A DNA stretch of 64,000 bases from an uncultured Candidatus Rokubacteria bacterium (GTDB lineage: Bacteria > Methylomirabilota > Methylomirabilia > Rokubacteriales > CSP1-6). Position 1 is the stretch's first letter, and every line of letters begins with the position of its first letter. Below the pieces are notes generated by a model. The model was given only the letters and a program-made list of their open reading frames with translations, ran no database searches and was not told where the DNA came from. The translations under genes were made by a program, and so were the position numbers. Below, piece by piece: positions 1 to 64,000 of this stretch. The stretch covers positions 288,001 through 352,000 of the forward strand of contig CAVVEU010000040.1 in assembly GCA_963747235.1 (NCBI GenBank), in the 5' to 3' direction.

Positions 1-1108
1 GGTGATGCTCGGCGTCGCCGAAGAGCTGGCCGATCATGGTGAGCCGCCGGAACGTGTGGCTGATCTTCAGCTCCTCGGTCATGCCCATGCCGCCGTGGAG
101 CTGGACCGCCTCCTGGCTGACGTGCCGGCAGGCGTCCGCCACCTTGATCTTGGCCGCGGAGACCGCGCGGGTGCGCTCCGCGGGCGGTGCGCTGTCCACC
201 TTCACGCACGCCAGGCACGCCATGGACCGCGCCTGCTCGTAGCTGATCACCATGTCCACCATGCGGTGCTGGAGCGCCTGGAAGCTGCCGATCGGCACCC
301 CGAACTGCCGGCGCGTCTTGAGGTACTCGAGCGTGGCCTCGTTGGCGTAGCGGATGGCGCCCACCGCCTCCGCGCAGAGCAGCGCGGTGGCGTAGTCGGC
401 CGCGTCCTCGATCAGCGGCAGCGCGCGGCCCTCTTCGCCCAGGAGCGCGTCCGCGGGCACCGTCACGTCGGTGAGCCAGACGTCGGCGGCCCGCAGCTCG
501 TCGATCGTGCGGTACTCCTTGAGGGTCACGCCCTTCGCCCCGCGGTCCACCAGGAACAGGCTGATGCCGGCCGCGTCGGTGTCGCCGCCCGACGTGCGCG
601 CGGAGACGATCAGCGTGTCGGCGGAGCCGCCGTGGAGCACCGCGCGCTTCTCGCCGTTCAGCGTGAAGCCGCCCCCGCCACGCTTGGCCCGCGTGCCCAC
701 GTGGCCGAGGTCGTAGCGGGCACTGCTCTCGGTGTGGGCGAAGGCCAGGCGGTGCTTGCCCTGGATCAGCTCGGGCAGGATGCGCTTCTGCTGGGCCACC
801 GAGCCGCCGTGGGCGATCAGGCGCCCGCCGAGGCCGACGTTGACCCAGTACGGCTCGACCACGAGGCCCTCGCCGAGCGCTTCCATGACCAGCATCACGT
901 CCACCGCGGTGCCGCCGAAGCCGCCGTGCTCCTCCGCGAAGGGCACGCCCAGCAGCCCCATCTCGGCGAAGGCCGCCCACACCGTCTCGCTCCAGCCGGT
1001 GGCGGAATCCACGATCTTGGCCCGCGTGTCGATCGAGTACTCGTTGGTCAGGTACCGCTTGAGGCTGTCGGCCAGGAGCTGCTGCTCTTCGGTCAGATCG
1101 AAGTTCAT
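1..1108 (-). CDS. Acyl-CoA dehydrogenase (PimD-like small subunit), 3' end runs off window
   Basis: Not in the ORF track; translated by hand: MNFDLTEEQQLLADSLKRYL...QFG...AVQLHGGMGMTEELKISHTFRRL. The ATG overlaps the upstream TGA (ATGA). Confidence 0.9.
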   Translation of the reverse strand, partial: MNFDLTEEQQLLADSLKRYLTNEYSIDTRAKIVDSATGWSETVWAAFAEMGLLGVPFAEEHGGFGGTAVDVMLVMEALGEGLVVEPYWVNVGLGGRLIAHGGSVAQQKRILPELIQGKHRLAFAHTESSARYDLGHVGTRAKRGGGGFTLNGEKRAVLHGGSADTLIVSARTSGGDTDAAGISLFLVDRGAKGVTLKEYRTIDELRAADVWLTDVTVPADALLGEEGRALPLIEDAADYATALLCAEAVGAIRYANEATLEYLKTRRQFGVPIGSFQALQHRMVDMVISYEQARSMACLACVKVDSAPPAERTRAVSAAKIKVADACRHVSQEAVQLHGGMGMTEELKISHTFRRLTMIGQLFGDAEHH

Positions 1109-2283
1109 AGCCCCAGCGTCGCCTTCGCGATGATGTTCCGCTGGATCTCGTTGGAGCCCGCGTAGATCGTGGCTTTTCTCAGGTTGCAGTACCGAGGCGC
1201 GAGGCGGGCGGTGAAGTGGTCGAAGTCCATCGCGTCCACCGGCCGGAAGGCCTGGGCCAGCGGGCCCGCGGCCTGCATCATCAGCTCGGTGATGGCCTGC
1301 TGGATCTCGGTGCCCTTGATCTTGAGCATGGAGACGTCGGCGCCCGGGGGCTTCCCGCTGCGCCGCATCTGGTCGAGGAAGCGGAGGTTGGTGATCTCGA
1401 GCGCCATCAGCTCGACCTCCACGCGCGTGAGCCGGTCGCGGAAGCGCGGGTCCTCCATCAGCGGACGCCCGTCCTTCATCTGCTCGCCCGCCAGCTCCTT
1501 CAGCTTGGTCAGCTCGCGCTTGGAGGCGCCGATGCGACCGGTGCCCATGCGCTCGTAGCCCAGCAGGTACTTGGCCACCGTCCAGCCCTTGCCTTCCTCG
1601 TGCACGAGGTTCTCGGCGGGCACCTTGACCTCGTCGAAGAAGACCTCGTTGACCTCCTTGCTGCCGTCCATCAGGACGATCGGCCGCACGCTGATGCCGG
1701 GCGTCTTCATGTCGATCAGCAGGAAGGAGATGCCGTCCTGGCGCTTGCCGGTGCCGTCGGTCCGCACGAGGCAGAAGATCCAGTCGGCGTGCTGGGCCAG
1801 GGTCGTCCAGATCTTCTGGCCGGTCACCACGTAGTGATCGCCCTGGCGCACCGCGCGCGTCTTGAGCGAGGCCAGGTCCGAGCCCGAGCCCGGCTCCGAG
1901 TACCCCTGGCACCAGAAGTCCTCGCCCTGGAAGATGCGGGGCAGGAACTTCTTCTTCTGGGCGTCGGTGCCGAACTGCAGCAGCACCGGCGCGCACATGC
2001 GGAGCCCGAACGGGATGAGCGGCGGCGTGGCCGCGAAGCCGCACTCCTCCTCCCAGATGTAGCGCTGGACCAGGTTCCAGTCGGTGCCGCCCCACTCGGT
2101 CGGCCAGTCCGGCGCGACCCAGCCCTTCCTGGCCAGGATCTTGTGCCAGCGCAGGAGATCGTCCTTCGAGAGCTCCTGGTAGCCTTCCATCTTGGCGCGC
2201 AGCTCGTCCGGCAGGTTGCTCTTCAACCAGCCGCGGACCTCGTCGCGGAAGGCCAGCTCGTCGGGCGAATAGTTCAGATCCAT
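1105..2283 (-). CDS. Acyl-CoA dehydrogenase (PimC-like large subunit)
   Basis: C-terminal part of the 943-aa ORF: MDLNYSPDELAFRDEVR, WCQGYSEPGSGSDLASL, TIYAGSNEIQRNII. AGGAG RBS upstream. Confidence 0.92.
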   Translation of the reverse strand: MDLNYSPDELAFRDEVRGWLKSNLPDELRAKMEGYQELSKDDLLRWHKILARKGWVAPDWPTEWGGTDWNLVQRYIWEEECGFAATPPLIPFGLRMCAPVLLQFGTDAQKKKFLPRIFQGEDFWCQGYSEPGSGSDLASLKTRAVRQGDHYVVTGQKIWTTLAQHADWIFCLVRTDGTGKRQDGISFLLIDMKTPGISVRPIVLMDGSKEVNEVFFDEVKVPAENLVHEEGKGWTVAKYLLGYERMGTGRIGASKRELTKLKELAGEQMKDGRPLMEDPRFRDRLTRVEVELMALEITNLRFLDQMRRSGKPPGADVSMLKIKGTEIQQAITELMMQAAGPLAQAFRPVDAMDFDHFTARLAPRYCNLRKATIYAGSNEIQRNIIAKATLGL

Positions 2284-2336
2284 GTCAGGGCTCCTGTGGA
2301 ATCGTCGTTGATCGTGCGGCTCGACCGACCGCCATG

Positions 2337-3372
2337 CTATCGCAGGGCGCGAACGAGGTCCAGCAACCGGCCCAGGGTGGCGAGCCGGGCCGCGAGCCCC
2401 TCGCCGCCGGGCTCGACCCGCAGCGTGGTGACGCCGGCGCGCTGGTAGGCCAGAAGCCGCGCGCGCACCATGGCGTCGGTGCCGAGCAGGTTGGTCTGGA
2501 GCACCAGCTCGTCGGGCACGCGGGCCGTCGGCGTCGTCGCGCCGGCCGTCGAGCCACAGGCGCTGCACCTCGGTGGCCGCGTCCACGTAGCCCGCCCGGC
2601 GGTAGGCGTCGTTGTAGAAGTTGTGCTGGCGCGAGCCCATGGCGCCCAGGCTGAAGGCCAGGCCGGGCTTGCGCGGCGGGATCAGCCGCTCCACGTCGTC
2701 GCCGAAGGCGACGTAGCCGCCCGCCTGCAGGTCGAGCTGCGCGAGCGAGCGGCCCGCGCGCGCCGCGCCGGCGGCCAGCGAGTCGAAGAAGACGTGGGCG
2801 TGCTCGGGCATGAACGAGGTGCCGAGCCAGCCGTCGGCGATCTCGCCCGTCATCTCGAGGCTCTTCGGCGAGAGCGTGGCCAGGTAGATCGGCAGGTTCG
2901 GCTGGGGCGGCGCGGCGGAGCGGAGGGCCTTGCCCTCGCCGCCGGGCAGCGGCAGCTCGTAGACCTTGCCCTTGTACTCGAGGCGCTCGCCCCGGATCGC
3001 CCGCCGGACGATCTCGACGGTCTCGCGCATGCGCTGCACCGGCCGGTCGAAGCGGATGCCGTGCCAGCCCTCGATCACCTGCGGTCCGCTCACGCCCAGG
3101 CCCAGCAGGAAGCGGCCATTGGACATGGACTGCATGCTCATCGCGGTCATGGCCAGCAGCGCGGGCGTGCGGGTGCCGGCCTGCATGATGCCGGTGCCGA
3201 GGCGGATGCGCGAGGTGCGCGCGGCCATGAAGGCCAGCGGGGTGACGCCGTCGTGGCCCCAGGCCTCCGCGGACCAGACGTCGTCCACGCCCAGGCGCTC
3301 GGCCTCGGTCACGTAGCTGCTCGCCTCCGCCCAGTCGGTCTGGGCCAGGCGCAGCGAGATCGAGACGCGCAT
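2337..3372 (-). CDS. LLM-class (luciferase-like, F420/flavin-dependent) oxidoreductase; frameshift near 2525
   Basis: VWSAEAWGHDGVTPLAFMAARTSRIRLGTGIMQ, GRFLLGLGVSGPQVIEGWHG; the C-terminus continues in ORF 2337..2519. Confidence 0.88.
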
Positions 3373-3899
3373 CAGGCGGGGCGCGACGCCGCGAGAGCCG
3401 TCGCGATCTTCTGGAGCTGGCCGGCGTGATCGAGGTCGTGCAGCCGGGTGAAGAGCAGCGTCTCCCGCCAGGTGAGCGGGCCGAACATCGGGTGCTCGAT
3501 CCGCGCATCGGGGCCGGCGGCCGGATCGGCGGCGAGGACCTTCGCGAACAGAGCGCCGCGCTGCTCCGCGAGGAGGCGACACCACGCCTCGGCCGAGCGC
3601 ACGGGCGCGTCCTCGATGATCCCGCGCCCGTCTGATCGCGGGAGCGGCGGCCCGCCATCGAGCACGCTCACGATGCTGCCGGCGAAGTAGAGATCGGCCG
3701 CCAGCACGTGGGCCATCACCTCGTTGCCGCTCCACTCCTCGGGCGCGGGCCGCTCGCCGAAGCGCGCCGCCGGCACCGCCGCGGCCGCCGCCTTCAGGTC
3801 CGCCATCGCCTGCTGCACCTTCTCCACGATGGCCGCGGGCGTCAGCTTGGCCCCCTGCGCCACCAGATACCCCCGGATCCGCGCCTGCTCCTCGTCCAT
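3372..3899 (-). CDS. DinB family protein
   Basis: WSGNEVMAH...HPMFGPLTWRETLLFTRLHDLDHAGQL, the DinB His-triad pattern. Confidence 0.85.
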   Translation of the reverse strand: MDEEQARIRGYLVAQGAKLTPAAIVEKVQQAMADLKAAAAAVPAARFGERPAPEEWSGNEVMAHVLAADLYFAGSIVSVLDGGPPLPRSDGRGIIEDAPVRSAEAWCRLLAEQRGALFAKVLAADPAAGPDARIEHPMFGPLTWRETLLFTRLHDLDHAGQLQKIATALAASRPA

Positions 3900-3938
3900 G
3901 GCGGCTGACTCTATCCCGCCCCCGCCCGCCCCGCAATG

Positions 3939-4023
3939 GGGGTCAGGTCTTGAATTACGACATTTCCGCTCGGCCGGACTTCGCCGTGAGGCGGCTAAAT
4001 GTCGTAATTCAAGACCTGACCCC
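3939..4023. repeat. REP/MITE-like palindrome with perfect 27-bp inverted arms
   Basis: GGGGTCAGGTCTTGAATTACGACATTT (3939-3965) and its exact reverse complement (3997-4023) flank a 31-nt spacer. A near-identical single arm lies at 42878-42904. Confidence 0.9.
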
Positions 4024-4025
4024 AT

Positions 4026-4862
4026 CTAGACGCCGACGGTGGCGAGGAAGGCGGCGATGACGGCCTGGACTTCGGCGCGGTGGGTGCGGTTGGGGAAGTG
4101 GGGGCCGCCCTCCACCACGTGCAGACGGGCGCCGGGGATGGCGTCGGCGACGCGGCGGGACATGGCCACGGTGGGGAAGCTGTCCTCGGAGCCCGCGATG
4201 ACCTGGACCGGGCAGCGGATGCGGCGGCAGTCGTCCAGCCACTCGACGCGGCTGTAGGTCTCGTCGAGCAGCGCGAGGAGCGAGGCCACCGAGTGGCGGC
4301 GGAGCGCGCCGGTCAGCTCCGCGTACCGATCGGGCCGCGCCTTGAGCCGGGCCAGCGCGGCCTCGCCCATGCGCAGGCGCACGTTGGCGTCGAAGTACTC
4401 CTCGAAGCGGCCCTCTTCCACCAGGGGCCGCTGGCGGGCCCACCAGGCCTTGTCCTCGTCGCTCGGCACGAAGGGCGGCCCGCTGATGGAGATGACCGCC
4501 CGCGCGCGCTCCGGGGCGTGCGCCGCGATCCACAGCGAGAGCGCGCCGCCCATGGACACCCCGCCCCACACCGCCTCGCGGATCCCGAGGCCGTCGAGCC
4601 ACGCCAGCAGGTCCTCTGCCTTGCGCGCGTAGGTGTAGTCCTCCACCCGCTCGAAGCGCGAGGAGAGCCCGTGGCCGCGCGTGTCGGGGAAGAGCGCGCG
4701 CACGCGCCCGAAGAAGGGCTCGAGATCCGCCACCATCACCGAGGAGTCTTCCACCGAGCCCCCGTGAATCCACACCACGACCGGAGCAGCAACAGGGCCC
4801 GCGGCGAGGCCGGCCTCCCGCCAGTGCAGGCGGACGCCGGTGGGCAGGACGACTTCAGGCAG
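4026..4862 (-). CDS. Alpha/beta-fold hydrolase (probable CTG start)
   Basis: WIHGG oxyanion motif, GVSMGG nucleophile elbow, GPHFP His. The frame extends upstream to CTG-PEVVLPTGVRLHWREAG. Confidence 0.85.
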   Translation of the reverse strand: MPEVVLPTGVRLHWREAGLAAGPVAAPVVVWIHGGSVEDSSVMVADLEPFFGRVRALFPDTRGHGLSSRFERVEDYTYARKAEDLLAWLDGLGIREAVWGGVSMGGALSLWIAAHAPERARAVISISGPPFVPSDEDKAWWARQRPLVEEGRFEEYFDANVRLRMGEAALARLKARPDRYAELTGALRRHSVASLLALLDETYSRVEWLDDCRRIRCPVQVIAGSEDSFPTVAMSRRVADAIPGARLHVVEGGPHFPNRTHRAEVQAVIAAFLATVGV

Positions 4863-5532
4863 GGCCGATCCTCTTCTCCAGGTAGCGCGCGTAGCGGGAC
4901 ATGGAGTAGGTGCAGACCCAGTAGACCACCGCGATGAAGAGGTAGAGCGGGAAGGGGCGGATCTCGCGGTTGTTCACCACCTGGGCGGCCTTGGTCAGGT
5001 CCATGAAGCCGATGATGGAGGCGAGCGAGGTGTCCTTGAAGAGCACGATGAACTGGGTCACCAGCGACGGGATCATGTTCTTGAGCGCCTGGGGCAGGAT
5101 CACGTAGCGCATGCCCTGCGACCCGCTGAGCCCGAGCGCGGTGCCCGCCTCGACCTGGCCGCGCGGCACCGACTGGATGCCCGCGCGCACGATCTCGCCC
5201 AGGTAGGCCGCCTCGAAGACCACGAACGCGGTCAGCGCCACCCCGAACTCCGGGATGGACGTCTTGAGCACGATGGGCATGATGAACCACATCCAGAAGA
5301 TCACCATGACCAGCGGGACGCCTCTGAAGAACTCCACGTATACGGTCGCCGGCATGCGGATCCACCACTGGGGGGCCAGGCGCGCGATGCCGATGAAGAT
5401 GCCGAGGAGGAAGCCCAGGATGATGGACGGGATGGCCAGGCGCAGGGTGCCGCCCACGAAGTTGCCGATGCCCAGGAAGCCCTGGAGCATCAGGAACGGC
5501 AGGTTGCGCCAGATGACGTCGAGATCGAGCAT
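4855..5532 (-). CDS. Polar amino-acid ABC transporter permease
   Basis: YVEFFRGVPL, AYLGEIVRAGIQSVPRGQVEA (EAA loop), KDTSLASIIG. Confidence 0.92.
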   Translation of the reverse strand: MLDLDVIWRNLPFLMLQGFLGIGNFVGGTLRLAIPSIILGFLLGIFIGIARLAPQWWIRMPATVYVEFFRGVPLVMVIFWMWFIMPIVLKTSIPEFGVALTAFVVFEAAYLGEIVRAGIQSVPRGQVEAGTALGLSGSQGMRYVILPQALKNMIPSLVTQFIVLFKDTSLASIIGFMDLTKAAQVVNNREIRPFPLYLFIAVVYWVCTYSMSRYARYLEKRIGPA

Positions 5533-5534
5533 GG

Positions 5535-6258
5535 CTAGCGCCGCTGCCGCCCGCCGACGATGAGGCCGGGGATCGCGGTGCGCCGCTCCACCCAGGACAT
5601 GATCGAGGCGAGGGAGACGCAGAGCACCAGGTAGATGAGCGTGCCCGCGGTGAGCGCCTCGATGGCCTTGGCGGTGTAGGTCTCGATCTGGCGCGTCTGG
5701 AACGTGAGCTCGGCCACGCTGATGGTGAGCGCGACCGACGAGTTCTTGAGCAGGTTCAGGGACTCGTTGGTGCCCGGCGGAATGATGAGCCGGAGCGCCA
5801 CCGGCAGGATCACGTAGCGGTAGGCCTGGAAGGTCGTGAGCCCGGAGGCCACCGACGGCCTCGAGCTGCGTCTTCGGGATGGACTGGATGCCGGAGCGGA
5901 GGACCTCGGAGAAGCGCGCGCCGCTGTAGACGCCGAGCGCGAACACCGCGGCCCAGAACTCGAGCCCGTTGGCGAAGAGCCACTGCTGGACCGCCTCGGG
6001 CAGCAGCGGCGGCACCGCGAAGTACCAGAAGAACATCCAGACCAGCAGCGGCACGTTGCGGAAGAACTCCACGTAGAACGTGGCGGCCGCGCGCAGGGGC
6101 CAGAAGCGCACGGTGCGGAGCGAGCCGGAGACGATCCCGAGCGCGACCGCGATCAGCCAGGCGACGGCCGAGAGCTCGAGCGTCATGATGAGGCCGCTCA
6201 GCAGCCACTGGCCGGACTCGCCGGTCCAGAGCACCGACCACTTGAACTGGTAGTTCAC
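5535..6258 (-). CDS. Polar amino-acid ABC transporter permease; frameshift near 5853
   Basis: YVEFFRNVPLL, EVLRSGIQSIPKTQLEA, then LLKNSSVALTISVAEL in ORF 5535..5852. Confidence 0.88.
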
Positions 6259-6279
6259 CCGGCTCCTTCAGCCTTCAGC

Positions 6280-6326
6280 CCCCTCACCCTGCCCTCTCCC
6301 CTGAGGGGAGAGGGCAGGGTGAGGGG
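6280..6326. repeat. REP-like perfect 22-bp hairpin (CCCTCTCCC/GGGAGAGGG family)
   Basis: CCCCTCACCCTGCCCTCTCCCC-TGA-GGGGAGAGGGCAGGGTGAGGGG, intergenic between the binding-protein and permease genes. Related copies at 20993 and 29955-30048. Confidence 0.85.
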
Positions 6327-6339
6327 TGGTTCGCGTGCC

Positions 6340-7204
6340 TTACTTGGGGACGACCTGGAGGAGCATGAAGCTGCGGACCTGGGGCGCCATCGGGTACGGC
6401 AGCTCGCCCTTGGCCCCGAACCACTTCTCGTAGATCTCGAAGAACTTGCCGGACTCGATGCCGTCCATCAGCCCGCCGTTGACGACGTTGCGGAAATCCG
6501 CGTCGCCTTTCCGCATGGCCATGCCGTAGGGCTCGTAGGAGTAGAAGTCGCCGACGATGTCCCACAGCGGCCGGATCCGGCGCCTTGGCCTTGAGCCCGG
6601 CGAGCTGGATGCCGTCATTGGTGTAGGCGTCCACCTGCCCCTGCACCAGCGCCTGGAAGGCGGCCGGCTGGTCCGGGAACTCACGCAGGATGCGCCTTGG
6701 GCGCCTTCTCCCGGATGATGCGGGCGTTGGTCGAGCCCTGCTGGGCGGCGATGCGCTTGCCGTCGATGTCCTTGATGCCCTTGATCGGGCTGCCCTTCTT
6801 GACCAGGAACTGCGCGCCGGTGACGAAGAACGTGATCGAGAAGTCCACGCTGTCGCGCCGCGTCCGCGTGTCCGTCATCGTCTCGGCGATCAGGTCCACC
6901 GCGCCGGAGGACAGGAGCGGGATCCGGGTCGGCGGCGCGCTCTCCTTCTTCTCGACCTTGATCGGCTTGCCGAGCTTCTTCTCGACCGCGGGCCTGATCA
7001 GCTCCTCGACCAGGTCGATGGAGAAGCCGACCCACTCGTTCCGGGCATTGACGTACGCGAACGGCGGCGACCCGGTCCGGGTGCCGATCGTCAGCGGCCC
7101 GTCTCGCTGATCTTGTCGAGGGTCATCTTCGTTTGCGCCGCCGCGGGCATCACCGACACGGCCAGCAGCGCCAGCACCATCACCACTCCAATGAATCTCC
7201 GCAT
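6340..7204 (-). CDS. Polar amino-acid ABC transporter substrate-binding protein (SBP family 3); several frameshifts
   Basis: Signal peptide MRRFIGVVMVLALLAV, GSPPFAY, RIPLLSSGAVD, QQGST, YEPYG spread over three or more frames. AAGGAGG RBS. Confidence 0.85.
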
Positions 7205-7226
7205 GCACATCCTCCTTGGTGAAGTC

Positions 7227-7967
<741 letters not shown>

Positions 7968-7969
7968 GG

Positions 7970-8467
7970 CTATTCGATAACCAGCAGGACGTCCCCGGGG
8001 TTCACCACCTGGCCGGCCGCGACGCGAATCTCCTTCACCGTCCCCGCCACCTGCGCCTTGAACTCGTTCTCCATCTTCATGGCCTCCAGCACGATGAGCC
8101 CGTCGCCGGGCGCGACGGCCTGGCCCACCGCGACCTCGATCAGCGTCACCTTCCCCGGCATCGGCGCCTTCAGCACCTGGCCCGCCACGTTGCCCTGGGC
8201 CCCGCGCGTCCGGATGATGTAGCGCGATTCCTCCTCGACGCGGATCGCGTAGCGCTCGCCCGCCACGTCCACCACGTAGACGCCGTCCTGCTCGGTGACG
8301 TCGGCCACGTGCGAGGCGCCGCCCAGCAGGATGGACCAGATGCCCTCGCCGGTCTCGCGCGCGTCCACCGCGAGGCGCTCGTCGCCGATGGTGACGGTGA
8401 AGCGGCCCTCGGCGCCCGCGATCTCGATGGGGATCGTCTCCCCGCCCGCCTGCGCCTCGAACTTCAC
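7970..8467 (-). CDS. Biotin carboxyl carrier protein (biotinyl domain)
   Basis: APMPGKV...LEAMKMENE biotinylation motif. Has its own GTG with GGAGGAG RBS, although it reads in frame with accC in this assembly. Confidence 0.85.
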
Positions 8468-9986
8468 CGAGCTCCTCCAGCCCGGCCGCAGCGCCTGCCG
8501 CCAGGCGCCGGGCGTCGTGGCGGGCCCGCTGGGCGAGCCTCCGGCGGACGCCGGGCGCCCCGCGCGCTCGTAGGCGGTCAGCGCCGCCGCGATCAGCGCG
8601 ATCGTGCGGTGCCGGCCCGCCGCCTCCGGCTTGTCCGCCGCCAGCAGGCGCTCCATGAAGCCGGTGGAGAGGCGACCCGCCACGAAATCCGGGTGCGCGA
8701 TGATGCGCTGGAGGATCGGGATCGTGGTCTGCACGCCGGCCACCGTGTACTCGCCGAGCGCGCGCGCCATCCGCGCGATCGCCGCGTCGCGGTCGGGGCC
8801 CCAGACGATCAGCTTGGCCATCAGCGTGTCGTAGAAGCGCGGGATCGTGCAGCCCGCGTAGACGCCGGTGTCGTCGCGCACCCAGGGCCCGCCGGGCGCC
8901 CGCAGCCCCACGACCTTGCCGGGCGACGGGATGAACCCCGCGAACGGGTCCTCCGCGTTGACGCGGCACTCGATGGCCCAGCCGTGGAGCGCGACGTCGT
9001 CCTGGCCGAAGCCGAGCTTCTCTCCCGCCGCGATGCGGAGCTGGTCTCGCACGAGATCGCGCCCGGTCACCAGCTCGGTCACCGGATGCTCCACCTGCAG
9101 GCGCGTGTTCATCTCGAGGAAGTAGAAGTTGCGCTCGCGGTCCACCAGGAACTCCACGGTGCCCGCGTTCACGTAGCCGACCGCGGCGGCCACCTGACAG
9201 GCGGCCTCGCCCATGCGACGCCGCATCTCGGGCGTGACGAAGGGCGACGGGCTCTCCTCCACCAGCTTCTGGTGGCGGCGCTGGATCGAGCACTCGCGCT
9301 CGCCCAGGTACACGACGCCGCCGTGCGCGTCGGCCAGCACCTGGATCTCGATGTGCCGCGGCTCCTCCACGTAACGCTCGATGTAGACCGCGGCGTCGCC
9401 GAACGCGGCGCCCGCCTCCGAGCGCGCGGCCCGCAGCGCGCCGGTCAGCTCGCCGGGCGTGCGCACCAGGCGCATGCCCTTGCCGCCGCCGCCCATGGCC
9501 GCCTTCAGCATGACCGGGATAGCCCACGCGCTCGGCCACGCGCACCGCCTCCGCGTCGTCCGAGACCGGCTCCTCGGTGCCGGGCACCACCGGCACGCCC
9601 ATCTTGATGGCCACGCGGCGGGCGGCCATCTTGTCGCCCATCGCCCGGATGGCGGCCGGCGGCGGCCCGATGAAGGTCAGCTTCGCGTCGAGACAGGCCT
9701 GGGCGAACTTCGCGTTCTCGGCCAGGAAGCCGTAGCCCGGGTGCACCGCCTCGGCCCCGGTGGCGCGGGCGGCGGCGATCAGCTTGTCGATGACGAGGTA
9801 GCTCTCGGCGGCCGGCGGCGGCCCGATCGGCACCGCCTCGTCCGCGAGCAGCACGTGGAGGGACTCGCGATCGGCTTCGGAGAAGACGGCGACGGTCTGG
9901 ATGCCGAGCTCGCGGCACGCCCGGATGACCCGGACGGCGATCTCGCCGCGATTCGCGATGAGGACCTTCCCGAACGGGGCGCTCAC
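8464..9986 (-). CDS. accC: Biotin carboxylase subunit; frameshift near 9515; 3' end approximate
   Basis: [61 protein letters not shown]. Confidence 0.9.
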
Positions 9987-10028
9987 GTCAGCGAGCATGA
10001 TAGCAGCTAAACCCGCGCCCCCGCTGAC

Positions 10029-11063
10029 TTATTTGTCGAGCGCCTTGACGGCCTCCTCCACGAAGGAGGTGTCCACGATGGACCGCAGCGGCAGCGTCTT
10101 CTTCATGAAGCCGTTGGCCGTCCACCAGGCCATCTGCCGCTCGATGTCGGTCACGAGCAGGCGACCGTTGCGGTCCTGGAACGGAAAGCCGAGCCTGATG
10201 TTCTCGGGCCGGGCCCCCGTGTACTTCGCCGTGATCTGCACGACCTCTTCGTAGCCGGCGCCGGGCACGAGGCGGCCGTCCTTCTGCACCAGCGCGGCGT
10301 CGTGGTAGTGGCGCGAGGCCTTCACGTAGCCCTTCATGAAGGCCACCGCGCGGGCGCGATCGGTCGCGAGCTTGCCGGAGTAGAAGATGGTCGCGATCTG
10401 CCAGGGGTAGAGGTCCCCCGCCCACGCCATGATCTTGCCGAAGCCCTGCGCCTCCGCGGCGCCCGGGAAGGGCTGCGGCACCAGGATGGCGTCCACCTGC
10501 TTGCCCTTCAGCGCCTCCATGGTGGCCGGCATGGCCTGGAGCGGCACGATCTTCACGTCGGCCAGCGTCAGCCCGTCCTTCTCCAGGATGTTGCCGATGT
10601 GGTAGTGGAACGTGGAGCCGATCTGGGTGACGCCGATCCGCTTGCCCCGGAGATCCTTGATGGTCCGCAGCGCGCCGCTGTCCCACAGCTCCTTCTGCAC
10701 CACGATGGCCACCAGCGGGTACCCCGGCCACTCGCGCCCCTTGTCGGCCACGATCCAGAGCTTCTCGCCGCCCAGCACGATGTTGTAGAGCGCGGCGGTG
10801 AGGCCGGTGGCGCCCACGTCGAGCTGGCCCGCGGCCAGCGCGGTGGCGATGGGCGCCGCCGCCTGGAAGTAGACCAGCTCGGGCTCGACGCCGAACTCCT
10901 TGAAGTAGCCCTTCTCGACGCCGATGAAGATCGGCGCGGAGGACGTGAGCTTGAGCACGCCGACCTTGAGCGGCGCGGGCGCCTGCGCCTCCGCGCCGGG
11001 CGAGAGAGCGATGCCGCCCGCGAGTGCCGCGAGAGCCAGGACCAGCCAGGAGAGTCGTCGCAT
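10029..11063 (-). CDS. NitT/TauT/SsuA-family ABC transporter substrate-binding protein
   Basis: Signal peptide; APIFIGVEKGYFKEFGV, DLRGKRIGVTQIGS. Confidence 0.88.
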   Translation of the reverse strand: MRRLSWLVLALAALAGGIALSPGAEAQAPAPLKVGVLKLTSSAPIFIGVEKGYFKEFGVEPELVYFQAAAPIATALAAGQLDVGATGLTAALYNIVLGGEKLWIVADKGREWPGYPLVAIVVQKELWDSGALRTIKDLRGKRIGVTQIGSTFHYHIGNILEKDGLTLADVKIVPLQAMPATMEALKGKQVDAILVPQPFPGAAEAQGFGKIMAWAGDLYPWQIATIFYSGKLATDRARAVAFMKGYVKASRHYHDAALVQKDGRLVPGAGYEEVVQITAKYTGARPENIRLGFPFQDRNGRLLVTDIERQMAWWTANGFMKKTLPLRSIVDTSFVEEAVKALDK

Positions 11064-11078
11064 ACGAGCAGCCTCCGA

Positions 11079-11875
11079 TCAGGTGTGACGCCAGCGGATC
11101 ACCGCGCGCTCGAGCCCGGAGAGCCCCCAGTGCGAGAGGACGCCGAGCAGCGAGAGCACGACGATGCCGACCATGAGCTTGGTGGTTTCCATCAGGTTGC
11201 CGGACTGCAGAATCAGGAAGCCGATGCCCGCGTCGGCCGCGATCTGCTCGGCGGCCACCAGCAGGAGCAGCGCGATCCCCGCGCCCAGCCGCAAGCCCGC
11301 GAAGACCATGGGCAGCGCCGAGGGCAGGATGACCTTGCGGATCACGCTCCACCGCCCCGCGCCGAAGGAGACGGCGGCCCGGATCAGCAGCGGATCGGCC
11401 TGGCGGACGCCCGAGTAGGTGTTGATGGCCATCGGAAAGAAGACGCCGAGCGCCACCACCGCGACCTTGGAGGCCTCGCCGATGCCGAGCCAGAGGATCA
11501 GCAGCGGCAGCAGCGCGATCTTGGGGATCGGGAACGTGGCCGCGATGAGCGGCTGCACCACCGCGTCGGCGAGCGAGAAGAAGCCCACCGCCACGCCCAC
11601 GCTGATGCCGGCCAGCGCCCCGATCGCGAAGCCCCAGGCCAGGCGCTCGAGGCTGGTCACGAGGTGCACGTGGAGCTGGCCGGAGACGGCCATGTCCCAG
11701 CCCTCCGCCAGCACGCCGATCGGCGACGGCAGGAAGAGCGAGGAGACGAGACCGGTGCGCGTGATCAGCTCCCACAGCACGACCAGGCCCACCAGGGCGA
11801 GGACGCGCACCGTGCGGTAGTCGGGCCGGCGCAGGAACGCGGTGCGGTCGTCCACGATGAAGCGCTCCACCGCCA

Positions 11876-11876
<1 letters not shown>
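11079..11876 (-). CDS. NitT/TauT-family ABC transporter permease
   Basis: FLPSP, PIPKIALLPLLILWLGIGE, ILPSALP, AAEQI. Confidence 0.92.
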
Positions 11877-12673
<797 letters not shown>

Positions 12674-12674
12674 C

Positions 12675-14232
12675 CTAGCGCCGCCGCAAGGCGAACCGCT
12701 GGATCTTGCCGGTCGTGGTCTTGGGCAGCTCGGCCACGAAGTCCACCCAGCGCGGCGACTTGTAGCCCGCCAGGCGCTTGCGCACCAGCGCCTGCAGCTC
12801 GGCGGCGAGCGCGTCGGTGCCGGGCTCGCCGTCGCGCAGCACGCAGAAGGCGTGGGCCTTGGTGAGCCCGTCGGCGTCCCCGCGCCCGACCACCGCGGCC
12901 TCCAGCACCGCCGGGTGCTCGCCCAGGCACGCCTCGATCTCGACCGGCGACACCCACATACCGCCGACTTTCAGCATGTCGTCGCCCCGGCCGCAGAAGT
13001 AGAAGTAGCCGTCGGTGTCCTGGTAGAACATGTCGCCGGTGCGCAGCCACTCGCCCTGCATCGTGGCCCGGGTGCGCTCGTGGCGGTTCCAGTAGTACGC
13101 CGCGGTGGAGTCGCCCTTGATCAGGAGCTGGCCCACGAAGCCCGGCGCCACCGGCCGGTCCTGGTCGTCCACCAGCCGCGCCTCGTAGCCCGGGATCACC
13201 CGCCCACTCGAGCCCGGCCGCGCCTCGCCCGGCCGGTTGGCGATGTAGTCGTGCAGCGCCTCGGTGGAGCCCACCACGTCCAGCAGCTCGTGGCCGAAGC
13301 GCGACTTCCAGGCGTGGAAGATCGCCGGCGGGCAGCGCCTCGCCGGAGGACACGCAGAGCCGGAGCGAGGAGAGATCGAACCGCCGCTCCGCCCCTTCGA
13401 CCTGCAAGAGCCGGCGATACATGGTGGCCACCGCGAACAGCATGCGTGGGTCGCTCGGCCTGGATCAGCTCGAAGATCGCGCTCGGCCTCCAGGCGCTCC
13501 GGCACCAGCACCGACGCGGCGCCCACCAGCGCCGGGAAGTAGAGCGAGTTGCCGAGGCCGAACGCGAAGTGGAGCTTCGACGCCGAGAAGATCACGTCGT
13601 CCGCCGCGATGCCGAAGGTCCCCCGCCCCACCCGCTCCGCCGCGTGGACCAGGTTGCGATGCAGGTGCACCGCGGCCTTCGGGCGCCCGGTCGAGCCCGA
13701 GGTGTAGAGCCAGAGCGCCACGTCGTCGCGGCTCGTGTCCGCCGCGGCCAGCTCGGGCGAGGCCTTCTCCAGCAGCCGCTCGTACTCGAGCGCGCCGCGC
13801 CGGCGGCCGCCCACCACGATCACGCTCTCCAGCGCCGGGCACTGGGCGCCGGATCTTCAGGATCTCGGCGGCGGCCGTCTCGGAGGCGATCACCGCCCGG
13901 GCACGGCTGTCCTGGAGCAGGAACGCCAGCTCCTCGGCGGGCAGCGCGTCGCTCACCGGCACCGGCACCGCGCCGATCTTCATCGTGCCCCAGAAGGCCT
14001 CGGCGAACTCGGGCCGGTCCGGCAGGGCCAGGAGCACGCGCTGCTCCATCTGGACGTCGCGGGCCAGGAGCGCGTTGCCGAGACGGTTGGCGCGGAGGGC
14101 GATCTCGCCGTAGGTGACGTCGCGGCCGGCGAAGCGGAAGGCGGTGCGGGCGCCGCGGCCCTCGGTGACGTGGCGGTCGAGGAAGTGGGTGGCGGCGTTG
14201 AACCGATCGGGGACGTCGATGGCCGCCGCCAT
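12675..14232 (-). CDS. Benzoate-CoA ligase family (ANL superfamily); several frameshifts
   Basis: [67 protein letters not shown]. Confidence 0.88.
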
Positions 14233-14321
14233 GCGCCCGATTCTAGCAGCACCTCCCCGATCCGCGCGCTCTTGACTGCCCCGCGGCGTCGGGCACGCCG
14301 GGGCCCTCGAGCCCGACGGAT

Positions 14322-15173
14322 CTAGAGGGCGCGACCGATCCGATCGTGGCGGAGGTAGTGGAGTGAGCCGTCCCACGACCAGTAGATGACGAAGACTCGA
14401 CCGACGATCTTGTCCCGCCGGATGACGCCCCAGTATCGGCTATCCTGGGAGTTGCCTCGATTGTCACCCATCACGAAGTACGACCCCACCGGCACCGTGA
14501 CCGGCTCGCATCCGTATGCGAACTCGCACCGGCCGGCGAGCGGCACGCCGGCGCCCTTGAGGTAGGGCTCGGCGAGCAACTCGCCGCCGATGTAGACCTC
14601 ATTGCCGCGGACGAGGAGCTGATCGCCCGGCATGCCAACGATCCGCTTGACGAAGTCCCGCCGCTCATCCTGCGGGTACTTGAAGACGATGATGTCTCCG
14701 CGCCGGGGCGCCCCGCCGCGATAGACGGAGTTGTCGGTCAGCACGTAGTCACCGATGAGCAGGGTCGGCTCCATCCCCGCGGACGGAATCGTGAACCCCT
14801 GCGCGCCGTGGGCGCGGTAGTACGCTCGGAGCGGCGCGTCGATCGCCCAGCCGCCGACCAGGATCGCCACCCACGCGACGAGCACAACCTTCCACGACAT
14901 CCGGCCGGCGGGCATCAGCCCTGTGTCCATCACGCAGACCAGGCGTGTCACGATCCCGAACGCGACGATCCCCACGAGGGTCCAGAAACTGACCGGGAGG
15001 AGAACCAGGAGGCCCAGACCAATAACTGGCGCACCAACCGCCCAGGCCACGCCGCGCCGATTGCGGCCCAGCAGGAAGTGTCCGGATCCCGGCGAGACGA
15101 GCGACAAGACACACGCGACTACACGCCGCGTGCGCTCGAAACGCTGCCCCTTGATCTCTTCCCGTGAACCCAT
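14322..15173 (-). CDS. lepB: Signal peptidase I with N-terminal multi-TM extension
   Basis: IPSAGMEPTL, RGDIIVF, FVKRIVGMPGD, FVMGDNRGNSQDSRYWG. Confidence 0.9.
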   Translation of the reverse strand: MGSREEIKGQRFERTRRVVACVLSLVSPGSGHFLLGRNRRGVAWAVGAPVIGLGLLVLLPVSFWTLVGIVAFGIVTRLVCVMDTGLMPAGRMSWKVVLVAWVAILVGGWAIDAPLRAYYRAHGAQGFTIPSAGMEPTLLIGDYVLTDNSVYRGGAPRRGDIIVFKYPQDERRDFVKRIVGMPGDQLLVRGNEVYIGGELLAEPYLKGAGVPLAGRCEFAYGCEPVTVPVGSYFVMGDNRGNSQDSRYWGVIRRDKIVGRVFVIYWSWDGSLHYLRHDRIGRAL

Positions 15174-15276
15174 CGTCCTCCTTCCCGGCGGGACGCTCTT
15201 CAGGCAACGCTAGTCGTCGCATCCTTACTTTGTCCAGGCTCGCGTGCCCTTACACGGTGGTCACCACCAGGCGCGC

Positions 15277-15426
15277 CTACCTGGTCGTGAAGAAGTAGTA
15301 GTCCGCCGTGTAGTTGATGCGGGCCGAGGTCCCGGCGGTGGCCTCGGAGCAGCCCGTCGTGGGCACGACGCTCTGATCTACCTCTTCCGCGTCTTCAAAC
15401 CGCGCTAGGGCAGCTTCAGGTGTCAT
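15277..15426 (-). pseudogene. 49-aa ORF resembling the C-terminal remnant of a DUF3455-like protein
   Basis: Hand translation: MTPEAALARFEDAEEVDQSVVPTTGCSEATAGTSARINYTADYYFFTTR. ATGA overlap with the regulator stop codon. The family call is from motif recall only. Confidence 0.5.
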
Positions 15427-18400
15427 CTGAGGGCCTCGATTTCCACCGCCGTCTGCTCCAGCCAGAACTGCATATCCATCTCGCGGTAGCTCGCCGTCGC
15501 CATGGTGAGGTACTCGCGGGCCTGCGCGAGCCTGTCGGTACGCCGATAGAGCTTGCCGAGGCCGAGGTGGCAGTGGGCGACGAGCGGGCGCATGCCGCGC
15601 GGCTCGGCGAGCGCCAGGGCCTCGCGATAGTAACCCTCGCCACGGTCGGCGTCGAAGCAGTCGGAATGGGTCGCGATCTCGCCGAGCAGATGTATTGCAT
15701 GGGCAACGGTGCCACGGCGAAACGAAGTGTCTCTGACCGCGCGTTCGCTCAGACTCCGCGCCTCGTCGAGCCGGCCGAGCAGGAAAGCCGCCTGTCCCAG
15801 CGACATGAGACCTCCGACGCCACGCGCCGGCGAACGTTCGAGGAGCTGCTCGCCCTCGCGGAGTTGGGTCAGCGCCTCGGCGGACTCGCCGAGCTGGGCC
15901 AAGATCCAGGCGGACGAAGCGATGGCGGCCGGGAGGTTGAGCACGACGTTTCCCGCTCGAACCACGGCAATCCCACGCTCGACCAGTGAGTTCGCCTTCG
16001 CCCAGTCACCTTTGTGGAGGTCGATCCAGCTCGCGCAGAAGTAGGCTTCGGCGATGGTGAACGGGCGCTGCGTTGGCTCCGCGAGCCGGAGCACGTCCGC
16101 CGCATAGTGGGTGGCTTCCGCGAATCGGCCGAGTTCGGCGAGGCTGTACACGAGCCACAGGCGATTGTAGGCCGGGATCGGCATGCTGATGCTTCCCGGC
16201 TCGTCGACCCAGTCGGCGGGCAACGCCGCGAGGTTATCGGTGGCCAGCTCGACCGCCCGGGCGAAGTCGCCCCGATAGAAGTGGGTCTGCGCGAGATAGG
16301 TCGTGGCCCATATCTGGATTCGCAGGTCCCCGGAACGTACCGCAATCTCCAGCGCGCGGGCGCCAGCCACCAGCGCCTCGTCCAGCTCGCCGAGCAGGGC
16401 GAGGACGTTCACCATGAACAGGCGGACACGCCCCCGCCTGCGGTCGTCGTCCAGGCGCTCGGCGAGGACCTCCGCCTCGCGTAGCCGCTCGAGCACCTGC
16501 CGCACACTACCGAGCAGGTTCAGCACCCGTCGAAGCTCGAGGCGGACATCGAACCCCTGCTCCAGTGTGGACGAGCTTTCCGGCAACCTGTCGAGTACGG
16601 CCAGGGCCTGCTCGAAGCAGACCCTGGCTTCCTGGAGCGCCGACCGTTCGGCCGCCTTGAGTCCAGCCCGCCTGAGATACGGGACCGCCATCTCCCATGC
16701 CTCGGCGCAGAGCGCGTGATGGGCGAGCCGCTCGATGTGCTCCCCGAGACGATCTCGGTAGAGGCGTTCCATGGTCTCCGCGATCCGAGCGTGGAGGCTG
16801 CGCCGCCGATCGGCAAGGAGGCTCCCATAGGCCATCTCGTGGGTCAGCGCGTGCTTGAAGCTGTAGGCGAGATCGGGGAAGAGAGACGCCTCATGGACGA
16901 ACTCGGCCGCTTGAAGATGAGCCAGCCCACGACGGAGCGTCTCCTCGCTCTCGTCCGCGACAGCCTGCAGGAGGGTGAGGGGGAAGTCCCTCCCGATCAC
17001 CGCGGCAATCTCGAGGAGCCGCTTCTCCCCGGCCGGCAGGCGGTCGATACGCGCGGTCAAGATGGCCTGCACCGTGCCGGGCACCTGGATTGCGGGCAGG
17101 TCGTGCGCCAGCTGGTACTTGCCGCGCTCGCCCGTCAAGGCACCCGTCTCGGCCAATGCCCGGACGCTCTCCTCGACGAAGAGCGGATTGCCCTCCGTGC
17201 GCTCGATCAGGAGCTGCTTGAGCGGACCCAGCCCGGGGGCGGTCCCGAGGAGCACCTCGAGCAGCACTTCGGCACTCGGCCGTGGCAGCGGGTCGATCCG
17301 GAGCTGGGTGTAGGAGGTCTGGCCGGGCCCGCCATGCGAATACTCGGGCCGATGGCTGACGAGCAGCAGGAGTCGCGCACCCGGGAGGCTCTCGAACAGG
17401 GTCTCGAGCAGCGCCTGCGTCGCGCCGTCGATCCACTGCAGGTCCTCGAACACGAGCGCCAGCGGCTGCACCTGGCTCTCCCGCAGCAGCAGGCGCTTGA
17501 GAGCATCCAGGGTCCGCCGCCGGCGCCCGCCGGGGTCGAGCGCGTGCCATTCCGGGTCGTCCACCGGGACGTCGAGCAGGGTGAGGAACGCCGGCAGCGC
17601 GACCTCGAACGCCGGGTCCAGGGCGAGGATCTTGCCGGTAACCTTCTCGCGGATCGCGCGCGGGTCATCGCGCTCGCCGATCCCGCAGTAACCCTTGAGC
17701 AGGTCGATCACGGGGAGATAGGGCGTGGTCTTGCCGTAGGGGACGGCGCCCGCTTCCAGCACGAGCCAGCCGGCGACGTGCACCGAGTGGGTGAACTCCC
17801 ACAGAAGGCGTGACTTGCCCACCCCGGGCTCCCCGACGACGGCCACCGCCTGGCCATGCCCGTGCGCCGCGGCAGCCAAGCGGCCCCGCAAGACCTCGAG
17901 CTCGTCATGACGTCCGACGAACTGCGTCATCGCGCCCCACAGCCCCAACCCTCCGCGTTCCTGCCCCGTGAGGCGATAGATCTGGTCCGCGCTCCCGGCT
18001 CCGCCGCCGATCGGGACGAGCTCGAACCGGCGCTCCAGGAAGGGCGCGGCGCCTGCACTCGCCACCGTCTCGTCCGTCCCGGCGGTCCTCAGGAGCTGAT
18101 CGAGGAGCGGCCCCTGCGCGCGCTGCGCATCCGCGTCGATGTCGAGACCGCTCGCCGAGCGGGCAACGAGAACTTGAGCCACGTGTATGCCGATCTTGAC
18201 CCCGGGCAGCCCGCTCTTGTCCCCGTGGGCGCGCCCGGCGGTCTTGTGAATGACGATCGCGGTGTGTGCAGCGCGCCGCGGCGCATCCTCGACCGGATCG
18301 ACCCCGAACGAGGCCACGACCCTGGTCGGGGTCAGCTCTTCGACGCGGCCGCCGAACGTCTGCAGCTTGTCGATCACGACCTCGAGCGCCCGGCTCGTGT

Positions 18401-19511
18401 GCGTCCTCGCGTCGCCCCCGTCCGGCTCCCCGAGGGCGGCGCAGAGGAGCGTGATCCGCCGGCGTTCCCACTGAATCTGCGTGCCCGTGGGCGCCGGGGC
18501 CATGGCGGACGCGGGCCGAGCGCGGCGGTGGGGATGACCGCGATGGCCACGCACGCCGTACTTCTCGAGGCGCGCGTAGAGCGTGTTGCGCGCGATACCC
18601 AGCCGGGCCGCGGCGTGCGAGATGTTCCCCGCACTCTGCTCCAGCACACCCGCGAGATACTGGCGCATCACCGCTTCGGGCGTGACGGCGCCGGCGCTCG
18701 CGCCGACCGCGGGAGCCGCTGGGTGGGTCGCTTCCGCGGACAGCGGCTCCAGCATCGCTCCGGTGACCACGGGAGAATCGGCGAAGAGCGCCGCGCGCTC
18801 CATCACGTTGGCGAGCTCGCGGATATTCCCGGGCCAGCGATAGGCGAGCAGGCGGGCCAGCGCCTGCTCGCCCAGGGTCTTCGGCGGCAGCCCATGGTCG
18901 GCGCAGGCGCGGGCGAGGAACCGCTGGGCGAGGAGGAGCACGTCGCGCCCCCGTTCCCGCAGCGCGGGCATGTCGAGCGTGATCACCGCCAGCCGGTGAT
19001 AGAGGTCCTCCCGGAAGCGCCGCGCGCGAAGAGCCGCCCGCAGGTCGGTGTTCGTGGCACTGATGAAGCAGACGTCGACCGCCTCCGGCCGGGTGCTGCC
19101 GAGGCGGCGGACGACACGCTCCTCGATGACGGTGAGGAGCTTGGCCTGGGCCGATTCGGGCAAGAGGCCGACCTCGTCGAGGAAGAGCGTGCCCCGGTGC
19201 GCAGTCTGAAGGAGGCCGGGCTTGGCGCGGCGGGCGTCCGTGAAGGCGCCCTGCTCGAAGCCGAACAGCTCCGCTTCGAGGAGCGTCTCCGGCATCGCCG
19301 GGCAGTTGATGTCCACGAACCGGCCGTCCTTCCGTGGCCCCATGCGATGCACGAGCCGGGCGACGAGTCCCTTGCCGGTGCCGGTCTCCCCCTGTAGGAG
19401 GATCGCGGGCAGGCGGCCCCCGGCCGGCGGGTGCTTCAGGAGCTGGCGCAGCTTCTCCCGGACGGCGTTGATAGCCGGGCTCTCACCGAGCAACTCAGCC
19501 AGCCCTTCCAT
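15423..19511 (-). CDS. Sigma54 enhancer-binding protein fused to Fis-HTH, degenerate class III cyclase-like, STAND NTPase and TPR domains
   Basis: GETGTGKG, ELFGFEQGAFTDA, FLDEVG, WPGNIREL; NISHAAARLGIARNTLY; FVGRHDEL, GEPGVGKS, FEDLQWID, EGNPLFVEE; Ala/Leu-rich TPR tail. Confidence 0.9.
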   Translation of the reverse strand: MEGLAELLGESPAINAVREKLRQLLKHPPAGGRLPAILLQGETGTGKGLVARLVHRMGPRKDGRFVDINCPAMPETLLEAELFGFEQGAFTDARRAKPGLLQTAHRGTLFLDEVGLLPESAQAKLLTVIEERVVRRLGSTRPEAVDVCFISATNTDLRAALRARRFREDLYHRLAVITLDMPALRERGRDVLLLAQRFLARACADHGLPPKTLGEQALARLLAYRWPGNIRELANVMERAALFADSPVVTGAMLEPLSAEATHPAAPAVGASAGAVTPEAVMRQYLAGVLEQSAGNISHAAARLGIARNTLYARLEKYGVRGHRGHPHRRARPASAMAPAPTGTQIQWERRRITLLCAALGEPDGGDARTHTSRALEVVIDKLQTFGGRVEELTPTRVVASFGVDPVEDAPRRAAHTAIVIHKTAGRAHGDKSGLPGVKIGIHVAQVLVARSASGLDIDADAQRAQGPLLDQLLRTAGTDETVASAGAAPFLERRFELVPIGGGAGSADQIYRLTGQERGGLGLWGAMTQFVGRHDELEVLRGRLAAAAHGHGQAVAVVGEPGVGKSRLLWEFTHSVHVAGWLVLEAGAVPYGKTTPYLPVIDLLKGYCGIGERDDPRAIREKVTGKILALDPAFEVALPAFLTLLDVPVDDPEWHALDPGGRRRRTLDALKRLLLRESQVQPLALVFEDLQWIDGATQALLETLFESLPGARLLLLVSHRPEYSHGGPGQTSYTQLRIDPLPRPSAEVLLEVLLGTAPGLGPLKQLLIERTEGNPLFVEESVRALAETGALTGERGKYQLAHDLPAIQVPGTVQAILTARIDRLPAGEKRLLEIAAVIGRDFPLTLLQAVADESEETLRRGLAHLQAAEFVHEASLFPDLAYSFKHALTHEMAYGSLLADRRRSLHARIAETMERLYRDRLGEHIERLAHHALCAEAWEMAVPYLRRAGLKAAERSALQEARVCFEQALAVLDRLPESSSTLEQGFDVRLELRRVLNLLGSVRQVLERLREAEVLAERLDDDRRRGRVRLFMVNVLALLGELDEALVAGARALEIAVRSGDLRIQIWATTYLAQTHFYRGDFARAVELATDNLAALPADWVDEPGSISMPIPAYNRLWLVYSLAELGRFAEATHYAADVLRLAEPTQRPFTIAEAYFCASWIDLHKGDWAKANSLVERGIAVVRAGNVVLNLPAAIASSAWILAQLGESAEALTQLREGEQLLERSPARGVGGLMSLGQAAFLLGRLDEARSLSERAVRDTSFRRGTVAHAIHLLGEIATHSDCFDADRGEGYYREALALAEPRGMRPLVAHCHLGLGKLYRRTDRLAQAREYLTMATASYREMDMQFWLEQTAVEIEALR

Positions 19512-19539
19512 GGCCGGCTAGCCTACTCGCCTGCTCAAG

Positions 19540-19574
19540 TCACTGCTCAGATTTCCGAACACTCTGAGCAGTGA
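19540..19574. promoter_or_regulatory. Perfect 12-bp inverted repeat, candidate enhancer (UAS) site
   Basis: TCACTGCTCAGA-N11-TCTGAGCAGTGA, with an extra CTGCTCA half-site at 19531. Lies about 70-100 bp upstream of a sigma54-like promoter. Confidence 0.6.
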
Positions 19575-19642
19575 TCGGCCGCGCTGCCGCCGGCCGCGCG
19601 CCGCAAGTCCTCGGAATGCCTCGAACCAGGGCGGTCCACGAG

Positions 19643-19659
19643 ATGGAACGCTTTGCGCA
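19643..19659 (+). promoter_or_regulatory. Candidate sigma54 -24/-12 promoter
   Basis: ATGGAACGCTTTGCGCA: GG-N10-GC with TGGAACG at -24; the -12 element lacks the usual TT. Confidence 0.5.
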
Positions 19660-19744
19660 TCCTTGGATACCGGAGGGCAGGTGCGCGGAGTGTCCGCAGG
19701 CGGTCCTTCTCGAACCAATCACTTCGATCCAAAGGAGGAAACAG

Positions 19745-20182
19745 ATGCGCTCAGTCAGAAGTCTCCTGGTGGTGACCGGCACCATGTTGGCGCTCGCGAT
19801 CCTCACCCCATCGCGGCCCTCTGCCGCCGACGGACCCGTTACCATCGTCATAGACAAGGAATGCTCTGAATTCACCGGCAACGTCCCCAGCTTTTGCACG
19901 ATCACCGGATCGACCTTCTCCGCGATCCCTGCGGGAACCAAGGTCCTCTACTGGGGGCCGCTGATCAGCGACCCCGACTACACTAGCAGCGTGGTCGTCA
20001 TCAACGCCGGGCGCGGCAACAGAGCGACCGGTTACTGCAGCCTCCTGGGCGATGTCGGAGCGTGCTCATTCTGGGAGGGGAGCGGGACCTTGCGGGGGTT
20101 TCATGCAGCCTTCCAGGTCACGCATCCCGGCGGACCAAACTTCATCTGGACCGGGACGTACCGCTTGGACCATCAGCGCTGA
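19745..20182 (+). CDS. Small secreted hypothetical protein (beta-rich, 4 Cys)
   Basis: AAGGAGG RBS; signal peptide MRSVRSLLVVTGTMLALAILTPSRPSAA; KEC...FCTI...YC...AC...GTLRGFHA...WTGTY. Confidence 0.8.
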   Translation: MRSVRSLLVVTGTMLALAILTPSRPSAADGPVTIVIDKECSEFTGNVPSFCTITGSTFSAIPAGTKVLYWGPLISDPDYTSSVVVINAGRGNRATGYCSLLGDVGACSFWEGSGTLRGFHAAFQVTHPGGPNFIWTGTYRLDHQR

Positions 20183-20634
20183 GCTGAAGCGGCCAGCGGC
20201 AGCGGATCGCCCGTTACCGCCCGGCAGGCCTGTTCCGGTACGGCTCGAGAGGGAGCCGGGGACGTGATCCCCGGCTCCTTCGCGCCCGCCGATGGAGGCG
20301 TCTTCACGCGTCGGCGCGGCACCACCAGCGCGGCACGAATCAGGCCGGCCACCCGGGCCCGCGCGTCCTCTAGGTTTCGCCCCTGGTTGCGCGTGACCTG
20401 GCTGACGACGACCAGGTGTCCGTCGGCGTCGAGCCGGTTCTGCGCCAACCGGTAGAGCCGCGCCCGTGCGTCGTCTGGCAGACCCTCGATCGCGGGAAGG
20501 TCCACGCGCAGATCGATCTTGATCGAGACCTTGTTGACGTTCTGGCCGCCCGGCCCCGAGGCCCGCGCCGCGTGCACGTGGAGCGCGGAGGCCGGCACGC
20601 GGACGTCCGCGGTCACGACGATCGGGTCGGCCAT
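20173..20634 (-). pseudogene. arfB: Duplicated arfB copy with replaced C-terminal tail
   Basis: GPGGQNVNKV is intact; similarity to 22471..22902 stops after SAGAK and the basic tail is lost. Confidence 0.75.
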
Positions 20635-20965
20635 GGCGCGGGCCCGGTGGGAAGCTCGGCGTGGAGCGCGGTGACGAACTCGTCGGGCCGCCTCGGCGAG
20701 AGCACGACGAGCCCGCCGCGGGTGGGCAGGTACACTAGGTCGTCGGTATTGGTGATCGCGAGGTAGTGCCAGCCGGTGCGCGGATTCCAGCGCGGCCCGT
20801 GGGAGCAGAAGAGGTCGTTGACGCCGGCGGCGCGCAGGCCGCCGATCGCGCGCGGCTCGCGATCGCAGCCCGTGATGCACTCGTAGGGGATGAGCTTGCG
20901 CGCCCAGCGGCGCTCGAGCCGCAGGCCGCCCTCCTCGAGGGTGTAGCCGCTCTCGTCGCGAAGCC
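20277..20965. repeat. Direct duplicate (copy A) of 22545-23232
   Basis: Near-collinear DNA and protein similarity, judged by eye, covering the 3' part of the PH-domain gene and the 5' part of arfB. Confidence 0.9.
20613..20965 (-). pseudogene. 5'-truncated copy of the PH-domain membrane protein gene
   Basis: SGYTLEEGGLRLERRWARKLIPY...HGPRWNPRTGWHYLAITNTDDLV matches 22881..23406 but lacks the two TM helices. Confidence 0.75.
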
Positions 20966-20992
20966 TCGCCAATAGGCCGCCCTTCCCCCGAT

Positions 20993-21022
20993 GGCCCTCT
21001 CCCCTGCGACGGGGAGAGGGCC
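20993..21022. repeat. REP-like hairpin
   Basis: GGCCCTCTCCCC-TGCGAC-GGGGAGAGGGCC, next to the duplication breakpoint. Confidence 0.7.
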
Positions 21023-21220
21023 AGATGAGCCGGACCGGCCCTCGAGCGCTTCCGGCCACTCCGTCCGCAAGAAACCGCGAGTGCCAGCGTCGTCCTGGCG
21101 GTCTACCATAGACCTCGCCATGACCGACCTCCTCGCCGCCCGCTCGCAGATGGCGATGCCGCTCGGCTTCCTCGGTGGCTGGGCGCCCGCCCAGTACCCC
21201 AAGCAGTCCCCGGCCCGGCC

Positions 21221-22069
21221 GTGAGCCTCACCGTCTTCTCGCTCGCGGTCCTCTTCACGTCGGTCGGGGCGGGCGCGGTCGGCTCCATCCTGGGCCTGGG
21301 CGGCGGCATCCTGCTGATCCCGATCCTCACGATCTTCTACGGGGTGGATCTCCACTACGCGATGGGGGCCAGCATCATCTCGGTGATCGCCACGTCGAGC
21401 GGCGCGGCCGCCTCGTACCTGCGCACCGGGCTCAGCAACCTGCGCGTCGGCCTCTTCCTGGTCATGGCCACCATCAGCGGCGCGCTGGTGGGCGCGCTCC
21501 TGGCCGGGGTGGTGCCGGTGCGCGCGCTCGAGCTGATCCTGGGCCTGGCGCTCTCCTACTCCGCGTTCACCACCATCCGGCAGCTCCACGACGAGCTGCC
21601 GGAACACCTTTCCGAAGATCGCCTCGCGCTCCGCTTCGGCCTCGAAGGCCGCTACCACGACCTCCGGCTGGAGCACGAGGTGGCTTATCGAGCCCAGCGG
21701 GTGGCCCCGGGCTTCGTGGCCATGTTCGGGGCGGGCCTGCTTTCGGGCATGCTGGGCATCGGCAGCGGCGCGTTCAAGGTGCTCGCCATGGACTACCTCA
21801 TGCGGCTCCCGATGAAGGTCTCGACCGCGACCAGCAACTTCATGATCGGCCTCACCGCCTCGGCCAGCGCCGGCATCTACTGGAGCCGCGGCGACATCAA
21901 CGTGCTGATCGTCGCGCCGGTGGCCATGGGCGTGCTGGCCGGGGCGTACCTGGGGACGATGCTGATGGCGCGGATGCGCAACACCACCGTGCGGAAGCTG
22001 TTCCTGCCCATCGTGGTGTACCTGGCGCTTTCGATGATCCTGCGTGGCCTGGGCATCCACCTGTTATGA
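21221..22069 (+). CDS. TauE/SafE (TSUP) family membrane transporter
   Basis: GSILGLGGGILLIP, ASIISVIATSSGAA, LSGMLGIGSGAFKV, KVSTATSNFMIG. Confidence 0.92.
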   Translation: MSLTVFSLAVLFTSVGAGAVGSILGLGGGILLIPILTIFYGVDLHYAMGASIISVIATSSGAAASYLRTGLSNLRVGLFLVMATISGALVGALLAGVVPVRALELILGLALSYSAFTTIRQLHDELPEHLSEDRLALRFGLEGRYHDLRLEHEVAYRAQRVAPGFVAMFGAGLLSGMLGIGSGAFKVLAMDYLMRLPMKVSTATSNFMIGLTASASAGIYWSRGDINVLIVAPVAMGVLAGAYLGTMLMARMRNTTVRKLFLPIVVYLALSMILRGLGIHLL

Positions 22070-22458
22070 GCGTGCGGTCCGTCGAGTACCTCGTCGCGCG
22101 CACGCTCCTGGCGGGCGGGCTCATCGGCATCGCGCTGATCCTCGCCGGAGGCGCGCTCTACGCGCTCCACGGAGGCTTTCACCACCACGCGGTCCACCTG
22201 ACCCGGCCGGGCGACGGCAGGGCGCCGGGCGTCTTCACCTCTGTGCGCCAGGTGGTTGATGGGCTCCGCGGGCGGCCCATGGATGCCCTCGCGGTGACCG
22301 CGCTCGGGCTCGTCGCGCTGATGGCCACGCCGATCGTCGCGGTCGCGCTGGCGATCCCGGCCTTCCTGCGTGCGGGCGACCGGCGCTATGCCGCGATCGC
22401 CGCGATCGTGCTCGCGATGCTCGTGGTGAGCCTGGCCGTGGCGGGCGGCATTCACTAG
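22066..22458 (+). CDS. DUF1634-like membrane protein
   Basis: ATGA overlap with the TSUP gene; three hydrophobic segments; LGLVALMATPIVAV. The usual partner of this TSUP subfamily. Confidence 0.8.
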   Translation: MSVRSVEYLVARTLLAGGLIGIALILAGGALYALHGGFHHHAVHLTRPGDGRAPGVFTSVRQVVDGLRGRPMDALAVTALGLVALMATPIVAVALAIPAFLRAGDRRYAAIAAIVLAMLVVSLAVAGGIH

Positions 22459-22470
22459 CGCCGGGCGGGC

Positions 22471-22902
22471 TCAGTCCCCCTCGCCCGGCCGCGCCCGCCA
22501 GCGCTTCACGTTCGCCCGCCGCTTCTTGCCCGCCAGCCGCCGCCCTTTCGCGCCCGCGGAGGGCCGCGTCTTCACGCGCCGGCGCGGCACCACGAGTGCG
22601 GCGCGGATCAGCTCGGCCACGCGGGCGCGCGCGTCCTCCAGGTTGCGCGCCTGGTTGCGCGTCACCTGGCTGACGACCATCAGGCGCCCTTCCGCGTCGA
22701 GCCGGTTCTGGGCGAGGCGAAGCAGGCGCGCCCGCGCGTCGTCGGGCAGCCCCTCGATCGCGGGCAGGTCCACGCGCAGGTCGATCTTGGTCGAGACCTT
22801 GTTCACGTTCTGGCCACCCGGCCCCGACGCCCGCGCCGCGTGCACGGTCAGCGCGGAGGCCGGCACGCGCACGTCCGCGGTCACGACGATCGCGTCGGCC
22901 AT
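22471..22902 (-). CDS. arfB: Alternative ribosome-rescue peptidyl-tRNA hydrolase ArfB
   Basis: RASGPGGQNVNKVST, RNQARNLEDA, basic tail KTRPSAGAKGRRLAGKKRRANVKRWR. Confidence 0.93.
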   Translation of the reverse strand: MADAIVVTADVRVPASALTVHAARASGPGGQNVNKVSTKIDLRVDLPAIEGLPDDARARLLRLAQNRLDAEGRLMVVSQVTRNQARNLEDARARVAELIRAALVVPRRRVKTRPSAGAKGRRLAGKKRRANVKRWRARPGEGD

Positions 22903-23232
22903 GGCGCGGGTGTCGCGGGCAGTGCGGCGTGGAGCGCGGTGACGAACTCGTCGGGCGCGGCTCGGCGAGAGCACGACGAGGCCACCCCGAGTGTGGACGA
23001 ACACCAGGTCGTCGGTATTGGTGATCGCCAGATAGTGCCAGCCGGTGCGCGGGTTCCAGCGCGGCCCGTGCGAGCCGAAGAGGCCGTTGACGCCGGCGGA
23101 GAGCAGGCCGCCGATCGGGCGCGGCTCGCGGTCGCAGCCGGTGATGCGATCGTAGGGGATGAGCCGCCTCGCCCAGCGCCGCTCGAGGCGCAGGCCGCCT
23201 TCATCGAGCGTGTAGCCGCTCGGCGCGAAGCC
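22545..23232. repeat. Direct duplicate (copy B, intact source) of 20277-20965
   Basis: Same similarity as described for copy A. Confidence 0.9.
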
Positions 23233-23406
23233 CTGGATCATCCAGAGCGCGCCCAGGAACGGCAGCGGCAGGATGAGCAGGCTCGCGTCGCCGGAGCTGG
23301 CGACCAGCGCGACCGACAGGAGAAACGGCCCGCCGAAGCCGAGCCCGATGCCCACCACCCCGGCGAGGAGTCGCTGCTTTCGCCCGAGGACGGCCGGGAA
23401 GTGCAC
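22881..23406 (-). CDS. Bacterial PH-domain membrane protein; frameshift near 22965
   Basis: Two N-terminal TM helices followed by GxNGLFGSHG...VVLSP..PDEF, a bPH-like pattern. Confidence 0.7.
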
Positions 23407-23419
23407 GCGGCCTCCCCGG

Positions 23420-23845
23420 CTAGCGGGGGAAGATCTCGAGCGCGCCGAAGAAGTAGGGGATCTCGAAGGCGGCCGACTCGGGCGAGTCGGAGCCGTGGAC
23501 CGCGTTGGCCTCGATCGACGACGCGAAGTCCTTGCGAATCGTCCCCGCCGCGGCCTTGGCCGGATCCGTGGCGCCCATCAGCTCGCGCAGGCGCGTGATC
23601 GCGCTCTCGCCCTCGAGCACGATCGGCATGCACGGGCCCTGGGTCATGAACGCGCAGAGGCTCGCGTAGAACGGCCGCTCCTTGTGCACGATGTAGAAAC
23701 CGCCGGCCTGGGCCGCGCTCAGATGGATCAGCTTGGCGGCGAGCACCTTGAGGCCCTCCTGCTCGAAGCGGGCGATGATCTGCCCCGACACGCCCTTGGC
23801 GACGGCATCCGGCTTGATGATGGTGAGAGTGCGCTGGACGGCCAT
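23420..23845 (-). CDS. ndk: Nucleoside diphosphate kinase
   Basis: [33 protein letters not shown]. Confidence 0.97.
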
Positions 23846-23858
23846 CGCGGAGGGGTCC

Positions 23859-24737
23859 CTACCCTTTCTTGCCCACCACACGCGCCACGGTGGCGCCCAT
23901 GTCGGCGGGGCTCTTGACGGTGGTGATGCCGGCGGCCTCCATGGCGGCCATCTTCTCCGCGGCGGTGCCCTTGCCGCCCGCGATGATGGCGCCGGCGTGG
24001 CCCATGCGGCGGCCGGGCGGCGCGGTTTGACCACAGATGAACCCGACGACCGGCTTGGTGACGTGGGCCTTGATGTAGGCGGCAGCCTCTTCCTCGGCGG
24101 TGCCGCCGATCTCGCCGATCATCATGATCGAGGTCGTCTCGGGATCGGCCTGGAAGAGCTTCAGCACGTCGATGAAGTTGGTGCCGTTGACCGGGTCGCC
24201 CCCGATGCCGACGCAGGAGGACTGCCCGAGCCCGCGCTGGGTGAGCTGGTGGACGACCTCGTAGGTCAGCGTGCCGCTGCGCGAGACCACGCCCACGTTG
24301 CCGACCTTGTGGATGTGGCCCGGCATGATCCCGATCTTGGCCTGGCCCGGCGTGATCAGCCCCGGGCAGTTCGGCCCGATGAGGCGGCTCGAGGTGCGGG
24401 CGAGAAAGGCCTTCACGCGCACCATGTCCGCGACGGGCACGCCCTCGGTGATGCAGACGACGAGCGGCACGCCCGCGTCGGCCGCTTCCATCATGGCGTC
24501 GGCCGCGGCGGGCGGCGGCACGAAGATCAGCGCGCAGTCGGCGCCGGTGGCCTTGACCGCCTCCTCCACCGTGTTCCAGACCGCGAAGCCCTCGTGGGTC
24601 GTCCCGCCCTTGCCCGGCGTCACGCCACCCACCACCTGGGTGCCGTACTCCTTGCACCGCGCGGCGTGGAAGGCGCCCTCCTTGCCGGTGATGCCCTGCA
24701 CCAGCACCCGCGTGTTCTTGTCGACCAGGATGCTCAT
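23859..24737 (-). CDS. sucD: Succinyl-CoA synthetase alpha subunit
   Basis: [35 protein letters not shown]. Confidence 0.97.
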
Positions 24738-24814
24738 CTATCTAGCCTTACCGCGATCTTTCTTCGGTTTGGCGGTTGGGCCTCTTCGCCCGGCGGGCTC
24801 ATCGGGGCGCCTGA

Positions 24815-25984
24815 TCATCGCGATGCCCCCCGCGCGAGCGCGACCACCTTCTGCGCGCCCTCGCCCATGTCGTTGACCATGACGAGGGCCAGGCCCGACT
24901 CGGCCAGCATCTTCTTGCCCTGCTCCACGTTGGTGCCCTCGGCGCGCAGCACCACCGGCAGCGTCAGGCCCAGCTTCTTGACCGCTGAGATGATGCCCTC
25001 GGCGAGCCGGTCCACCCGGAGGATCCCCCCGAAGACATTGATGAAGATCGCCTTCACGCTCGGTCCGACGAGATGATGCGGAAGGCGCTCTCGATCTGCT
25101 CGGGCGAGGCGCCGCCGCCCACGTCCAGGAAGTTGGCGGGCTCGCCGCCGGCCAGCTTGACGATGTCCATGGTGGCCATCGCGAGGCCCGCCCCGTTGAC
25201 CATGCAGCCCACGTTGCCGTCGAGCTTGATGTAGTTGAGGCCGTGCTTCGAGGCCTCCACGTCGAGCGGCGTCTCCTCGTTGATGTCGCGGAGCGCGACG
25301 ACGTCCTTGTGGCGGTAGAGCGCGTTGTCGTCGAAGTTGAGCTTGGCGTCGAGCGCCAGGACGCGCCCGTCCTTGGTGACCACCAGAGGGTTGATCTCGG
25401 CCAGCGAGCAGTCCTCGGTCGAGATAGGCCCGGAAGAGATTCATGATCAGGGCCACGCCCGCCTTGAACTGATCGCCCGTGAGCCCCAGGCCGAAGGCCA
25501 GGTTGCGGGCCTGGAAGGCCTGCAGCCCGAGCGCGGGGTCCGTCCACTCCCGGATGATCCGCTCCGGGTGCGTGGCCGCGACCTCCTCGATGTCCATGCC
25601 GCCGGCCTGCGAGGCCATCACCACGTGGGTGCCGCGGCCGCGGTCGAGCGTCATCGAGAGGTAGAGCTCGGTGGCGATCGGCGAGGCCTCCTCCACCAGC
25701 ACCTTGAGCACCTTGATGCCCTCGGGCGGGGTCTGCGGGGTCTTGAGCATCATGCCGAGGATCTGCTTGGCCGCGGCCTCGGCGCCCGCCGCGTCGTCGG
25801 CCAGCTTCACGCCGCCGGCCTTGCCGCGCCCGCCCGCGTGCACCTGGGCCTTCACCACGACTCGGCCGCCCAGCTTCTGGGCAATGGCGCGGGCCTGGGC
25901 CGGGGTCTCGGCCACGTCCCCGTTCGGCACGGGCACGCCGAACTCCTTCAGGATCGCCTTGCCCTGATACTCGTGGATCTTCAT
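24815..25984 (-). CDS. sucC: Succinyl-CoA synthetase beta subunit; two compensating frameshifts (~25425, ~25060)
   Basis: [63 protein letters not shown]. Confidence 0.95.
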
Positions 25985-25988
25985 GCGA

Positions 25989-26744
25989 TCAGGGCGTCGC
26001 CTTCTTGTGGCCCCGGAGCTTCCGGACCACCCACACGATAGGATCGAAGTTGTCGGCCATCCGCTCCTTGAGCGGGATGATGCCGTTGTCGGTGATGTGG
26101 ATGTGCTCGGGGCAGACCTCGGTGCAGCACTTGGTGATGTTGCAGAGCCCGACCCCCGCCTGCTCGCGCATGAACTCGGTGCGGTCCCGGGTGTCGAGCG
26201 GGTGCATCTCGAGCCCGGCGATCTTGATGAAGAAGCGCGGGCCCGAGAAGCTCTTCTTCAGGTCGTGGTCGCGGATGACGTGGCAGACGTCCTGGCACAG
26301 GAAGCACTCGATGCACTTGTGGAATTCCTGGCCGCGATCGACGTCCTCCTGCATCATCCGGTACTTGCCGTCGGCATCCGGCGGCTTCAGTCGCAGCGGC
26401 GGCACCTGCTTGGCCTTCTCGTAGTTGTAGGAGACGTCGGTGACCAGGTCCCGGATCAACGGGAAGGCCCGGATGGGCGCCACCGAGATGGGTTCGCCCT
26501 CCTTGAAGATGTCCATCCGGGTCATGCACATGAGCCGGGGCTTGCCGTTGATCTCCGCGCTGCACGAGCCGCACTTGCCCGCCTTGCAGTTCCAGCGGCA
26601 GGCCAGGTCGTGGGCCTGGGTGGCCTGGATGCGGTGGATGACGTCGAGCACGACCATGCCCTCGCCGCCCTCGACCTGGTACTCCTTGAAGTCGCCGGCC
26701 TCCGGGCTGCCGCGGAACACGCGCATCGTGAAGGTCGTCGCCAT
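25989..26744 (-). CDS. sdhB: Succinate dehydrogenase iron-sulfur subunit (Rv0247c/Sdh1-like)
   Basis: WNCKAGKCGSCS, CIECFLCQDVC, CNITKCCTEVCPEHIHITDNGIIPLKER. Confidence 0.92.
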   Translation of the reverse strand: MATTFTMRVFRGSPEAGDFKEYQVEGGEGMVVLDVIHRIQATQAHDLACRWNCKAGKCGSCSAEINGKPRLMCMTRMDIFKEGEPISVAPIRAFPLIRDLVTDVSYNYEKAKQVPPLRLKPPDADGKYRMMQEDVDRGQEFHKCIECFLCQDVCHVIRDHDLKKSFSGPRFFIKIAGLEMHPLDTRDRTEFMREQAGVGLCNITKCCTEVCPEHIHITDNGIIPLKERMADNFDPIVWVVRKLRGHKKATP

Positions 26745-28546
26745 CACTTTCTCTCCTGGAAGAGGGCCCGGAGCTCGGCGGGCATCTGGGGCAGCGGCTC
26801 GCGCCGGAGCTCGAGCGCGCCGTCGCGCTGGCGCAGCACCAGGTTGACGGTGCCCCACTGGTCGTCCGTGTACGGGTGGTCCTCGCGGGTGTGGCCTCCG
26901 CGGCTCTCCTTGCGCTCGAGCGCCGCCATCGCGCAGCACTCGGCCACCGTGAGCAGCGAGCCGAGGTCGAGCGCGGTGTGCCAGGCCGGGTTGTAGATTC
27001 GCCCGCCCTCCACGCGCACCTTCCCGGCGCGCTGCTTGAGCCCTTCGAGCTTCTTGAGGGCCTCCTTGAGCTCCGCCTCGACGCGGATGATCCCGACCAG
27101 GTTCTGCATCGTCTCCTGCAGATCGGCCTGGATCGAGTAGGGATTCTCGCTGCCGGTGCGGCTGAAGGGCTCGAGGATCTGCCGGGCGAGGGACTCCACC
27201 TGCCCCGAGTCCACCGCGATCTGCCCGCCCATGTTCTTGGCATAGAGTGCCGCGTGCAGTCCCGCGCGGCGGCCGAAAACCAGGAGATCCGAGAGTGAGT
27301 TGCCGCCGAGACGATTGGAGCCGTGGAGCCCGCCGGCCGCCTCGCCGGCCGCGAAGAGACCGGGCACCGTGGCGGCGGTGGAGTCGGCATCGACCCGCAC
27401 CCCGCCCATCACGTAGTGGCAGGTGGGCCCGACCTCCATCGGCTCCTTGGTGATATCCACGCCCGCCAGCTCCTTGAACTGATGGTACATGGACGGGAGC
27501 CGCTTCCGGATGTAGTCGACCGGCCGGCGCGAGGCGATGTCGAGGAAGACGCCGCCGTGCGGGCTTCCCCGACCGGCCTTCACCTCCGAGTTGATGGCGC
27601 GGGCGACCTCGTCCCGGGGCAGCAGGTCGGCGGTGCGGCGATTGTTCTTCTTGTCGGTGTACCAGCGGTCGGCTTCTTCTTCGTTGTCCGCGGTCTCTCC
27701 CTTGAAGAACTCGGGGATGTAGTTGAACATGAACCGCTCACCCTTGTTGTTCTTGAGCGTCCCGCCGTCACCCCGCACGCTCTCCGTCACCAGGATGCCG
27801 CGCACCGACGGGGGCCATACCATGCCCGTCGGGTGGAACTGGACGAACTCCATGTCGATCAGGTCCGCCCCCGCCCAGAGCGCCAGCGATTGGCCGTCGC
27901 CGGTGTACTCCCAGGAGTTGGAGGTGATCTTCCAGGCCTTGCCGATGCCGCCGGTGGCCAGCACCACCGCCTTGGCCTTGAAGAGGACGAACTTGCCGGT
28001 ATTGCGCCAGTAGCCGAAGGCGCCGGCGACGCGGTCGCCGTCCTTGAGCAGCCGCTCGATCTTGCACTCCATGTACACGTCGATGCCCTGGTGGATGCTG
28101 TGGTACTGGAGCGTGCGGATCATCTCGAGCCCGGTGCGGTCGCCCACGTGGGCCAGGCGCGCGTACCGGTGCCCGCCGAAATCACGCTGGAGGATGAGGC
28201 CGTCCTTGGTGCGGTCGAAGAGCGCGCCGTAGCGCTCCAGCTCCAGCACGCGGTCCGGCGCCTCCTGGGCGTGGAGCTGGGCCATGCGCCAGTTGTTGAG
28301 CATCTTGCCGCCGCGCATGGTGTCCCGGAAGTGGACCTGCCAGTTGTCCTCCGGGTAGACGTTGCCCATGGCCGCGGCGATGCCGCCCTCGGCCATCACG
28401 GTGTGGGCCTTGCCGAGGAGCGACTTGCAGACGAGCCCCACCGACGCGCCCTGAGCGGCCGCCTCGATGGCCGCCCGCAGGCCGGCGCCGCCCGCCCCGA
28501 TGACCAGGACGTCGTGCTCGTGCGTCTCGTATTCCACGGTCGCCAT
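26744..28546 (-). CDS. sdhA: Succinate dehydrogenase flavoprotein (Rv0248c/Sdh1-like)
   Basis: GAGGAG, KAHTVMAEGG (covalent-FAD His), QFHPTG, VTESVRGDGG, PRDEVAR, CHYVMGG, NRLGGNS. Confidence 0.93.
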   Translation of the reverse strand: MATVEYETHEHDVLVIGAGGAGLRAAIEAAAQGASVGLVCKSLLGKAHTVMAEGGIAAAMGNVYPEDNWQVHFRDTMRGGKMLNNWRMAQLHAQEAPDRVLELERYGALFDRTKDGLILQRDFGGHRYARLAHVGDRTGLEMIRTLQYHSIHQGIDVYMECKIERLLKDGDRVAGAFGYWRNTGKFVLFKAKAVVLATGGIGKAWKITSNSWEYTGDGQSLALWAGADLIDMEFVQFHPTGMVWPPSVRGILVTESVRGDGGTLKNNKGERFMFNYIPEFFKGETADNEEEADRWYTDKKNNRRTADLLPRDEVARAINSEVKAGRGSPHGGVFLDIASRRPVDYIRKRLPSMYHQFKELAGVDITKEPMEVGPTCHYVMGGVRVDADSTAATVPGLFAAGEAAGGLHGSNRLGGNSLSDLLVFGRRAGLHAALYAKNMGGQIAVDSGQVESLARQILEPFSRTGSENPYSIQADLQETMQNLVGIIRVEAELKEALKKLEGLKQRAGKVRVEGGRIYNPAWHTALDLGSLLTVAECCAMAALERKESRGGHTREDHPYTDDQWGTVNLVLRQRDGALELRREPLPQMPAELRALFQERK

Positions 28547-29367
28547 CAGATGATCCTCCAGTCGCGGATGATCCCCATGGAGACCAGCCGGATGTAGAGA
28601 TCCGTCAGGCCCACGCTGAAGAGGGACAGCCAGGCGAACATCGGGTGCTTCTCGTTGAGCCGGGTGATCCCGCGCCACAGGCTATGCCGCACCGGAGCCT
28701 TCGAGAAGACGTCCACCACCCCGCCGCACACGTGCCGGCAGGAGTGGCAGGAGAACGTGTAGCCGGCCAGGAACACCACGTTGATCCACATCACGATGGT
28801 CCCGACCCCGATCCCGAAGCCGTCCTTGAAGCGGAAGGCCAGGATCGCGTCCCAGGTCAGCATCACGATGAACAGCACCGCCACGTACCAGGTGTAGCGG
28901 TGGAAGTTCTGGAGGAAGAGCGGGAAGCGCGTCTCCCCGGAGTATCCGGACTTGGCGTCCCGCACCGCGCAGGCCGCCGGGGCCAGCCAGAAGGAGCGGT
29001 AGTAGGCCTTGCGGTAGTAGTAGCAGGTGAGGCGGAAGAGGCCCGGGCCCCCCAGGATGAGGAACGCGGGCGACACCACGCCGATGATCGGGAACGTGAA
29101 GTCGGGCAGGGTCCACCCGCCGAAGCTGTGGTGCAGGCACGCCTTGGTGAGGCAGGGCGAGTAGAAGGGCGAGAGATACGGGTCCACGAAGTAGTGCGCG
29201 CCCTGGAACGCGGCCCACGTCGAGTAGACGATGAAGGACAGCAGGACCACCACCACCGTGAGCGGCAGCGCCCACCACGAATCCTTCCGCAGGTGCGCCG
29301 CCGCGATCGGCGGCCGCGCCTCCCCGAGGATCCGCCCGCCCTGCCTCTGCGCCGTTGCGCCGTTCAT
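28546..29367 (-). CDS. Succinate dehydrogenase membrane anchor, Rv0249c-like (single subunit)
   Basis: YLSPFYSPC, FRLTCYYYRKAYYRSF, YSGETRFP, QNFHRY, YTFSCHSCRH, DLYIRL; lies directly upstream of sdhA. Confidence 0.85.
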   Translation of the reverse strand: MNGATAQRQGGRILGEARPPIAAAHLRKDSWWALPLTVVVVLLSFIVYSTWAAFQGAHYFVDPYLSPFYSPCLTKACLHHSFGGWTLPDFTFPIIGVVSPAFLILGGPGLFRLTCYYYRKAYYRSFWLAPAACAVRDAKSGYSGETRFPLFLQNFHRYTWYVAVLFIVMLTWDAILAFRFKDGFGIGVGTIVMWINVVFLAGYTFSCHSCRHVCGGVVDVFSKAPVRHSLWRGITRLNEKHPMFAWLSLFSVGLTDLYIRLVSMGIIRDWRII

Positions 29368-29942
29368 GCGTTCTCCCTCGCGTAGGCCTTCATGCCGTCC
29401 TGGTAGAGATCGCCGCCGTGGCAGTCGTTGACCACGATGGCGGGGAACCCCGCGACCTCGAGCCGGCGGATGGCCTCGGTGCCCAGATCCTCGTAGGCCA
29501 CGATCTCGAGCTTCTTCACGAAGCCCGAGAGCACCGCGCCCGCGCCGCCGATGGCCCCGAAGTAGACGCCCTTGTGCTGGCGGAGCGCGTCCTTGACCGG
29601 CTGGGAGCGCACGCCCTTGCCGAGCGTGCCCTTGAGCCCCAGGGCCAGGAGCTTCGGGGTGAACTTGTCCATGCGCCCGCCGGTGGTGGGGCCGATGGAG
29701 CCCACCACGTCGCCGGGCCGCGCGGGCGAGGGCCCGGTGTAGTAGATGATCTGGCCCCGCACGTCGATGGGCAGCGGCTGGCCCGCGTCCATCAGCGGCA
29801 GCAGGCGCGCGTGCGCCGCGTCGCGCGCGGTGTACATCACCCCGGTGATGCGCACCCGGTCCCCCGCCTGGAGCGATTCGATGTCGGCGTCGCTGAGCGG
29901 CGGCGTGACGTCCTTGATCCCGTCCGCGCCGGTGGTGATCAT
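29364..29942 (-). CDS. Class I (Fe-S) fumarate hydratase beta subunit
   Basis: TARDAAH, GPTTGGRMD, LGKG, EDLGTEA, DCHGGDLY. Confidence 0.92.
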   Translation of the reverse strand: MITTGADGIKDVTPPLSDADIESLQAGDRVRITGVMYTARDAAHARLLPLMDAGQPLPIDVRGQIIYYTGPSPARPGDVVGSIGPTTGGRMDKFTPKLLALGLKGTLGKGVRSQPVKDALRQHKGVYFGAIGGAGAVLSGFVKKLEIVAYEDLGTEAIRRLEVAGFPAIVVNDCHGGDLYQDGMKAYARENA

Positions 29943-29954
29943 CGTCCCGCTCTC

Positions 29955-30048
29955 CCCTCTCCCCTCTGGGGAGAGGGCCAGGGTGAAGGGCTCGAACGCG
30001 CGAGCCCTTCCACCCTCACCCCTACCCTCTCCCTGGAAGGGAGAGGGG
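29955..30048. repeat. Inverted doublet of CCCTCTCCC/GGGAGAGGG REP-like elements
   Basis: CCCTCTCCCCTCTGGGGAGAGGGCCAGGGTGAAGGG ... CCCTCACCCCTACCCTCTCCCTGGAAGGGAGAGGG, between the two fumarase genes. Confidence 0.8.
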
Positions 30049-30058
30049 GTCGGAACGC

Positions 30059-30901
30059 TCACAGCGAGACCTCCTTGTGGCGATGCGCGTGGCACTCGAT
30101 CGTCACCGCCACCGGCAGGCTCGTGATGTGGCAGGGGTACGTGAGGATGTGGATGCCGAACGCGGTGGTGTCGCCGCCGTAGCCCTGGGGCCCGATGCCG
30201 AGCCGGTTGGCGCGCTCGAGGACTTCATGCTCGATCGCCGCGACCGTCGGGTCCGGATTGGGCGCGCCCAGCTCGCGGAAGAGCGCCTTCTTGCTGAGCC
30301 GCGCGGCCTGCTCGAAGGTGCCGCCCACGCCGACGCCCGCGATCAGCGGCGGGCAGGCGTCGGGGCCCGCGGTGCGGATGCACTCGAGGATCCACTCCTT
30401 GACGCCGTCCACGCCCTCGGCGGGGGTGAGCATCTTGTACTTCGAGCGGTTCTCGCAGCCGCCCCCCTTGGCCATGATCTGGATGTGGAGCTCGCTGCCC
30501 GGCACCACGTCCAGGTGGATCACCGCCGGCGTGTTGTCGCCGGTGTTCACCCGGTCGAAGGGCGAGCGCACGATGGAGGCGCGGAGGTAGCCCTCCTTGT
30601 AGCCCTGGCGCACGCCCTCGTTGATGGCCTCGTAGAGGCCGCCGCCGGTGACGTGCACGTCCTGCCCCAGCTCGAGGAAGCAGACCACGAAGCCGGTGTC
30701 CTGGCAGTACGGGATCTTCTTGGTCCGCGCCAGCTCCGCGTTCTGCTGGAGGATCTGGAGCACCTGCCGCCCGGCCGGGGAGCGCTCGGTCTGGAGCGCG
30801 CCCGCGAAGGCCCGCAGCATGTCGGGCTCGAGCGAATAGTTCGCCTCCATGCAGAGCTTCTTGACCGCGTCGACGATCGCGGAGACGTGGATCTCGCGCA
30901 T
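30059..30901 (-). CDS. Class I (Fe-S) fumarate hydratase alpha subunit
   Basis: PYCQDTG, NTGDNTP, KGGGCEN, ACPP, GIGPQGYGG, CHITSLP, ECHAHRH. Confidence 0.93.
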   Translation of the reverse strand: MREIHVSAIVDAVKKLCMEANYSLEPDMLRAFAGALQTERSPAGRQVLQILQQNAELARTKKIPYCQDTGFVVCFLELGQDVHVTGGGLYEAINEGVRQGYKEGYLRASIVRSPFDRVNTGDNTPAVIHLDVVPGSELHIQIMAKGGGCENRSKYKMLTPAEGVDGVKEWILECIRTAGPDACPPLIAGVGVGGTFEQAARLSKKALFRELGAPNPDPTVAAIEHEVLERANRLGIGPQGYGGDTTAFGIHILTYPCHITSLPVAVTIECHAHRHKEVSL

Positions 30902-30910
30902 CGGATTCGG

Positions 30911-31843
30911 CTAGAGCTTGAGCTTGTCGACCAGCTCGCGCACCGCGGCGGCCGACTTGTCGAAGGCGGCCTGCTCGTCGGTCGGGAGCTTGATCTCGAT
31001 GATCTGCTCGACGCCCTTGCGGCCGAGCTTGACCGGCACGCCCACGTAGAGCCCCTTGGTGCCGTACTGGCCGGTCAGGTAGGCCGCGCAGGGCAGGATC
31101 TTCTTCTTGTCCTTGAGGATCGCCTCCACCATCTCCACCGCGGAGGCGGCCGGCGCGTAGTAGGCGCTGCCCGACTTGAGGAACGCCACGATCTCGGCCC
31201 CGCCGTTGGCGGTGCGCGTGACCAGGGCCTGGATCCGATCCGCCGGCAGCAGGTCCGTGATCGGGATGCCCGCCACCGTGGAGTAGCGCGGCAGCGGCAC
31301 CATGGTGTCGCCGTGGCCGCCCAGCACGAACGCGGTCACGTTCTCCACCGACACCTGCGAGCTCCTGGGCGATGAAGGTGCGGAAGCGCGCGGAGTCGAG
31401 CACCCCCGCCATGCCGATGACCCGCTCGGTGCGGGAAGCCCGACTTCTTCCAGGCGAGCTGCACCATGGCGTCGAGCGGGTTGGTGACCAGGATCAGGAT
31501 CGCGTTCTTCGAGCGGCTCACCACCTGCTCGACCACCGAGCCCACGATCTCCGCGTTCTTGAACAGGAGGTCGTCGCGGGTCATGCCCGGCTTCCGGGCC
31601 AGGCCCGCGGTGATCACCACGATGTCGGAGTCCGCCGTCTCGTCGTAGCCGTTGGTGCCGATCAGGCGGGAGTCGTAGCCGTGGATCGGGCCCGGCCTGG
31701 GCCAGGTCGAGCGCCTTGCCCTGCGGGATCCCCTCGACCACGTCCACCAGGACCACGTCGCCCAGCTCCCGCTCGACGGTGTACTGGGCGACGGAGGCGC
31801 CGACGTTGCCGGCGCCGATGACCGAGATCTTGGGCCGCGCCAT
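30911..31843 (-). CDS. mdh: Malate dehydrogenase (LDH-like); internal frameshifts
   Basis: [56 protein letters not shown]. Confidence 0.93.
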
Positions 31844-33110
<1,267 letters not shown>

Positions 33111-33134
33111 TGGAGCGTCTCCCCTTGCTCAAAG

Positions 33135-35378
33135 TTATGTGAGGGCGTTCAAGGCTGAGCCCGCCTTGAACCACCCGATCTGCTCGTCGGTCATCGTCTG
33201 CAGACACTGAATGGTGACGGTCTTGCCGTCCGGCTTGTGGATCACCACCTCCACCGGCTTGCCGGGCGCGAGCGCGGCCAGCCCGCGCACGCTCACGCGG
33301 TCTCCCTGCTCGAAGAGGTCGTAGTCCGACGTCTTGGCGAAGGTCAGGGGCAGGATCCCCTGCTTCTTGAGGTTCGTCTCGTGGATGCGCGCGAAGCTCT
33401 TGACGATGACCACCTTGCAGCCCAGGTAGCGGGGCGACATGGCGGCGTGCTCGCGGCTCGACCCCTCGCCGTAGTTCTCGTCGCCGATCACGATCCAGCT
33501 GATCCCCTTGGCCTTCAGATCCCGCGCGTTCGCGGTGAAGGTCTTGACCTCGCCGGTGATCGGGTTGGCGCCCTTGCCCGCCTCCCCGGTGAACGCGTTG
33601 ACCGCGCCCAGGAACATGTTGTCGCTGATGCGGTCGAGGTGCCCGCGGAAGCGCAGCCAGGCGCCGGCGGGGGAGATGTGGTCGGTGGTGGTCTTGCCCT
33701 TGGTCTTCACCAAGATGGGAAGCTCACCGAAATCTCTGCCATCCCAGCGCGGGAACGGCTGCAGGAGCTGCAGCCGCTCGCTGTTCGGCGCGATCGCGAC
33801 CTGCACGCGGTCGCCGTCGGACGCGGGCGCCTCGAAGCCCGCGTCGCCGCCCGCGAAGCCCTGGGCCGGCAGCTCCTCGCCCTCCGGCGCGGTGAAGCGG
33901 AACGGCTTGCCGTCCGGCCCGGGAATCGTCCCGTGCACCGGGTCGAACTCGAGCGTGCCCCCGAAGGCCAGCGCGGTGACGATCTCCGGGCTGGTCAGGA
34001 ACGAGAGCGTGGAGGCGCTGCCGTCGTTGCGCCCCGGGAAGTTCCGGTTGAACGAGGAGACGATGGTGTTGGTCTCCTCCTTGCCGACGTCGCTGCGCTT
34101 CCACTGCCCGATGCAGGGGCCGCACGCGTTGGCGAGCACGGTGCCCCCGATCTTCTGGAAGGTGTCCACCATGCCGTCGCGCTTGATCGTCTGGTAGATG
34201 CGCTCCGAGCCCGGCGTCACCAGGAACGGGGTCTTGGCCTTGACCCCGGCCTTGAGCGCCTGCATCGCGATGTGGGCGGCCCGCTTCATGTCCTCGTACG
34301 AGGAGTTGGTGCAGGAGCCGATCAGCGCCTGGCGGATGCCCGCGGGCCAGCCTTCCTTCTTCACCTCGGCGGCCAGCTTCGAGATCGGCCGCGCCCGGTC
34401 CGGCGAGTGCGGGCCCACGATGTGCGGCTCGAGCTCCGAGAGGTTGATCTCCACCACCTCGTCGTAGTACTTCTGCGGGTCGCGGATGACCTCGGGATCG
34501 GCCACCAGGTGCTGGCGGTGCTGCTCGGCGAGCCGCGCGATGTCCGCGCGATCGGTGGCGCGCAGGTAGGCGGCCATGCGGTCGTCGAAGTGGAAGAGCG
34601 AGGTGGTGGCGCCCAGCTCCGCGCCCATGTTGCAGATGGTGCCCTTGCCGGTGGCGCTGATGGACTCGGCGCCCGGCCCGAAGTACTCGATGATCTTGTT
34701 GGTGCCGCCCTTGACGGTCAGCAGCCCGCAGAGATAGGTGATGACGTCCTTGGGGGAGCTCCAGCCGGTGAGCTTGCCGGTGAGGTGCACGCCGATCAGC
34801 TTGGGATCGAGGACTTCCCACGCCAGCCCCGCCATGGCCTCGCCGCAGTCCGCGCCGCCGACGCCGATGGCGACCATGCCGAGGCCGCCCGCGTTGGGGG
34901 TGTGGGAGTCCGCGCCGATCATGAGGCCGCCCGGGAAGGCGTAGTTCTCGAGCACCACCTGGTGGATGATGCCGGCGCCCGGCTTCCAGAACCCGATGCC
35001 GTACTTCTTCGAGGTCGAGTGCAGGAAGTCGTAGACCTCGCGGTTCTCGTTGATGGCGCGCTGCATGTCCTCGGCCGCGCCGCTCTCCGCCCGGATCAGG
35101 TGGTCGCAGTGCACCGTGCTGGGCACCGCCACCTGCTTCTTGCCCGCCTGCATGAACTGCAGGAGGGCCATCTGGCCCGTGGCGTCCTGGAGGGCGACCC
35201 GGTCCACCCGCAGCCGGAGCTGGGCCTTGCCCCGGCTCCATTCCTGCTTGGCGAAGTCGTCGGCGTGGGCGACCAGGATCTTCTCGGCCAGGGTGAGGGG
35301 GCGGCCGAAGCGCCGGCGCGCCTGATCGAGCTTGCCGGGCATGGATTCGTACAGCCGCTTGACCTGGTCAACCGACAT
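33135..35378 (-). CDS. acnA: Aconitate hydratase (mitochondrial-like type)
   Basis: [60 protein letters not shown]. Confidence 0.96.
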
Positions 35379-35460
35379 GGTGGGCCTCCTCGACCGGCAG
35401 ACATACGTATCGCCTCCAACCCGCGGTCAGGCAGGAGGCGACTAGATAAAATCCGCACTT

Positions 35461-35489
35461 ACGCTAACATGACGCCCCGGGGAGGTCAA
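35461..35489 (-). promoter_or_regulatory. Sigma70-type promoter of the TCA cluster
   Basis: Minus strand TTGACC-N17-TAGCGT with a TG extension, about 80 nt upstream of the aconitase start. Confidence 0.65.
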
Positions 35490-35928
35490 GGGAACGGGCC
35501 CCGGCGACCGCCTCCGCGATCCGCCGGCGCACGTCCTCCATCTCGGCCGGGTCGGCGTAGCGCCCGCGCGGCCAGAAGAAGCCGCGAAGCCCGTCGCCCC
35601 GCCGCCGCGGCACCACGTGCACGTGGAGATGCGGCACGCTCTGGCTCACCCGGTTGTTGACCGCCACGAAGGAGCCGTCGGCGCCGAGCGCCCCCTCCAC
35701 CGCCCGCGCGAGCACGCGCACCGCGTCCCAGAGCGGCGCGGTCAGCGCGGCGGGCAGATCGCCGATGGTCTCCACGTGCTCGCGGGGGACCACGAGGCAG
35801 TGGCCGGGGAAGAGCGGCCGGTGATCGAGGAACGCCACCACCGCGCGCGTCTCGAGCACGAGGGCGCCCGGCTCTTCCGAGCGCGCGATGCGGCAGAAGA
35901 GGCAGCCCGCGACCGGGTCCGGGCTCAC
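35464..35928 (-). CDS. HIT family hydrolase
   Basis: CLFC, FLDHRPLFPGHCLVVP, QSVPHLHVHVVPR. Confidence 0.93.
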   Translation of the reverse strand: MSPDPVAGCLFCRIARSEEPGALVLETRAVVAFLDHRPLFPGHCLVVPREHVETIGDLPAALTAPLWDAVRVLARAVEGALGADGSFVAVNNRVSQSVPHLHVHVVPRRRGDGLRGFFWPRGRYADPAEMEDVRRRIAEAVAGARSLDLPGASC

Positions 35929-35938
35929 GGGTCCGCGG

Positions 35939-36634
35939 TCAGCCGAGCAGGCCGCGCACCGCGCGGCGCCGCAGCGCCAGGATGGACTCGGTCGGCGAGA
36001 TCTCCATCGGGCAGACGTCGGTGCAGTTGGCCTGGCTGTGGCAGCGCATCAGCGTGTCCTCCGAGACCAGCACCGCCGCGCGGTCGGCGTGGCCGGCGTC
36101 CCGGCTGTCGGTGGCCACCGTGAAGAGGCGGTTCAGCGCGGCCGGGCCCGGGAAGCGCTCGTCGTTCGCCACCATGGTGCAGGCCGACACGCACATGCCG
36201 CAGCCGATGCACTCGATCGCGGGATCGATGCGCTGCCGCTCCGGCGCGTCCGCGCCGACCGGAGCGAAGGCCGCCGGCTCCTCCTTCGGCACGAAGGTGG
36301 CGCCCACGCGCGCGGTCTGCTCGGCGAGCGGCGCCAGGTCCACCACCAGGTCGCGGATGAGCGGGAAATGGTAGAGCGGGCGCACGGTCACGATGCGGGT
36401 CTTGAGGCTCTTCAGCAGGGTCCGGCAGGCCCAGCGCTCGCGCCCGTTGATGACCATCCCGCACGAGCCGCACATGCCCACGCGGCAGGCGTAGCGGAAG
36501 GCCAGGGTCGGGTCGAGGCGGCGCTGGACGTCCACCAGCGCGTCGAGCACCGTCATGCCCTCCTTGGCGGGCACCCAGAAGCGCTGGATCCGCTCGCGGA
36601 AACCGGGAGACCAGCGGAAGACCTTCAGGACCAT
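35939..36634 (-). CDS. Second Sdh/Frd-type iron-sulfur subunit
   Basis: YACRVGMCGSC...WAC, CIGCGMCVSAC, RCHSQANCTDVCP. Confidence 0.9.
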   Translation of the reverse strand: MVLKVFRWSPGFRERIQRFWVPAKEGMTVLDALVDVQRRLDPTLAFRYACRVGMCGSCGMVINGRERWACRTLLKSLKTRIVTVRPLYHFPLIRDLVVDLAPLAEQTARVGATFVPKEEPAAFAPVGADAPERQRIDPAIECIGCGMCVSACTMVANDERFPGPAALNRLFTVATDSRDAGHADRAAVLVSEDTLMRCHSQANCTDVCPMEISPTESILALRRRAVRGLLG

Positions 36635-36954
36635 CGCCACCCCCACACCGCGGCGAAGATGAGCGCGGCCAGCGCCACCGCGATCACGAGCAGGAGCCGG
36701 TGCCAGCGCACCGGCAGGCCGAAGTCGAGCAGGATGGCCCGCGCGCCGAGCAGGCCGTGCACGAGCACGAGGGCCAGCAGGATCCCCTGCACCGTGCGCC
36801 AGTACGGCGTGCGCACGTGGAGCACGATCACCCCGAGGAGGGCCACCGCGGCGGCGCGCTGCACCAGCCAGGCCCACATCCCGGCCCGCGTGCCGCGCCA
36901 GCCCTCGGTGGTGGCCCACCGGCGCCGCAGGATCCGCCGGGGCCGCTTCGGCAT
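36625..36954 (-). CDS. Short SdhC/SdhD-like membrane anchor (~109 aa)
   Basis: GMWAWLVQRAAAV...VLHV...LVHGLLGARAILLD, three TM segments; overlaps both neighbouring genes. Confidence 0.75.
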   Translation of the reverse strand: MPKRPRRILRRRWATTEGWRGTRAGMWAWLVQRAAAVALLGVIVLHVRTPYWRTVQGILLALVLVHGLLGARAILLDFGLPVRWHRLLLVIAVALAALIFAAVWGWRWS

Positions 36955-38699
36955 CAGTCGCCGACGTCCACCGTCGTGGGCCGGCGCGCCGCGTCCGGCT
37001 TGAGCCGCGTGTAGCGCACCGGCTCGGTCCACACCTTCGGGCCCGCGCCGTCGGCAAAGCCGGCCAGCACCGCCACCGGCTCGCCCGCCGTCGCCGGGAA
37101 GTCGCGCCGGTAGTGCGAGCCGCGGCTCTCGGTGCGCTCGAGCGCGCTGCGGGCGATCAGCCACGACGCGGTGGCCTGGTTCTGGAGATTGATCCAGTCC
37201 TGCCACGCGAGGTTATAGGCCCCGCCGCCCCGGACCGCCACGCTCTCGAGCCGGCTCGAGATGTCCTCGATCTCGGTCAGCGCCAGCTTGAGGCCCTCGC
37301 CGGCGCGGATCAGCCCCACGTGATCCCACATGACCTGCCGGAGCCGCGCCTGCAGGGCGTAGAGGCTCTCGCTCCCCTCGCTGCGCGCGAGCGGCGCGGT
37401 GGTGGCCGCGACGGCCGCGTCCACGTGCGCGCGCGAGAGCTGCGGCAGCGGGCGCCCGACCACCCAGTCCGCCATCACGTCGCCCGCGATGCCGCCGAAC
37501 ACGGTGGACTCCGCGACCCCGTTGCCGCCGAGCCGGTTGGCGCCGTGCACGCCCCCGGTGTCCTCGCCGGCCGCGAAGAGGCCCTCCACGTCGGTGCGGC
37601 AGGCGCGGTCGATCACGATGCCGCCCATCATGAAGTGGGCGGTCGGCCCCACCTCGACCGGCTCGCGCGCGAGGTCGCGGCCGAAGTCGCGGCAGCGCCG
37701 CACCATGCCGCGGAAGCTCTTCTCGACCACCTCGGCGCCCAGGTGCGAGACGTCGATCCACACGCCGCCGTTGGCGGTGCCGCGGCCTTCCAGCACCTCG
37801 GTGTGGCAGGCGCGCGCCACCAGGTCGCGGGTGGACCGCTCGAGGCGCGTGGCGTCGTAGCGCTGCATGAACCGCTCGCCGCGGCCGTTGAGGAGCCGGC
37901 CGCCCGCCCCGCGCAGCCCCTCCTCGAGCAGCGCGCCGGTCATGAGCGAGTTGGGCACGATGAGCCCGGTCGGGTGGAACTGCACCATCTCCATGTCGCG
38001 CAGGCGCACGCCCGCGTGCAGGCCGAGCGCGATGCCGTCGGAGGACTTGTCGGCCGAGCAGGCGATGACCTTGTACATGGTCGGGCCGCCGCCCATCGCG
38101 AGCAGGATGGCGCGGGCGCGCACCACCACGAAGGTGCCGCGGCGCACGTCGAGCAGCAGCACGCCGCCCACCTGGCCGCCGTCGGCGCGGAGCAGCTCCA
38201 CCGCCCGGTGCTCCTCGAGCGGCCGGATGGACGGGCGCCGCCAGACCTGCTCGGTCAGGCGGTTCATGATCTCGATGCCGGTGAGGTCGCCCTTGTGGAT
38301 GGTGCGGTCGTGGCTCTGCCCCGCGAAGGGCTTCTGGTGGATGCGCCCGTCCGGGTGACGGTCGAAGAAGCAGCCGTAGCGCGCCTCCAGCTCGAGCACG
38401 CGGCCGGGCGCCTCGTGGACCAGGGTCCACACCAGCTCCTGGTCGTTGATCCACGCCCCGCCCTGCAGCGTGTCGAGCAGGTGCGCGTCGAGCGAGTCGG
38501 GCGCCGCGAGCACCGCGTTGTACCCGCCCTGCACCATGCGGGTGCAGCCGGCGCGGCCGAGCAGGCCCTTCACCGCCACCGTCACCGTGAGGCGTGGCGC
38601 GCGATCCGCGGCGTGGAGCGCGGCGCAGAGCCCGGCGCCGCCCGCGCCGAGCACGAGGATGTCGGTATCGAGGCTGTCGAGGACGAGATCGGTGGCCAT
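36954..38699 (-). CDS. Sdh/Frd/NadB-family flavoprotein without the covalent-FAD His
   Basis: GAGGAG, RAGCTRMVQGG, QFHPTG, LLEEGLRGAGG, ERSTRD, AHFMMGG, HGANRLGGNG, ESRGSHYR. Confidence 0.9.
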   Translation of the reverse strand: MATDLVLDSLDTDILVLGAGGAGLCAALHAADRAPRLTVTVAVKGLLGRAGCTRMVQGGYNAVLAAPDSLDAHLLDTLQGGAWINDQELVWTLVHEAPGRVLELEARYGCFFDRHPDGRIHQKPFAGQSHDRTIHKGDLTGIEIMNRLTEQVWRRPSIRPLEEHRAVELLRADGGQVGGVLLLDVRRGTFVVVRARAILLAMGGGPTMYKVIACSADKSSDGIALGLHAGVRLRDMEMVQFHPTGLIVPNSLMTGALLEEGLRGAGGRLLNGRGERFMQRYDATRLERSTRDLVARACHTEVLEGRGTANGGVWIDVSHLGAEVVEKSFRGMVRRCRDFGRDLAREPVEVGPTAHFMMGGIVIDRACRTDVEGLFAAGEDTGGVHGANRLGGNGVAESTVFGGIAGDVMADWVVGRPLPQLSRAHVDAAVAATTAPLARSEGSESLYALQARLRQVMWDHVGLIRAGEGLKLALTEIEDISSRLESVAVRGGGAYNLAWQDWINLQNQATASWLIARSALERTESRGSHYRRDFPATAGEPVAVLAGFADGAGPKVWTEPVRYTRLKPDAARRPTTVDVGD

Positions 38700-38717
38700 C
38701 GGTCCGTGGCCCCGAGA

Positions 38718-39266
38718 CTACTTCGCCGGCGCGGCCACCAGGGCGTCGAGGAAGGCGCGGCCGGCCTTGCCGTCCCACTCGCGGGTGCCCGCGGCCCGGG
38801 CGACCAGGCGCCCGTCGCGGCCGATCACGATGGTGGTCGGCGTGGCCCGCACCCGGTACTCGCGCGCGACCGCGCCGTCGCCGTCCAGGAGCACGGACGA
38901 GGTCACGCCCGCGCCCTTCACGTAGCTGGCCACCAGGTCCCGCGGCTCCTCGATGCTCACCGCGAGCACCGTGAACGGCTGGCCCTTCCGCTCGCGGACG
39001 ATCTTCTCGATGGCGACGGGCAGCTCCTTGCGGCAGTAGCCGCACCAGGTGGCCCAGAAGTAGACGAGCACGACCTTGCCCTGCTGCTCGGCCAGGGACG
39101 TCTTGCCGCCGCCGTCCACCTTCGGCAGCGAGAAGCCGGGGGCCCGCTCGCCGGGCAGCGCGTTGAGCTGGAGCTCGCGCAGGTACCGGTCGATCTCGTC
39201 GGCCGCCGCGGGCGCGGCCCAGGCGAGGCTTCCGGCCAGCAGCGCGCCCAGCACCACCCGTCTCAC
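38718..39266 (-). CDS. Exported TlpA-like thioredoxin
   Basis: Signal-like N-terminus, APGFSLP, FWATWCGYC, ATPTT; GTGA overlap with soxZ. Confidence 0.9.
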   Translation of the reverse strand: MRRVVLGALLAGSLAWAAPAAADEIDRYLRELQLNALPGERAPGFSLPKVDGGGKTSLAEQQGKVVLVYFWATWCGYCRKELPVAIEKIVRERKGQPFTVLAVSIEEPRDLVASYVKGAGVTSSVLLDGDGAVAREYRVRATPTTIVIGRDGRLVARAAGTREWDGKAGRAFLDALVAAPAK

Positions 39267-39592
39267 GTGACCTTGACCTCCGCGGTGCCCTCGAACTTCA
39301 CGCCGTGCGAATCGACGAACGTCACCTTGAGGGGCCCCGCCTCCGTGGCGCGAAAGGGAATCGTGAACATCGGGTTCTCGCTGACCGCCGTGGACGGCTC
39401 GATCACGGCGATCTCGCGGCCGAGGTACGTTACCACGATGCGGTTGACGAAGCGGTAGTTGCGATCCACCGACCGCCCGCCCTGTCGCTCCACCCGCTCC
39501 TGGGGATGGATGACCAGGGCCCGCACCCGCGCCACGCTGCCCCGGCGGACGCTGCCCGGCACGGCCAGCTTCACGGTCCCGATGTCGGCCAT
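39263..39592 (-). CDS. soxZ: SoxZ-like sulfur-carrier partner
   Basis: VRALVIHPQE, AVSENPMF, GPLKVTFVDSHG. Confidence 0.8.
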   Translation of the reverse strand: MADIGTVKLAVPGSVRRGSVARVRALVIHPQERVERQGGRSVDRNYRFVNRIVVTYLGREIAVIEPSTAVSENPMFTIPFRATEAGPLKVTFVDSHGVKFEGTAEVKVT

Positions 39593-39595
39593 GGC

Positions 39596-40082
39596 TCAGG
39601 CCGCGCAGCCCGCCACCGTGACGCGGACGTCGCGGGCGGCGATCCAGAGCGTTCCGTCGCCGGTCTCGGCGACGACGCGGACCGGCCCGCTGTCGGCCAG
39701 GCGCAGGTTGGTCGCCACGTAGGCCTGGCCGGCGGCCGGCGTCAGGCTGATCTTCACGTTGAGCGGGCGCGGGTTCTTCTCGGCGAGGATGTAGATCGCC
39801 TTGACGTGGTTCTCCGGCGTCATCGGCGACTTCACCTCGACCGCGATCGGCACCGAGGCGCCGTCCTCCGCGATGAGCGGCATGTCGATCGTGATGAGCG
39901 CGGCGCCGTCCTTGATCGGGCGGCCGCCGAAGAGCCGCTTCATCGTCTCGGCGATCGGCTCTTCCGGCGCCAGGTTGGCGAGGTAGCCCTGCGCGCGGGC
40001 GGGCCACGGGCGCCACGCCGCCGACGGCGGCGCCGAGCGCGGCCAGGCCCAGCCATGCGCGGCGCGTGAGCAGAGAGGTCAT
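39596..40082 (-). CDS. soxY: SoxY-like sulfur carrier with Tat signal; frameshift near 39995
   Basis: LTRRAWLG Tat motif; PLIAEDGASVPI, EKNPRP, C-terminal VRVTVAGCAA. Confidence 0.85.
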
Positions 40083-40122
40083 GGCTCTCAGGATGCCTTC
40101 GATCGTAGCCTTGTCAACGCCT

Positions 40123-42865
40123 TCACTCGATGCGGTAGGCCGACGCGTCGGGCTTGAACGCGCGCGGCAGCCAGAGCGGCCGGCGCAGCCCGTCGGGACC
40201 CGGCGCGGGCCGGGCCATCGCGAGCCACTTGCGATAGACCTCGAAGGACTTGTTGGTGTCCACCACCACGTCGCCGTAGCGATCGTTCGGGCCGGGCCGG
40301 CTCACCGTCACCTTCTGATGCCAGCAGTGCTGGCCGCTCACCGGATCGGGATGCACCGGGAACGTCAGGTTCTGGTGCACGCCCGCGTCCTCCCACCACA
40401 CGCGCTGCGAATCGGGATCGGCGCTCTCGAAGGGCCGCACCCCGTGCACGTGACGGAGACGCCACTCGCCCGCCCGCGGGTTCTCGAGCGTCACCAGCGC
40501 GGTGGACCAGCGCTCGCCGCCGGTCTGCTCGGCGAGGCGCCAGCGCCCCAGGTGATGCGAGCACGCGAGCACGCCCGGCCGGATCGACTCGGTCACCCAC
40601 ACCCGGTCCACGAAGTGCCCGATCTCGGTCGTGACCTTCAAAAGGTCGCCGGTCGTCACGTTATGCCGCGCCGCATCCTCCGGATGCAGCCAGAGCGGGT
40701 TGTTGTGGGAGATCTCGTAGAGCCACTTGGCGTTGCCGGAGCGCGAGTGGATCAGGGTCGGCAGCCGGAAGGTGGGCAGGAGCGCCATCTCGCCCGCGGC
40801 CCGGTTCATCTCGCGCCAGTGCACGTGGCTGCGCGCGTAGGTGGGCACCGCGTGCTCCGGCCACTTCCACTCCTTGAGCGTCCGCGAGTAGAACTCGAGC
40901 TTGCGCGACGGCGTCGGGAAGCCGCCCATCCACTGCCCGTCCACCTCCACGCCCTCCCCCGCCGCGACCGGCGTCTCGTGGGTGCGGTAGACGTTCTCCT
41001 GGATCAGGAACGCGCCGTACTTGCGCATGTACGCGAGCGGGGCCAGGCCCTCGCGCTCGGCGGCCGCGGGCAGGCCGGGCACGCTGTGCTCGAAGATCCA
41101 GCGGTAGAACTCCTCGATGCGGAGCTTCTCGCCGGGACGATAGGGCGACTCGAAGTACTTGCGGATCCCGAGCGCGCCGTCCGGATCGATGCGCCACGAC
41201 AGCTCGATCCAGAACTCGTCCTCCTCCCACACCTGCCCGAGCCCCGCCGCCTCGTGCGCCTGCCAGGTGAGGTCGAAGCGCTGGCCCTGCTTCTCGAGCG
41301 CCACCCGCAGCACCGGCTGGCGGAAGCCGATCCAGCGCGCGGCGTGGGTCTCCTGGCTCATGAGGTCGTGGCGCTCGGAGGCGTGCCCCATCGGCAGCAC
41401 GTAGTCGGCGAACCACGCGGTCTCGCTCCACGTGGGGGTGAGGCAGGCGTGGCGCTCCACCTTGGCCTCGTCGGTCAGCATCTCGATCCACGACATGCCG
41501 TCCGGATTGGTCCACACCGGGTTGTAGACGCGGGTGAAGTACATCGCGAGCTTGCCGCGACCTTCCTTCAGGAAATGCGGCAGGAGAAAGCTCATCTCGA
41601 AGAACGCGAGCGGGTACTCCCGCGGCATCAGGAGCTCGCTCCAGATCTTGCCCGGCGGCGGCATCATCGGCGGGGTCGGGCACCGCCTTGTTCCAGCCGG
41701 AGGGCGCGGTGCCGCCCGGCGTGGCCACCGCGCCCGCCAGCACCACCACCAGCTCGAGCGCCCGCGCCACTTCCCAGCCGTGGAGGTTGCCCGCGGCGGC
41801 GTTGCGCCAGACGTGGGTGGAGAGCGCGCTGCCGGCGCGGCCGACCTCGCGCGCCACCTCCTCGATGCGCGCGGCGGGCACCCCCGACTCGCTCTCCGCG
41901 AACGCGGGGGTGTACTCGGCGTAGAGCGTCTTCAGCGCCTCTTCGAAGGAGGCCATGGTGACCGGCAGCTCCGGCCGCTCTTCCCGCAGGTACTGCTCCC
42001 AGTTGACCCAGCGGCGGACGAACTCGCGGTCCCATGTGCCGTCGCGCAGCATGCAGTGGGCGATGGCCAGGAGCAGCGCGGCCTCGGTGCCCGGCCAGGG
42101 CGAGAGCCAGTAGTCGGCCATCGAGGCGGTATTGCTGAGGCGCGTGTCCAGCACGCAGATCTTGGCCCCCGCCATCTTGCCCTCCATGATGCGCTGGGCG
42201 TGCGGGTTGAAGTAGTGGCCGGCCTCGAGGTGCGAGGAGAGCAGCAGGATGAAGCGCGCCTTGCTGTGATCGGGCGAGGGCCGGTCGAGCCCGTGCCAGA
42301 AGGCGTAGCCCGCGCGCGCGGAGGCGGAGCAGACATTGGTGTGGCTGTTGTGGCCGTCGATGCCCCAGGCGTGGAAGACGCGCTGCAGATAGATGAGCTC
42401 GTGGCCCGGCCGCCCGAGGTGATACATCACTTCCTTCTGGCGGCCCTCGACCAGCGCCTTCCGGATGCGCCCGCCGATGTCGTCGAGCACCTCGTCCCAG
42501 GTCACGCGCTCCCACTTGCCCTCGCCGCGCTTCCCGGCCCGCCGCAGCGGGTAGAGGATGCGCTCGGGATCCGTGATCTGGTTGAGCGTCGCGGGCCCCT
42601 TGGCGCAGTTGCGCCCGCGGCTGCCCGGGTGCACCGGGTTGCCCTCGAACTTGTGGATCTGCATCGTCTTGGGATCCACGTAGGCCAGCAGCCCGCAGCC
42701 CGCCTCGCAGTTGAAGCAGATGGTCGGGATGAGCTGGAACCGCCGCTTGACCTTGGCCGGCCACGCCTTGGCGTCGAACTCCTCCCAGTCATCCCACCGC
42801 GCCGCCGGCGGGAACCGCTCGAGGCCGGAGGCCGGCGCCGCCAGCCCCCGCGCCACCGGGTGCAA
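40123..42865 (-). CDS. Molybdopterin (DMSO reductase/MopB superfamily) oxidoreductase catalytic subunit; frameshift near 41680; start uncertain
   Basis: TICFNCEAGC...GRNCAKG [4Fe-4S] motif, ERILYPLRR, GHNSHTNVCS, WSETAWFADYVLP..SER, LIHSRS, LWLHPEDA. No twin-arginine signal visible. Confidence 0.9.
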
Positions 42866-42877
42866 CGGCTCTGCTCT

Positions 42878-42904
42878 GGGGTCAGGTCTTGCATTACGAC
42901 ATTT
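42878..42904. repeat. Single arm of the 3939-4023 REP-like element
   Basis: GGGGTCAGGTCTTGCATTACGACATTT, 26 of 27 positions identical. Confidence 0.85.
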
Positions 42905-42927
42905 CCTCTGCGGTTTGAGGTTAGGGT

Positions 42928-44493
42928 CTAGCTGAGCGGGAGCATCTGGCCGGCGCGGATCCAGAGCTCCTCCCAGAGCCAGAGGCCGGCCAGCGCCAGG
43001 CCCGCGGCCAGCTCGGAGCCGAAGGGCACCGACGCGCTCAGCAGCAGCACGAGCGGCAGCGCGATGCCCGCGGCCGCCACGCCGCCCCAGAGCGGCGCGC
43101 GCAGCGGGCCGTGCGTCAGGAGCCGCGCCGCACGCCGCGCTTCCTCCGTGCCGTGCGCGCCGAAGAGCTCGGCGCCCAGCACCAGCGCGCTCACCAGCAG
43201 CGAGGCCCAGAGCACGAGCCCCAGGCCGCCCACGATGAACGACGCGCTGCCGACCACGCGCGCGGCGAGCAGCAGGCTGGCCGAGCCCCCGACGAGCGCG
43301 GCCACCAGCAGGTGCGGCAGCAGCAGCGGGCTCTGCCAGAAGTCGCGGCCCTCGGCCTGGCCGAAGAGAAACGCGCTGTAGCCCGCGGTCGCCGCCGCCA
43401 CCACCGCCATGGGCCAGGCCAGCAGGTGCAGCGCCACGAGATTGCCGATGAGGCCGGCCAGCAGCCACAACGTGCCCAGCACGCCGGCCGCGAACAGGAT
43501 GAAGCCGCCCAGCACGAGCCACGAGCGCGGATTCGGCTTGAAGATCAGGAAGAGGAAGCGCTCCGGCCGCTTGAGATCGAGCACGAGGAGCAGCGAGGTC
43601 AGCAGCAGGAAGGCCAGGCCGATCGCGGGCACCGCGAGGCCGGTCAGCGCGTCCGCGGTGAGGAAGCCGGCGCCGATGCCGAGCGAGGCGACCAGGAAGG
43701 CGCCCGCCGCGATGGACTTGGTCCAGAGATACGCGGCGACCTTCCAGCCCCACGGCCGCTCGGGGTGCGCGACATCGTAGACGGTACGCGCCAGCGCCAG
43801 CAGATCCATTCCGTCGGTCGCGGCCGTGACGCGGTCGGCACCGCCGGCTGCGCGACGGGACGATTCGGCTTGCCCGGGATTCGGGATGCGCCCGACCTGC
43901 GAGAACAGGTAGCCGCCGCGCCGCTCCTGCATCTCCGGCGTGAGCGCGGCCGACTCCGCGCCCACGTAGAAGAGCTTCGGCCGCGTCCCCTGCTCCGGCT
44001 TGCGCACCTGGGTCTGCTGCGAGGCCACGAGCCGCGCGATCGTGCTCCCCGGATCGTCGAGATCGCCGGGCACGATGGCCTGCACCGGGCACACCACGAC
44101 GCAGGCCGGCTCGAGCCCCGACTCCACGCGATGGGCGCAGTAGTGGCACTTGGCCGCGGTGTTCGTCTCGGGATCGATGTAGAGCGCGTCGTAGGGGCAC
44201 GCCTGCATGCACGACTTGCAGCCGATGCACCGCGAGCCGTCGAAGTCCACGATGCCGTCGGGCCGGCGGTAGAGCGCCACCGTCGGGCAGATGGTCACGC
44301 AGGGCGCGTTGTCGCAGTGGTTGCAGCGCATCACCGTGAAGTAGCGCCGCGTGTCCGGGAAGGTGCCCTTCTCGATGTACTTCACCCAGGTGCGGTTGAC
44401 GCCCAGCGGAACCTGGTTCTCCTCCTTGCAGGCCACCGTGCAGGCGTGGCAGCCGATGCACTTCCGCTGGTCGATCACGAAGCCGTAGCGCAT
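42928..44493 (-). CDS. Four-cluster ferredoxin (NrfC/PsrB-like) fused to NrfD/PsrC membrane domain
   Basis: CIGCHACTVAC, CNHCDNAPCVTICP, CIGCKSCMQACPY, CHYC...PACVVVCP; then PWGWKVAAY, LVLDLKRPERF, RSWLVLG and multiple TM segments. Confidence 0.92.
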   Translation of the reverse strand: MRYGFVIDQRKCIGCHACTVACKEENQVPLGVNRTWVKYIEKGTFPDTRRYFTVMRCNHCDNAPCVTICPTVALYRRPDGIVDFDGSRCIGCKSCMQACPYDALYIDPETNTAAKCHYCAHRVESGLEPACVVVCPVQAIVPGDLDDPGSTIARLVASQQTQVRKPEQGTRPKLFYVGAESAALTPEMQERRGGYLFSQVGRIPNPGQAESSRRAAGGADRVTAATDGMDLLALARTVYDVAHPERPWGWKVAAYLWTKSIAAGAFLVASLGIGAGFLTADALTGLAVPAIGLAFLLLTSLLLVLDLKRPERFLFLIFKPNPRSWLVLGGFILFAAGVLGTLWLLAGLIGNLVALHLLAWPMAVVAAATAGYSAFLFGQAEGRDFWQSPLLLPHLLVAALVGGSASLLLAARVVGSASFIVGGLGLVLWASLLVSALVLGAELFGAHGTEEARRAARLLTHGPLRAPLWGGVAAAGIALPLVLLLSASVPFGSELAAGLALAGLWLWEELWIRAGQMLPLS

Positions 44494-44494
44494 G

Positions 44495-45282
44495 TCAGTG
44501 GCCGATCACGTCGTACCAGACGCGGAGCATGACCAGCGTGATGATCCCCGCGAGCACGCCCCGCAGCACCAGCACCGGCACGCGCCGGCTCACCCGGCTG
44601 CCCAGCGGCGCGCCGGTGAGCGAGCCCAGCACCACGGTCAGCGCGGGCCACCACGGGACCTGGCCGGTCAGCGCCTTGCCCAGGAAGCCGGTCACCGCGG
44701 AGATGCCCACCATGGCCAGCGAGGTGCCGATGCTGAGCCGCATCGGGAGGCGCAGCACGCCCACCAGCACCGGCACCACGAGGAACGCCCCGCCCGCGCC
44801 GACGAATCCGGCCACGACGCCGATGGCCCCGAAGAGCGCGATCACGACCGCGCGGCTGAAGGTCATCGGGGCCCGGTCGTCACCGCCCCGCGGATCGGCG
44901 GGTGCGACAAGCATGAGCGGCAGCGCGATCGTGGTCATGAGCGCGAACGTGACGAGGAGCAGCGCGCCCGGACACGTGGGAGGAGAGGATCGCGCCCAGC
45001 CAGCGAGCCCACCGCCATCGCGGCACCCCCGGTCAGCGCCAGCCCGCGGTGCACCAGCGCGTGCCGCCCGTGACTCCACGTGCCCACCGCCGCGGCCGCG
45101 AGCACCTGGGTCATGCTGAGCCCGGCCACCGCCTTGATCGGCAGCTCGCCCGCGCCCACCAGCGGCGGAACGTAGTAGAGCAGCGGGATCATCACGATGG
45201 CGCCGCCCACGCCGACGAGCCCGGAGACGAAGGCGCCGCAGAAGGCGAGGACGAAGAGGGTGATCTCCAGCGTCGGCGTCAC
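44495..45282 (-). CDS. TauE/SafE (TSUP) family transporter; frameshift near 44990
   Basis: SGLVGVGGAIVMIP, AGFVGAGGAFLVVP, IGTSLAM. Confidence 0.88.
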
Positions 45283-45356
45283 GCGTGCGCCTGCCGCAGG
45301 GCATGGTGGCTCATGAGGGCCACCATGATAGCGCGACTGGCCCGTTCGAGCGCCGC

Positions 45357-45976
45357 TTACCTGAGGCTCGAGTAGTACGCGGCCAGGTCCCCGAGGGTCT
45401 CGTCGGGGATCGTCTTCAGCAGCGCCTTGAGCGCGGCCAGCGCCGGGTCGCCCGGGCTGCGCCGATCCTGCTTGAACAGCAGCATCTGCTCGCGCAGATA
45501 GCCGGGCGCCTGCCCGGCCAGGTTCGGAATCAGCTTGGCCGCGTCGCCCTGTCCCTGCGGGCCGTGACAGATCGCGCACTGGGCCGCCGCGCTGCCGCCC
45601 GCGGGCCACCGCGTCGGCGGGCGACTGGATGGGCGTGGGCTCGCGTCGGCGGGAGGCGAAGTAGGCCGCGACGTCGTCCACGCCCAGGTTCAGCACCTGC
45701 TTGGCGTAGGGCTCCATCTCGGCCGAGAGCCGCTTGCCCGCCGCGTAGTCCTGCGATCTGCTTCTTCAGATACGCCGCGTCCTGGCCCGCGATGATCGGC
45801 ATCGCGCTCGAGCGGCTATTGCCCGCCTGCCCGTGGCAGGCCGCGCAGGTGACGGACTTGAGCGCGCCGCGCTCGTCGAGCGGGCCCGCGGCGTGAGCGG
45901 CGCCGCCGGCCAGCGCGGCCAGCGTGAGCGCGACGACCAGAGCGAGACCACGTGGCGTGACACGCATGGCGCTCAT
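45357..45976 (-). CDS. fccA: Diheme cytochrome c (c4/FccA-like); frameshifts
   Basis: Signal peptide, CAACH and CAICH heme motifs, two PxxAGQ...YL..Q repeats; ATGA overlap with fccB. Confidence 0.8.
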
Positions 45977-47242
45977 GCCAGGATGTCCGCCCAGATGGAC
46001 TGGGTCCAGCCGATGGCCCGCTGGGCCACCAGCGGGCTCTGCGCCGGCGTGAGCTTCTGCTCGATCTGCACGACCTTGCCGTTCTCGATGCGGTACGCGT
46101 TCACCACCGCGATGGCCTCCCGGTCGCTGACCCAGCTATAGCAGGTGTTGCCGGGCGCGAGTGTCGGCGCCTCCTTGCCGTTGATCAGGCTGACCACCGA
46201 GGCGGCGGTGATCTTGCCCATCGCATTGGCCACGTTGCCCGACTTCGGCACGGGCAGGCCGATGGTGGCGTCGCCGATCACGTGGATGCCCGGCTGCTTC
46301 ACCGACTCGTAGGTGACGTGGTTGACCTCGCACCAGCGCTTGTCGCCGCCGACCAGGTCGGCCTGCACCGCGATGGCGCCCGCGCGCTGGGGCGGGATCA
46401 CGTTGACCACGTCGTAGCGGATCTTGTCGAACTCGGTGCGGACTTCCTTGTTGCCCGGATCCACCCCGACCACGCGGCTCGCGGCGCGGTAGTCGATGTT
46501 CGGATAGGCCTGCCACGCGGTCCGGAAGAGCGCGGTCTTGGAGATGATGTTCTGGTTGGCGTCCAGCACGATCAGCTTCGACCTGGGCTTGTTGGTCTTG
46601 AGGTACCAGGCCACCATCGAGGTGCGCTCGTAGGGGCCGGGCGGGCACCGGTAGGCCGCGAGCGGGATGCTCAGCACGAACACGCCGCCGTCGGGCATCG
46701 CCGCGAGCTGCTGGGCGAGCTGCACGGTCTGGGGACCCGCCTTCCACGCGTGCAGGACCTTGTCCTGGTTCTGGGCGAGCCCTTCCACCTGCTCCCACTG
46801 GAAGTCCACGCCGGGCGAGACGATGAGGCGGTCGTACTGCGAGATATCCCTCGCCGAGCCGCACGCGCTTCTGGTCGGGCTCGATGGCGGTGGCCGTCTC
46901 GTGGATGATCCGCACCCCGTGCTTGCGCAGGCCGTCGTAGCCCATCGTGAGCGAGTCGATCGAGCGCAGGCCCGCCAGGACCAGATTGCTGAACGGGCAG
47001 GAGATGAACTCGCGGTTGGGCTCGATCAGCACCACCTCGATGTTCGGGTCGAGCAGGCGCACGTACTTGGCCGCCGTCGCCCCGCCCCAGCCGCCGCCGA
47101 TCACGACGACGCGCGGGCCCTTCTTCGGGGCGAAGTCGCCCTTGATCGCGGTGGCGCATCCGGTGAGCCCGGCGCCGGCCAGCACGCCGAGTCCGAGGCC
47201 GGACGACCGCAGGAATGCCCTTCGCGTGACCACGCTCGTCAT
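45973..47242 (-). CDS. fccB: Flavocytochrome c sulfide dehydrogenase flavoprotein (FccB/SoxF); frameshift near 46840
   Basis: TRRAFL Tat motif, VVVIGGGWGG, SCPFSN, YRCPPGPYER, IGDA, PKSG, NTCYS. Confidence 0.92.
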
Positions 47243-47301
47243 TGTGCCGCCGCCTCCCTGGTGCCGCGTCGAATTCTCAATTCTTGACCGGGATCGACGA
47301 G

Positions 47302-47330
47302 AATCTACCGAGGCGACCTGGACCTGTCAA
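47302..47330 (-). promoter_or_regulatory. Near-consensus sigma70 promoter heading the sulfur cluster
   Basis: Minus strand TTGACA-N17-TAGATT about 60 nt upstream of fccB; GGGAGG RBS follows. Confidence 0.75.
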
Positions 47331-48577
47331 GCCGATTGGGCGGTTCCGAGCACCTGCCTGACCCGCTCCAGGATCTCCTCGGGTGCCCCCGCGAGGTGAA
47401 CGGGCGGCGGGAGCGGGGGCGGCGGGTGCTTGATCCCGGCTCCGGTCAGGACGAGCACGATGCGCGCCGTGGCGTCGACCTGGCGCTCGTCCAGCATCTG
47501 GAGGAGGGCGGCCAGGGTCGCGGCGGCCTCGGGTGCCGTCCAGATCCCCTCGACCCGGGCGAGCAGCTGCTGGGCATCCACGATCGCCTGCTCGCTGACC
47601 GTCTGTGGAAAGCCCCCGCTCTCTCGCAGGATGCGCAGCATCTGCCGGCCCGCGAAGGGTCCGGGCACGCGCAGGCCGGGCGCGTTCGTGAACGGGTTCT
47701 CCACCGCGGTGGTGGTCTCGGCCTTGTCTTCCCACGCGCGCGCCAGCGGCGCGCAGCCCTCCGCCTGCACCGCGACGAAGCGCGGCGGCGCGGCCGCGAC
47801 CCAGCCCATGGCCGCGAGCTCCTCGTAGGCTTTCCAGATGCCGACGAGACCGGTGCCTCCGCCGGTCGGGTAGAGGAGCCAGTCCGGAGCATCCCACCCG
47901 AGCTGCTCCGCGAGCTCGAGGCCCATCGTCTTCTTGCCCTCGAGCCGGTACGGCTCCTTGAGCGTGGCCAGATCGAACCAGCCGATCCGCGGCGCGACCG
48001 CGGCGATGGCGCGGCCGGCGGTGGCGATCGTGCCGTCCACGGTGAAGACGTGGGCGCCGGCCAGCATCGCCTCCGCCACCGCGGCCTCCGGCGTGTCGCG
48101 GGGCACCACCACCGCGATCGGAGAGGCCGGCGCGGGCCCCGTAGACCGCGGCGGCGCCGCCCGCGTTGCCCGCCGAGGGGATCATCAGGCCGGTGACGCC
48201 GAGCGTGCGCGCGCGGGTGATGGCCATCCCGAGCCCGCGCGCCTTGAACGTGCCGGTCGGGTTCTGCCCCTCGTCCTTGGCCCAGAGATGCCGCAGGCCC
48301 AGATGCGCGGCGAGCCGGGGCAGCGCGAGCAGCGGCGTGCCGCCCTCGCCGAGCGTGATCGGCTCCTCGCCGTCGGCGAGCGGCAGCAGCTCGCGGAAGC
48401 GGTACATCCCGGGCGGACGGCGCGCGAGATCGTCCCGGGTGAGGGCCGCGGCGACGCGCGGCAGATCGTAGCGGACCGCGAGCATCTGGCCGCACTGCTC
48501 GCAGACGGTGAGCAGGCGGTGGTGGTCGTGGCGCCGGGCGCAGACCGTGCACTCGACGTGCGTGACGAAGCTCGTCT
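47327..48577 (-). CDS. thrC: Threonine synthase; frameshift near 48120; start codon apparently damaged
   Basis: CTVC..CEQC, LGEGGTP, NPTGTFKARG (PLP Lys), PSAGNAG, EGKKTMG, YPTGGGTG. Confidence 0.85.
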
Positions 48578-50646
48578 TAGTGCTTCTCTTTCTCGGCCCG
48601 GTGAGAAGCGACGACCTTCTCGGCCTGCTGGTTCGGCACCTCTTCGTAGTGCGAGAACTCCATCGAGTAGCCGCCGCGGCCGCCGGTCATCGAGCGCAGG
48701 CTCGACTCGTAGGTGAGCATCTCCGACATCGGGACCTGCGCGCGCACCGCCACCACGTCGCCGTCCGGCTCCATGCCCACGATGCGGCCGCGCCGGCCGT
48801 TGAGATCGCCGATGACGTCGCCCGCGCCCTCCGACGGCGCGGTGACCTCCACGTTCATCACCGGCTCGAGCAGGCAGGGCTTGGCCTCCATGAAGCCCTT
48901 CTGCAGGCCCATCGAGGCCGCGATCTGGAACGCCATGTCCGAGGAGTCCACGTCGTGATAGGAGCCGTCGTAGAGCGTGACCTTCAGATCCACCACCGGG
49001 TAGCCCGCGAGGATGCCGCGCTTCATGCAGTCGCGCACGCCCTTCTCCACCGAGGGGATGAAGTTGCGCGGAATCGCGCCGCCGAAGATGTCGTCCACGA
49101 ACTCGAAGCCGCCGCCGCGGGTGAGCGGCTCGACGCGGATCCAGGTGTCGCCGTACTGGCCGCGCCCGCCGGTCTGCTTCTTGTACTTGCCCTGCACCTC
49201 GGCGCGGCCCTTGACCGTCTCCCGGTAAGGAATGCGCGGCGGGAGCAGGGACACGTCCACGTTGTACTTCCGCTTCATCCGCTCCACCACGACCTCGACG
49301 TGGAGCTGGCCCATGCCCGAGACCAGGAGCTGCTTGGTCTCCGGGTCGTAGTGGTGGTGCAGCGTGGGGTCTTCCTCGGCCATGCGGTGCAGCGCGGTCG
49401 AGATCTTGTCCTCGTCGCCGCGGGTCTTCGGCTGGATCGCGAAGGAGATCGCGGGCTCCGGGAAGGAGATGCCGGGCAGCACGACCGGATGCGCCTCGTC
49501 GGAGAGCGTGTCGCCGGTGAGCGTGTCCTTGAGCTTGGCCACCACACCGATCTCGCCCGGCCCGAGCGCCTCGACGTGCTTCTGGGTCTTGCCGGAGAGC
49601 CAGCCGAGATGCCCGATCCGCTCGCGGCTGTCGCGGCTCGCGTTGTAGACCTGGCTGTCGGCGCGCAGCGTCCCCGAGTAGACCCGGAAGACGGAGAGCT
49701 TGCCCACGTGCGGGTCCGAGATGGTCTTGAACACCACCGCGCTGAGCGGGGCCTTGGGATCGGCGGCGCGCCGGGCCGCGGCCTTGGTGCGCGGCTCCGT
49801 GCCCTCCACCTCCGCCGCGTCGGCGGGCGACGGGAATTCCTTCACGAGGAGGTCGAGCAGCGGCGCGATCCCGATCCCGCGCGTGGCCGAGCTGGCCAGG
49901 ATGGGCACGAGATCGCCGGACATGATGGCCCGGCGCAGCGCGGCCAGCATCTCGGGCTCGCCGATCGAGCCCTCCTCCAGGTACTTCGCGAGCAGATCGT
50001 CGTCGGTCTCCGCGGCGGCCTCGACCAGCTTCTCGCGGTAGGACTTCGCGGTCTCGACGAGATCGGCCGGGATCTCGGCTTCCTTGACCTTGCCGTCAGC
50101 CAGGACCAGCGCCCGCATCGCGATCAGGTCCACCACCCCAATGAAGCTGTTCTCGGCGCCGATCGGGAGCTGCATTGGGACGAGCCGGCCCTTCAGACGC
50201 TTCTGCAGCGACTCGAGCGTGCGGAAGAAGTCGGCCCGCTCGCGGTCGAGCCGGTTCACCACGATCGCGCGCGGCAGCGCGAAGTCGTTGGCGAACTTCC
50301 AGACCTTCTCGGTCTGCACCTGCACCCCCGCCACCGCGTCCACCACCACCACCGCGGCGCCCGCCACCCGCAGGCCCGCGCGCGCGTCGGCCACGAAGTC
50401 GCCGTAGCCGGGGGTGTCGATGAGGTTGAGCCGGTGGCCCTGGTGATCGGCGAAGCCGACCGCGGTGTTCAGCGAGATCTTGCGCTTGATCTCGTCGGGG
50501 TCGAAGTCGGTGGTCGTGGTCCCGTCGTCCACACGCCCGAGCCGGGTGCTGGCTCCGCACGCGAACAGGATCGCCTCGACCAGGGAGGTCTTGCCCACGC
50601 CGCCGTGGCCAACGAATGCGACATTGCGGATCTTGGCGATGTCCAT
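48577..50646 (-). CDS. fusA: Elongation factor G (stand-alone paralog)
   Basis: GHGGVGKT, DTPGY, NRLD, GMGQLH, YKKQTGGRGQYG, DGSYHDVDSS, LLEPVM. Confidence 0.93.
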   Translation of the reverse strand: MDIAKIRNVAFVGHGGVGKTSLVEAILFACGASTRLGRVDDGTTTTDFDPDEIKRKISLNTAVGFADHQGHRLNLIDTPGYGDFVADARAGLRVAGAAVVVVDAVAGVQVQTEKVWKFANDFALPRAIVVNRLDRERADFFRTLESLQKRLKGRLVPMQLPIGAENSFIGVVDLIAMRALVLADGKVKEAEIPADLVETAKSYREKLVEAAAETDDDLLAKYLEEGSIGEPEMLAALRRAIMSGDLVPILASSATRGIGIAPLLDLLVKEFPSPADAAEVEGTEPRTKAAARRAADPKAPLSAVVFKTISDPHVGKLSVFRVYSGTLRADSQVYNASRDSRERIGHLGWLSGKTQKHVEALGPGEIGVVAKLKDTLTGDTLSDEAHPVVLPGISFPEPAISFAIQPKTRGDEDKISTALHRMAEEDPTLHHHYDPETKQLLVSGMGQLHVEVVVERMKRKYNVDVSLLPPRIPYRETVKGRAEVQGKYKKQTGGRGQYGDTWIRVEPLTRGGGFEFVDDIFGGAIPRNFIPSVEKGVRDCMKRGILAGYPVVDLKVTLYDGSYHDVDSSDMAFQIAASMGLQKGFMEAKPCLLEPVMNVEVTAPSEGAGDVIGDLNGRRGRIVGMEPDGDVVAVRAQVPMSEMLTYESSLRSMTGGRGGYSMEFSHYEEVPNQQAEKVVASHRAEKEKH

Positions 50647-50727
50647 GCCTACCTCCTGGGGAGGAAGAAGGACGATGCGGTCTGTGTGGCGGGGATGCTA
50701 CCACAGCGTTTCGGGGCCTTCCAGCGG

Positions 50728-51724
50728 TCAAGATGATGCGCTGTGCCGTACCTCCGCGCCGACGGCGTGGAGCAGCCGCTCCGGCGTGTCCGGATTGATC
50801 GAGCAATCGGGCCCGAGCAGGAAGCCGCCGGCGCTCATCTCGCGCGTGGCGGCGCGCGCCCGCTCGACGAGGGCGGCCTCGGTCATCCCCGCGATCTCGG
50901 GCTTGGCCGGGAGCCCGCCCACCACCGCGCGGCCGGTGCGCGCGCGCACCTCCGCGAGGGTCGGGTTGCCCGGCACGGTGGCGAAGCTCCACGCGGTGAC
51001 CGGGTAGTCGGCGAACTCCTCGAAGTGGATGCCCGTGCCGCAGACGTGGAGCAGGTTGAACGGAGCGTGCTCGACCGATTTCAGTATGCGCAGGTCCCAC
51101 GGGCGCTGCCAGCGGCGGCACTCCTCCGCGCTCATCAGCGCCCGCGTCGCCACGTTCGTGGCGTAGAAGAGCCCGTCCGCGCCGGCGGCCAGGCAGAGGC
51201 GCGCGTACTCCGCGAGCGTCTCCGCCATCACGTCGAACGCGCGCGCCGGTTTCACGCGGGGCGTCACGGAGGAAGCGCATCGCCTGGTCGCGGCCACCCC
51301 GGGCCAGCATCGGCAGGATCATCGGCGGCGCGAAGATCGTCCAGATGATCGGCACGTCGGGGCCGACCGCGGCGCGGATGAGCCGGAGCGCCTCGAGCTG
51401 CTCGCCGAGCGCGCCCTCGCGGGGATCCACCGCGGGCAGCCGCGCGAGATCGTCCGCCGAGCCCACCGGCGCGTGAGTGACGGTGTACGGCGTCGCCTTC
51501 TCGCCCGACGGCGCGTAGGTGAGCCCCCACATCTCGGCGAAGCACTGGGCGCGCGACTGCGGCTTGAGGAAGTCCCAGTCGAAGGCGCGCGCGAGCCGCA
51601 GCGTCTCGTCGGCCAGGCCCTTGGCCGAGTTCTCGGTCGCGAAGTTGTGGAGCCAGAACGCGAGCGGGATGCGGTCCACCGCCTGGCCCGCGAGCGCCGC
51701 CGTCACCCGCTGACGCTTCGTCAT
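50728..51724 (-). CDS. Uroporphyrinogen decarboxylase (URO-D/CIMS) family protein; frameshift near 51260
   Basis: MTKRQRVTAALAGQAVDRIP, AGADGLFYA, LLHVCG, LGPDCSI. Confidence 0.8.
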
Positions 51725-51737
51725 CGTGCCGGTCGGC

Positions 51738-51839
51738 TCATCGATCGGGTGATCTGTAGAGGCCGTCCACTTCCGGGATGCTCGTGTAGGTGTAGACCGC
51801 GAGCAGCAGCAGGAGCCCGAGGGCGAGCGATCGCCTCAC
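51738..51839 (-). pseudogene. 33-aa ORF or remnant with signal-peptide-like start
   Basis: MRRSLALGLLLLLAVYTYTSIPEVDGLYRSPDR; GTGA overlap with the amidohydrolase stop codon. Confidence 0.4.
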
Positions 51840-53290
51840 GCGCGCGCCCGGTGGATGGGAAAGGCGGGCGGGACGATCTGGTCCACGGTGGCGCCGTCCC
51901 ATCGCCAGCCCGGTACCCGGCTCCAGTAGTGCTGGGTGACCTCGCGCGCCTTCGCGTACACCGCGTCCTCGTCCACGCGCGTGGCCCGCCCACCCTGCAC
52001 CAGCACCTGGCCGTCCACGATGGCGGTGTCCACGTCACGCCCGGACGCCGAGTCCACCAGCGCCTTGATCGGATCCGCGTAGAGCGAGCCGCCGACGTGA
52101 TCCAGGTTGATCAGCAGGATGTCGGCCTTGGCGCCCGGGGCCAGGCGCCCCAGGTCCTCGCGCCCCAGGAAGCGGCAGCCCCCGACGGTGGCCGCGTTGA
52201 AGACGTCGCGGGCGAGGCCGGCCTGGTAGTTGGCGTCGGTGACCCTGGCCAGGATGGACGCCCACCGGAGCTCGGACACCATGTCGAGCGGATAGGTGTC
52301 GGTGCCCAGCGCCAGCGTCACGCCCGCGTCCAGATAGCGCTGGAAGGAGTGGAGCGTCATCGCCATCTTTGCGTACTTGTACGGGCAGTGGCCCACGGTG
52401 GACCCGCGCTCGGCCAGCACGGCCAGGTCGTCGCCGAACGGGTAGCGCGTCCAGTCGTGCGCGGTGGTGAAGACCGCGTGCCCGAGCAGGGTGCGGTCGT
52501 CGAGGAAGCCGATGTCGGCCAGGAAGCGGATCGGCGTCTTGCGGTACTCGTCCATGATGCGCTGGAACTCGACGAGGTTGCCGCCCGCGTGGGTGTGGAT
52601 CGGGGCGTTCTGCGCACGCGCCGCGTCCTTGCCGGCCCGCAGCAGCGGCTCGCTGCACGTCTCGACCTGGGCCGCGTTGAAGAGCACGCGCAGCCGGCCC
52701 CCGGCCGCGCCGTCGAACTTCCGCCCGAAGTCCACCGCCTCCTGCAGGCGCGAGCGGCCCACCGCGGCGTCCTCCTCGTAGTAGAGCCGGCCCTGCGCGT
52801 CCGTGTAGGTGTCGCGGTCGCGGAACGGCGGGCCACCGTAGACCCGGACGCCGAGATCGTCCACCAGACGCGCGTAGCCCTCCCAGTCGCCGCGCAGGCC
52901 GCCCACGTCGATGACGGTGGTGGTCCCGTTCTTCAGCGCGTGCAGGAAGGTGAAGGCGCGGATCGCCGCGGTGGGCTCGGCGGGGGGCGGCGTCATCTTG
53001 CCCTTGAGCGGCGCCGCGAAGGCCATGTAGTTGGCGGTGCGGTAGTCGTTCTTGGCCATGTCGAGCAGCAGGTAGTCACCCCCGCCGCCCGCGGTGTGCA
53101 CGTGGGTATTGATGAAGCCGGGCGAGACCAGCTTGCCACGCGCGGCGATCCTCGCGTCGGCCGTCCCCGTCCACGCGGGCCCCGCGTGCACGACCCGATC
53201 CCCCTCGAACACCACGCTCCCCTGCTCGTGCACCTCGTGGCTCTTCCCATTCCAGGCCACGACCCACCCACCCTCGATCACCGTCCGCAT
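51836..53290 (-). CDS. Amidohydrolase family (chlorohydrolase/deaminase-like)
   Basis: PGFINTHVH, IHTHA, LLGHA, ALGTDT, GRLAPGAKADI. Confidence 0.88.
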   Translation of the reverse strand: MRTVIEGGWVVAWNGKSHEVHEQGSVVFEGDRVVHAGPAWTGTADARIAARGKLVSPGFINTHVHTAGGGGDYLLLDMAKNDYRTANYMAFAAPLKGKMTPPPAEPTAAIRAFTFLHALKNGTTTVIDVGGLRGDWEGYARLVDDLGVRVYGGPPFRDRDTYTDAQGRLYYEEDAAVGRSRLQEAVDFGRKFDGAAGGRLRVLFNAAQVETCSEPLLRAGKDAARAQNAPIHTHAGGNLVEFQRIMDEYRKTPIRFLADIGFLDDRTLLGHAVFTTAHDWTRYPFGDDLAVLAERGSTVGHCPYKYAKMAMTLHSFQRYLDAGVTLALGTDTYPLDMVSELRWASILARVTDANYQAGLARDVFNAATVGGCRFLGREDLGRLAPGAKADILLINLDHVGGSLYADPIKALVDSASGRDVDTAIVDGQVLVQGGRATRVDEDAVYAKAREVTQHYWSRVPGWRWDGATVDQIVPPAFPIHRARA

Positions 53291-53498
53291 GGCCAAGCCC
53301 TCCGGCCCCGCATGCTAGCCCGGCCAAGGCTCACCCGCAATCAGGCCGGAGCACTTGACGGTGGAGGGTAACCGGGGCGTCGAGAAGGGTGCAGCTGCGA
53401 GGCGGCGCCCGAAGGCCGGGCGCGAAGCGTACTCCTGTACGTTGAGCGGGCAGTCGAGGGCGCCAACGAAGCAGACGGCCCCTTATCGGCGGCCCGGC

Positions 53499-54440
53499 CT
53501 AGGGGCGGACTATCTTGCTGTGGAGGATGCCGATCTGCTCGACTTCCGCCTCGAGCCGGTCTCCCGCCTTGAGGAAATTCCCGCTCGCCGCGCCGACACC
53601 CTCGGGCGTCCCGGTGGCGATGATGTCCCCGGGCAGGAGCGTCATGCCCTGCGAGAGCACCTCGATGCACTGCGCGACCGGGAAGATCATCTTGGACGTG
53701 TTGCTCGACTGGCGGACCTGGCCGTTGACCCGGAGCGAGATCGCGAGGGCCTGCGGGTCCGGGATCTCGTCGGCGGTGACCAGCACCGGGCCCATCGGGC
53801 AGAAGGTGTCGAGCGACTTGCCCTTGAACCACTGCTGGTGGCGCTTCTGCAGATCCCGCGCGGTCACGTCGTTGATGATGGTGTAGCCGAAGACGTGCTT
53901 GAGCGCTTCGGCGCGCGGGATGTCGCGCCCGCCGGTGCCGATCACCGCGGTGAGCTCGACCTCGTAGTCGAGCTCCTTGGTGATGGCGTGGTGCACCACG
54001 TCGTCGCCCGGCCCCACCACCGCGGTCGCGGGCTTGGTGAAGTACACCGGATGCTCGGGCGCGGCCGCGCCCCGCTCGGCGGCGTGGTCGGCGTAGTTGC
54101 GGCCGAGGCAGAAGACGTTGCGGGCCGGCGACGGGATCGGCGCGAGCAGCCGCACGCGCTTGGCCGGGTAGGCCAGCCGGCGCTGGGCCAGCTCCTCGGC
54201 GGCGGTCTGTCCCACGAGCCGCTGGCCGTACTCCCAGGCCTCGCGGGTGAGCGCCAGCACCGCCTCGCCGCCCTGCACGATCTCGAGGACGGTGCGGGGA
54301 AATCCGCCACGTCCCCGGCGCGCGGTGCCGCGCTGGGTCGCGAGCTCCTTGGCGAGGCCGGTGAGGTCGAGCACGTGCTCCTGCCAGAGCGCGCCCGGCT
54401 TGGGCTCGCCGCGCCCGCGCCGGAAGGTGACGAGCCGCAT
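53499..54440 (-). CDS. Fumarylacetoacetate hydrolase family protein
   Basis: CLGRNYADHA, LDYEVEL, NDVTARDLQ, KGKSLDTFCPMGP, GDIIATGTPEGVG. Confidence 0.93.
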   Translation of the reverse strand: MRLVTFRRGRGEPKPGALWQEHVLDLTGLAKELATQRGTARRGRGGFPRTVLEIVQGGEAVLALTREAWEYGQRLVGQTAAEELAQRRLAYPAKRVRLLAPIPSPARNVFCLGRNYADHAAERGAAAPEHPVYFTKPATAVVGPGDDVVHHAITKELDYEVELTAVIGTGGRDIPRAEALKHVFGYTIINDVTARDLQKRHQQWFKGKSLDTFCPMGPVLVTADEIPDPQALAISLRVNGQVRQSSNTSKMIFPVAQCIEVLSQGMTLLPGDIIATGTPEGVGAASGNFLKAGDRLEAEVEQIGILHSKIVRP

Positions 54441-54443
54441 GGC

Positions 54444-55448
54444 CTAGTGGCTCACCGCCACCGCGCCGCTGCGCGGCGGCAGCGGCTTGCCCGCGGCCTT
54501 GGCGATGTCCTCCAGCTCCCGGGGCAGACCGAAGCGCACGTCCTCCTCGACCACGTGGACCTCCTGCACGTTGGAGCCGCGCTGGCGCCGCAGCTCCTCC
54601 ACCACCTCGGTCACCAGGTGCTCGGGCGTGGAGGCGCCCGCGGTGACCCCGACGCGGTTGGCTCCCTCGAGCCACTCCGGCCGGATGTCGTTCTTGTCGT
54701 TGATCAGATAGGACGGCGTGCCCATGACGGTGGAGACCTCGACGAGGCGGTTGGCGTTCGAGCTGTTGGCCGCGCCGATGACCAGCAGCACGTCCACCGC
54801 GCCCGCGACCGTCTTCACCGCGGCCTGGCGGTTCTGGGTCGCGTAGCAGATGTCGTCCTTGGCGGGCCCGACGATCTTGGGGAAGCGGCGCCGCAGCGCC
54901 TCGATGCAGTCCCGGGTGTCGTCCACCGACAGCGTGGTCTGGGTGAGATAGGCCACCTTGTCGGGATCGGCCACCTTGAGCTTGTCCACGTCCTCCGGGT
55001 GGGCGATCAGGAACATGCGGTCCGGCGCCTCGCCCATGGTGCCCACCACCTCGTCGTGATCGGCGTGGCCGACCAGGATGATGGAGTAGCCCTCGCGCGC
55101 GTAGCGGACGGCCTCCAGATGCACCTTGGTGACGAGCGGGCACGTGGCGTCGATCACCCGCAGCCCGCGCCGGTGGGCCTCCGCGCGCACCGCGGGCGAG
55201 ATGCCGTGGGCGCTGAAGATCACGGTGGCGTCGTCCGGCACCTCGTCCAGCTCGTCCACGAAGTGGGCGCCCTTGGCCCGGAGGGCCTCGACCACGTGCC
55301 GGTTGTGCACGATCTCCTTGCGCACGTACACGGGAGGCGGGCACACCTGGAGCGCGAGCTCGACGATGTCGATGGCGCGGTCCACCCCGGCGCAGAAGCC
55401 CCGGGGGCCGGCCAGCACGATCTGTTGCAGCGGAAGCGGCGTGGTCAT
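54444..55448 (-). CDS. ispH: 4-hydroxy-3-methylbut-2-enyl diphosphate reductase
   Basis: PRGFCAGV, IVHN, SAHG, DATCPLV, QTTLS, ICYATQNRQ, SSN, AGASTP. Confidence 0.96.
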   Translation of the reverse strand: MTTPLPLQQIVLAGPRGFCAGVDRAIDIVELALQVCPPPVYVRKEIVHNRHVVEALRAKGAHFVDELDEVPDDATVIFSAHGISPAVRAEAHRRGLRVIDATCPLVTKVHLEAVRYAREGYSIILVGHADHDEVVGTMGEAPDRMFLIAHPEDVDKLKVADPDKVAYLTQTTLSVDDTRDCIEALRRRFPKIVGPAKDDICYATQNRQAAVKTVAGAVDVLLVIGAANSSNANRLVEVSTVMGTPSYLINDKNDIRPEWLEGANRVGVTAGASTPEHLVTEVVEELRRQRGSNVQEVHVVEEDVRFGLPRELEDIAKAAGKPLPPRSGAVAVSH

Positions 55449-55455
55449 CTTGCCC

Positions 55456-56040
55456 TCACTTGAAATAGAACGAAACACCGCCTATCCCCGAGTCGGAGTT
55501 GAACCCCCGGTTCGGGCTCGAGGTGTGTCCGTTCGAGATGTGCTGGAAACGATAGCCCAGATTCAACGCGACCGTGTCCGTGACGAAGTACGACAGCCCC
55601 GCCCCGGCCTCGACCACGAAGACGAACGTCGAGTCGATCTCCCTCACTTTGAGGCTCGTCCCCCCCGCTCCCGCCGTACCCTCGAGATACGGGACCAGCC
55701 GGCCGAAGCCAATCAGATGATACCGCATCGCGACCTTGATGCCCTGAGCGGTTGCCTCGTGCGGCGAGAGGTAGTACTGGAACCACCCCTCGATGCCCGG
55801 CTCGACCGCGCTCCGGAGGAGGCCGCTCCCGAAGGGGGAGAAGAACAGGTGGGACACCCGCGGGGTCGCGGTCAGGAACGAGATGTCGCTGACCGTCCGG
55901 TGGCCCTCGGCATTGTTGGCCGCGCCACCCCCGACCTGCACGCCGAAGATCGTGGTCCCCCGGGCGAACGTGGCGTCCGGGTCAAAAGCCGGCGCCGGGC
56001 GCGCCAGGGCCAGCACGGCCAAGGTGATCGCGGCCGCCAT
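55456..56040 (-). CDS. PagL-like (acyloxyacyl hydrolase) outer-membrane beta-barrel
   Basis: Signal peptide, PYLEG..G, GYRFQHISNG...NRGFN, C-terminal aromatic SFYFK. Confidence 0.85.
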   Translation of the reverse strand: MAAAITLAVLALARPAPAFDPDATFARGTTIFGVQVGGGAANNAEGHRTVSDISFLTATPRVSHLFFSPFGSGLLRSAVEPGIEGWFQYYLSPHEATAQGIKVAMRYHLIGFGRLVPYLEGTAGAGGTSLKVREIDSTFVFVVEAGAGLSYFVTDTVALNLGYRFQHISNGHTSSPNRGFNSDSGIGGVSFYFK

Positions 56041-56070
56041 CGCCCGTGCGTGTCCGGTTCGTGCTTGTCC

Positions 56071-57102
56071 TCATTGCCAGGGGTCCACCAGCACCTTCAT
56101 GGTCTCACCACGCTCCATCAGGGCCAGCGCTTCTTTCACCTGCCCCAGCCCCATGCGATGAGTCAGCAGCCCCGAAGGCTCGATCGCCTTCGATTCAAGG
56201 AGTTCCACCGCGCGTCGGATCATGGCCGGGGTGTGGTGGAAGGCGCCCACCAGCGTGAGCTCTTCGTAGTGCGCCCGACGCGTGTCCACCCGCACCGAGG
56301 TGCCTGGCGCGCAGCCACCAAACAGTAGCACGGTGCCTCCGCGGCCCACGCCATCGATGGCTTGCTCCCAGACCTCCGGCCGGCCGGTCGCGTCCACGGT
56401 GACGTCGGGCCCCGGCCCGCCCGTCAGCCCCCGCAGGTGCTCCACCATGTCCGGGACGGAGAGGGCGTCCACGCAGGTGCCCAGTCCCAGCTCGCGGACC
56501 CGGTCCAGGCGCCAGCCCGCCTTGCCCACGATGACCACCCGGGCCCCGCGCTGCCGGGCCGCCAGGGCCAGCAGGCAGCCCAGGGGACCGTGGCCCCAGA
56601 TCGCCACGGTCATGCCGGCCTCGACCCGGCCCCGCTCGACCCCAAGCAGGGCACAGGCCAGCGGCTCGGCGAAGGCGGCGCTCGAGGCGGCCAGCCCGGG
56701 CCCGATCGGCACCACGTTCCGGGCGACCAGGCGCGGGGGCAGCGCGATGTACTGGCCGTAGGCCCCGTTGACGAAGAGGAGGTCCTCGCAGAGGTTCGGT
56801 CGGCCGGCCGCGCAGAGGCGGCACCGGCCGCACGGCGCCGAGTTGGCGGCGACGATCCGGTCGCCTTCCTTCGCGCCGGGAGCGCCGCGCCCCACCGCGG
56901 TGACCACGCCGGCCAGCTCGTGGCCGAACACGGTGGGCACGTGCGGGATCATCACGGGATGGCCGCGGCGCAGGGTCTTGACGTCGGTGCCGCAGGTGAG
57001 CGCCGCGTCCACCCGCACCACGAGGCCGCCCGGCTCGGGCTCGGGCACCGGGAGCTCCTCGAAGCGGAGATCGCCCGGGCCATGGAACACCTGGGCCCGC
57101 AT
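56071..57102 (-). CDS. Zn-dependent MDR alcohol/polyol dehydrogenase
   Basis: TCGTD, GHELAG, CGRCRLC...LC, EPLAC, GHGPLG. Confidence 0.9.
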   Translation of the reverse strand: MRAQVFHGPGDLRFEELPVPEPEPGGLVVRVDAALTCGTDVKTLRRGHPVMIPHVPTVFGHELAGVVTAVGRGAPGAKEGDRIVAANSAPCGRCRLCAAGRPNLCEDLLFVNGAYGQYIALPPRLVARNVVPIGPGLAASSAAFAEPLACALLGVERGRVEAGMTVAIWGHGPLGCLLALAARQRGARVVIVGKAGWRLDRVRELGLGTCVDALSVPDMVEHLRGLTGGPGPDVTVDATGRPEVWEQAIDGVGRGGTVLLFGGCAPGTSVRVDTRRAHYEELTLVGAFHHTPAMIRRAVELLESKAIEPSGLLTHRMGLGQVKEALALMERGETMKVLVDPWQ

Positions 57103-57104
57103 GG

Positions 57105-58109
57105 CTACGGGATCACGTAGACCTTCACCGCCTCGTGGCGGCGCATCAGCTCCACACCTTCGCCCAGGCGCCCGAGCGGGAGCCGGTGGCTGATGAGGCC
57201 ATCCACCCGGATCCGGTCCCCCGCCAGCAGCGCGAAGGCCTCCTCGAGCTCGGCGGGCGAGGACGAATAGGTGGCGGTGAGGGTCAGCTCGCGATGGTAG
57301 AGCGCGCCCAGCGACAACGGCAGGCTGTCCCCCGCCCCGCCCGCGAAGTAGTGCAGCGTCCCGCCGTCGCGCACGCGCGCGGCCGCGGCGGGCAGCACGG
57401 CCGCGCCACCCGCGGTGACGATCACCAGGTCGGCGCCGCGCCCCTCGGTGGCCTCGCGCAGCGCCGCGTCCAGCGCCGGGTCGGCCTCGAAGACCCGCGC
57501 GCCCATGCGGCGCCCCAGCGCGCGGCGCGGCTCGAGCAGGTCGGAGGCGAACACCCGCGCGCCCTCGAGCGCCAGGAGCTGCGCGAGCAGGCAGCCGATC
57601 GAGCCCAGGCCCACCACGAGCGCGGTGTCACCCGCGGCCACGCGGCTGCGCTTCACCGCGCGCAGGCAGCAGGCCAGCGGCTCGGTGAAGGACGCGGTCT
57701 CCTCGGTCATCTCCGCGGGCAGGCGGAAGGCGGCGTGCTCCACGTTGGGCGCGGGCACGCGCACCCGCTCCGCGAAGCCGCCCGGATCGAGATTGACGCG
57801 CTTGAAGTGCCGGCACATGGACGGGCTGCCGCGCCGGCAGTAGTGGCAGTGAAAGCACGGCACGTGATGGGCGACGACGAGCCGGTCGCCCGGCGCGAAG
57901 CGCCGTACGCCGGCCCCGACCTCCAAGACCTGGCCCACCACCTCGTGGCCGAGGACGGCCGGCCCGGGCGCGGCCGCGTTGATCTTGAGGATGTCGGACC
58001 CGCAGAGCCCGCAGCCGCTCACGCGCAGCAGGAGCTCGCCGGGGCCCGGGACCGGCTCGGGCCACTCGCGCAGCTCGATGGCGCCCGCGTCGCAGACCGC
58101 GGCCTTCAC
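57105..58109 (-). CDS. Zn-dependent MDR alcohol/polyol dehydrogenase (L-iditol DH-like)
   Basis: LCGSD, GHEVVG, HHVPCFHCHYC...MC, EPLACC, GLGSIG; GTGA overlap with hpnD. Confidence 0.9.
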   Translation of the reverse strand: MKAAVCDAGAIELREWPEPVPGPGELLLRVSGCGLCGSDILKINAAAPGPAVLGHEVVGQVLEVGAGVRRFAPGDRLVVAHHVPCFHCHYCRRGSPSMCRHFKRVNLDPGGFAERVRVPAPNVEHAAFRLPAEMTEETASFTEPLACCLRAVKRSRVAAGDTALVVGLGSIGCLLAQLLALEGARVFASDLLEPRRALGRRMGARVFEADPALDAALREATEGRGADLVIVTAGGAAVLPAAAARVRDGGTLHYFAGGAGDSLPLSLGALYHRELTLTATYSSSPAELEEAFALLAGDRIRVDGLISHRLPLGRLGEGVELMRRHEAVKVYVIP

Positions 58110-58954
58110 GAGGTGGCCAGGCGGGCGCCGAGCCAGCCGCGGAAGGCGATGGCGAGGCGGCGCGGCGTGGACAGGGTCACGCGACGGGCGAAGACGTCGA
58201 AGCGGCGCGCCTCGATCGCCCGGAGCAGCGCGAAGTAGGTACGTCCCATGATCTCGGCCGCGAACAGCCGACGCGCGTCCGCCGCGGGCAGCGCCGCCCA
58301 CGCGCGCGCGTAGTACTCGTGGGCGCGGGCCGCCTCGAAGGTCATGAGCTGGACGAACCCGGGCGTGTACCGGCCCTGGGCCAGATCCTCCGCGGTCACG
58401 CCGAAGCGCCGCAGGTCCGCCTGGGGGAGGTAGACGCGCCCGATGCGCGCGTCCACCTGGACGTCCCGGAGGATGTTGGTGATCTGGAGCGCGACGCCCA
58501 GGTTCACCGCGTACTCGCGCGCCCGCGGGTCCGAGTAGCCGAAGATCTCGATGCAGCAGAGACCCACCGCGGAGGCCACGCGATAGCAGTAGGGATAGAG
58601 CGCGTCGAAGGTCTCGTAGGTGGGATGGTCCATGTCCATCTCCACCCCCGCGATGATCTCCTCGAGCGCGGCGCGCGGGATCGGGAAGCGGCGCACCGCC
58701 ACCTGGAGCCGCTGGCCGGCCGGATGCTCGGGCCGCCCCTCGTAGACGCGCGCGATCTCCTCGCGCCAGCGCCCGAGCTCCGCGCGCTGCTTCTCGCGGT
58801 CCGACACCTCGTCCACCGCGTCGTCCACGATACGGCAGAAGGCATAGCAGGCGTAGATGGCCTCGCGCTGGGCCCGCGGCAGGCAGAGGAACGCGTAGAA
58901 GAAGTTCGAGCGGCTCTTGCGGGTGAGGCGCGAGACGAACTGGTGCGCGTTCAT
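58106..58954 (-). CDS. hpnD: Presqualene diphosphate synthase
   Basis: SNFFYAF, YAFCRIVDDAVD, YCYRVASAVG, LQITNILRDV, GRVYLP; hopanoid context. Confidence 0.88.
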   Translation of the reverse strand: MNAHQFVSRLTRKSRSNFFYAFLCLPRAQREAIYACYAFCRIVDDAVDEVSDREKQRAELGRWREEIARVYEGRPEHPAGQRLQVAVRRFPIPRAALEEIIAGVEMDMDHPTYETFDALYPYCYRVASAVGLCCIEIFGYSDPRAREYAVNLGVALQITNILRDVQVDARIGRVYLPQADLRRFGVTAEDLAQGRYTPGFVQLMTFEAARAHEYYARAWAALPAADARRLFAAEIMGRTYFALLRAIEARRFDVFARRVTLSTPRRLAIAFRGWLGARLATS

Positions 58955-59992
58955 CTGATATGCGGGGGCCCAGAAATGGCCCCCGCACTCCCCCGATTCC
59001 GTTTGGCGTTCGCATAACCGCGGGCGGTGAACCAAGCAACCGCGTCCTTCAGGGCGGTCTCCGCCGGGGTCTGCGGCAGGCCCAGTTCGCGGATGGCCTT
59101 GTCGGCGCTGAAGTACATGCGCTTGCGGGCCATGCGGACCGCGGTGAGGGGGACGGCGGGCGGGCGGCGCGTGATCAGGGACGACGCCTTCCATCGCCGC
59201 CGCGGCCATCCACGCGACCGCGTAGGGGACGCGGAAGCGGGGGGCGGGCACGCCGGTCAGCGTCGAGAGCATCTGGAAGATCTCGAGGAGAGACAGGTTG
59301 CGGTGGCCCAGGATGTAGCGCTCGCCCACCCGGCCCTTCTCGGCGGCCAGGATGTGACCGCGGGCGACATCGCGCACGTGGACCACGTTGAGCCCGGTGT
59401 CCACCGAGCCGACCATCTTGCCGTTGAGGAAGTCCACGATCATCTGCCCGGTCGGGGTGGGCTTGACGTCCCACGGGCCGATCGGCGCCGACGGGTTGAC
59501 GATGATCACCGGCGCGCCGCGCGCCGCCCATTCGTCGGCCACGCGCTCGGCCAGGAACTTGGACGCCTTGTAGGCGCCCACCATGTCCGCGAGCGACACC
59601 GGCGTCGTCTCGTCGCCCGGCGTGCCGTCCTTGGGAATGCCGACCGCGCCCACCGTCGACGTGTAGACGATGCGCTCGGCGCCCGCCTCGGCCGCCGCGG
59701 CCAGCAGGTGCCGCGTGCCGTCCACGTTCGCGCGGTAGAGCACCTTCAAGTCCGGCGCCCAGAGCCGGTAGTCGGCGGCCACGTGGTAGACGTGACGGGC
59801 GCCGGCCACCGCGACGCGGAGCGAGCGCTCATCCAGCAGATCGCCCTCGACGATGTCCACCGCGCAGCCCTCGAGCGCGCGCCGGTCGCCGCCGGGCCGC
59901 GCCAGGACGCGCACCGTGTGGCCGTCCGCGAGGAGCTCGCGGACCAGGTTGGCCCCCACGAACCCGGTGCCGCCGGTGACGAGGACGTTCAC
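58951..59992 (-). CDS. hpnA: Hopanoid-associated NAD-dependent epimerase/dehydratase; frameshift near 59185
   Basis: TGGTGFVG, HVAADYRLW, YKASK, DVKPTPTG, MYFSADKAIRELG. Confidence 0.9.
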
Positions 59993-60705
59993 GGCCGCGA
60001 AGCGGCCGCGAGCCCGGCGAGCACCCGCGCGACCGCGGTGAGCGCGCGCCGGGTGGCCTGGCCCAGGGCCAGGGCGCGCGGCAGCAGGCGCGGCCGCGTG
60101 ACCGTCAGCGCCAGCGCGCGCACCGGGCGCAGCTTGCCCGCCGGTGTCATCAGCCCGATGAGCTCGAGGGGCACGCTCTCGCTCGCCGCGTCCGACACGC
60201 CGCGCACGACCAGCGTCGGGCAGCCCGCGGCCGCCGCGTGGGCGAGGATGACGGCCGACTCCATGTCCACCGCCACCGCGCCGCTGCTCGCGAAGAGCGC
60301 GGACTTGGCCTCGGCCGTCGCCACCACCTCGCGCGAGGTCACGAGCGTGCCGCCGCGCGCGGTGCCGGCCAGGAGGATGGCCTGCCGGTGCGGCGTGGGC
60401 GTCACGTTGAGCCGCTCGCCGCTGGGCCCGAGCACGCTCTCGGGCAGGACCAGATCGCCCGCGCTCAGATCGGGCGCGAGGCCCCCGCAGACGCCGCCCG
60501 AGACCACGAGCGGATAGTTGAAGCCGGCGAGGAGCCGCGGCCAGCGCGAGACGAGGAGACCGGCCCGGAGGCCGACCGGAGCGACCCGGAGCAGCCCGCG
60601 ACCGAAGGCGGGAAAGGGCAGCACGGTGATGGGCGGGAGCTCGAGCCGGCGGGCCAGGACCCGCGCCTCGAGCTCAACCGCGGTGAGGATCAGGATCCCG
60701 GACAC
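59989..60705 (-). CDS. hpnG: Hopanoid-associated nucleoside phosphorylase/nucleosidase
   Basis: SGGVCGGL, AVDMESA, VVRGVSD; located near hpnH. Confidence 0.82.
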   Translation of the reverse strand: MSGILILTAVELEARVLARRLELPPITVLPFPAFGRGLLRVAPVGLRAGLLVSRWPRLLAGFNYPLVVSGGVCGGLAPDLSAGDLVLPESVLGPSGERLNVTPTPHRQAILLAGTARGGTLVTSREVVATAEAKSALFASSGAVAVDMESAVILAHAAAAGCPTLVVRGVSDAASESVPLELIGLMTPAGKLRPVRALALTVTRPRLLPRALALGQATRRALTAVARVLAGLAAASRP

Positions 60706-61033
60706 TCCCGGCGGCCGCGCCCTTCTCGGCCTTCTCCCGCTCCTTGCGCTCGAGCCACGCCCGCCAGCTATTCCCGGCCGCGGTGTCCTTGCCGGAGAAC
60801 TTGATGTTGGCGATCTCGGCGTAGCGGAGCGTGATGGGTCCCTCGCCGCTCTCGTCGAAGTACTCGAGGAAGGGCTCGGGCCCGTAGGTGTTGCGGTTGA
60901 AGATGTACCCGACCACCTCGGTGCCGTCGGTCCGGACGATCGTGGTGTTGCCCCGGTAGTCGAAGGCGAACTCCACCACTTCCGCCAGCGTGAGGTACTG
61001 CCCGACGTCGGGCACCCAGCCCTCGAGGGTCAC
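60674..61033 (-). CDS. Hypothetical protein in the hopanoid cluster
   Basis: Ordinary globular composition (AFDYRGNTT, GYIFNR, FSGKDTAAG.SW..W); tightly packed between hpnH and hpnG. Confidence 0.75.
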   Translation of the reverse strand: MTLEGWVPDVGQYLTLAEVVEFAFDYRGNTTIVRTDGTEVVGYIFNRNTYGPEPFLEYFDESGEGPITLRYAEIANIKFSGKDTAAGNSWRAWLERKEREKAEKGAAAGSVRDPDPHRG

Positions 61034-61043
61034 GCGGCGCCCC

Positions 61044-62060
61044 CTACAGCTTGCCGGTCAGCGTGACCCCGACCGTTTCCACGAAGCCCTTCATCGAGCT
61101 GAACGTGTAGTCCACGGCCGTGGCCTCGTACCCGCAGTGCACCATGCAGTCCCGGCACTTCTCGTTGCCGCTCTTCTTGCCGTAGTTCTCCCAGGGGGTG
61201 GTGTCCATCAGCTCCCGGAAGGTCTTCGTGTACCCCTCTTGCAGCAGGTAGCACGGGCGCTGCCACCCGAACATGTTGTAGGTCGGGTTGCCCCACGGGG
61301 TGCACTCGAAGTCGTGCTTGCCCATCAGGAACCGGAGGAAGAGCGGCGACTGGTTGAACCGCCAGCGCTTCTTCGGCTGCGAGAGCATCTTGGTGAAGAG
61401 CTCGTGGGTGCGGGACTGCAGCAGGAAGTGCTCCTGGTCGGGCGCCTTCGAGTAGCTGTAGCCCGGGGAGATCATCATGCCCTCGACGCCCAGGGTCATC
61501 ATCTCGTCGAAGAACTCGCGCATCCGCAGCGGCGAGGCCCCGTCGAAGAGCGTGCTGTTCGTCGTCACCCGGAAGCCGCGCGCCACCGCTTCCCGGATCG
61601 CGGGGACCGCCTGGTCGTAGACGCCGTCGCGGCACACCGCCTCGTCGTGCTCCTCGCGCAGGCCGTCCATGTGGACGCTGAACGAGAGGTACTTCGACGG
61701 GGTGAAGAGGTCGAGCTTCTCCTTCAGCAGGATGGCGTTGGTGCACAGATACACGTACTTCTTCCGCTTCACCAGCTCCGCCACCAGACGATCGATCTCC
61801 GGGTACATGAGCGGCTCGCCGCCCGGGATGCTGACCATCGGCGCCCCGCACTCCTCCACCGCGGCGAGGCACTTCTCGACGCTCAGGTGCTTGCGGAGGA
61901 TCTGGGCCGGATACTGGATCTTGCCGCACCCCGCGCAGGCCAGGTTGCAGCGGAAGAGCGGCTCGAGCATCAGAACGAGCGGATAGCGCTTGCGCCCGGC
62001 CAGCTTCTGGCGCAGGACGTACGTCGCCACCGTCCACATCTGAGACACCGGAACGCCCAT
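61044..62060 (-). CDS. hpnH: Adenosylhopane synthase, radical SAM
   Basis: LMLEPLFRCNLACAGCGKIQYP, SIPGGEPL, CTPWGNPT, CMVHCGYE. Confidence 0.96.
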   Translation of the reverse strand: MGVPVSQMWTVATYVLRQKLAGRKRYPLVLMLEPLFRCNLACAGCGKIQYPAQILRKHLSVEKCLAAVEECGAPMVSIPGGEPLMYPEIDRLVAELVKRKKYVYLCTNAILLKEKLDLFTPSKYLSFSVHMDGLREEHDEAVCRDGVYDQAVPAIREAVARGFRVTTNSTLFDGASPLRMREFFDEMMTLGVEGMMISPGYSYSKAPDQEHFLLQSRTHELFTKMLSQPKKRWRFNQSPLFLRFLMGKHDFECTPWGNPTYNMFGWQRPCYLLQEGYTKTFRELMDTTPWENYGKKSGNEKCRDCMVHCGYEATAVDYTFSSMKGFVETVGVTLTGKL

Positions 62061-62082
62061 AGGTGACGGACCCTTTCGTCCT

Positions 62083-62865
62083 TCAGTGGGTGACGGACAG
62101 CCGCCCGGCCGACCGTCGGCCGGGCGCGACCCGACTGAGACTGTACAGTAGCAGAAAGACCACCGACTGGACCACTATTCCCGCGGCGGCAATGAGCAAT
62201 TCGCCGATCCACAGCGTCACGGTCAGGTTGACCGCCAGGACCAGATAGTAGAGCGCGATCCCCAGGCGGGGCGAGCCCAGCCGCCGCTCCCCGACCAGCC
62301 AGACGTAGCCACCCACCGTGGCCCAGCCGACCAGGAGCCAGCCGGCGAAATTGGAGAGCGGGACCCCGAAGTAGAGGCCCCCCTCCGGGTAGGTGAAGAG
62401 ATGGCCGAGGAACCAGCGCTCGCCCCGCACCGCCAGCGGATCGATCACCACGTCCAGCAAGGTCATCAGCACGCCCGACAGGGCCACCAGGCGAAGCCGC
62501 CCCACGCCGCTTCCGGCCCAGCCGGGGCCGAGCGCGCGGCGGGCGAGGCAGAAGGAGGCATAGGCCAGGAACGGGAACGACAGCGGCGAGAAGAACGGGA
62601 CGTTCCCGAGGAACAGCTCCGCGCCCGCGGTCGCGCCGGTGTAGTGGTAGAGCCCGAAGGGCAGCCCCCCGCGCGTGGACGAGAGCTCGGCCACCAGCGC
62701 GACGAGAAAGCCCCAGAGCAGGAACCCGAGGGTGCGGGCGCGTCCAAGGTCACGGATGCCCGCGGACAGGAAGAAGGCCAGGAAGCCGACCACGTACGGT
62801 CGCAGCACGACGGTGCCCCCGAGCAGACTCACGACCGACCAGACCGTGTCCAGTGAGTTCGCCAC
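62083..62865 (-). CDS. CruF/DUF422-like 'carotenoid biosynthesis' membrane protein
   Basis: ELSST..GLPFGLYHY, NVPFF, LDVVIDPLA, YFGVPLSNFAGW. Confidence 0.82.
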   Translation of the reverse strand: MANSLDTVWSVVSLLGGTVVLRPYVVGFLAFFLSAGIRDLGRARTLGFLLWGFLVALVAELSSTRGGLPFGLYHYTGATAGAELFLGNVPFFSPLSFPFLAYASFCLARRALGPGWAGSGVGRLRLVALSGVLMTLLDVVIDPLAVRGERWFLGHLFTYPEGGLYFGVPLSNFAGWLLVGWATVGGYVWLVGERRLGSPRLGIALYYLVLAVNLTVTLWIGELLIAAAGIVVQSVVFLLLYSLSRVAPGRRSAGRLSVTH

Positions 62866-62942
62866 GGATTCACGATACGGAATTGGTCGGTTTTTTTCAA
62901 GGACGGCGGCTGGTTGGCGCAGCTCTGTGCTAGTATCGGGCG

Positions 62943-63749
62943 ATGTTTTCGACGTCCACGCCCGAACTGTGGCCGGCGCCGCTTCGCCCGATCGCGGCGC
63001 TAGGTGGTGTGACGCTCAATCTTGTCTCGGCGCTGGGTCGTTTCGGCCGCTTCTTCGGGCAGGCAGTCGGCTACGTCGTGGTGCCGCCCTTCAAGGTCGG
63101 CCGGCTGATCGACCGCATCCACTTCATCGGCTTCCGGTCGCTGACCATCGTCATCCTGACCGGGGCGTTCACCGGCATGGTGCTGGGCCTGCAGATCTTC
63201 CTCACCCTGTCGCGATTCGGCTCGGAGGCCTATCTGGGCCCCGCGGTGGCCCTGTCCTTGATCCGCGAGCTGGGCCCGGTGCTCTGCGCGGTGTTCGTCA
63301 CCGGCCTCGCCGGCTCGGCGCTGACCGCCGAGATCGGCATCATGAAGATCACCGAGCAGATCGACGCGCTCCACGTCATGGCGCTCAACCCCATGCGCTA
63401 CCTCGTATCGCCGGCCCTCGTGGCGGGCGTGATCACCTTCCCGCTCCTGACCGCGATCTTCGACGTGGTGGGCATCTTCGGTGGCTACCTGGTCGGGGTC
63501 GAGCTCCTCGGGCTCTCGCCCGGCACCTACTTCGGCGAGATGAAGACCTTCGTCAACATGTCCGATCTGATGACCGGGTACTGGAAGGCGATCTCGTTCG
63601 GGATCATCGTGCCCTGGGTCTGCACGTACAAGGGCTTCAACTGCGGGCACGGCGCCGAGGGAGTCGCGCGGGCCACCACCCAGGCGGTGGTCCTGACCTC
63701 CATCCTCATCCTGGTCTGGGACTACTTCCTGGGGTCCGTGCTGCCGTGA
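62943..63749 (+). CDS. mlaE: MlaE-family lipid ABC permease
   Basis: IRELGPVL, AEIGIMKITEQIDAL, GAEGVARATTQAVV. Confidence 0.93.
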   Translation: MFSTSTPELWPAPLRPIAALGGVTLNLVSALGRFGRFFGQAVGYVVVPPFKVGRLIDRIHFIGFRSLTIVILTGAFTGMVLGLQIFLTLSRFGSEAYLGPAVALSLIRELGPVLCAVFVTGLAGSALTAEIGIMKITEQIDALHVMALNPMRYLVSPALVAGVITFPLLTAIFDVVGIFGGYLVGVELLGLSPGTYFGEMKTFVNMSDLMTGYWKAISFGIIVPWVCTYKGFNCGHGAEGVARATTQAVVLTSILILVWDYFLGSVLP

Positions 63750-64000
63750 TCCGGGTCCACCGCCTGCACAAGAGCTTCGGCAGCCAGCCGGTCCTGCGCG
63801 GCATCGATCTCGACATCGCCACCGGCGAGATCATGGTGGTGATCGGCCGGAGCGGCGGCGGCAAGTCGGTCCTCCTCAAGCACCTCATCGGGCTGCTCCG
63901 ACCCGACTCGGGCACGATCGCGGTGGACGGCACCGAGATCACGCGCCTGCGCGGGAGCGATCTCGACCGGGTGCGCGAGCGCTACGGGGTGGTCTTCCAG
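63746..64000 (+). CDS. mlaF: MlaF-family ABC ATPase (partial, runs off window)
   Basis: GTG overlaps the mlaE stop; KSFGSQPVL, GRSGGGKSVLLK, GVVFQ. Confidence 0.88.
   Translation, partial: MIRVHRLHKSFGSQPVLRGIDLDIATGEIMVVIGRSGGGKSVLLKHLIGLLRPDSGTIAVDGTEITRLRGSDLDRVRERYGVVFQ

Follow-up and report, generated by a model that had tools for sequence, protein, structure and literature searches.

A gene cluster of a soil Rokubacteriales bacterium that may oxidise sulfide to sulfate without Sox enzymes

The stretch of DNA analysed here, referred to as the window, is 64,000 nucleotides long and comes from a soil bacterium of the order Rokubacteriales (Methylomirabilota). It carries twelve genes on the minus strand, reading from position 47330 to 35464, in the order fccB, dihaem cytochrome c, tauE, an nrfC-nrfD fusion (nrfCD), mopB, soxY, soxZ, a tlpA-like redoxin, an sdhA-like flavoprotein, a three-helix anchor of about 108 residues, an sdhB-like subunit and HIT. 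This order and the common orientation, already proposed in an initial annotation, are borne out by Pfam and NCBIfam scans and by mapping onto the window the intact orthologues of L002, a relative of the same genus used as the reference; in L002 the genes are also as closely set as had been claimed, with overlaps of 4 nt at one extreme and gaps no wider than 70 nt at the other. The proposed promoter, a putative σ70-like TTGACA-N17-TAGATT site on the minus strand (47302–47330), is the sole match of its kind in 16 kb (33000–49000), where shuffled sequences average 0.4, and its TTGACA hexamer, which overlaps the thrC stop codon, is kept in L003 and L004, the two relatives whose alignment extends that far. 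Five genes of the cluster (fccB, cytochrome, tauE, mopB and soxY) and thrC upstream are split between reading frames by single-base insertions, which that annotation had missed. The ThrC-like pyridoxal phosphate (PLP) enzyme (47327–48569, minus strand), which lies outside the finding, is split at about 48120, with PALP positions 1–79 and 84–295 on two frames and pieces that match PRK08197 threonine synthase with 149.7 and 296.7 bits. Beyond the cluster, the window contains acn-icd-mdh-fum-sdhCAB-sucCD, and the scan of window ORFs found no enzyme family of the sox, dsr or hdr systems, in keeping with the reported absence of soxAX, soxB, soxCD, dsr and hdr.

The first gene, fccB (45973–47242, minus strand), encodes the flavoprotein of flavocytochrome c sulfide dehydrogenase (FCSD) with a Tat signal, and an insertion at about 46840 places Pyr_redox_2 on one frame and FCSD_central and FCSD-flav_bind on the other (frames −1 and −2 by tblastn). 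The intact L002 FccB aligns end to end with the FCSD structures 5n1t, 1fcd and 3vrd (E about 1e-100) and keeps their three Cys-containing motifs. The FccA-like dihaem cytochrome c (45357–45976, minus strand) is spread over three frames by two insertions, at about 45753 and 45595; its L002 orthologue has two CxxCH motifs and a weak match to the PdsA dihaem family. The pair thus shares with FccAB (1FCD, 5N1T, 3VRD) the full-length match, Tat signal, three Cys motifs and dihaem cytochrome partner, and the only notable difference is that its place upstream of a Soe-like unit is fixed in one family of the order. The TauE/SafE-family anion exporter that follows (44495–45282, minus strand) has two insertions, at about 45000 and 44961, and Pfam TauE positions 1–80 and 86–236 fall on two frames; the L002 orthologue is intact, with 261 aa.

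NrfCD (42928–44493, minus strand) is a four-cluster ferredoxin of the NrfC/PsrB type fused to a membrane subunit of the NrfD/PsrC type (Pfam Fer4_11 and NrfD, about 8 hydrophobic segments), and is 91% identical to its L002 counterpart over the full length. Its linker contains three further +1 insertions, and the frame is intact because they cancel one another. It has no Tat signal, and the TtrB match of the ferredoxin part begins at model position 43, past the signal region. MopB (40123–42889, minus strand) would be a catalytic subunit with Mo-bisPGD of the PSRLC3/SoeA-like kind, also lacking a Tat signal; an insertion at about 41678 spreads Molybdop_Fe4S4, Molybdopterin and Molydop_binding over two frames, and no NCBIfam family scores above its cut-off. 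In alignments, one MopB Cys, which we take to be the Mo ligand, matches the equivalent Cys in ArrA (6cz7) and in PsrA (2vpw). As neither the Mo subunit nor its Fe-S partner has a Tat signal, both are predicted to lie on the cytoplasmic side, which agrees with the earlier proposal of a cytoplasmic substrate, and the quinone-type NrfD anchor is likewise consistent with the proposed link to quinone.

SoxY (39596–40082, minus strand; Pfam SoxY 121.8 bits) has an insertion at about 40018 inside its signal peptide, and its L002 orthologue scores 121.8 bits against a TIGR04488 cut-off of 125. It ends in VTVAGCAA instead of GGCGG in this genus only, the orthologues of other genera ending in GGCGG. SoxZ (39263–39592, minus strand; Pfam SoxZ 55.7 bits) is 91% identical to that of L002, and is followed by a TlpA/ResA-like periplasmic thiol-disulfide oxidoreductase (38718–39266, minus strand) with a WCGYC motif and Redoxin and AhpC-TSA matches (ResA 80.3 bits, cut-off 170). 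Like the Sox system, the cluster has SoxY and SoxZ side by side with a periplasmic thioredoxin-fold protein after them, but it is without SoxB, SoxAX and SoxCD and the arm motif of the genus is AGCAA. A full sox set elsewhere, which could have accounted for these genes, was not found: SoxB is above cut-off in none of 21 genomes, and this genome yielded no SoxB, no SoxCD (SoxC above cut-off) and no DsrA, with SoxXA confined to another locus, on contig C8, that has its own SoxY paralogue.

The last four genes resemble complex II. The SdhA/FrdA-like flavoprotein, referred to as SdhA2 (36954–38699, minus strand), matches FAD_binding_2 (256 bits) and Succ_DH_flav_C, and alignment with FrdA of E. 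coli and Sdh1 of Mycobacterium smegmatis places a Cys at the usual position of the covalent FAD-binding His; the motif GCTRMVQGG is found in 8/8 orthologues checked. The single small hydrophobic anchor (36625–36954, minus strand; about 108 aa, about three helices), identified by translation and tblastn, matches Pfam Sdh_cyt with E = 2e-4, under the cut-off. It is followed by an SdhB/FrdB-type iron-sulfur subunit (35939–36634, minus strand; TIGR00384 187.5 bits, cut-off 88; Fer2_3 and Fer4_8) and a HIT-family protein (35464–35928, minus strand; Pfam HIT 76 bits). The conserved dicarboxylate site, three-cluster SdhB-type subunit and hydrophobic anchor are shared with E. coli QFR and M. smegmatis Sdh1 (7D6V); the differences are the Cys for His, the one small anchor gene and a top family model that is the archaeal TfrA, under its cut-off (575 bits against 718). 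A second, His-type SDH is also present in the window. The most probable identity of SdhA2, the anchor, SdhB and HIT is a second complex II of the fumarate-reducing type.

Linkage was counted over 151 genomes of the order, with a shared contig required for distances. FccB is no more than 12 kb from MopB in 44/45 genomes with both on one contig and SoxY within 8 kb of MopB in 56/56, so the grouping of FccAB and SoxYZ with the Mo enzyme put forward in the initial annotation recurs in relatives, the linkage being tight across one family of the order. The compact twelve-gene module that it described is not indivisible, as fccB and soxY are jointly absent from the same 4/13 genomes of the genus, and in family f4 only (tauE-)nrfCD-mopB stays together, amid organosulfonate genes.

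This minimal unit is widespread. A comparison with species-representative genomes confirmed 594 stretches homologous to MopB, and the best 80 of them (58–83% identity, with one partial match at 90%) span Methylomirabilota, Acidobacteriota, Binatia, Chloroflexota, Bacteroidota, Chlorobi and others. A NrfCD homologue is upstream of mopB in 72 of these 80 best loci, mostly directly (−0.9 to −2.0 kb), and a single HSP runs across both NrfCD domains in 64/73, including Chlorobium and Chlorobiaceae. Neighbours in the best 80 loci include a homologue of persulfide dioxygenase-rhodanese (PDO-Rhd; 21/80), TauE (11), SulP (11) and DsrE2 (5), and in a Chlorobium MAG the unit has TauE, DsrE2, rhodanese, dsrC and dsrA as neighbours. 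Other Rokubacterial genera have the order EF-G, PDO-Rhd(-TusA), YeeE-like Sulf_transp, fccB, cytochrome c, TauE, nrfCD, mopB and, further along, soxYZ, and in f4 ComA, ComDE-like and Xsc-like enzymes stand beside the unit. In other lineages, the genes beside nrfCD-mopB consistently indicate sulfite.

On sequence criteria, nrfCD-mopB is a known two-gene unit of many phyla that lacks signal peptides, and is not new. MopB is 60% identical (555/922) to a generically named protein of Prosthecochloris aestuarii DSM 271, and 58–60% identical to the Chlorobium, Chlorobiaceae and Prosthecochloris proteins, which we take to be those named PSRLC3, from published statements and locus tags rather than a labelled sequence. 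Both systems have one gene for a PsrA-like Mo subunit and one for a fusion of a PsrB-like ferredoxin with a PsrC/NrfD-like protein, neither with a signal peptide, and the tauE gene adjoins the unit in the Chlorobium MAG, upstream of dsr genes; in contrast, the host here is a soil Rokubacteriales bacterium in which no dsrA was found, and the unit lies with fccAB on one side and soxYZ on the other. Green sulfur bacteria carry ‘2 genes encoding PSRLC3’ (PMC5473276), and PSRLC3 has been described as ‘an alternative sulfite-oxidizing system’ (PMC6338057) and ‘inferred to be sulfite oxidase’ (PMC9324843). The initial annotation had regarded the combination as undescribed; for this core, the fused FeS-NrfD and Mo subunit pair, sulfite oxidation had already been inferred in print, and the literature as searched yielded no biochemical proof of PSRLC3 function or of enzyme activity for the fused form. 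The PSRLC3/Soe-like assignment of the Mo enzyme, made from architecture, the 60% identity to a green sulfur bacterial protein and gene context, is a prediction that extends to SoeABC by architecture: a Mo-bisPGD subunit with [4Fe-4S], a four-cluster ferredoxin, an NrfD-type subunit and a sulfite context are common to both, with the B and C subunits fused here and the gene order BC-A. By its title, a 2013 paper of Dahl et al. connects SoeABC with SoxYZ, and soxYZ comes after the Mo gene in all 56 genomes counted above. The peripheral parts of SoeABC in Allochromatium vinosum and Aquifex aeolicus are on the cytoplasmic side (PMC8076601), as predicted for the unit here.

The locus is, with moderate confidence, the form taken in this genus by a Rokubacteriales cluster for the oxidation of sulfide to sulfate without Sox enzymes, a Sox-independent route through sulfite that sits beside a TCA-type enzyme. 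FccAB would oxidise periplasmic sulfide to sulfane sulfur, passing electrons to cytochrome c; the sulfane sulfur would enter the cytoplasm, possibly on the SoxY cysteine kept reduced by the TlpA-like protein; PDO-Rhd would convert it to sulfite; the PSRLC3/Soe-like Mo enzyme would oxidise sulfite to sulfate and reduce menaquinone; and TauE would export the resulting anion. In heterotrophs, the persulfide dioxygenase pathway of sulfide oxidation proceeds from SQR or FCSD through PDO-rhodanese to a sulfite-oxidising enzyme. A likeness to this pathway is seen in other Rokubacterial genera, where PDO-rhodanese(-TusA) and a YeeE-like transporter are co-oriented in the same cluster; in this genome, the sulfite step would fall to a PSRLC3-type enzyme and the PDO-Rhd orthologue (53–66% identity) is at C8:38083–39478, outside the cluster. 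Since PDO-Rhd is unlinked here and the genome (88% complete) yielded no close YeeE-like importer, the route from periplasmic sulfane sulfur to cytoplasmic sulfite is one that we infer.

Sulfite is not the only substrate to be considered. The top NCBIfam and PDB matches of MopB are PhsA, ArrA and PsrA, the ferredoxin part matches TtrB best, and the rhodanese, DsrE2 and TusA neighbours also handle sulfane sulfur, as might suit a cytoplasm-facing reductase or oxidase of polysulfide, thiosulfate or tetrathionate in place of a sulfite dehydrogenase. Such an enzyme is distinctly unlikely, given that all these matches are far under their family cut-offs (for PhsA, 174.6 bits where 694 are required) and lie mainly in the N-terminal half, and that the recurrent neighbours PDO, ComA, SulP, TauE and dsrAB make or export sulfite or sulfate. 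The Mo enzyme also has no signal, whereas Tat exports the known enzymes of the Psr, Phs and Ttr types (PMC8076601). Database names such as ‘formate dehydrogenase [Candidatus Rokuibacteriota]’ and a similar range of taxa (Chlorobi, Chloroflexi, Actinobacteria, Deltaproteobacteria) recall the tentative formate:quinone oxidoreductase group ‘FqoABC’ of Calisto and Pereira, an identity that is highly improbable for an enzyme whose neighbourhoods concern sulfur rather than formate and whose Fdh-alpha score of 128.8 bits falls short of the 666-bit cut-off. A Ser, not His, follows the Mo-ligand Cys of MopB, while in formate dehydrogenases a His accompanies the Cys or Sec. The CT0494 complex of Chlorobaculum is presumably the same complex as the Mo unit studied here. 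A review places CT0494 under formate:quinone oxidoreductase (PMC8076601), a placement that speaks against the sulfite-oxidase reading.

Within the sulfide-to-sulfate reading, the complex II-like genes most likely belong with the adjoining TCA cluster through regional synteny and are no obligatory part of the sulfur module. All twelve genes could instead form one unit for sulfur-compound:fumarate respiration, in which electrons from sulfide and sulfite would pass through the Mo enzyme to menaquinone and through the SdhA2 complex to fumarate. A link to a dicarboxylate acceptor, put forward in the initial annotation, is a possibility. The genes from fccB to HIT are tightly spaced behind a single promoter-like site, and SdhA2 is within 12 kb of MopB in 45/48 genomes with both on one contig, with gaps sometimes of 19–36 bp, a closeness that fits co-transcription and so speaks against a mere neighbour. 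Absence of the histidyl-FAD bond is associated with reducing fumarate and not with oxidising succinate, and SdhA2 has the Cys in 8/8 orthologues and keeps the dicarboxylate-site His and Arg, while the His-type SDH could serve the TCA cycle. This unit is nevertheless doubtful, as 42 of the 151 genomes have MopB without SdhA2 (a count that also weakens the earlier tie of the flavoprotein to the module) and 16 the reverse, and whole genera keep the sulfur genes without SdhA2 (g15, MopB in 7/7 and SdhA2 in 0/7; g23, 3/3 and 0/3). Among the best 80 loci, no true SdhA2 orthologue stands beside the unit outside Methylomirabilota-type loci, the sole other match (23% identity) lying on the other strand, and in G015 and L024 other genes part sdhA2 from the anchor and sdhB. 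The region from EF-G to aconitase is syntenic across the order, so the adjacency may be inherited rather than functional. The sulfur genes could also be decaying pseudogenes with genuine frameshifts: 11 single-base insertions fall within 8.1 kb (48122–40014), the 4.5 kb that follow have none, and other parts have about 0.44 per kb; the 8.1-kb stretch is about three times as dense in insertions as the remainder of the compared window (12 in about 27 kb), and fccBA and soxYZ are lost in other members of the genus. The insertions are absent from all five relatives compared (L002–L005, L007) wherever the alignment reaches the site. Decay is unlikely, however, and the frame breaks are probably indel errors of the assembly rather than real mutations, an origin made likelier by similar indels that break housekeeping genes elsewhere in the window. 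Relative to both G005 and G008 the window has 12 specific single-base indels, which also affect sucC, mdh and other genes; the same type breaks biotin carboxylase in the window and a 5′-nucleotidase gene on another contig. All the changes are +1 insertions, and the corrected frames are without stop codons and 72–94% identical to G001, like intact neighbours. The 42 contigs, which include megabase-scale pieces, and the marker completeness of 88% fit an indel-prone long-read assembly.

The window forms part of contig C40 of a genome of 5.57 Mb in 42 contigs with a G+C content of ~70%, and, to judge from how close homologues are named, the organism belongs to Methylomirabilota / "Candidatus Rokuibacteriota". 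Pfam and NCBIfam scans recovered, on the minus strand between 47330 and 35464, all of the gene families named in the initial annotation; the cluster it described is real, except that its frameshifts had been missed. In the corresponding locus of a genus relative (L002, from genome G001; 89% DNA identity to the window), every cluster gene is an intact open reading frame (ORF). These encode, in order, FccB (429 aa, with a Tat signal), a dihaem cytochrome c, TauE, an NrfC-NrfD fusion (520 aa; gene nrfCD), a Mo-bisPGD catalytic subunit (Mo subunit, 921 aa; gene mopB), SoxY, SoxZ, a TlpA-like redoxin, an SdhA-like flavoprotein (SdhA2, 581 aa), a hydrophobic protein of ~108 aa, an SdhB-like subunit and HIT, and adjacent genes overlap by up to 4 nt or are separated by no more than 70 nt.

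The promoter-like sequence TTGACA-N17-TAGATT at 47330–47302, reported previously, is the sole such match in 16 kb against a mean of 0.4 in shuffled sequence, and its TTGACA hexamer is kept in L003 and L004, the two relatives with an alignment covering the site. A terminator-like site at 35602–35584 was rejected, there being no excess over chance (one found versus a shuffle mean of 2.8), and Rfam gave no match in 33000–50000 at E up to 0.1. Directly upstream of the cluster lies a gene for a ThrC-like PLP enzyme (47327–48569, minus strand), which has a paralogue at 38830–39557 of contig C17 in the same genome. One ThrC relative, cysteate synthase, has sulfite as a substrate; this identity was rejected for the upstream gene, which scored 54 bits against a cut-off of 325.

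In the window, fccB, the cytochrome gene, tauE, mopB, soxY and the upstream thrC are each spread over two or three frames, owing to single-base insertions. Alignment with five genus relatives locates +1 insertions at about 48120, 46840, 45753, 45595, 45000, 44961, 41678 and 40018, all absent from the relatives wherever the alignment covers the position, and three more, mutually cancelling, lie in the variable nrfCD linker. The corrected frames are free of stop codons and 72–94% identical to G001, as are the intact neighbours. Single-base indels are about three times as dense in the sulfur genes (11 in 8.1 kb versus 12 in about 27 kb), which would also be compatible with real decay of the locus. 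The latter 12 single-base indels, private to the window when compared with both G005 and G008, are found between 3.4 and 35.9 kb and hit sucC (25064, 25418), mdh (31356, 31431), a biotin carboxylase and other genes, and a 5′-nucleotidase gene on another contig of this genome is split likewise. We consider decay unlikely and hold, with good confidence, that the frameshifts are assembly indel errors; an assembly this rich in single-base indels calls for caution with gene calls drawn from it.

The core of the cluster is the two-gene unit nrfCD-mopB, in which Pfam domains Fer4_11 and NrfD occur on one protein adjoining the Mo subunit. The N-termini of both proteins are without a twin-arginine plus hydrophobic region, i.e. 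have no Tat signal, and the ferredoxin part aligns with the TtrB model from position 43, past the TtrB signal region. From the lack of Tat signals, together with the fusion to an NrfD-type membrane part, it follows that the Fe-S domain and the catalytic subunit face the cytoplasm, which bears out the earlier proposal of a cytoplasmic Mo enzyme with a quinone link. No NCBIfam family was reached over its cut-off by the Mo subunit (the best was PhsA, 174.6 bits versus a cut-off of 694), no SoeA model was among its NCBIfam matches, and its names in the protein atlas and in the clusters of 10 distant representatives are generic. The nearest solved structures are ArrA and PsrA, which match mainly the N-terminal half; a conserved Cys, presumably the Mo ligand, aligns with the corresponding Cys in both and is followed by Ser.

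A scan of species-representative genomes, based on a 5-sequence alignment, yielded 594 confirmed stretches homologous to the Mo subunit. Identity in the best 80 of the 594 lies between 58 and 83%, apart from one partial match at 90%, and these 80 come from Methylomirabilota, Binatia, Acidobacteriota, several Chloroflexota classes, Bacteroidota, Chlorobi, Planctomycetota, KSB1, Acidimicrobiia and one gammaproteobacterium. A fused ferredoxin-NrfD homologue is located upstream of the Mo gene in 72 of these best 80 loci, mostly directly (−0.9 to −2.0 kb), and one alignment extends across both domains in 64 of the 73 loci with a match, including those of Chlorobium and Chlorobiaceae. With a protein of Prosthecochloris aestuarii DSM 271, a green sulfur bacterium in culture, the L002 Mo subunit shares 60% identity (555/922); identity is 58–59% to proteins of Chlorobium and Chlorobiaceae metagenome-assembled genomes (MAGs). 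The two-gene family of the Mo enzyme is highly conserved and very widespread. In Rokubacteriales the enzyme is near-core, occurring in 117 of 151 genomes with 73–94% identity among relatives, under annotations that are either generic or formate dehydrogenase.

The neighbours of the unit elsewhere bear on its substrate. Among the best 80 loci, a persulfide dioxygenase-rhodanese (PDO-Rhd) homologue lies near nrfCD-mopB in 21, TauE in 11, SulP sulfate permease in 11 and DsrE2 in 5. In a Chlorobium MAG, TauE, DsrE2, rhodanese, dsrC and dsrA stand in series beside the unit, and a Contendobacter MAG has SsuA-like and FMN-reductase genes around it. Other Rokubacterial genera have the order EF-G, PDO-rhodanese(-TusA), YeeE-like Sulf_transp, fccB, cytochrome c, TauE, nrfCD, mopB and then soxYZ, with the PDO-rhodanese(-TusA) fusion and the YeeE-like gene preceding fccB or nrfCD on the same strand (L023:1074-3643, L028:1554-4365 and L025:3553-6102, all loci in relatives). 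This place is taken by thrC in the genus of the window, whose genome carries its PDO-rhodanese orthologue on contig C8 (38083–39478); a search of that genome, which is 88% complete, found no close YeeE-like importer with the query used.

The neighbours of nrfCD-mopB in f4, a family of the order, are ComA (phosphosulfolactate synthase), thiamine enzymes of ComDE-like and Xsc-like type, and a large protein resembling 2-oxoacid:ferredoxin oxidoreductase. The f4 loci (L017, L019, L020 and L021, from genomes G015, G017, G019 and G020) have tauE before nrfCD-mopB in at least G017 and G019, and their flanks also include a 350–380-aa protein, a 1200-aa POR/DUF6537 protein and ComDE-like split decarboxylase genes; fccAB and soxYZ are absent from the f4 nrfCD-mopB loci examined. 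Judging by the predicted products, these surroundings are an organosulfonate context. All of these partners, in f4 and in the other lineages, make, consume or export sulfite or sulfate, which favours sulfite oxidation over the formate and polysulfide alternatives, and this gene context supports the prediction that the Mo enzyme is a sulfite oxidiser.

A two-gene make-up of this kind, consisting of a PsrA-like protein and a PsrB-like ferredoxin fused to a PsrC/NrfD-like part, is shared with PSRLC3 of green sulfur bacteria, as is the absence of an export signal on both proteins. The Prosthecochloris, Chlorobium and Chlorobiaceae homologues, orthologous to the Mo subunit of the window at 58–60% identity, are the proteins that we take to be those named PSRLC3 in papers. 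For a Prosthecochloris genome, one paper (PMC5473276) lists "2 genes encoding PSRLC3", and another (PMC9324843) gives PSRLC3 as "inferred to be sulfite oxidase". The predicted architecture of nrfCD-mopB matches PSRLC3 of these papers. Contrary to the earlier claim, the core is not undescribed, since its family has already been proposed in print to oxidise sulfite.

The formate alternative has its own place in print. We take the Chlorobaculum complex CT0494 to be the PSRLC3 locus, and the literature is divided on function because this complex has also been labelled a formate enzyme. In a passage of PMC8076601 it appears tentatively as "FqoABC", a formate:quinone oxidoreductase. Cytoplasmic sulfite oxidation as the role of the PSRLC3 family is thus inferred in print and contradicted by one review's label, and no biochemical demonstration of it was found in the literature searched. 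Formate dehydrogenases carry Cys or Sec followed by His at the Mo site, whereas the Mo subunit of the window has Cys then Ser, and it does not reach the Fdh-alpha model (128.8 bits versus a cut-off of 666). The unit also resembles SoeABC, which the same source describes as a sulfite:quinone oxidoreductase with N-side peripheral subunits (PMC8076601). The likeness is one of architecture and orientation, the absence of Tat signals agreeing with peripheral subunits on the cytoplasmic side; in contrast to the three separate subunits SoeA, SoeB and SoeC, the B-like and C-like parts of the window unit are one polypeptide.

The fccB product contains FCSD_central and FCSD-flav_bind domains (Pfam) and aligns with 1fcd and 5n1t, with conservation of Cys-containing motifs that presumably represent the FAD-Cys and the redox-active Cys pair of flavocytochrome c sulfide dehydrogenase (FCSD). 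The next gene has two CxxCH motifs, and both features of this enzyme, the FCSD flavoprotein fold and a dihaem cytochrome c, are present in the cluster. SoxY falls just under the TIGR04488 cut-off (121.8 bits versus 125); its C-terminus reads AGCAA in the window and in all six genus relatives checked, and the canonical GGCGG at the same position in five loci of other genera. The canonical Sox pathway has SoxB, SoxAX and SoxCD alongside SoxYZ, unlike the cluster studied here. Consistent with the earlier exclusion of a canonical Sox locus, no full sox set exists elsewhere in the genome: SoxB was over its cut-off in none of 21 genomes, SoxC was under its cut-off in the window's genome, and SoxA (over its cut-off in this genome only) and SoxX are confined to contig C8. 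DsrA likewise had no match in this 88% complete genome.

The C8 genes form a second sox-like cluster (140053–143292) of an fccB/soxF-like gene, SoxX (84.5 bits against a cut-off of 61), a SoxY paralogue with the C-terminus LAACLEDGI, a probable SoxZ, and SoxA (223 bits against a cut-off of 110), in which SoxB is not present. Contamination as its origin is unlikely, as pairs of fccB-like and soxY-like paralogues recur in other genomes of the order. In the relative locus L023, a 610-aa protein with a 5′-nucleotidase C-terminal domain (15760–17589) is encoded directly 3′ of soxYZ and is followed by a redoxin; it may be a divergent SoxB-like hydrolase, and no orthologue was found in the genome of the window.

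Linkage was counted in 151 genomes of the order, including the unpublished G043, G066 and G094, which shift any count by at most 3; partners on separate contigs of fragmented assemblies are uninformative on linkage. Besides the Mo subunit, an FccB orthologue was found in about 103 genomes (matches with at least 63% identity), SdhA2 in 91 and a SoxY orthologue in 80. Where both genes share a contig, FccB lies within 12 kb of the Mo gene in 44 of 45 genomes and SoxY within 8 kb in 56 of 56, so that the association of FccAB and SoxYZ with the Mo enzyme seen in the initial annotation is real in relatives. In family f4, FccB was on the contig of the Mo gene in none of the six genomes having both. 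Within the genus, FccB and SoxY are jointly missing from the same 4 of 13 genomes, in which, according to the DNA alignments, thrC borders on tauE and mopB on tlpA. This joint loss argues that FccAB and SoxYZ are a joint accessory to a stable tauE-nrfCD-mopB core. Taken across phyla, the contexts argue consistently, and in a way that can be tested, for sulfite and for a role of SoxYZ independent of the Sox enzymes.

The complex II-like genes lie at the 3′ end of the cluster. The genome has two SdhA/SdhB sets, both within the window. One, with the customary FAD-binding His, is part of a TCA run that starts right after HIT (23862–35378, minus strand) and comprises aconitase, isocitrate dehydrogenase, malate dehydrogenase, fumarase alpha and beta, the His-type sdhA/sdhB and sucC/sucD, several of them split by single-base indels. 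SdhA2, with FAD_binding_2 and Succ_DH_flav_C domains (Pfam), keeps the dicarboxylate-site His and Arg residues of E. coli FrdA in alignment; in contrast, the FrdA His for covalent binding of FAD, which we take to be His44, is replaced by Cys, within a GCTRMVQGG motif present in all eight SdhA2 orthologues checked. Its best family model is archaeal TfrA, under cut-off, and its best structural relative is M. smegmatis Sdh1. The SdhB-like subunit scores 187.5 bits with TIGR00384 (cut-off 88), and the single small anchor gene encodes about three hydrophobic helices with a weak Sdh_cyt match (E = 2e-4, 21.8 bits versus a cut-off of 25.8).

One reading would join fccBA-tauE-nrfCD-mopB-soxYZ-tlpA-sdhA2-anchor-sdhB into one respiratory operon, in which sulfide and sulfite are oxidised via menaquinone and electrons pass to fumarate by an uncharacterised Cys-type complex II clade. 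Were it true, Rokubacteriales in soil would possess an anaerobic respiration of the sulfur-compound:fumarate type, and SdhA2 is indeed often directly 3′ of the sulfur genes and within 12 kb of the Mo gene in 45 of the 48 genomes with both on one contig. The two are separable, the Mo enzyme occurring without SdhA2 in 42 of the 151 genomes and SdhA2 without the Mo enzyme in 16; genera g15 and g23 have the Mo enzyme in 7/7 and 3/3 genomes and SdhA2 in 0/7 and 0/3 respectively. Among the best 80 loci, those of other phyla have no true SdhA2 orthologue beside the unit, the lone match being 23% identical and on the opposite strand. We regard the single-operon reading as doubtful and, given this separability, prefer to see SdhA2 as belonging with the TCA cluster, a neighbour of the sulfur genes that probably reduces fumarate. 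The complex II clade with Cys in place of His poses a minor question of its own.

The earlier interpretation of an undescribed twelve-gene sulfur-redox system stands as regards the cytoplasmic Mo enzyme, the quinone link and the FccAB/SoxYZ linkage, but its parts are recognisable and its core family is already in print. What is new is the conserved arrangement in Rokubacteriales (uncultured bacteria that abound in soil), the employment of SoxYZ in the absence of the Sox enzymes, and the Cys-type complex II beside sulfur genes. The cluster is undescribed in the literature searched on Rokubacteria/Methylomirabilota, of which supplementary tables may list some genes; where PMC8780371 turns to sulfur metabolism in Rokubacteriales, the passages concerned treat it only as dsr, apr and sat genes.

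Elsewhere in the window, a second, intact TauE-family gene (164 bits) lies at 21029–22066 on the plus strand, about 13 kb from the cluster, and a 1364-aa ORF at 15426–19517 (minus strand) carries a sigma-54 activator domain together with an AAA_16 ATPase domain and TPR repeats. At 58109–63015, also on the minus strand, a squalene/phytoene synthase that is fused to an epimerase-like ORF or overlaps it, a DUF3463-containing radical SAM protein and a carotenoid-synthesis protein form what looks like a hopanoid or carotenoid block.
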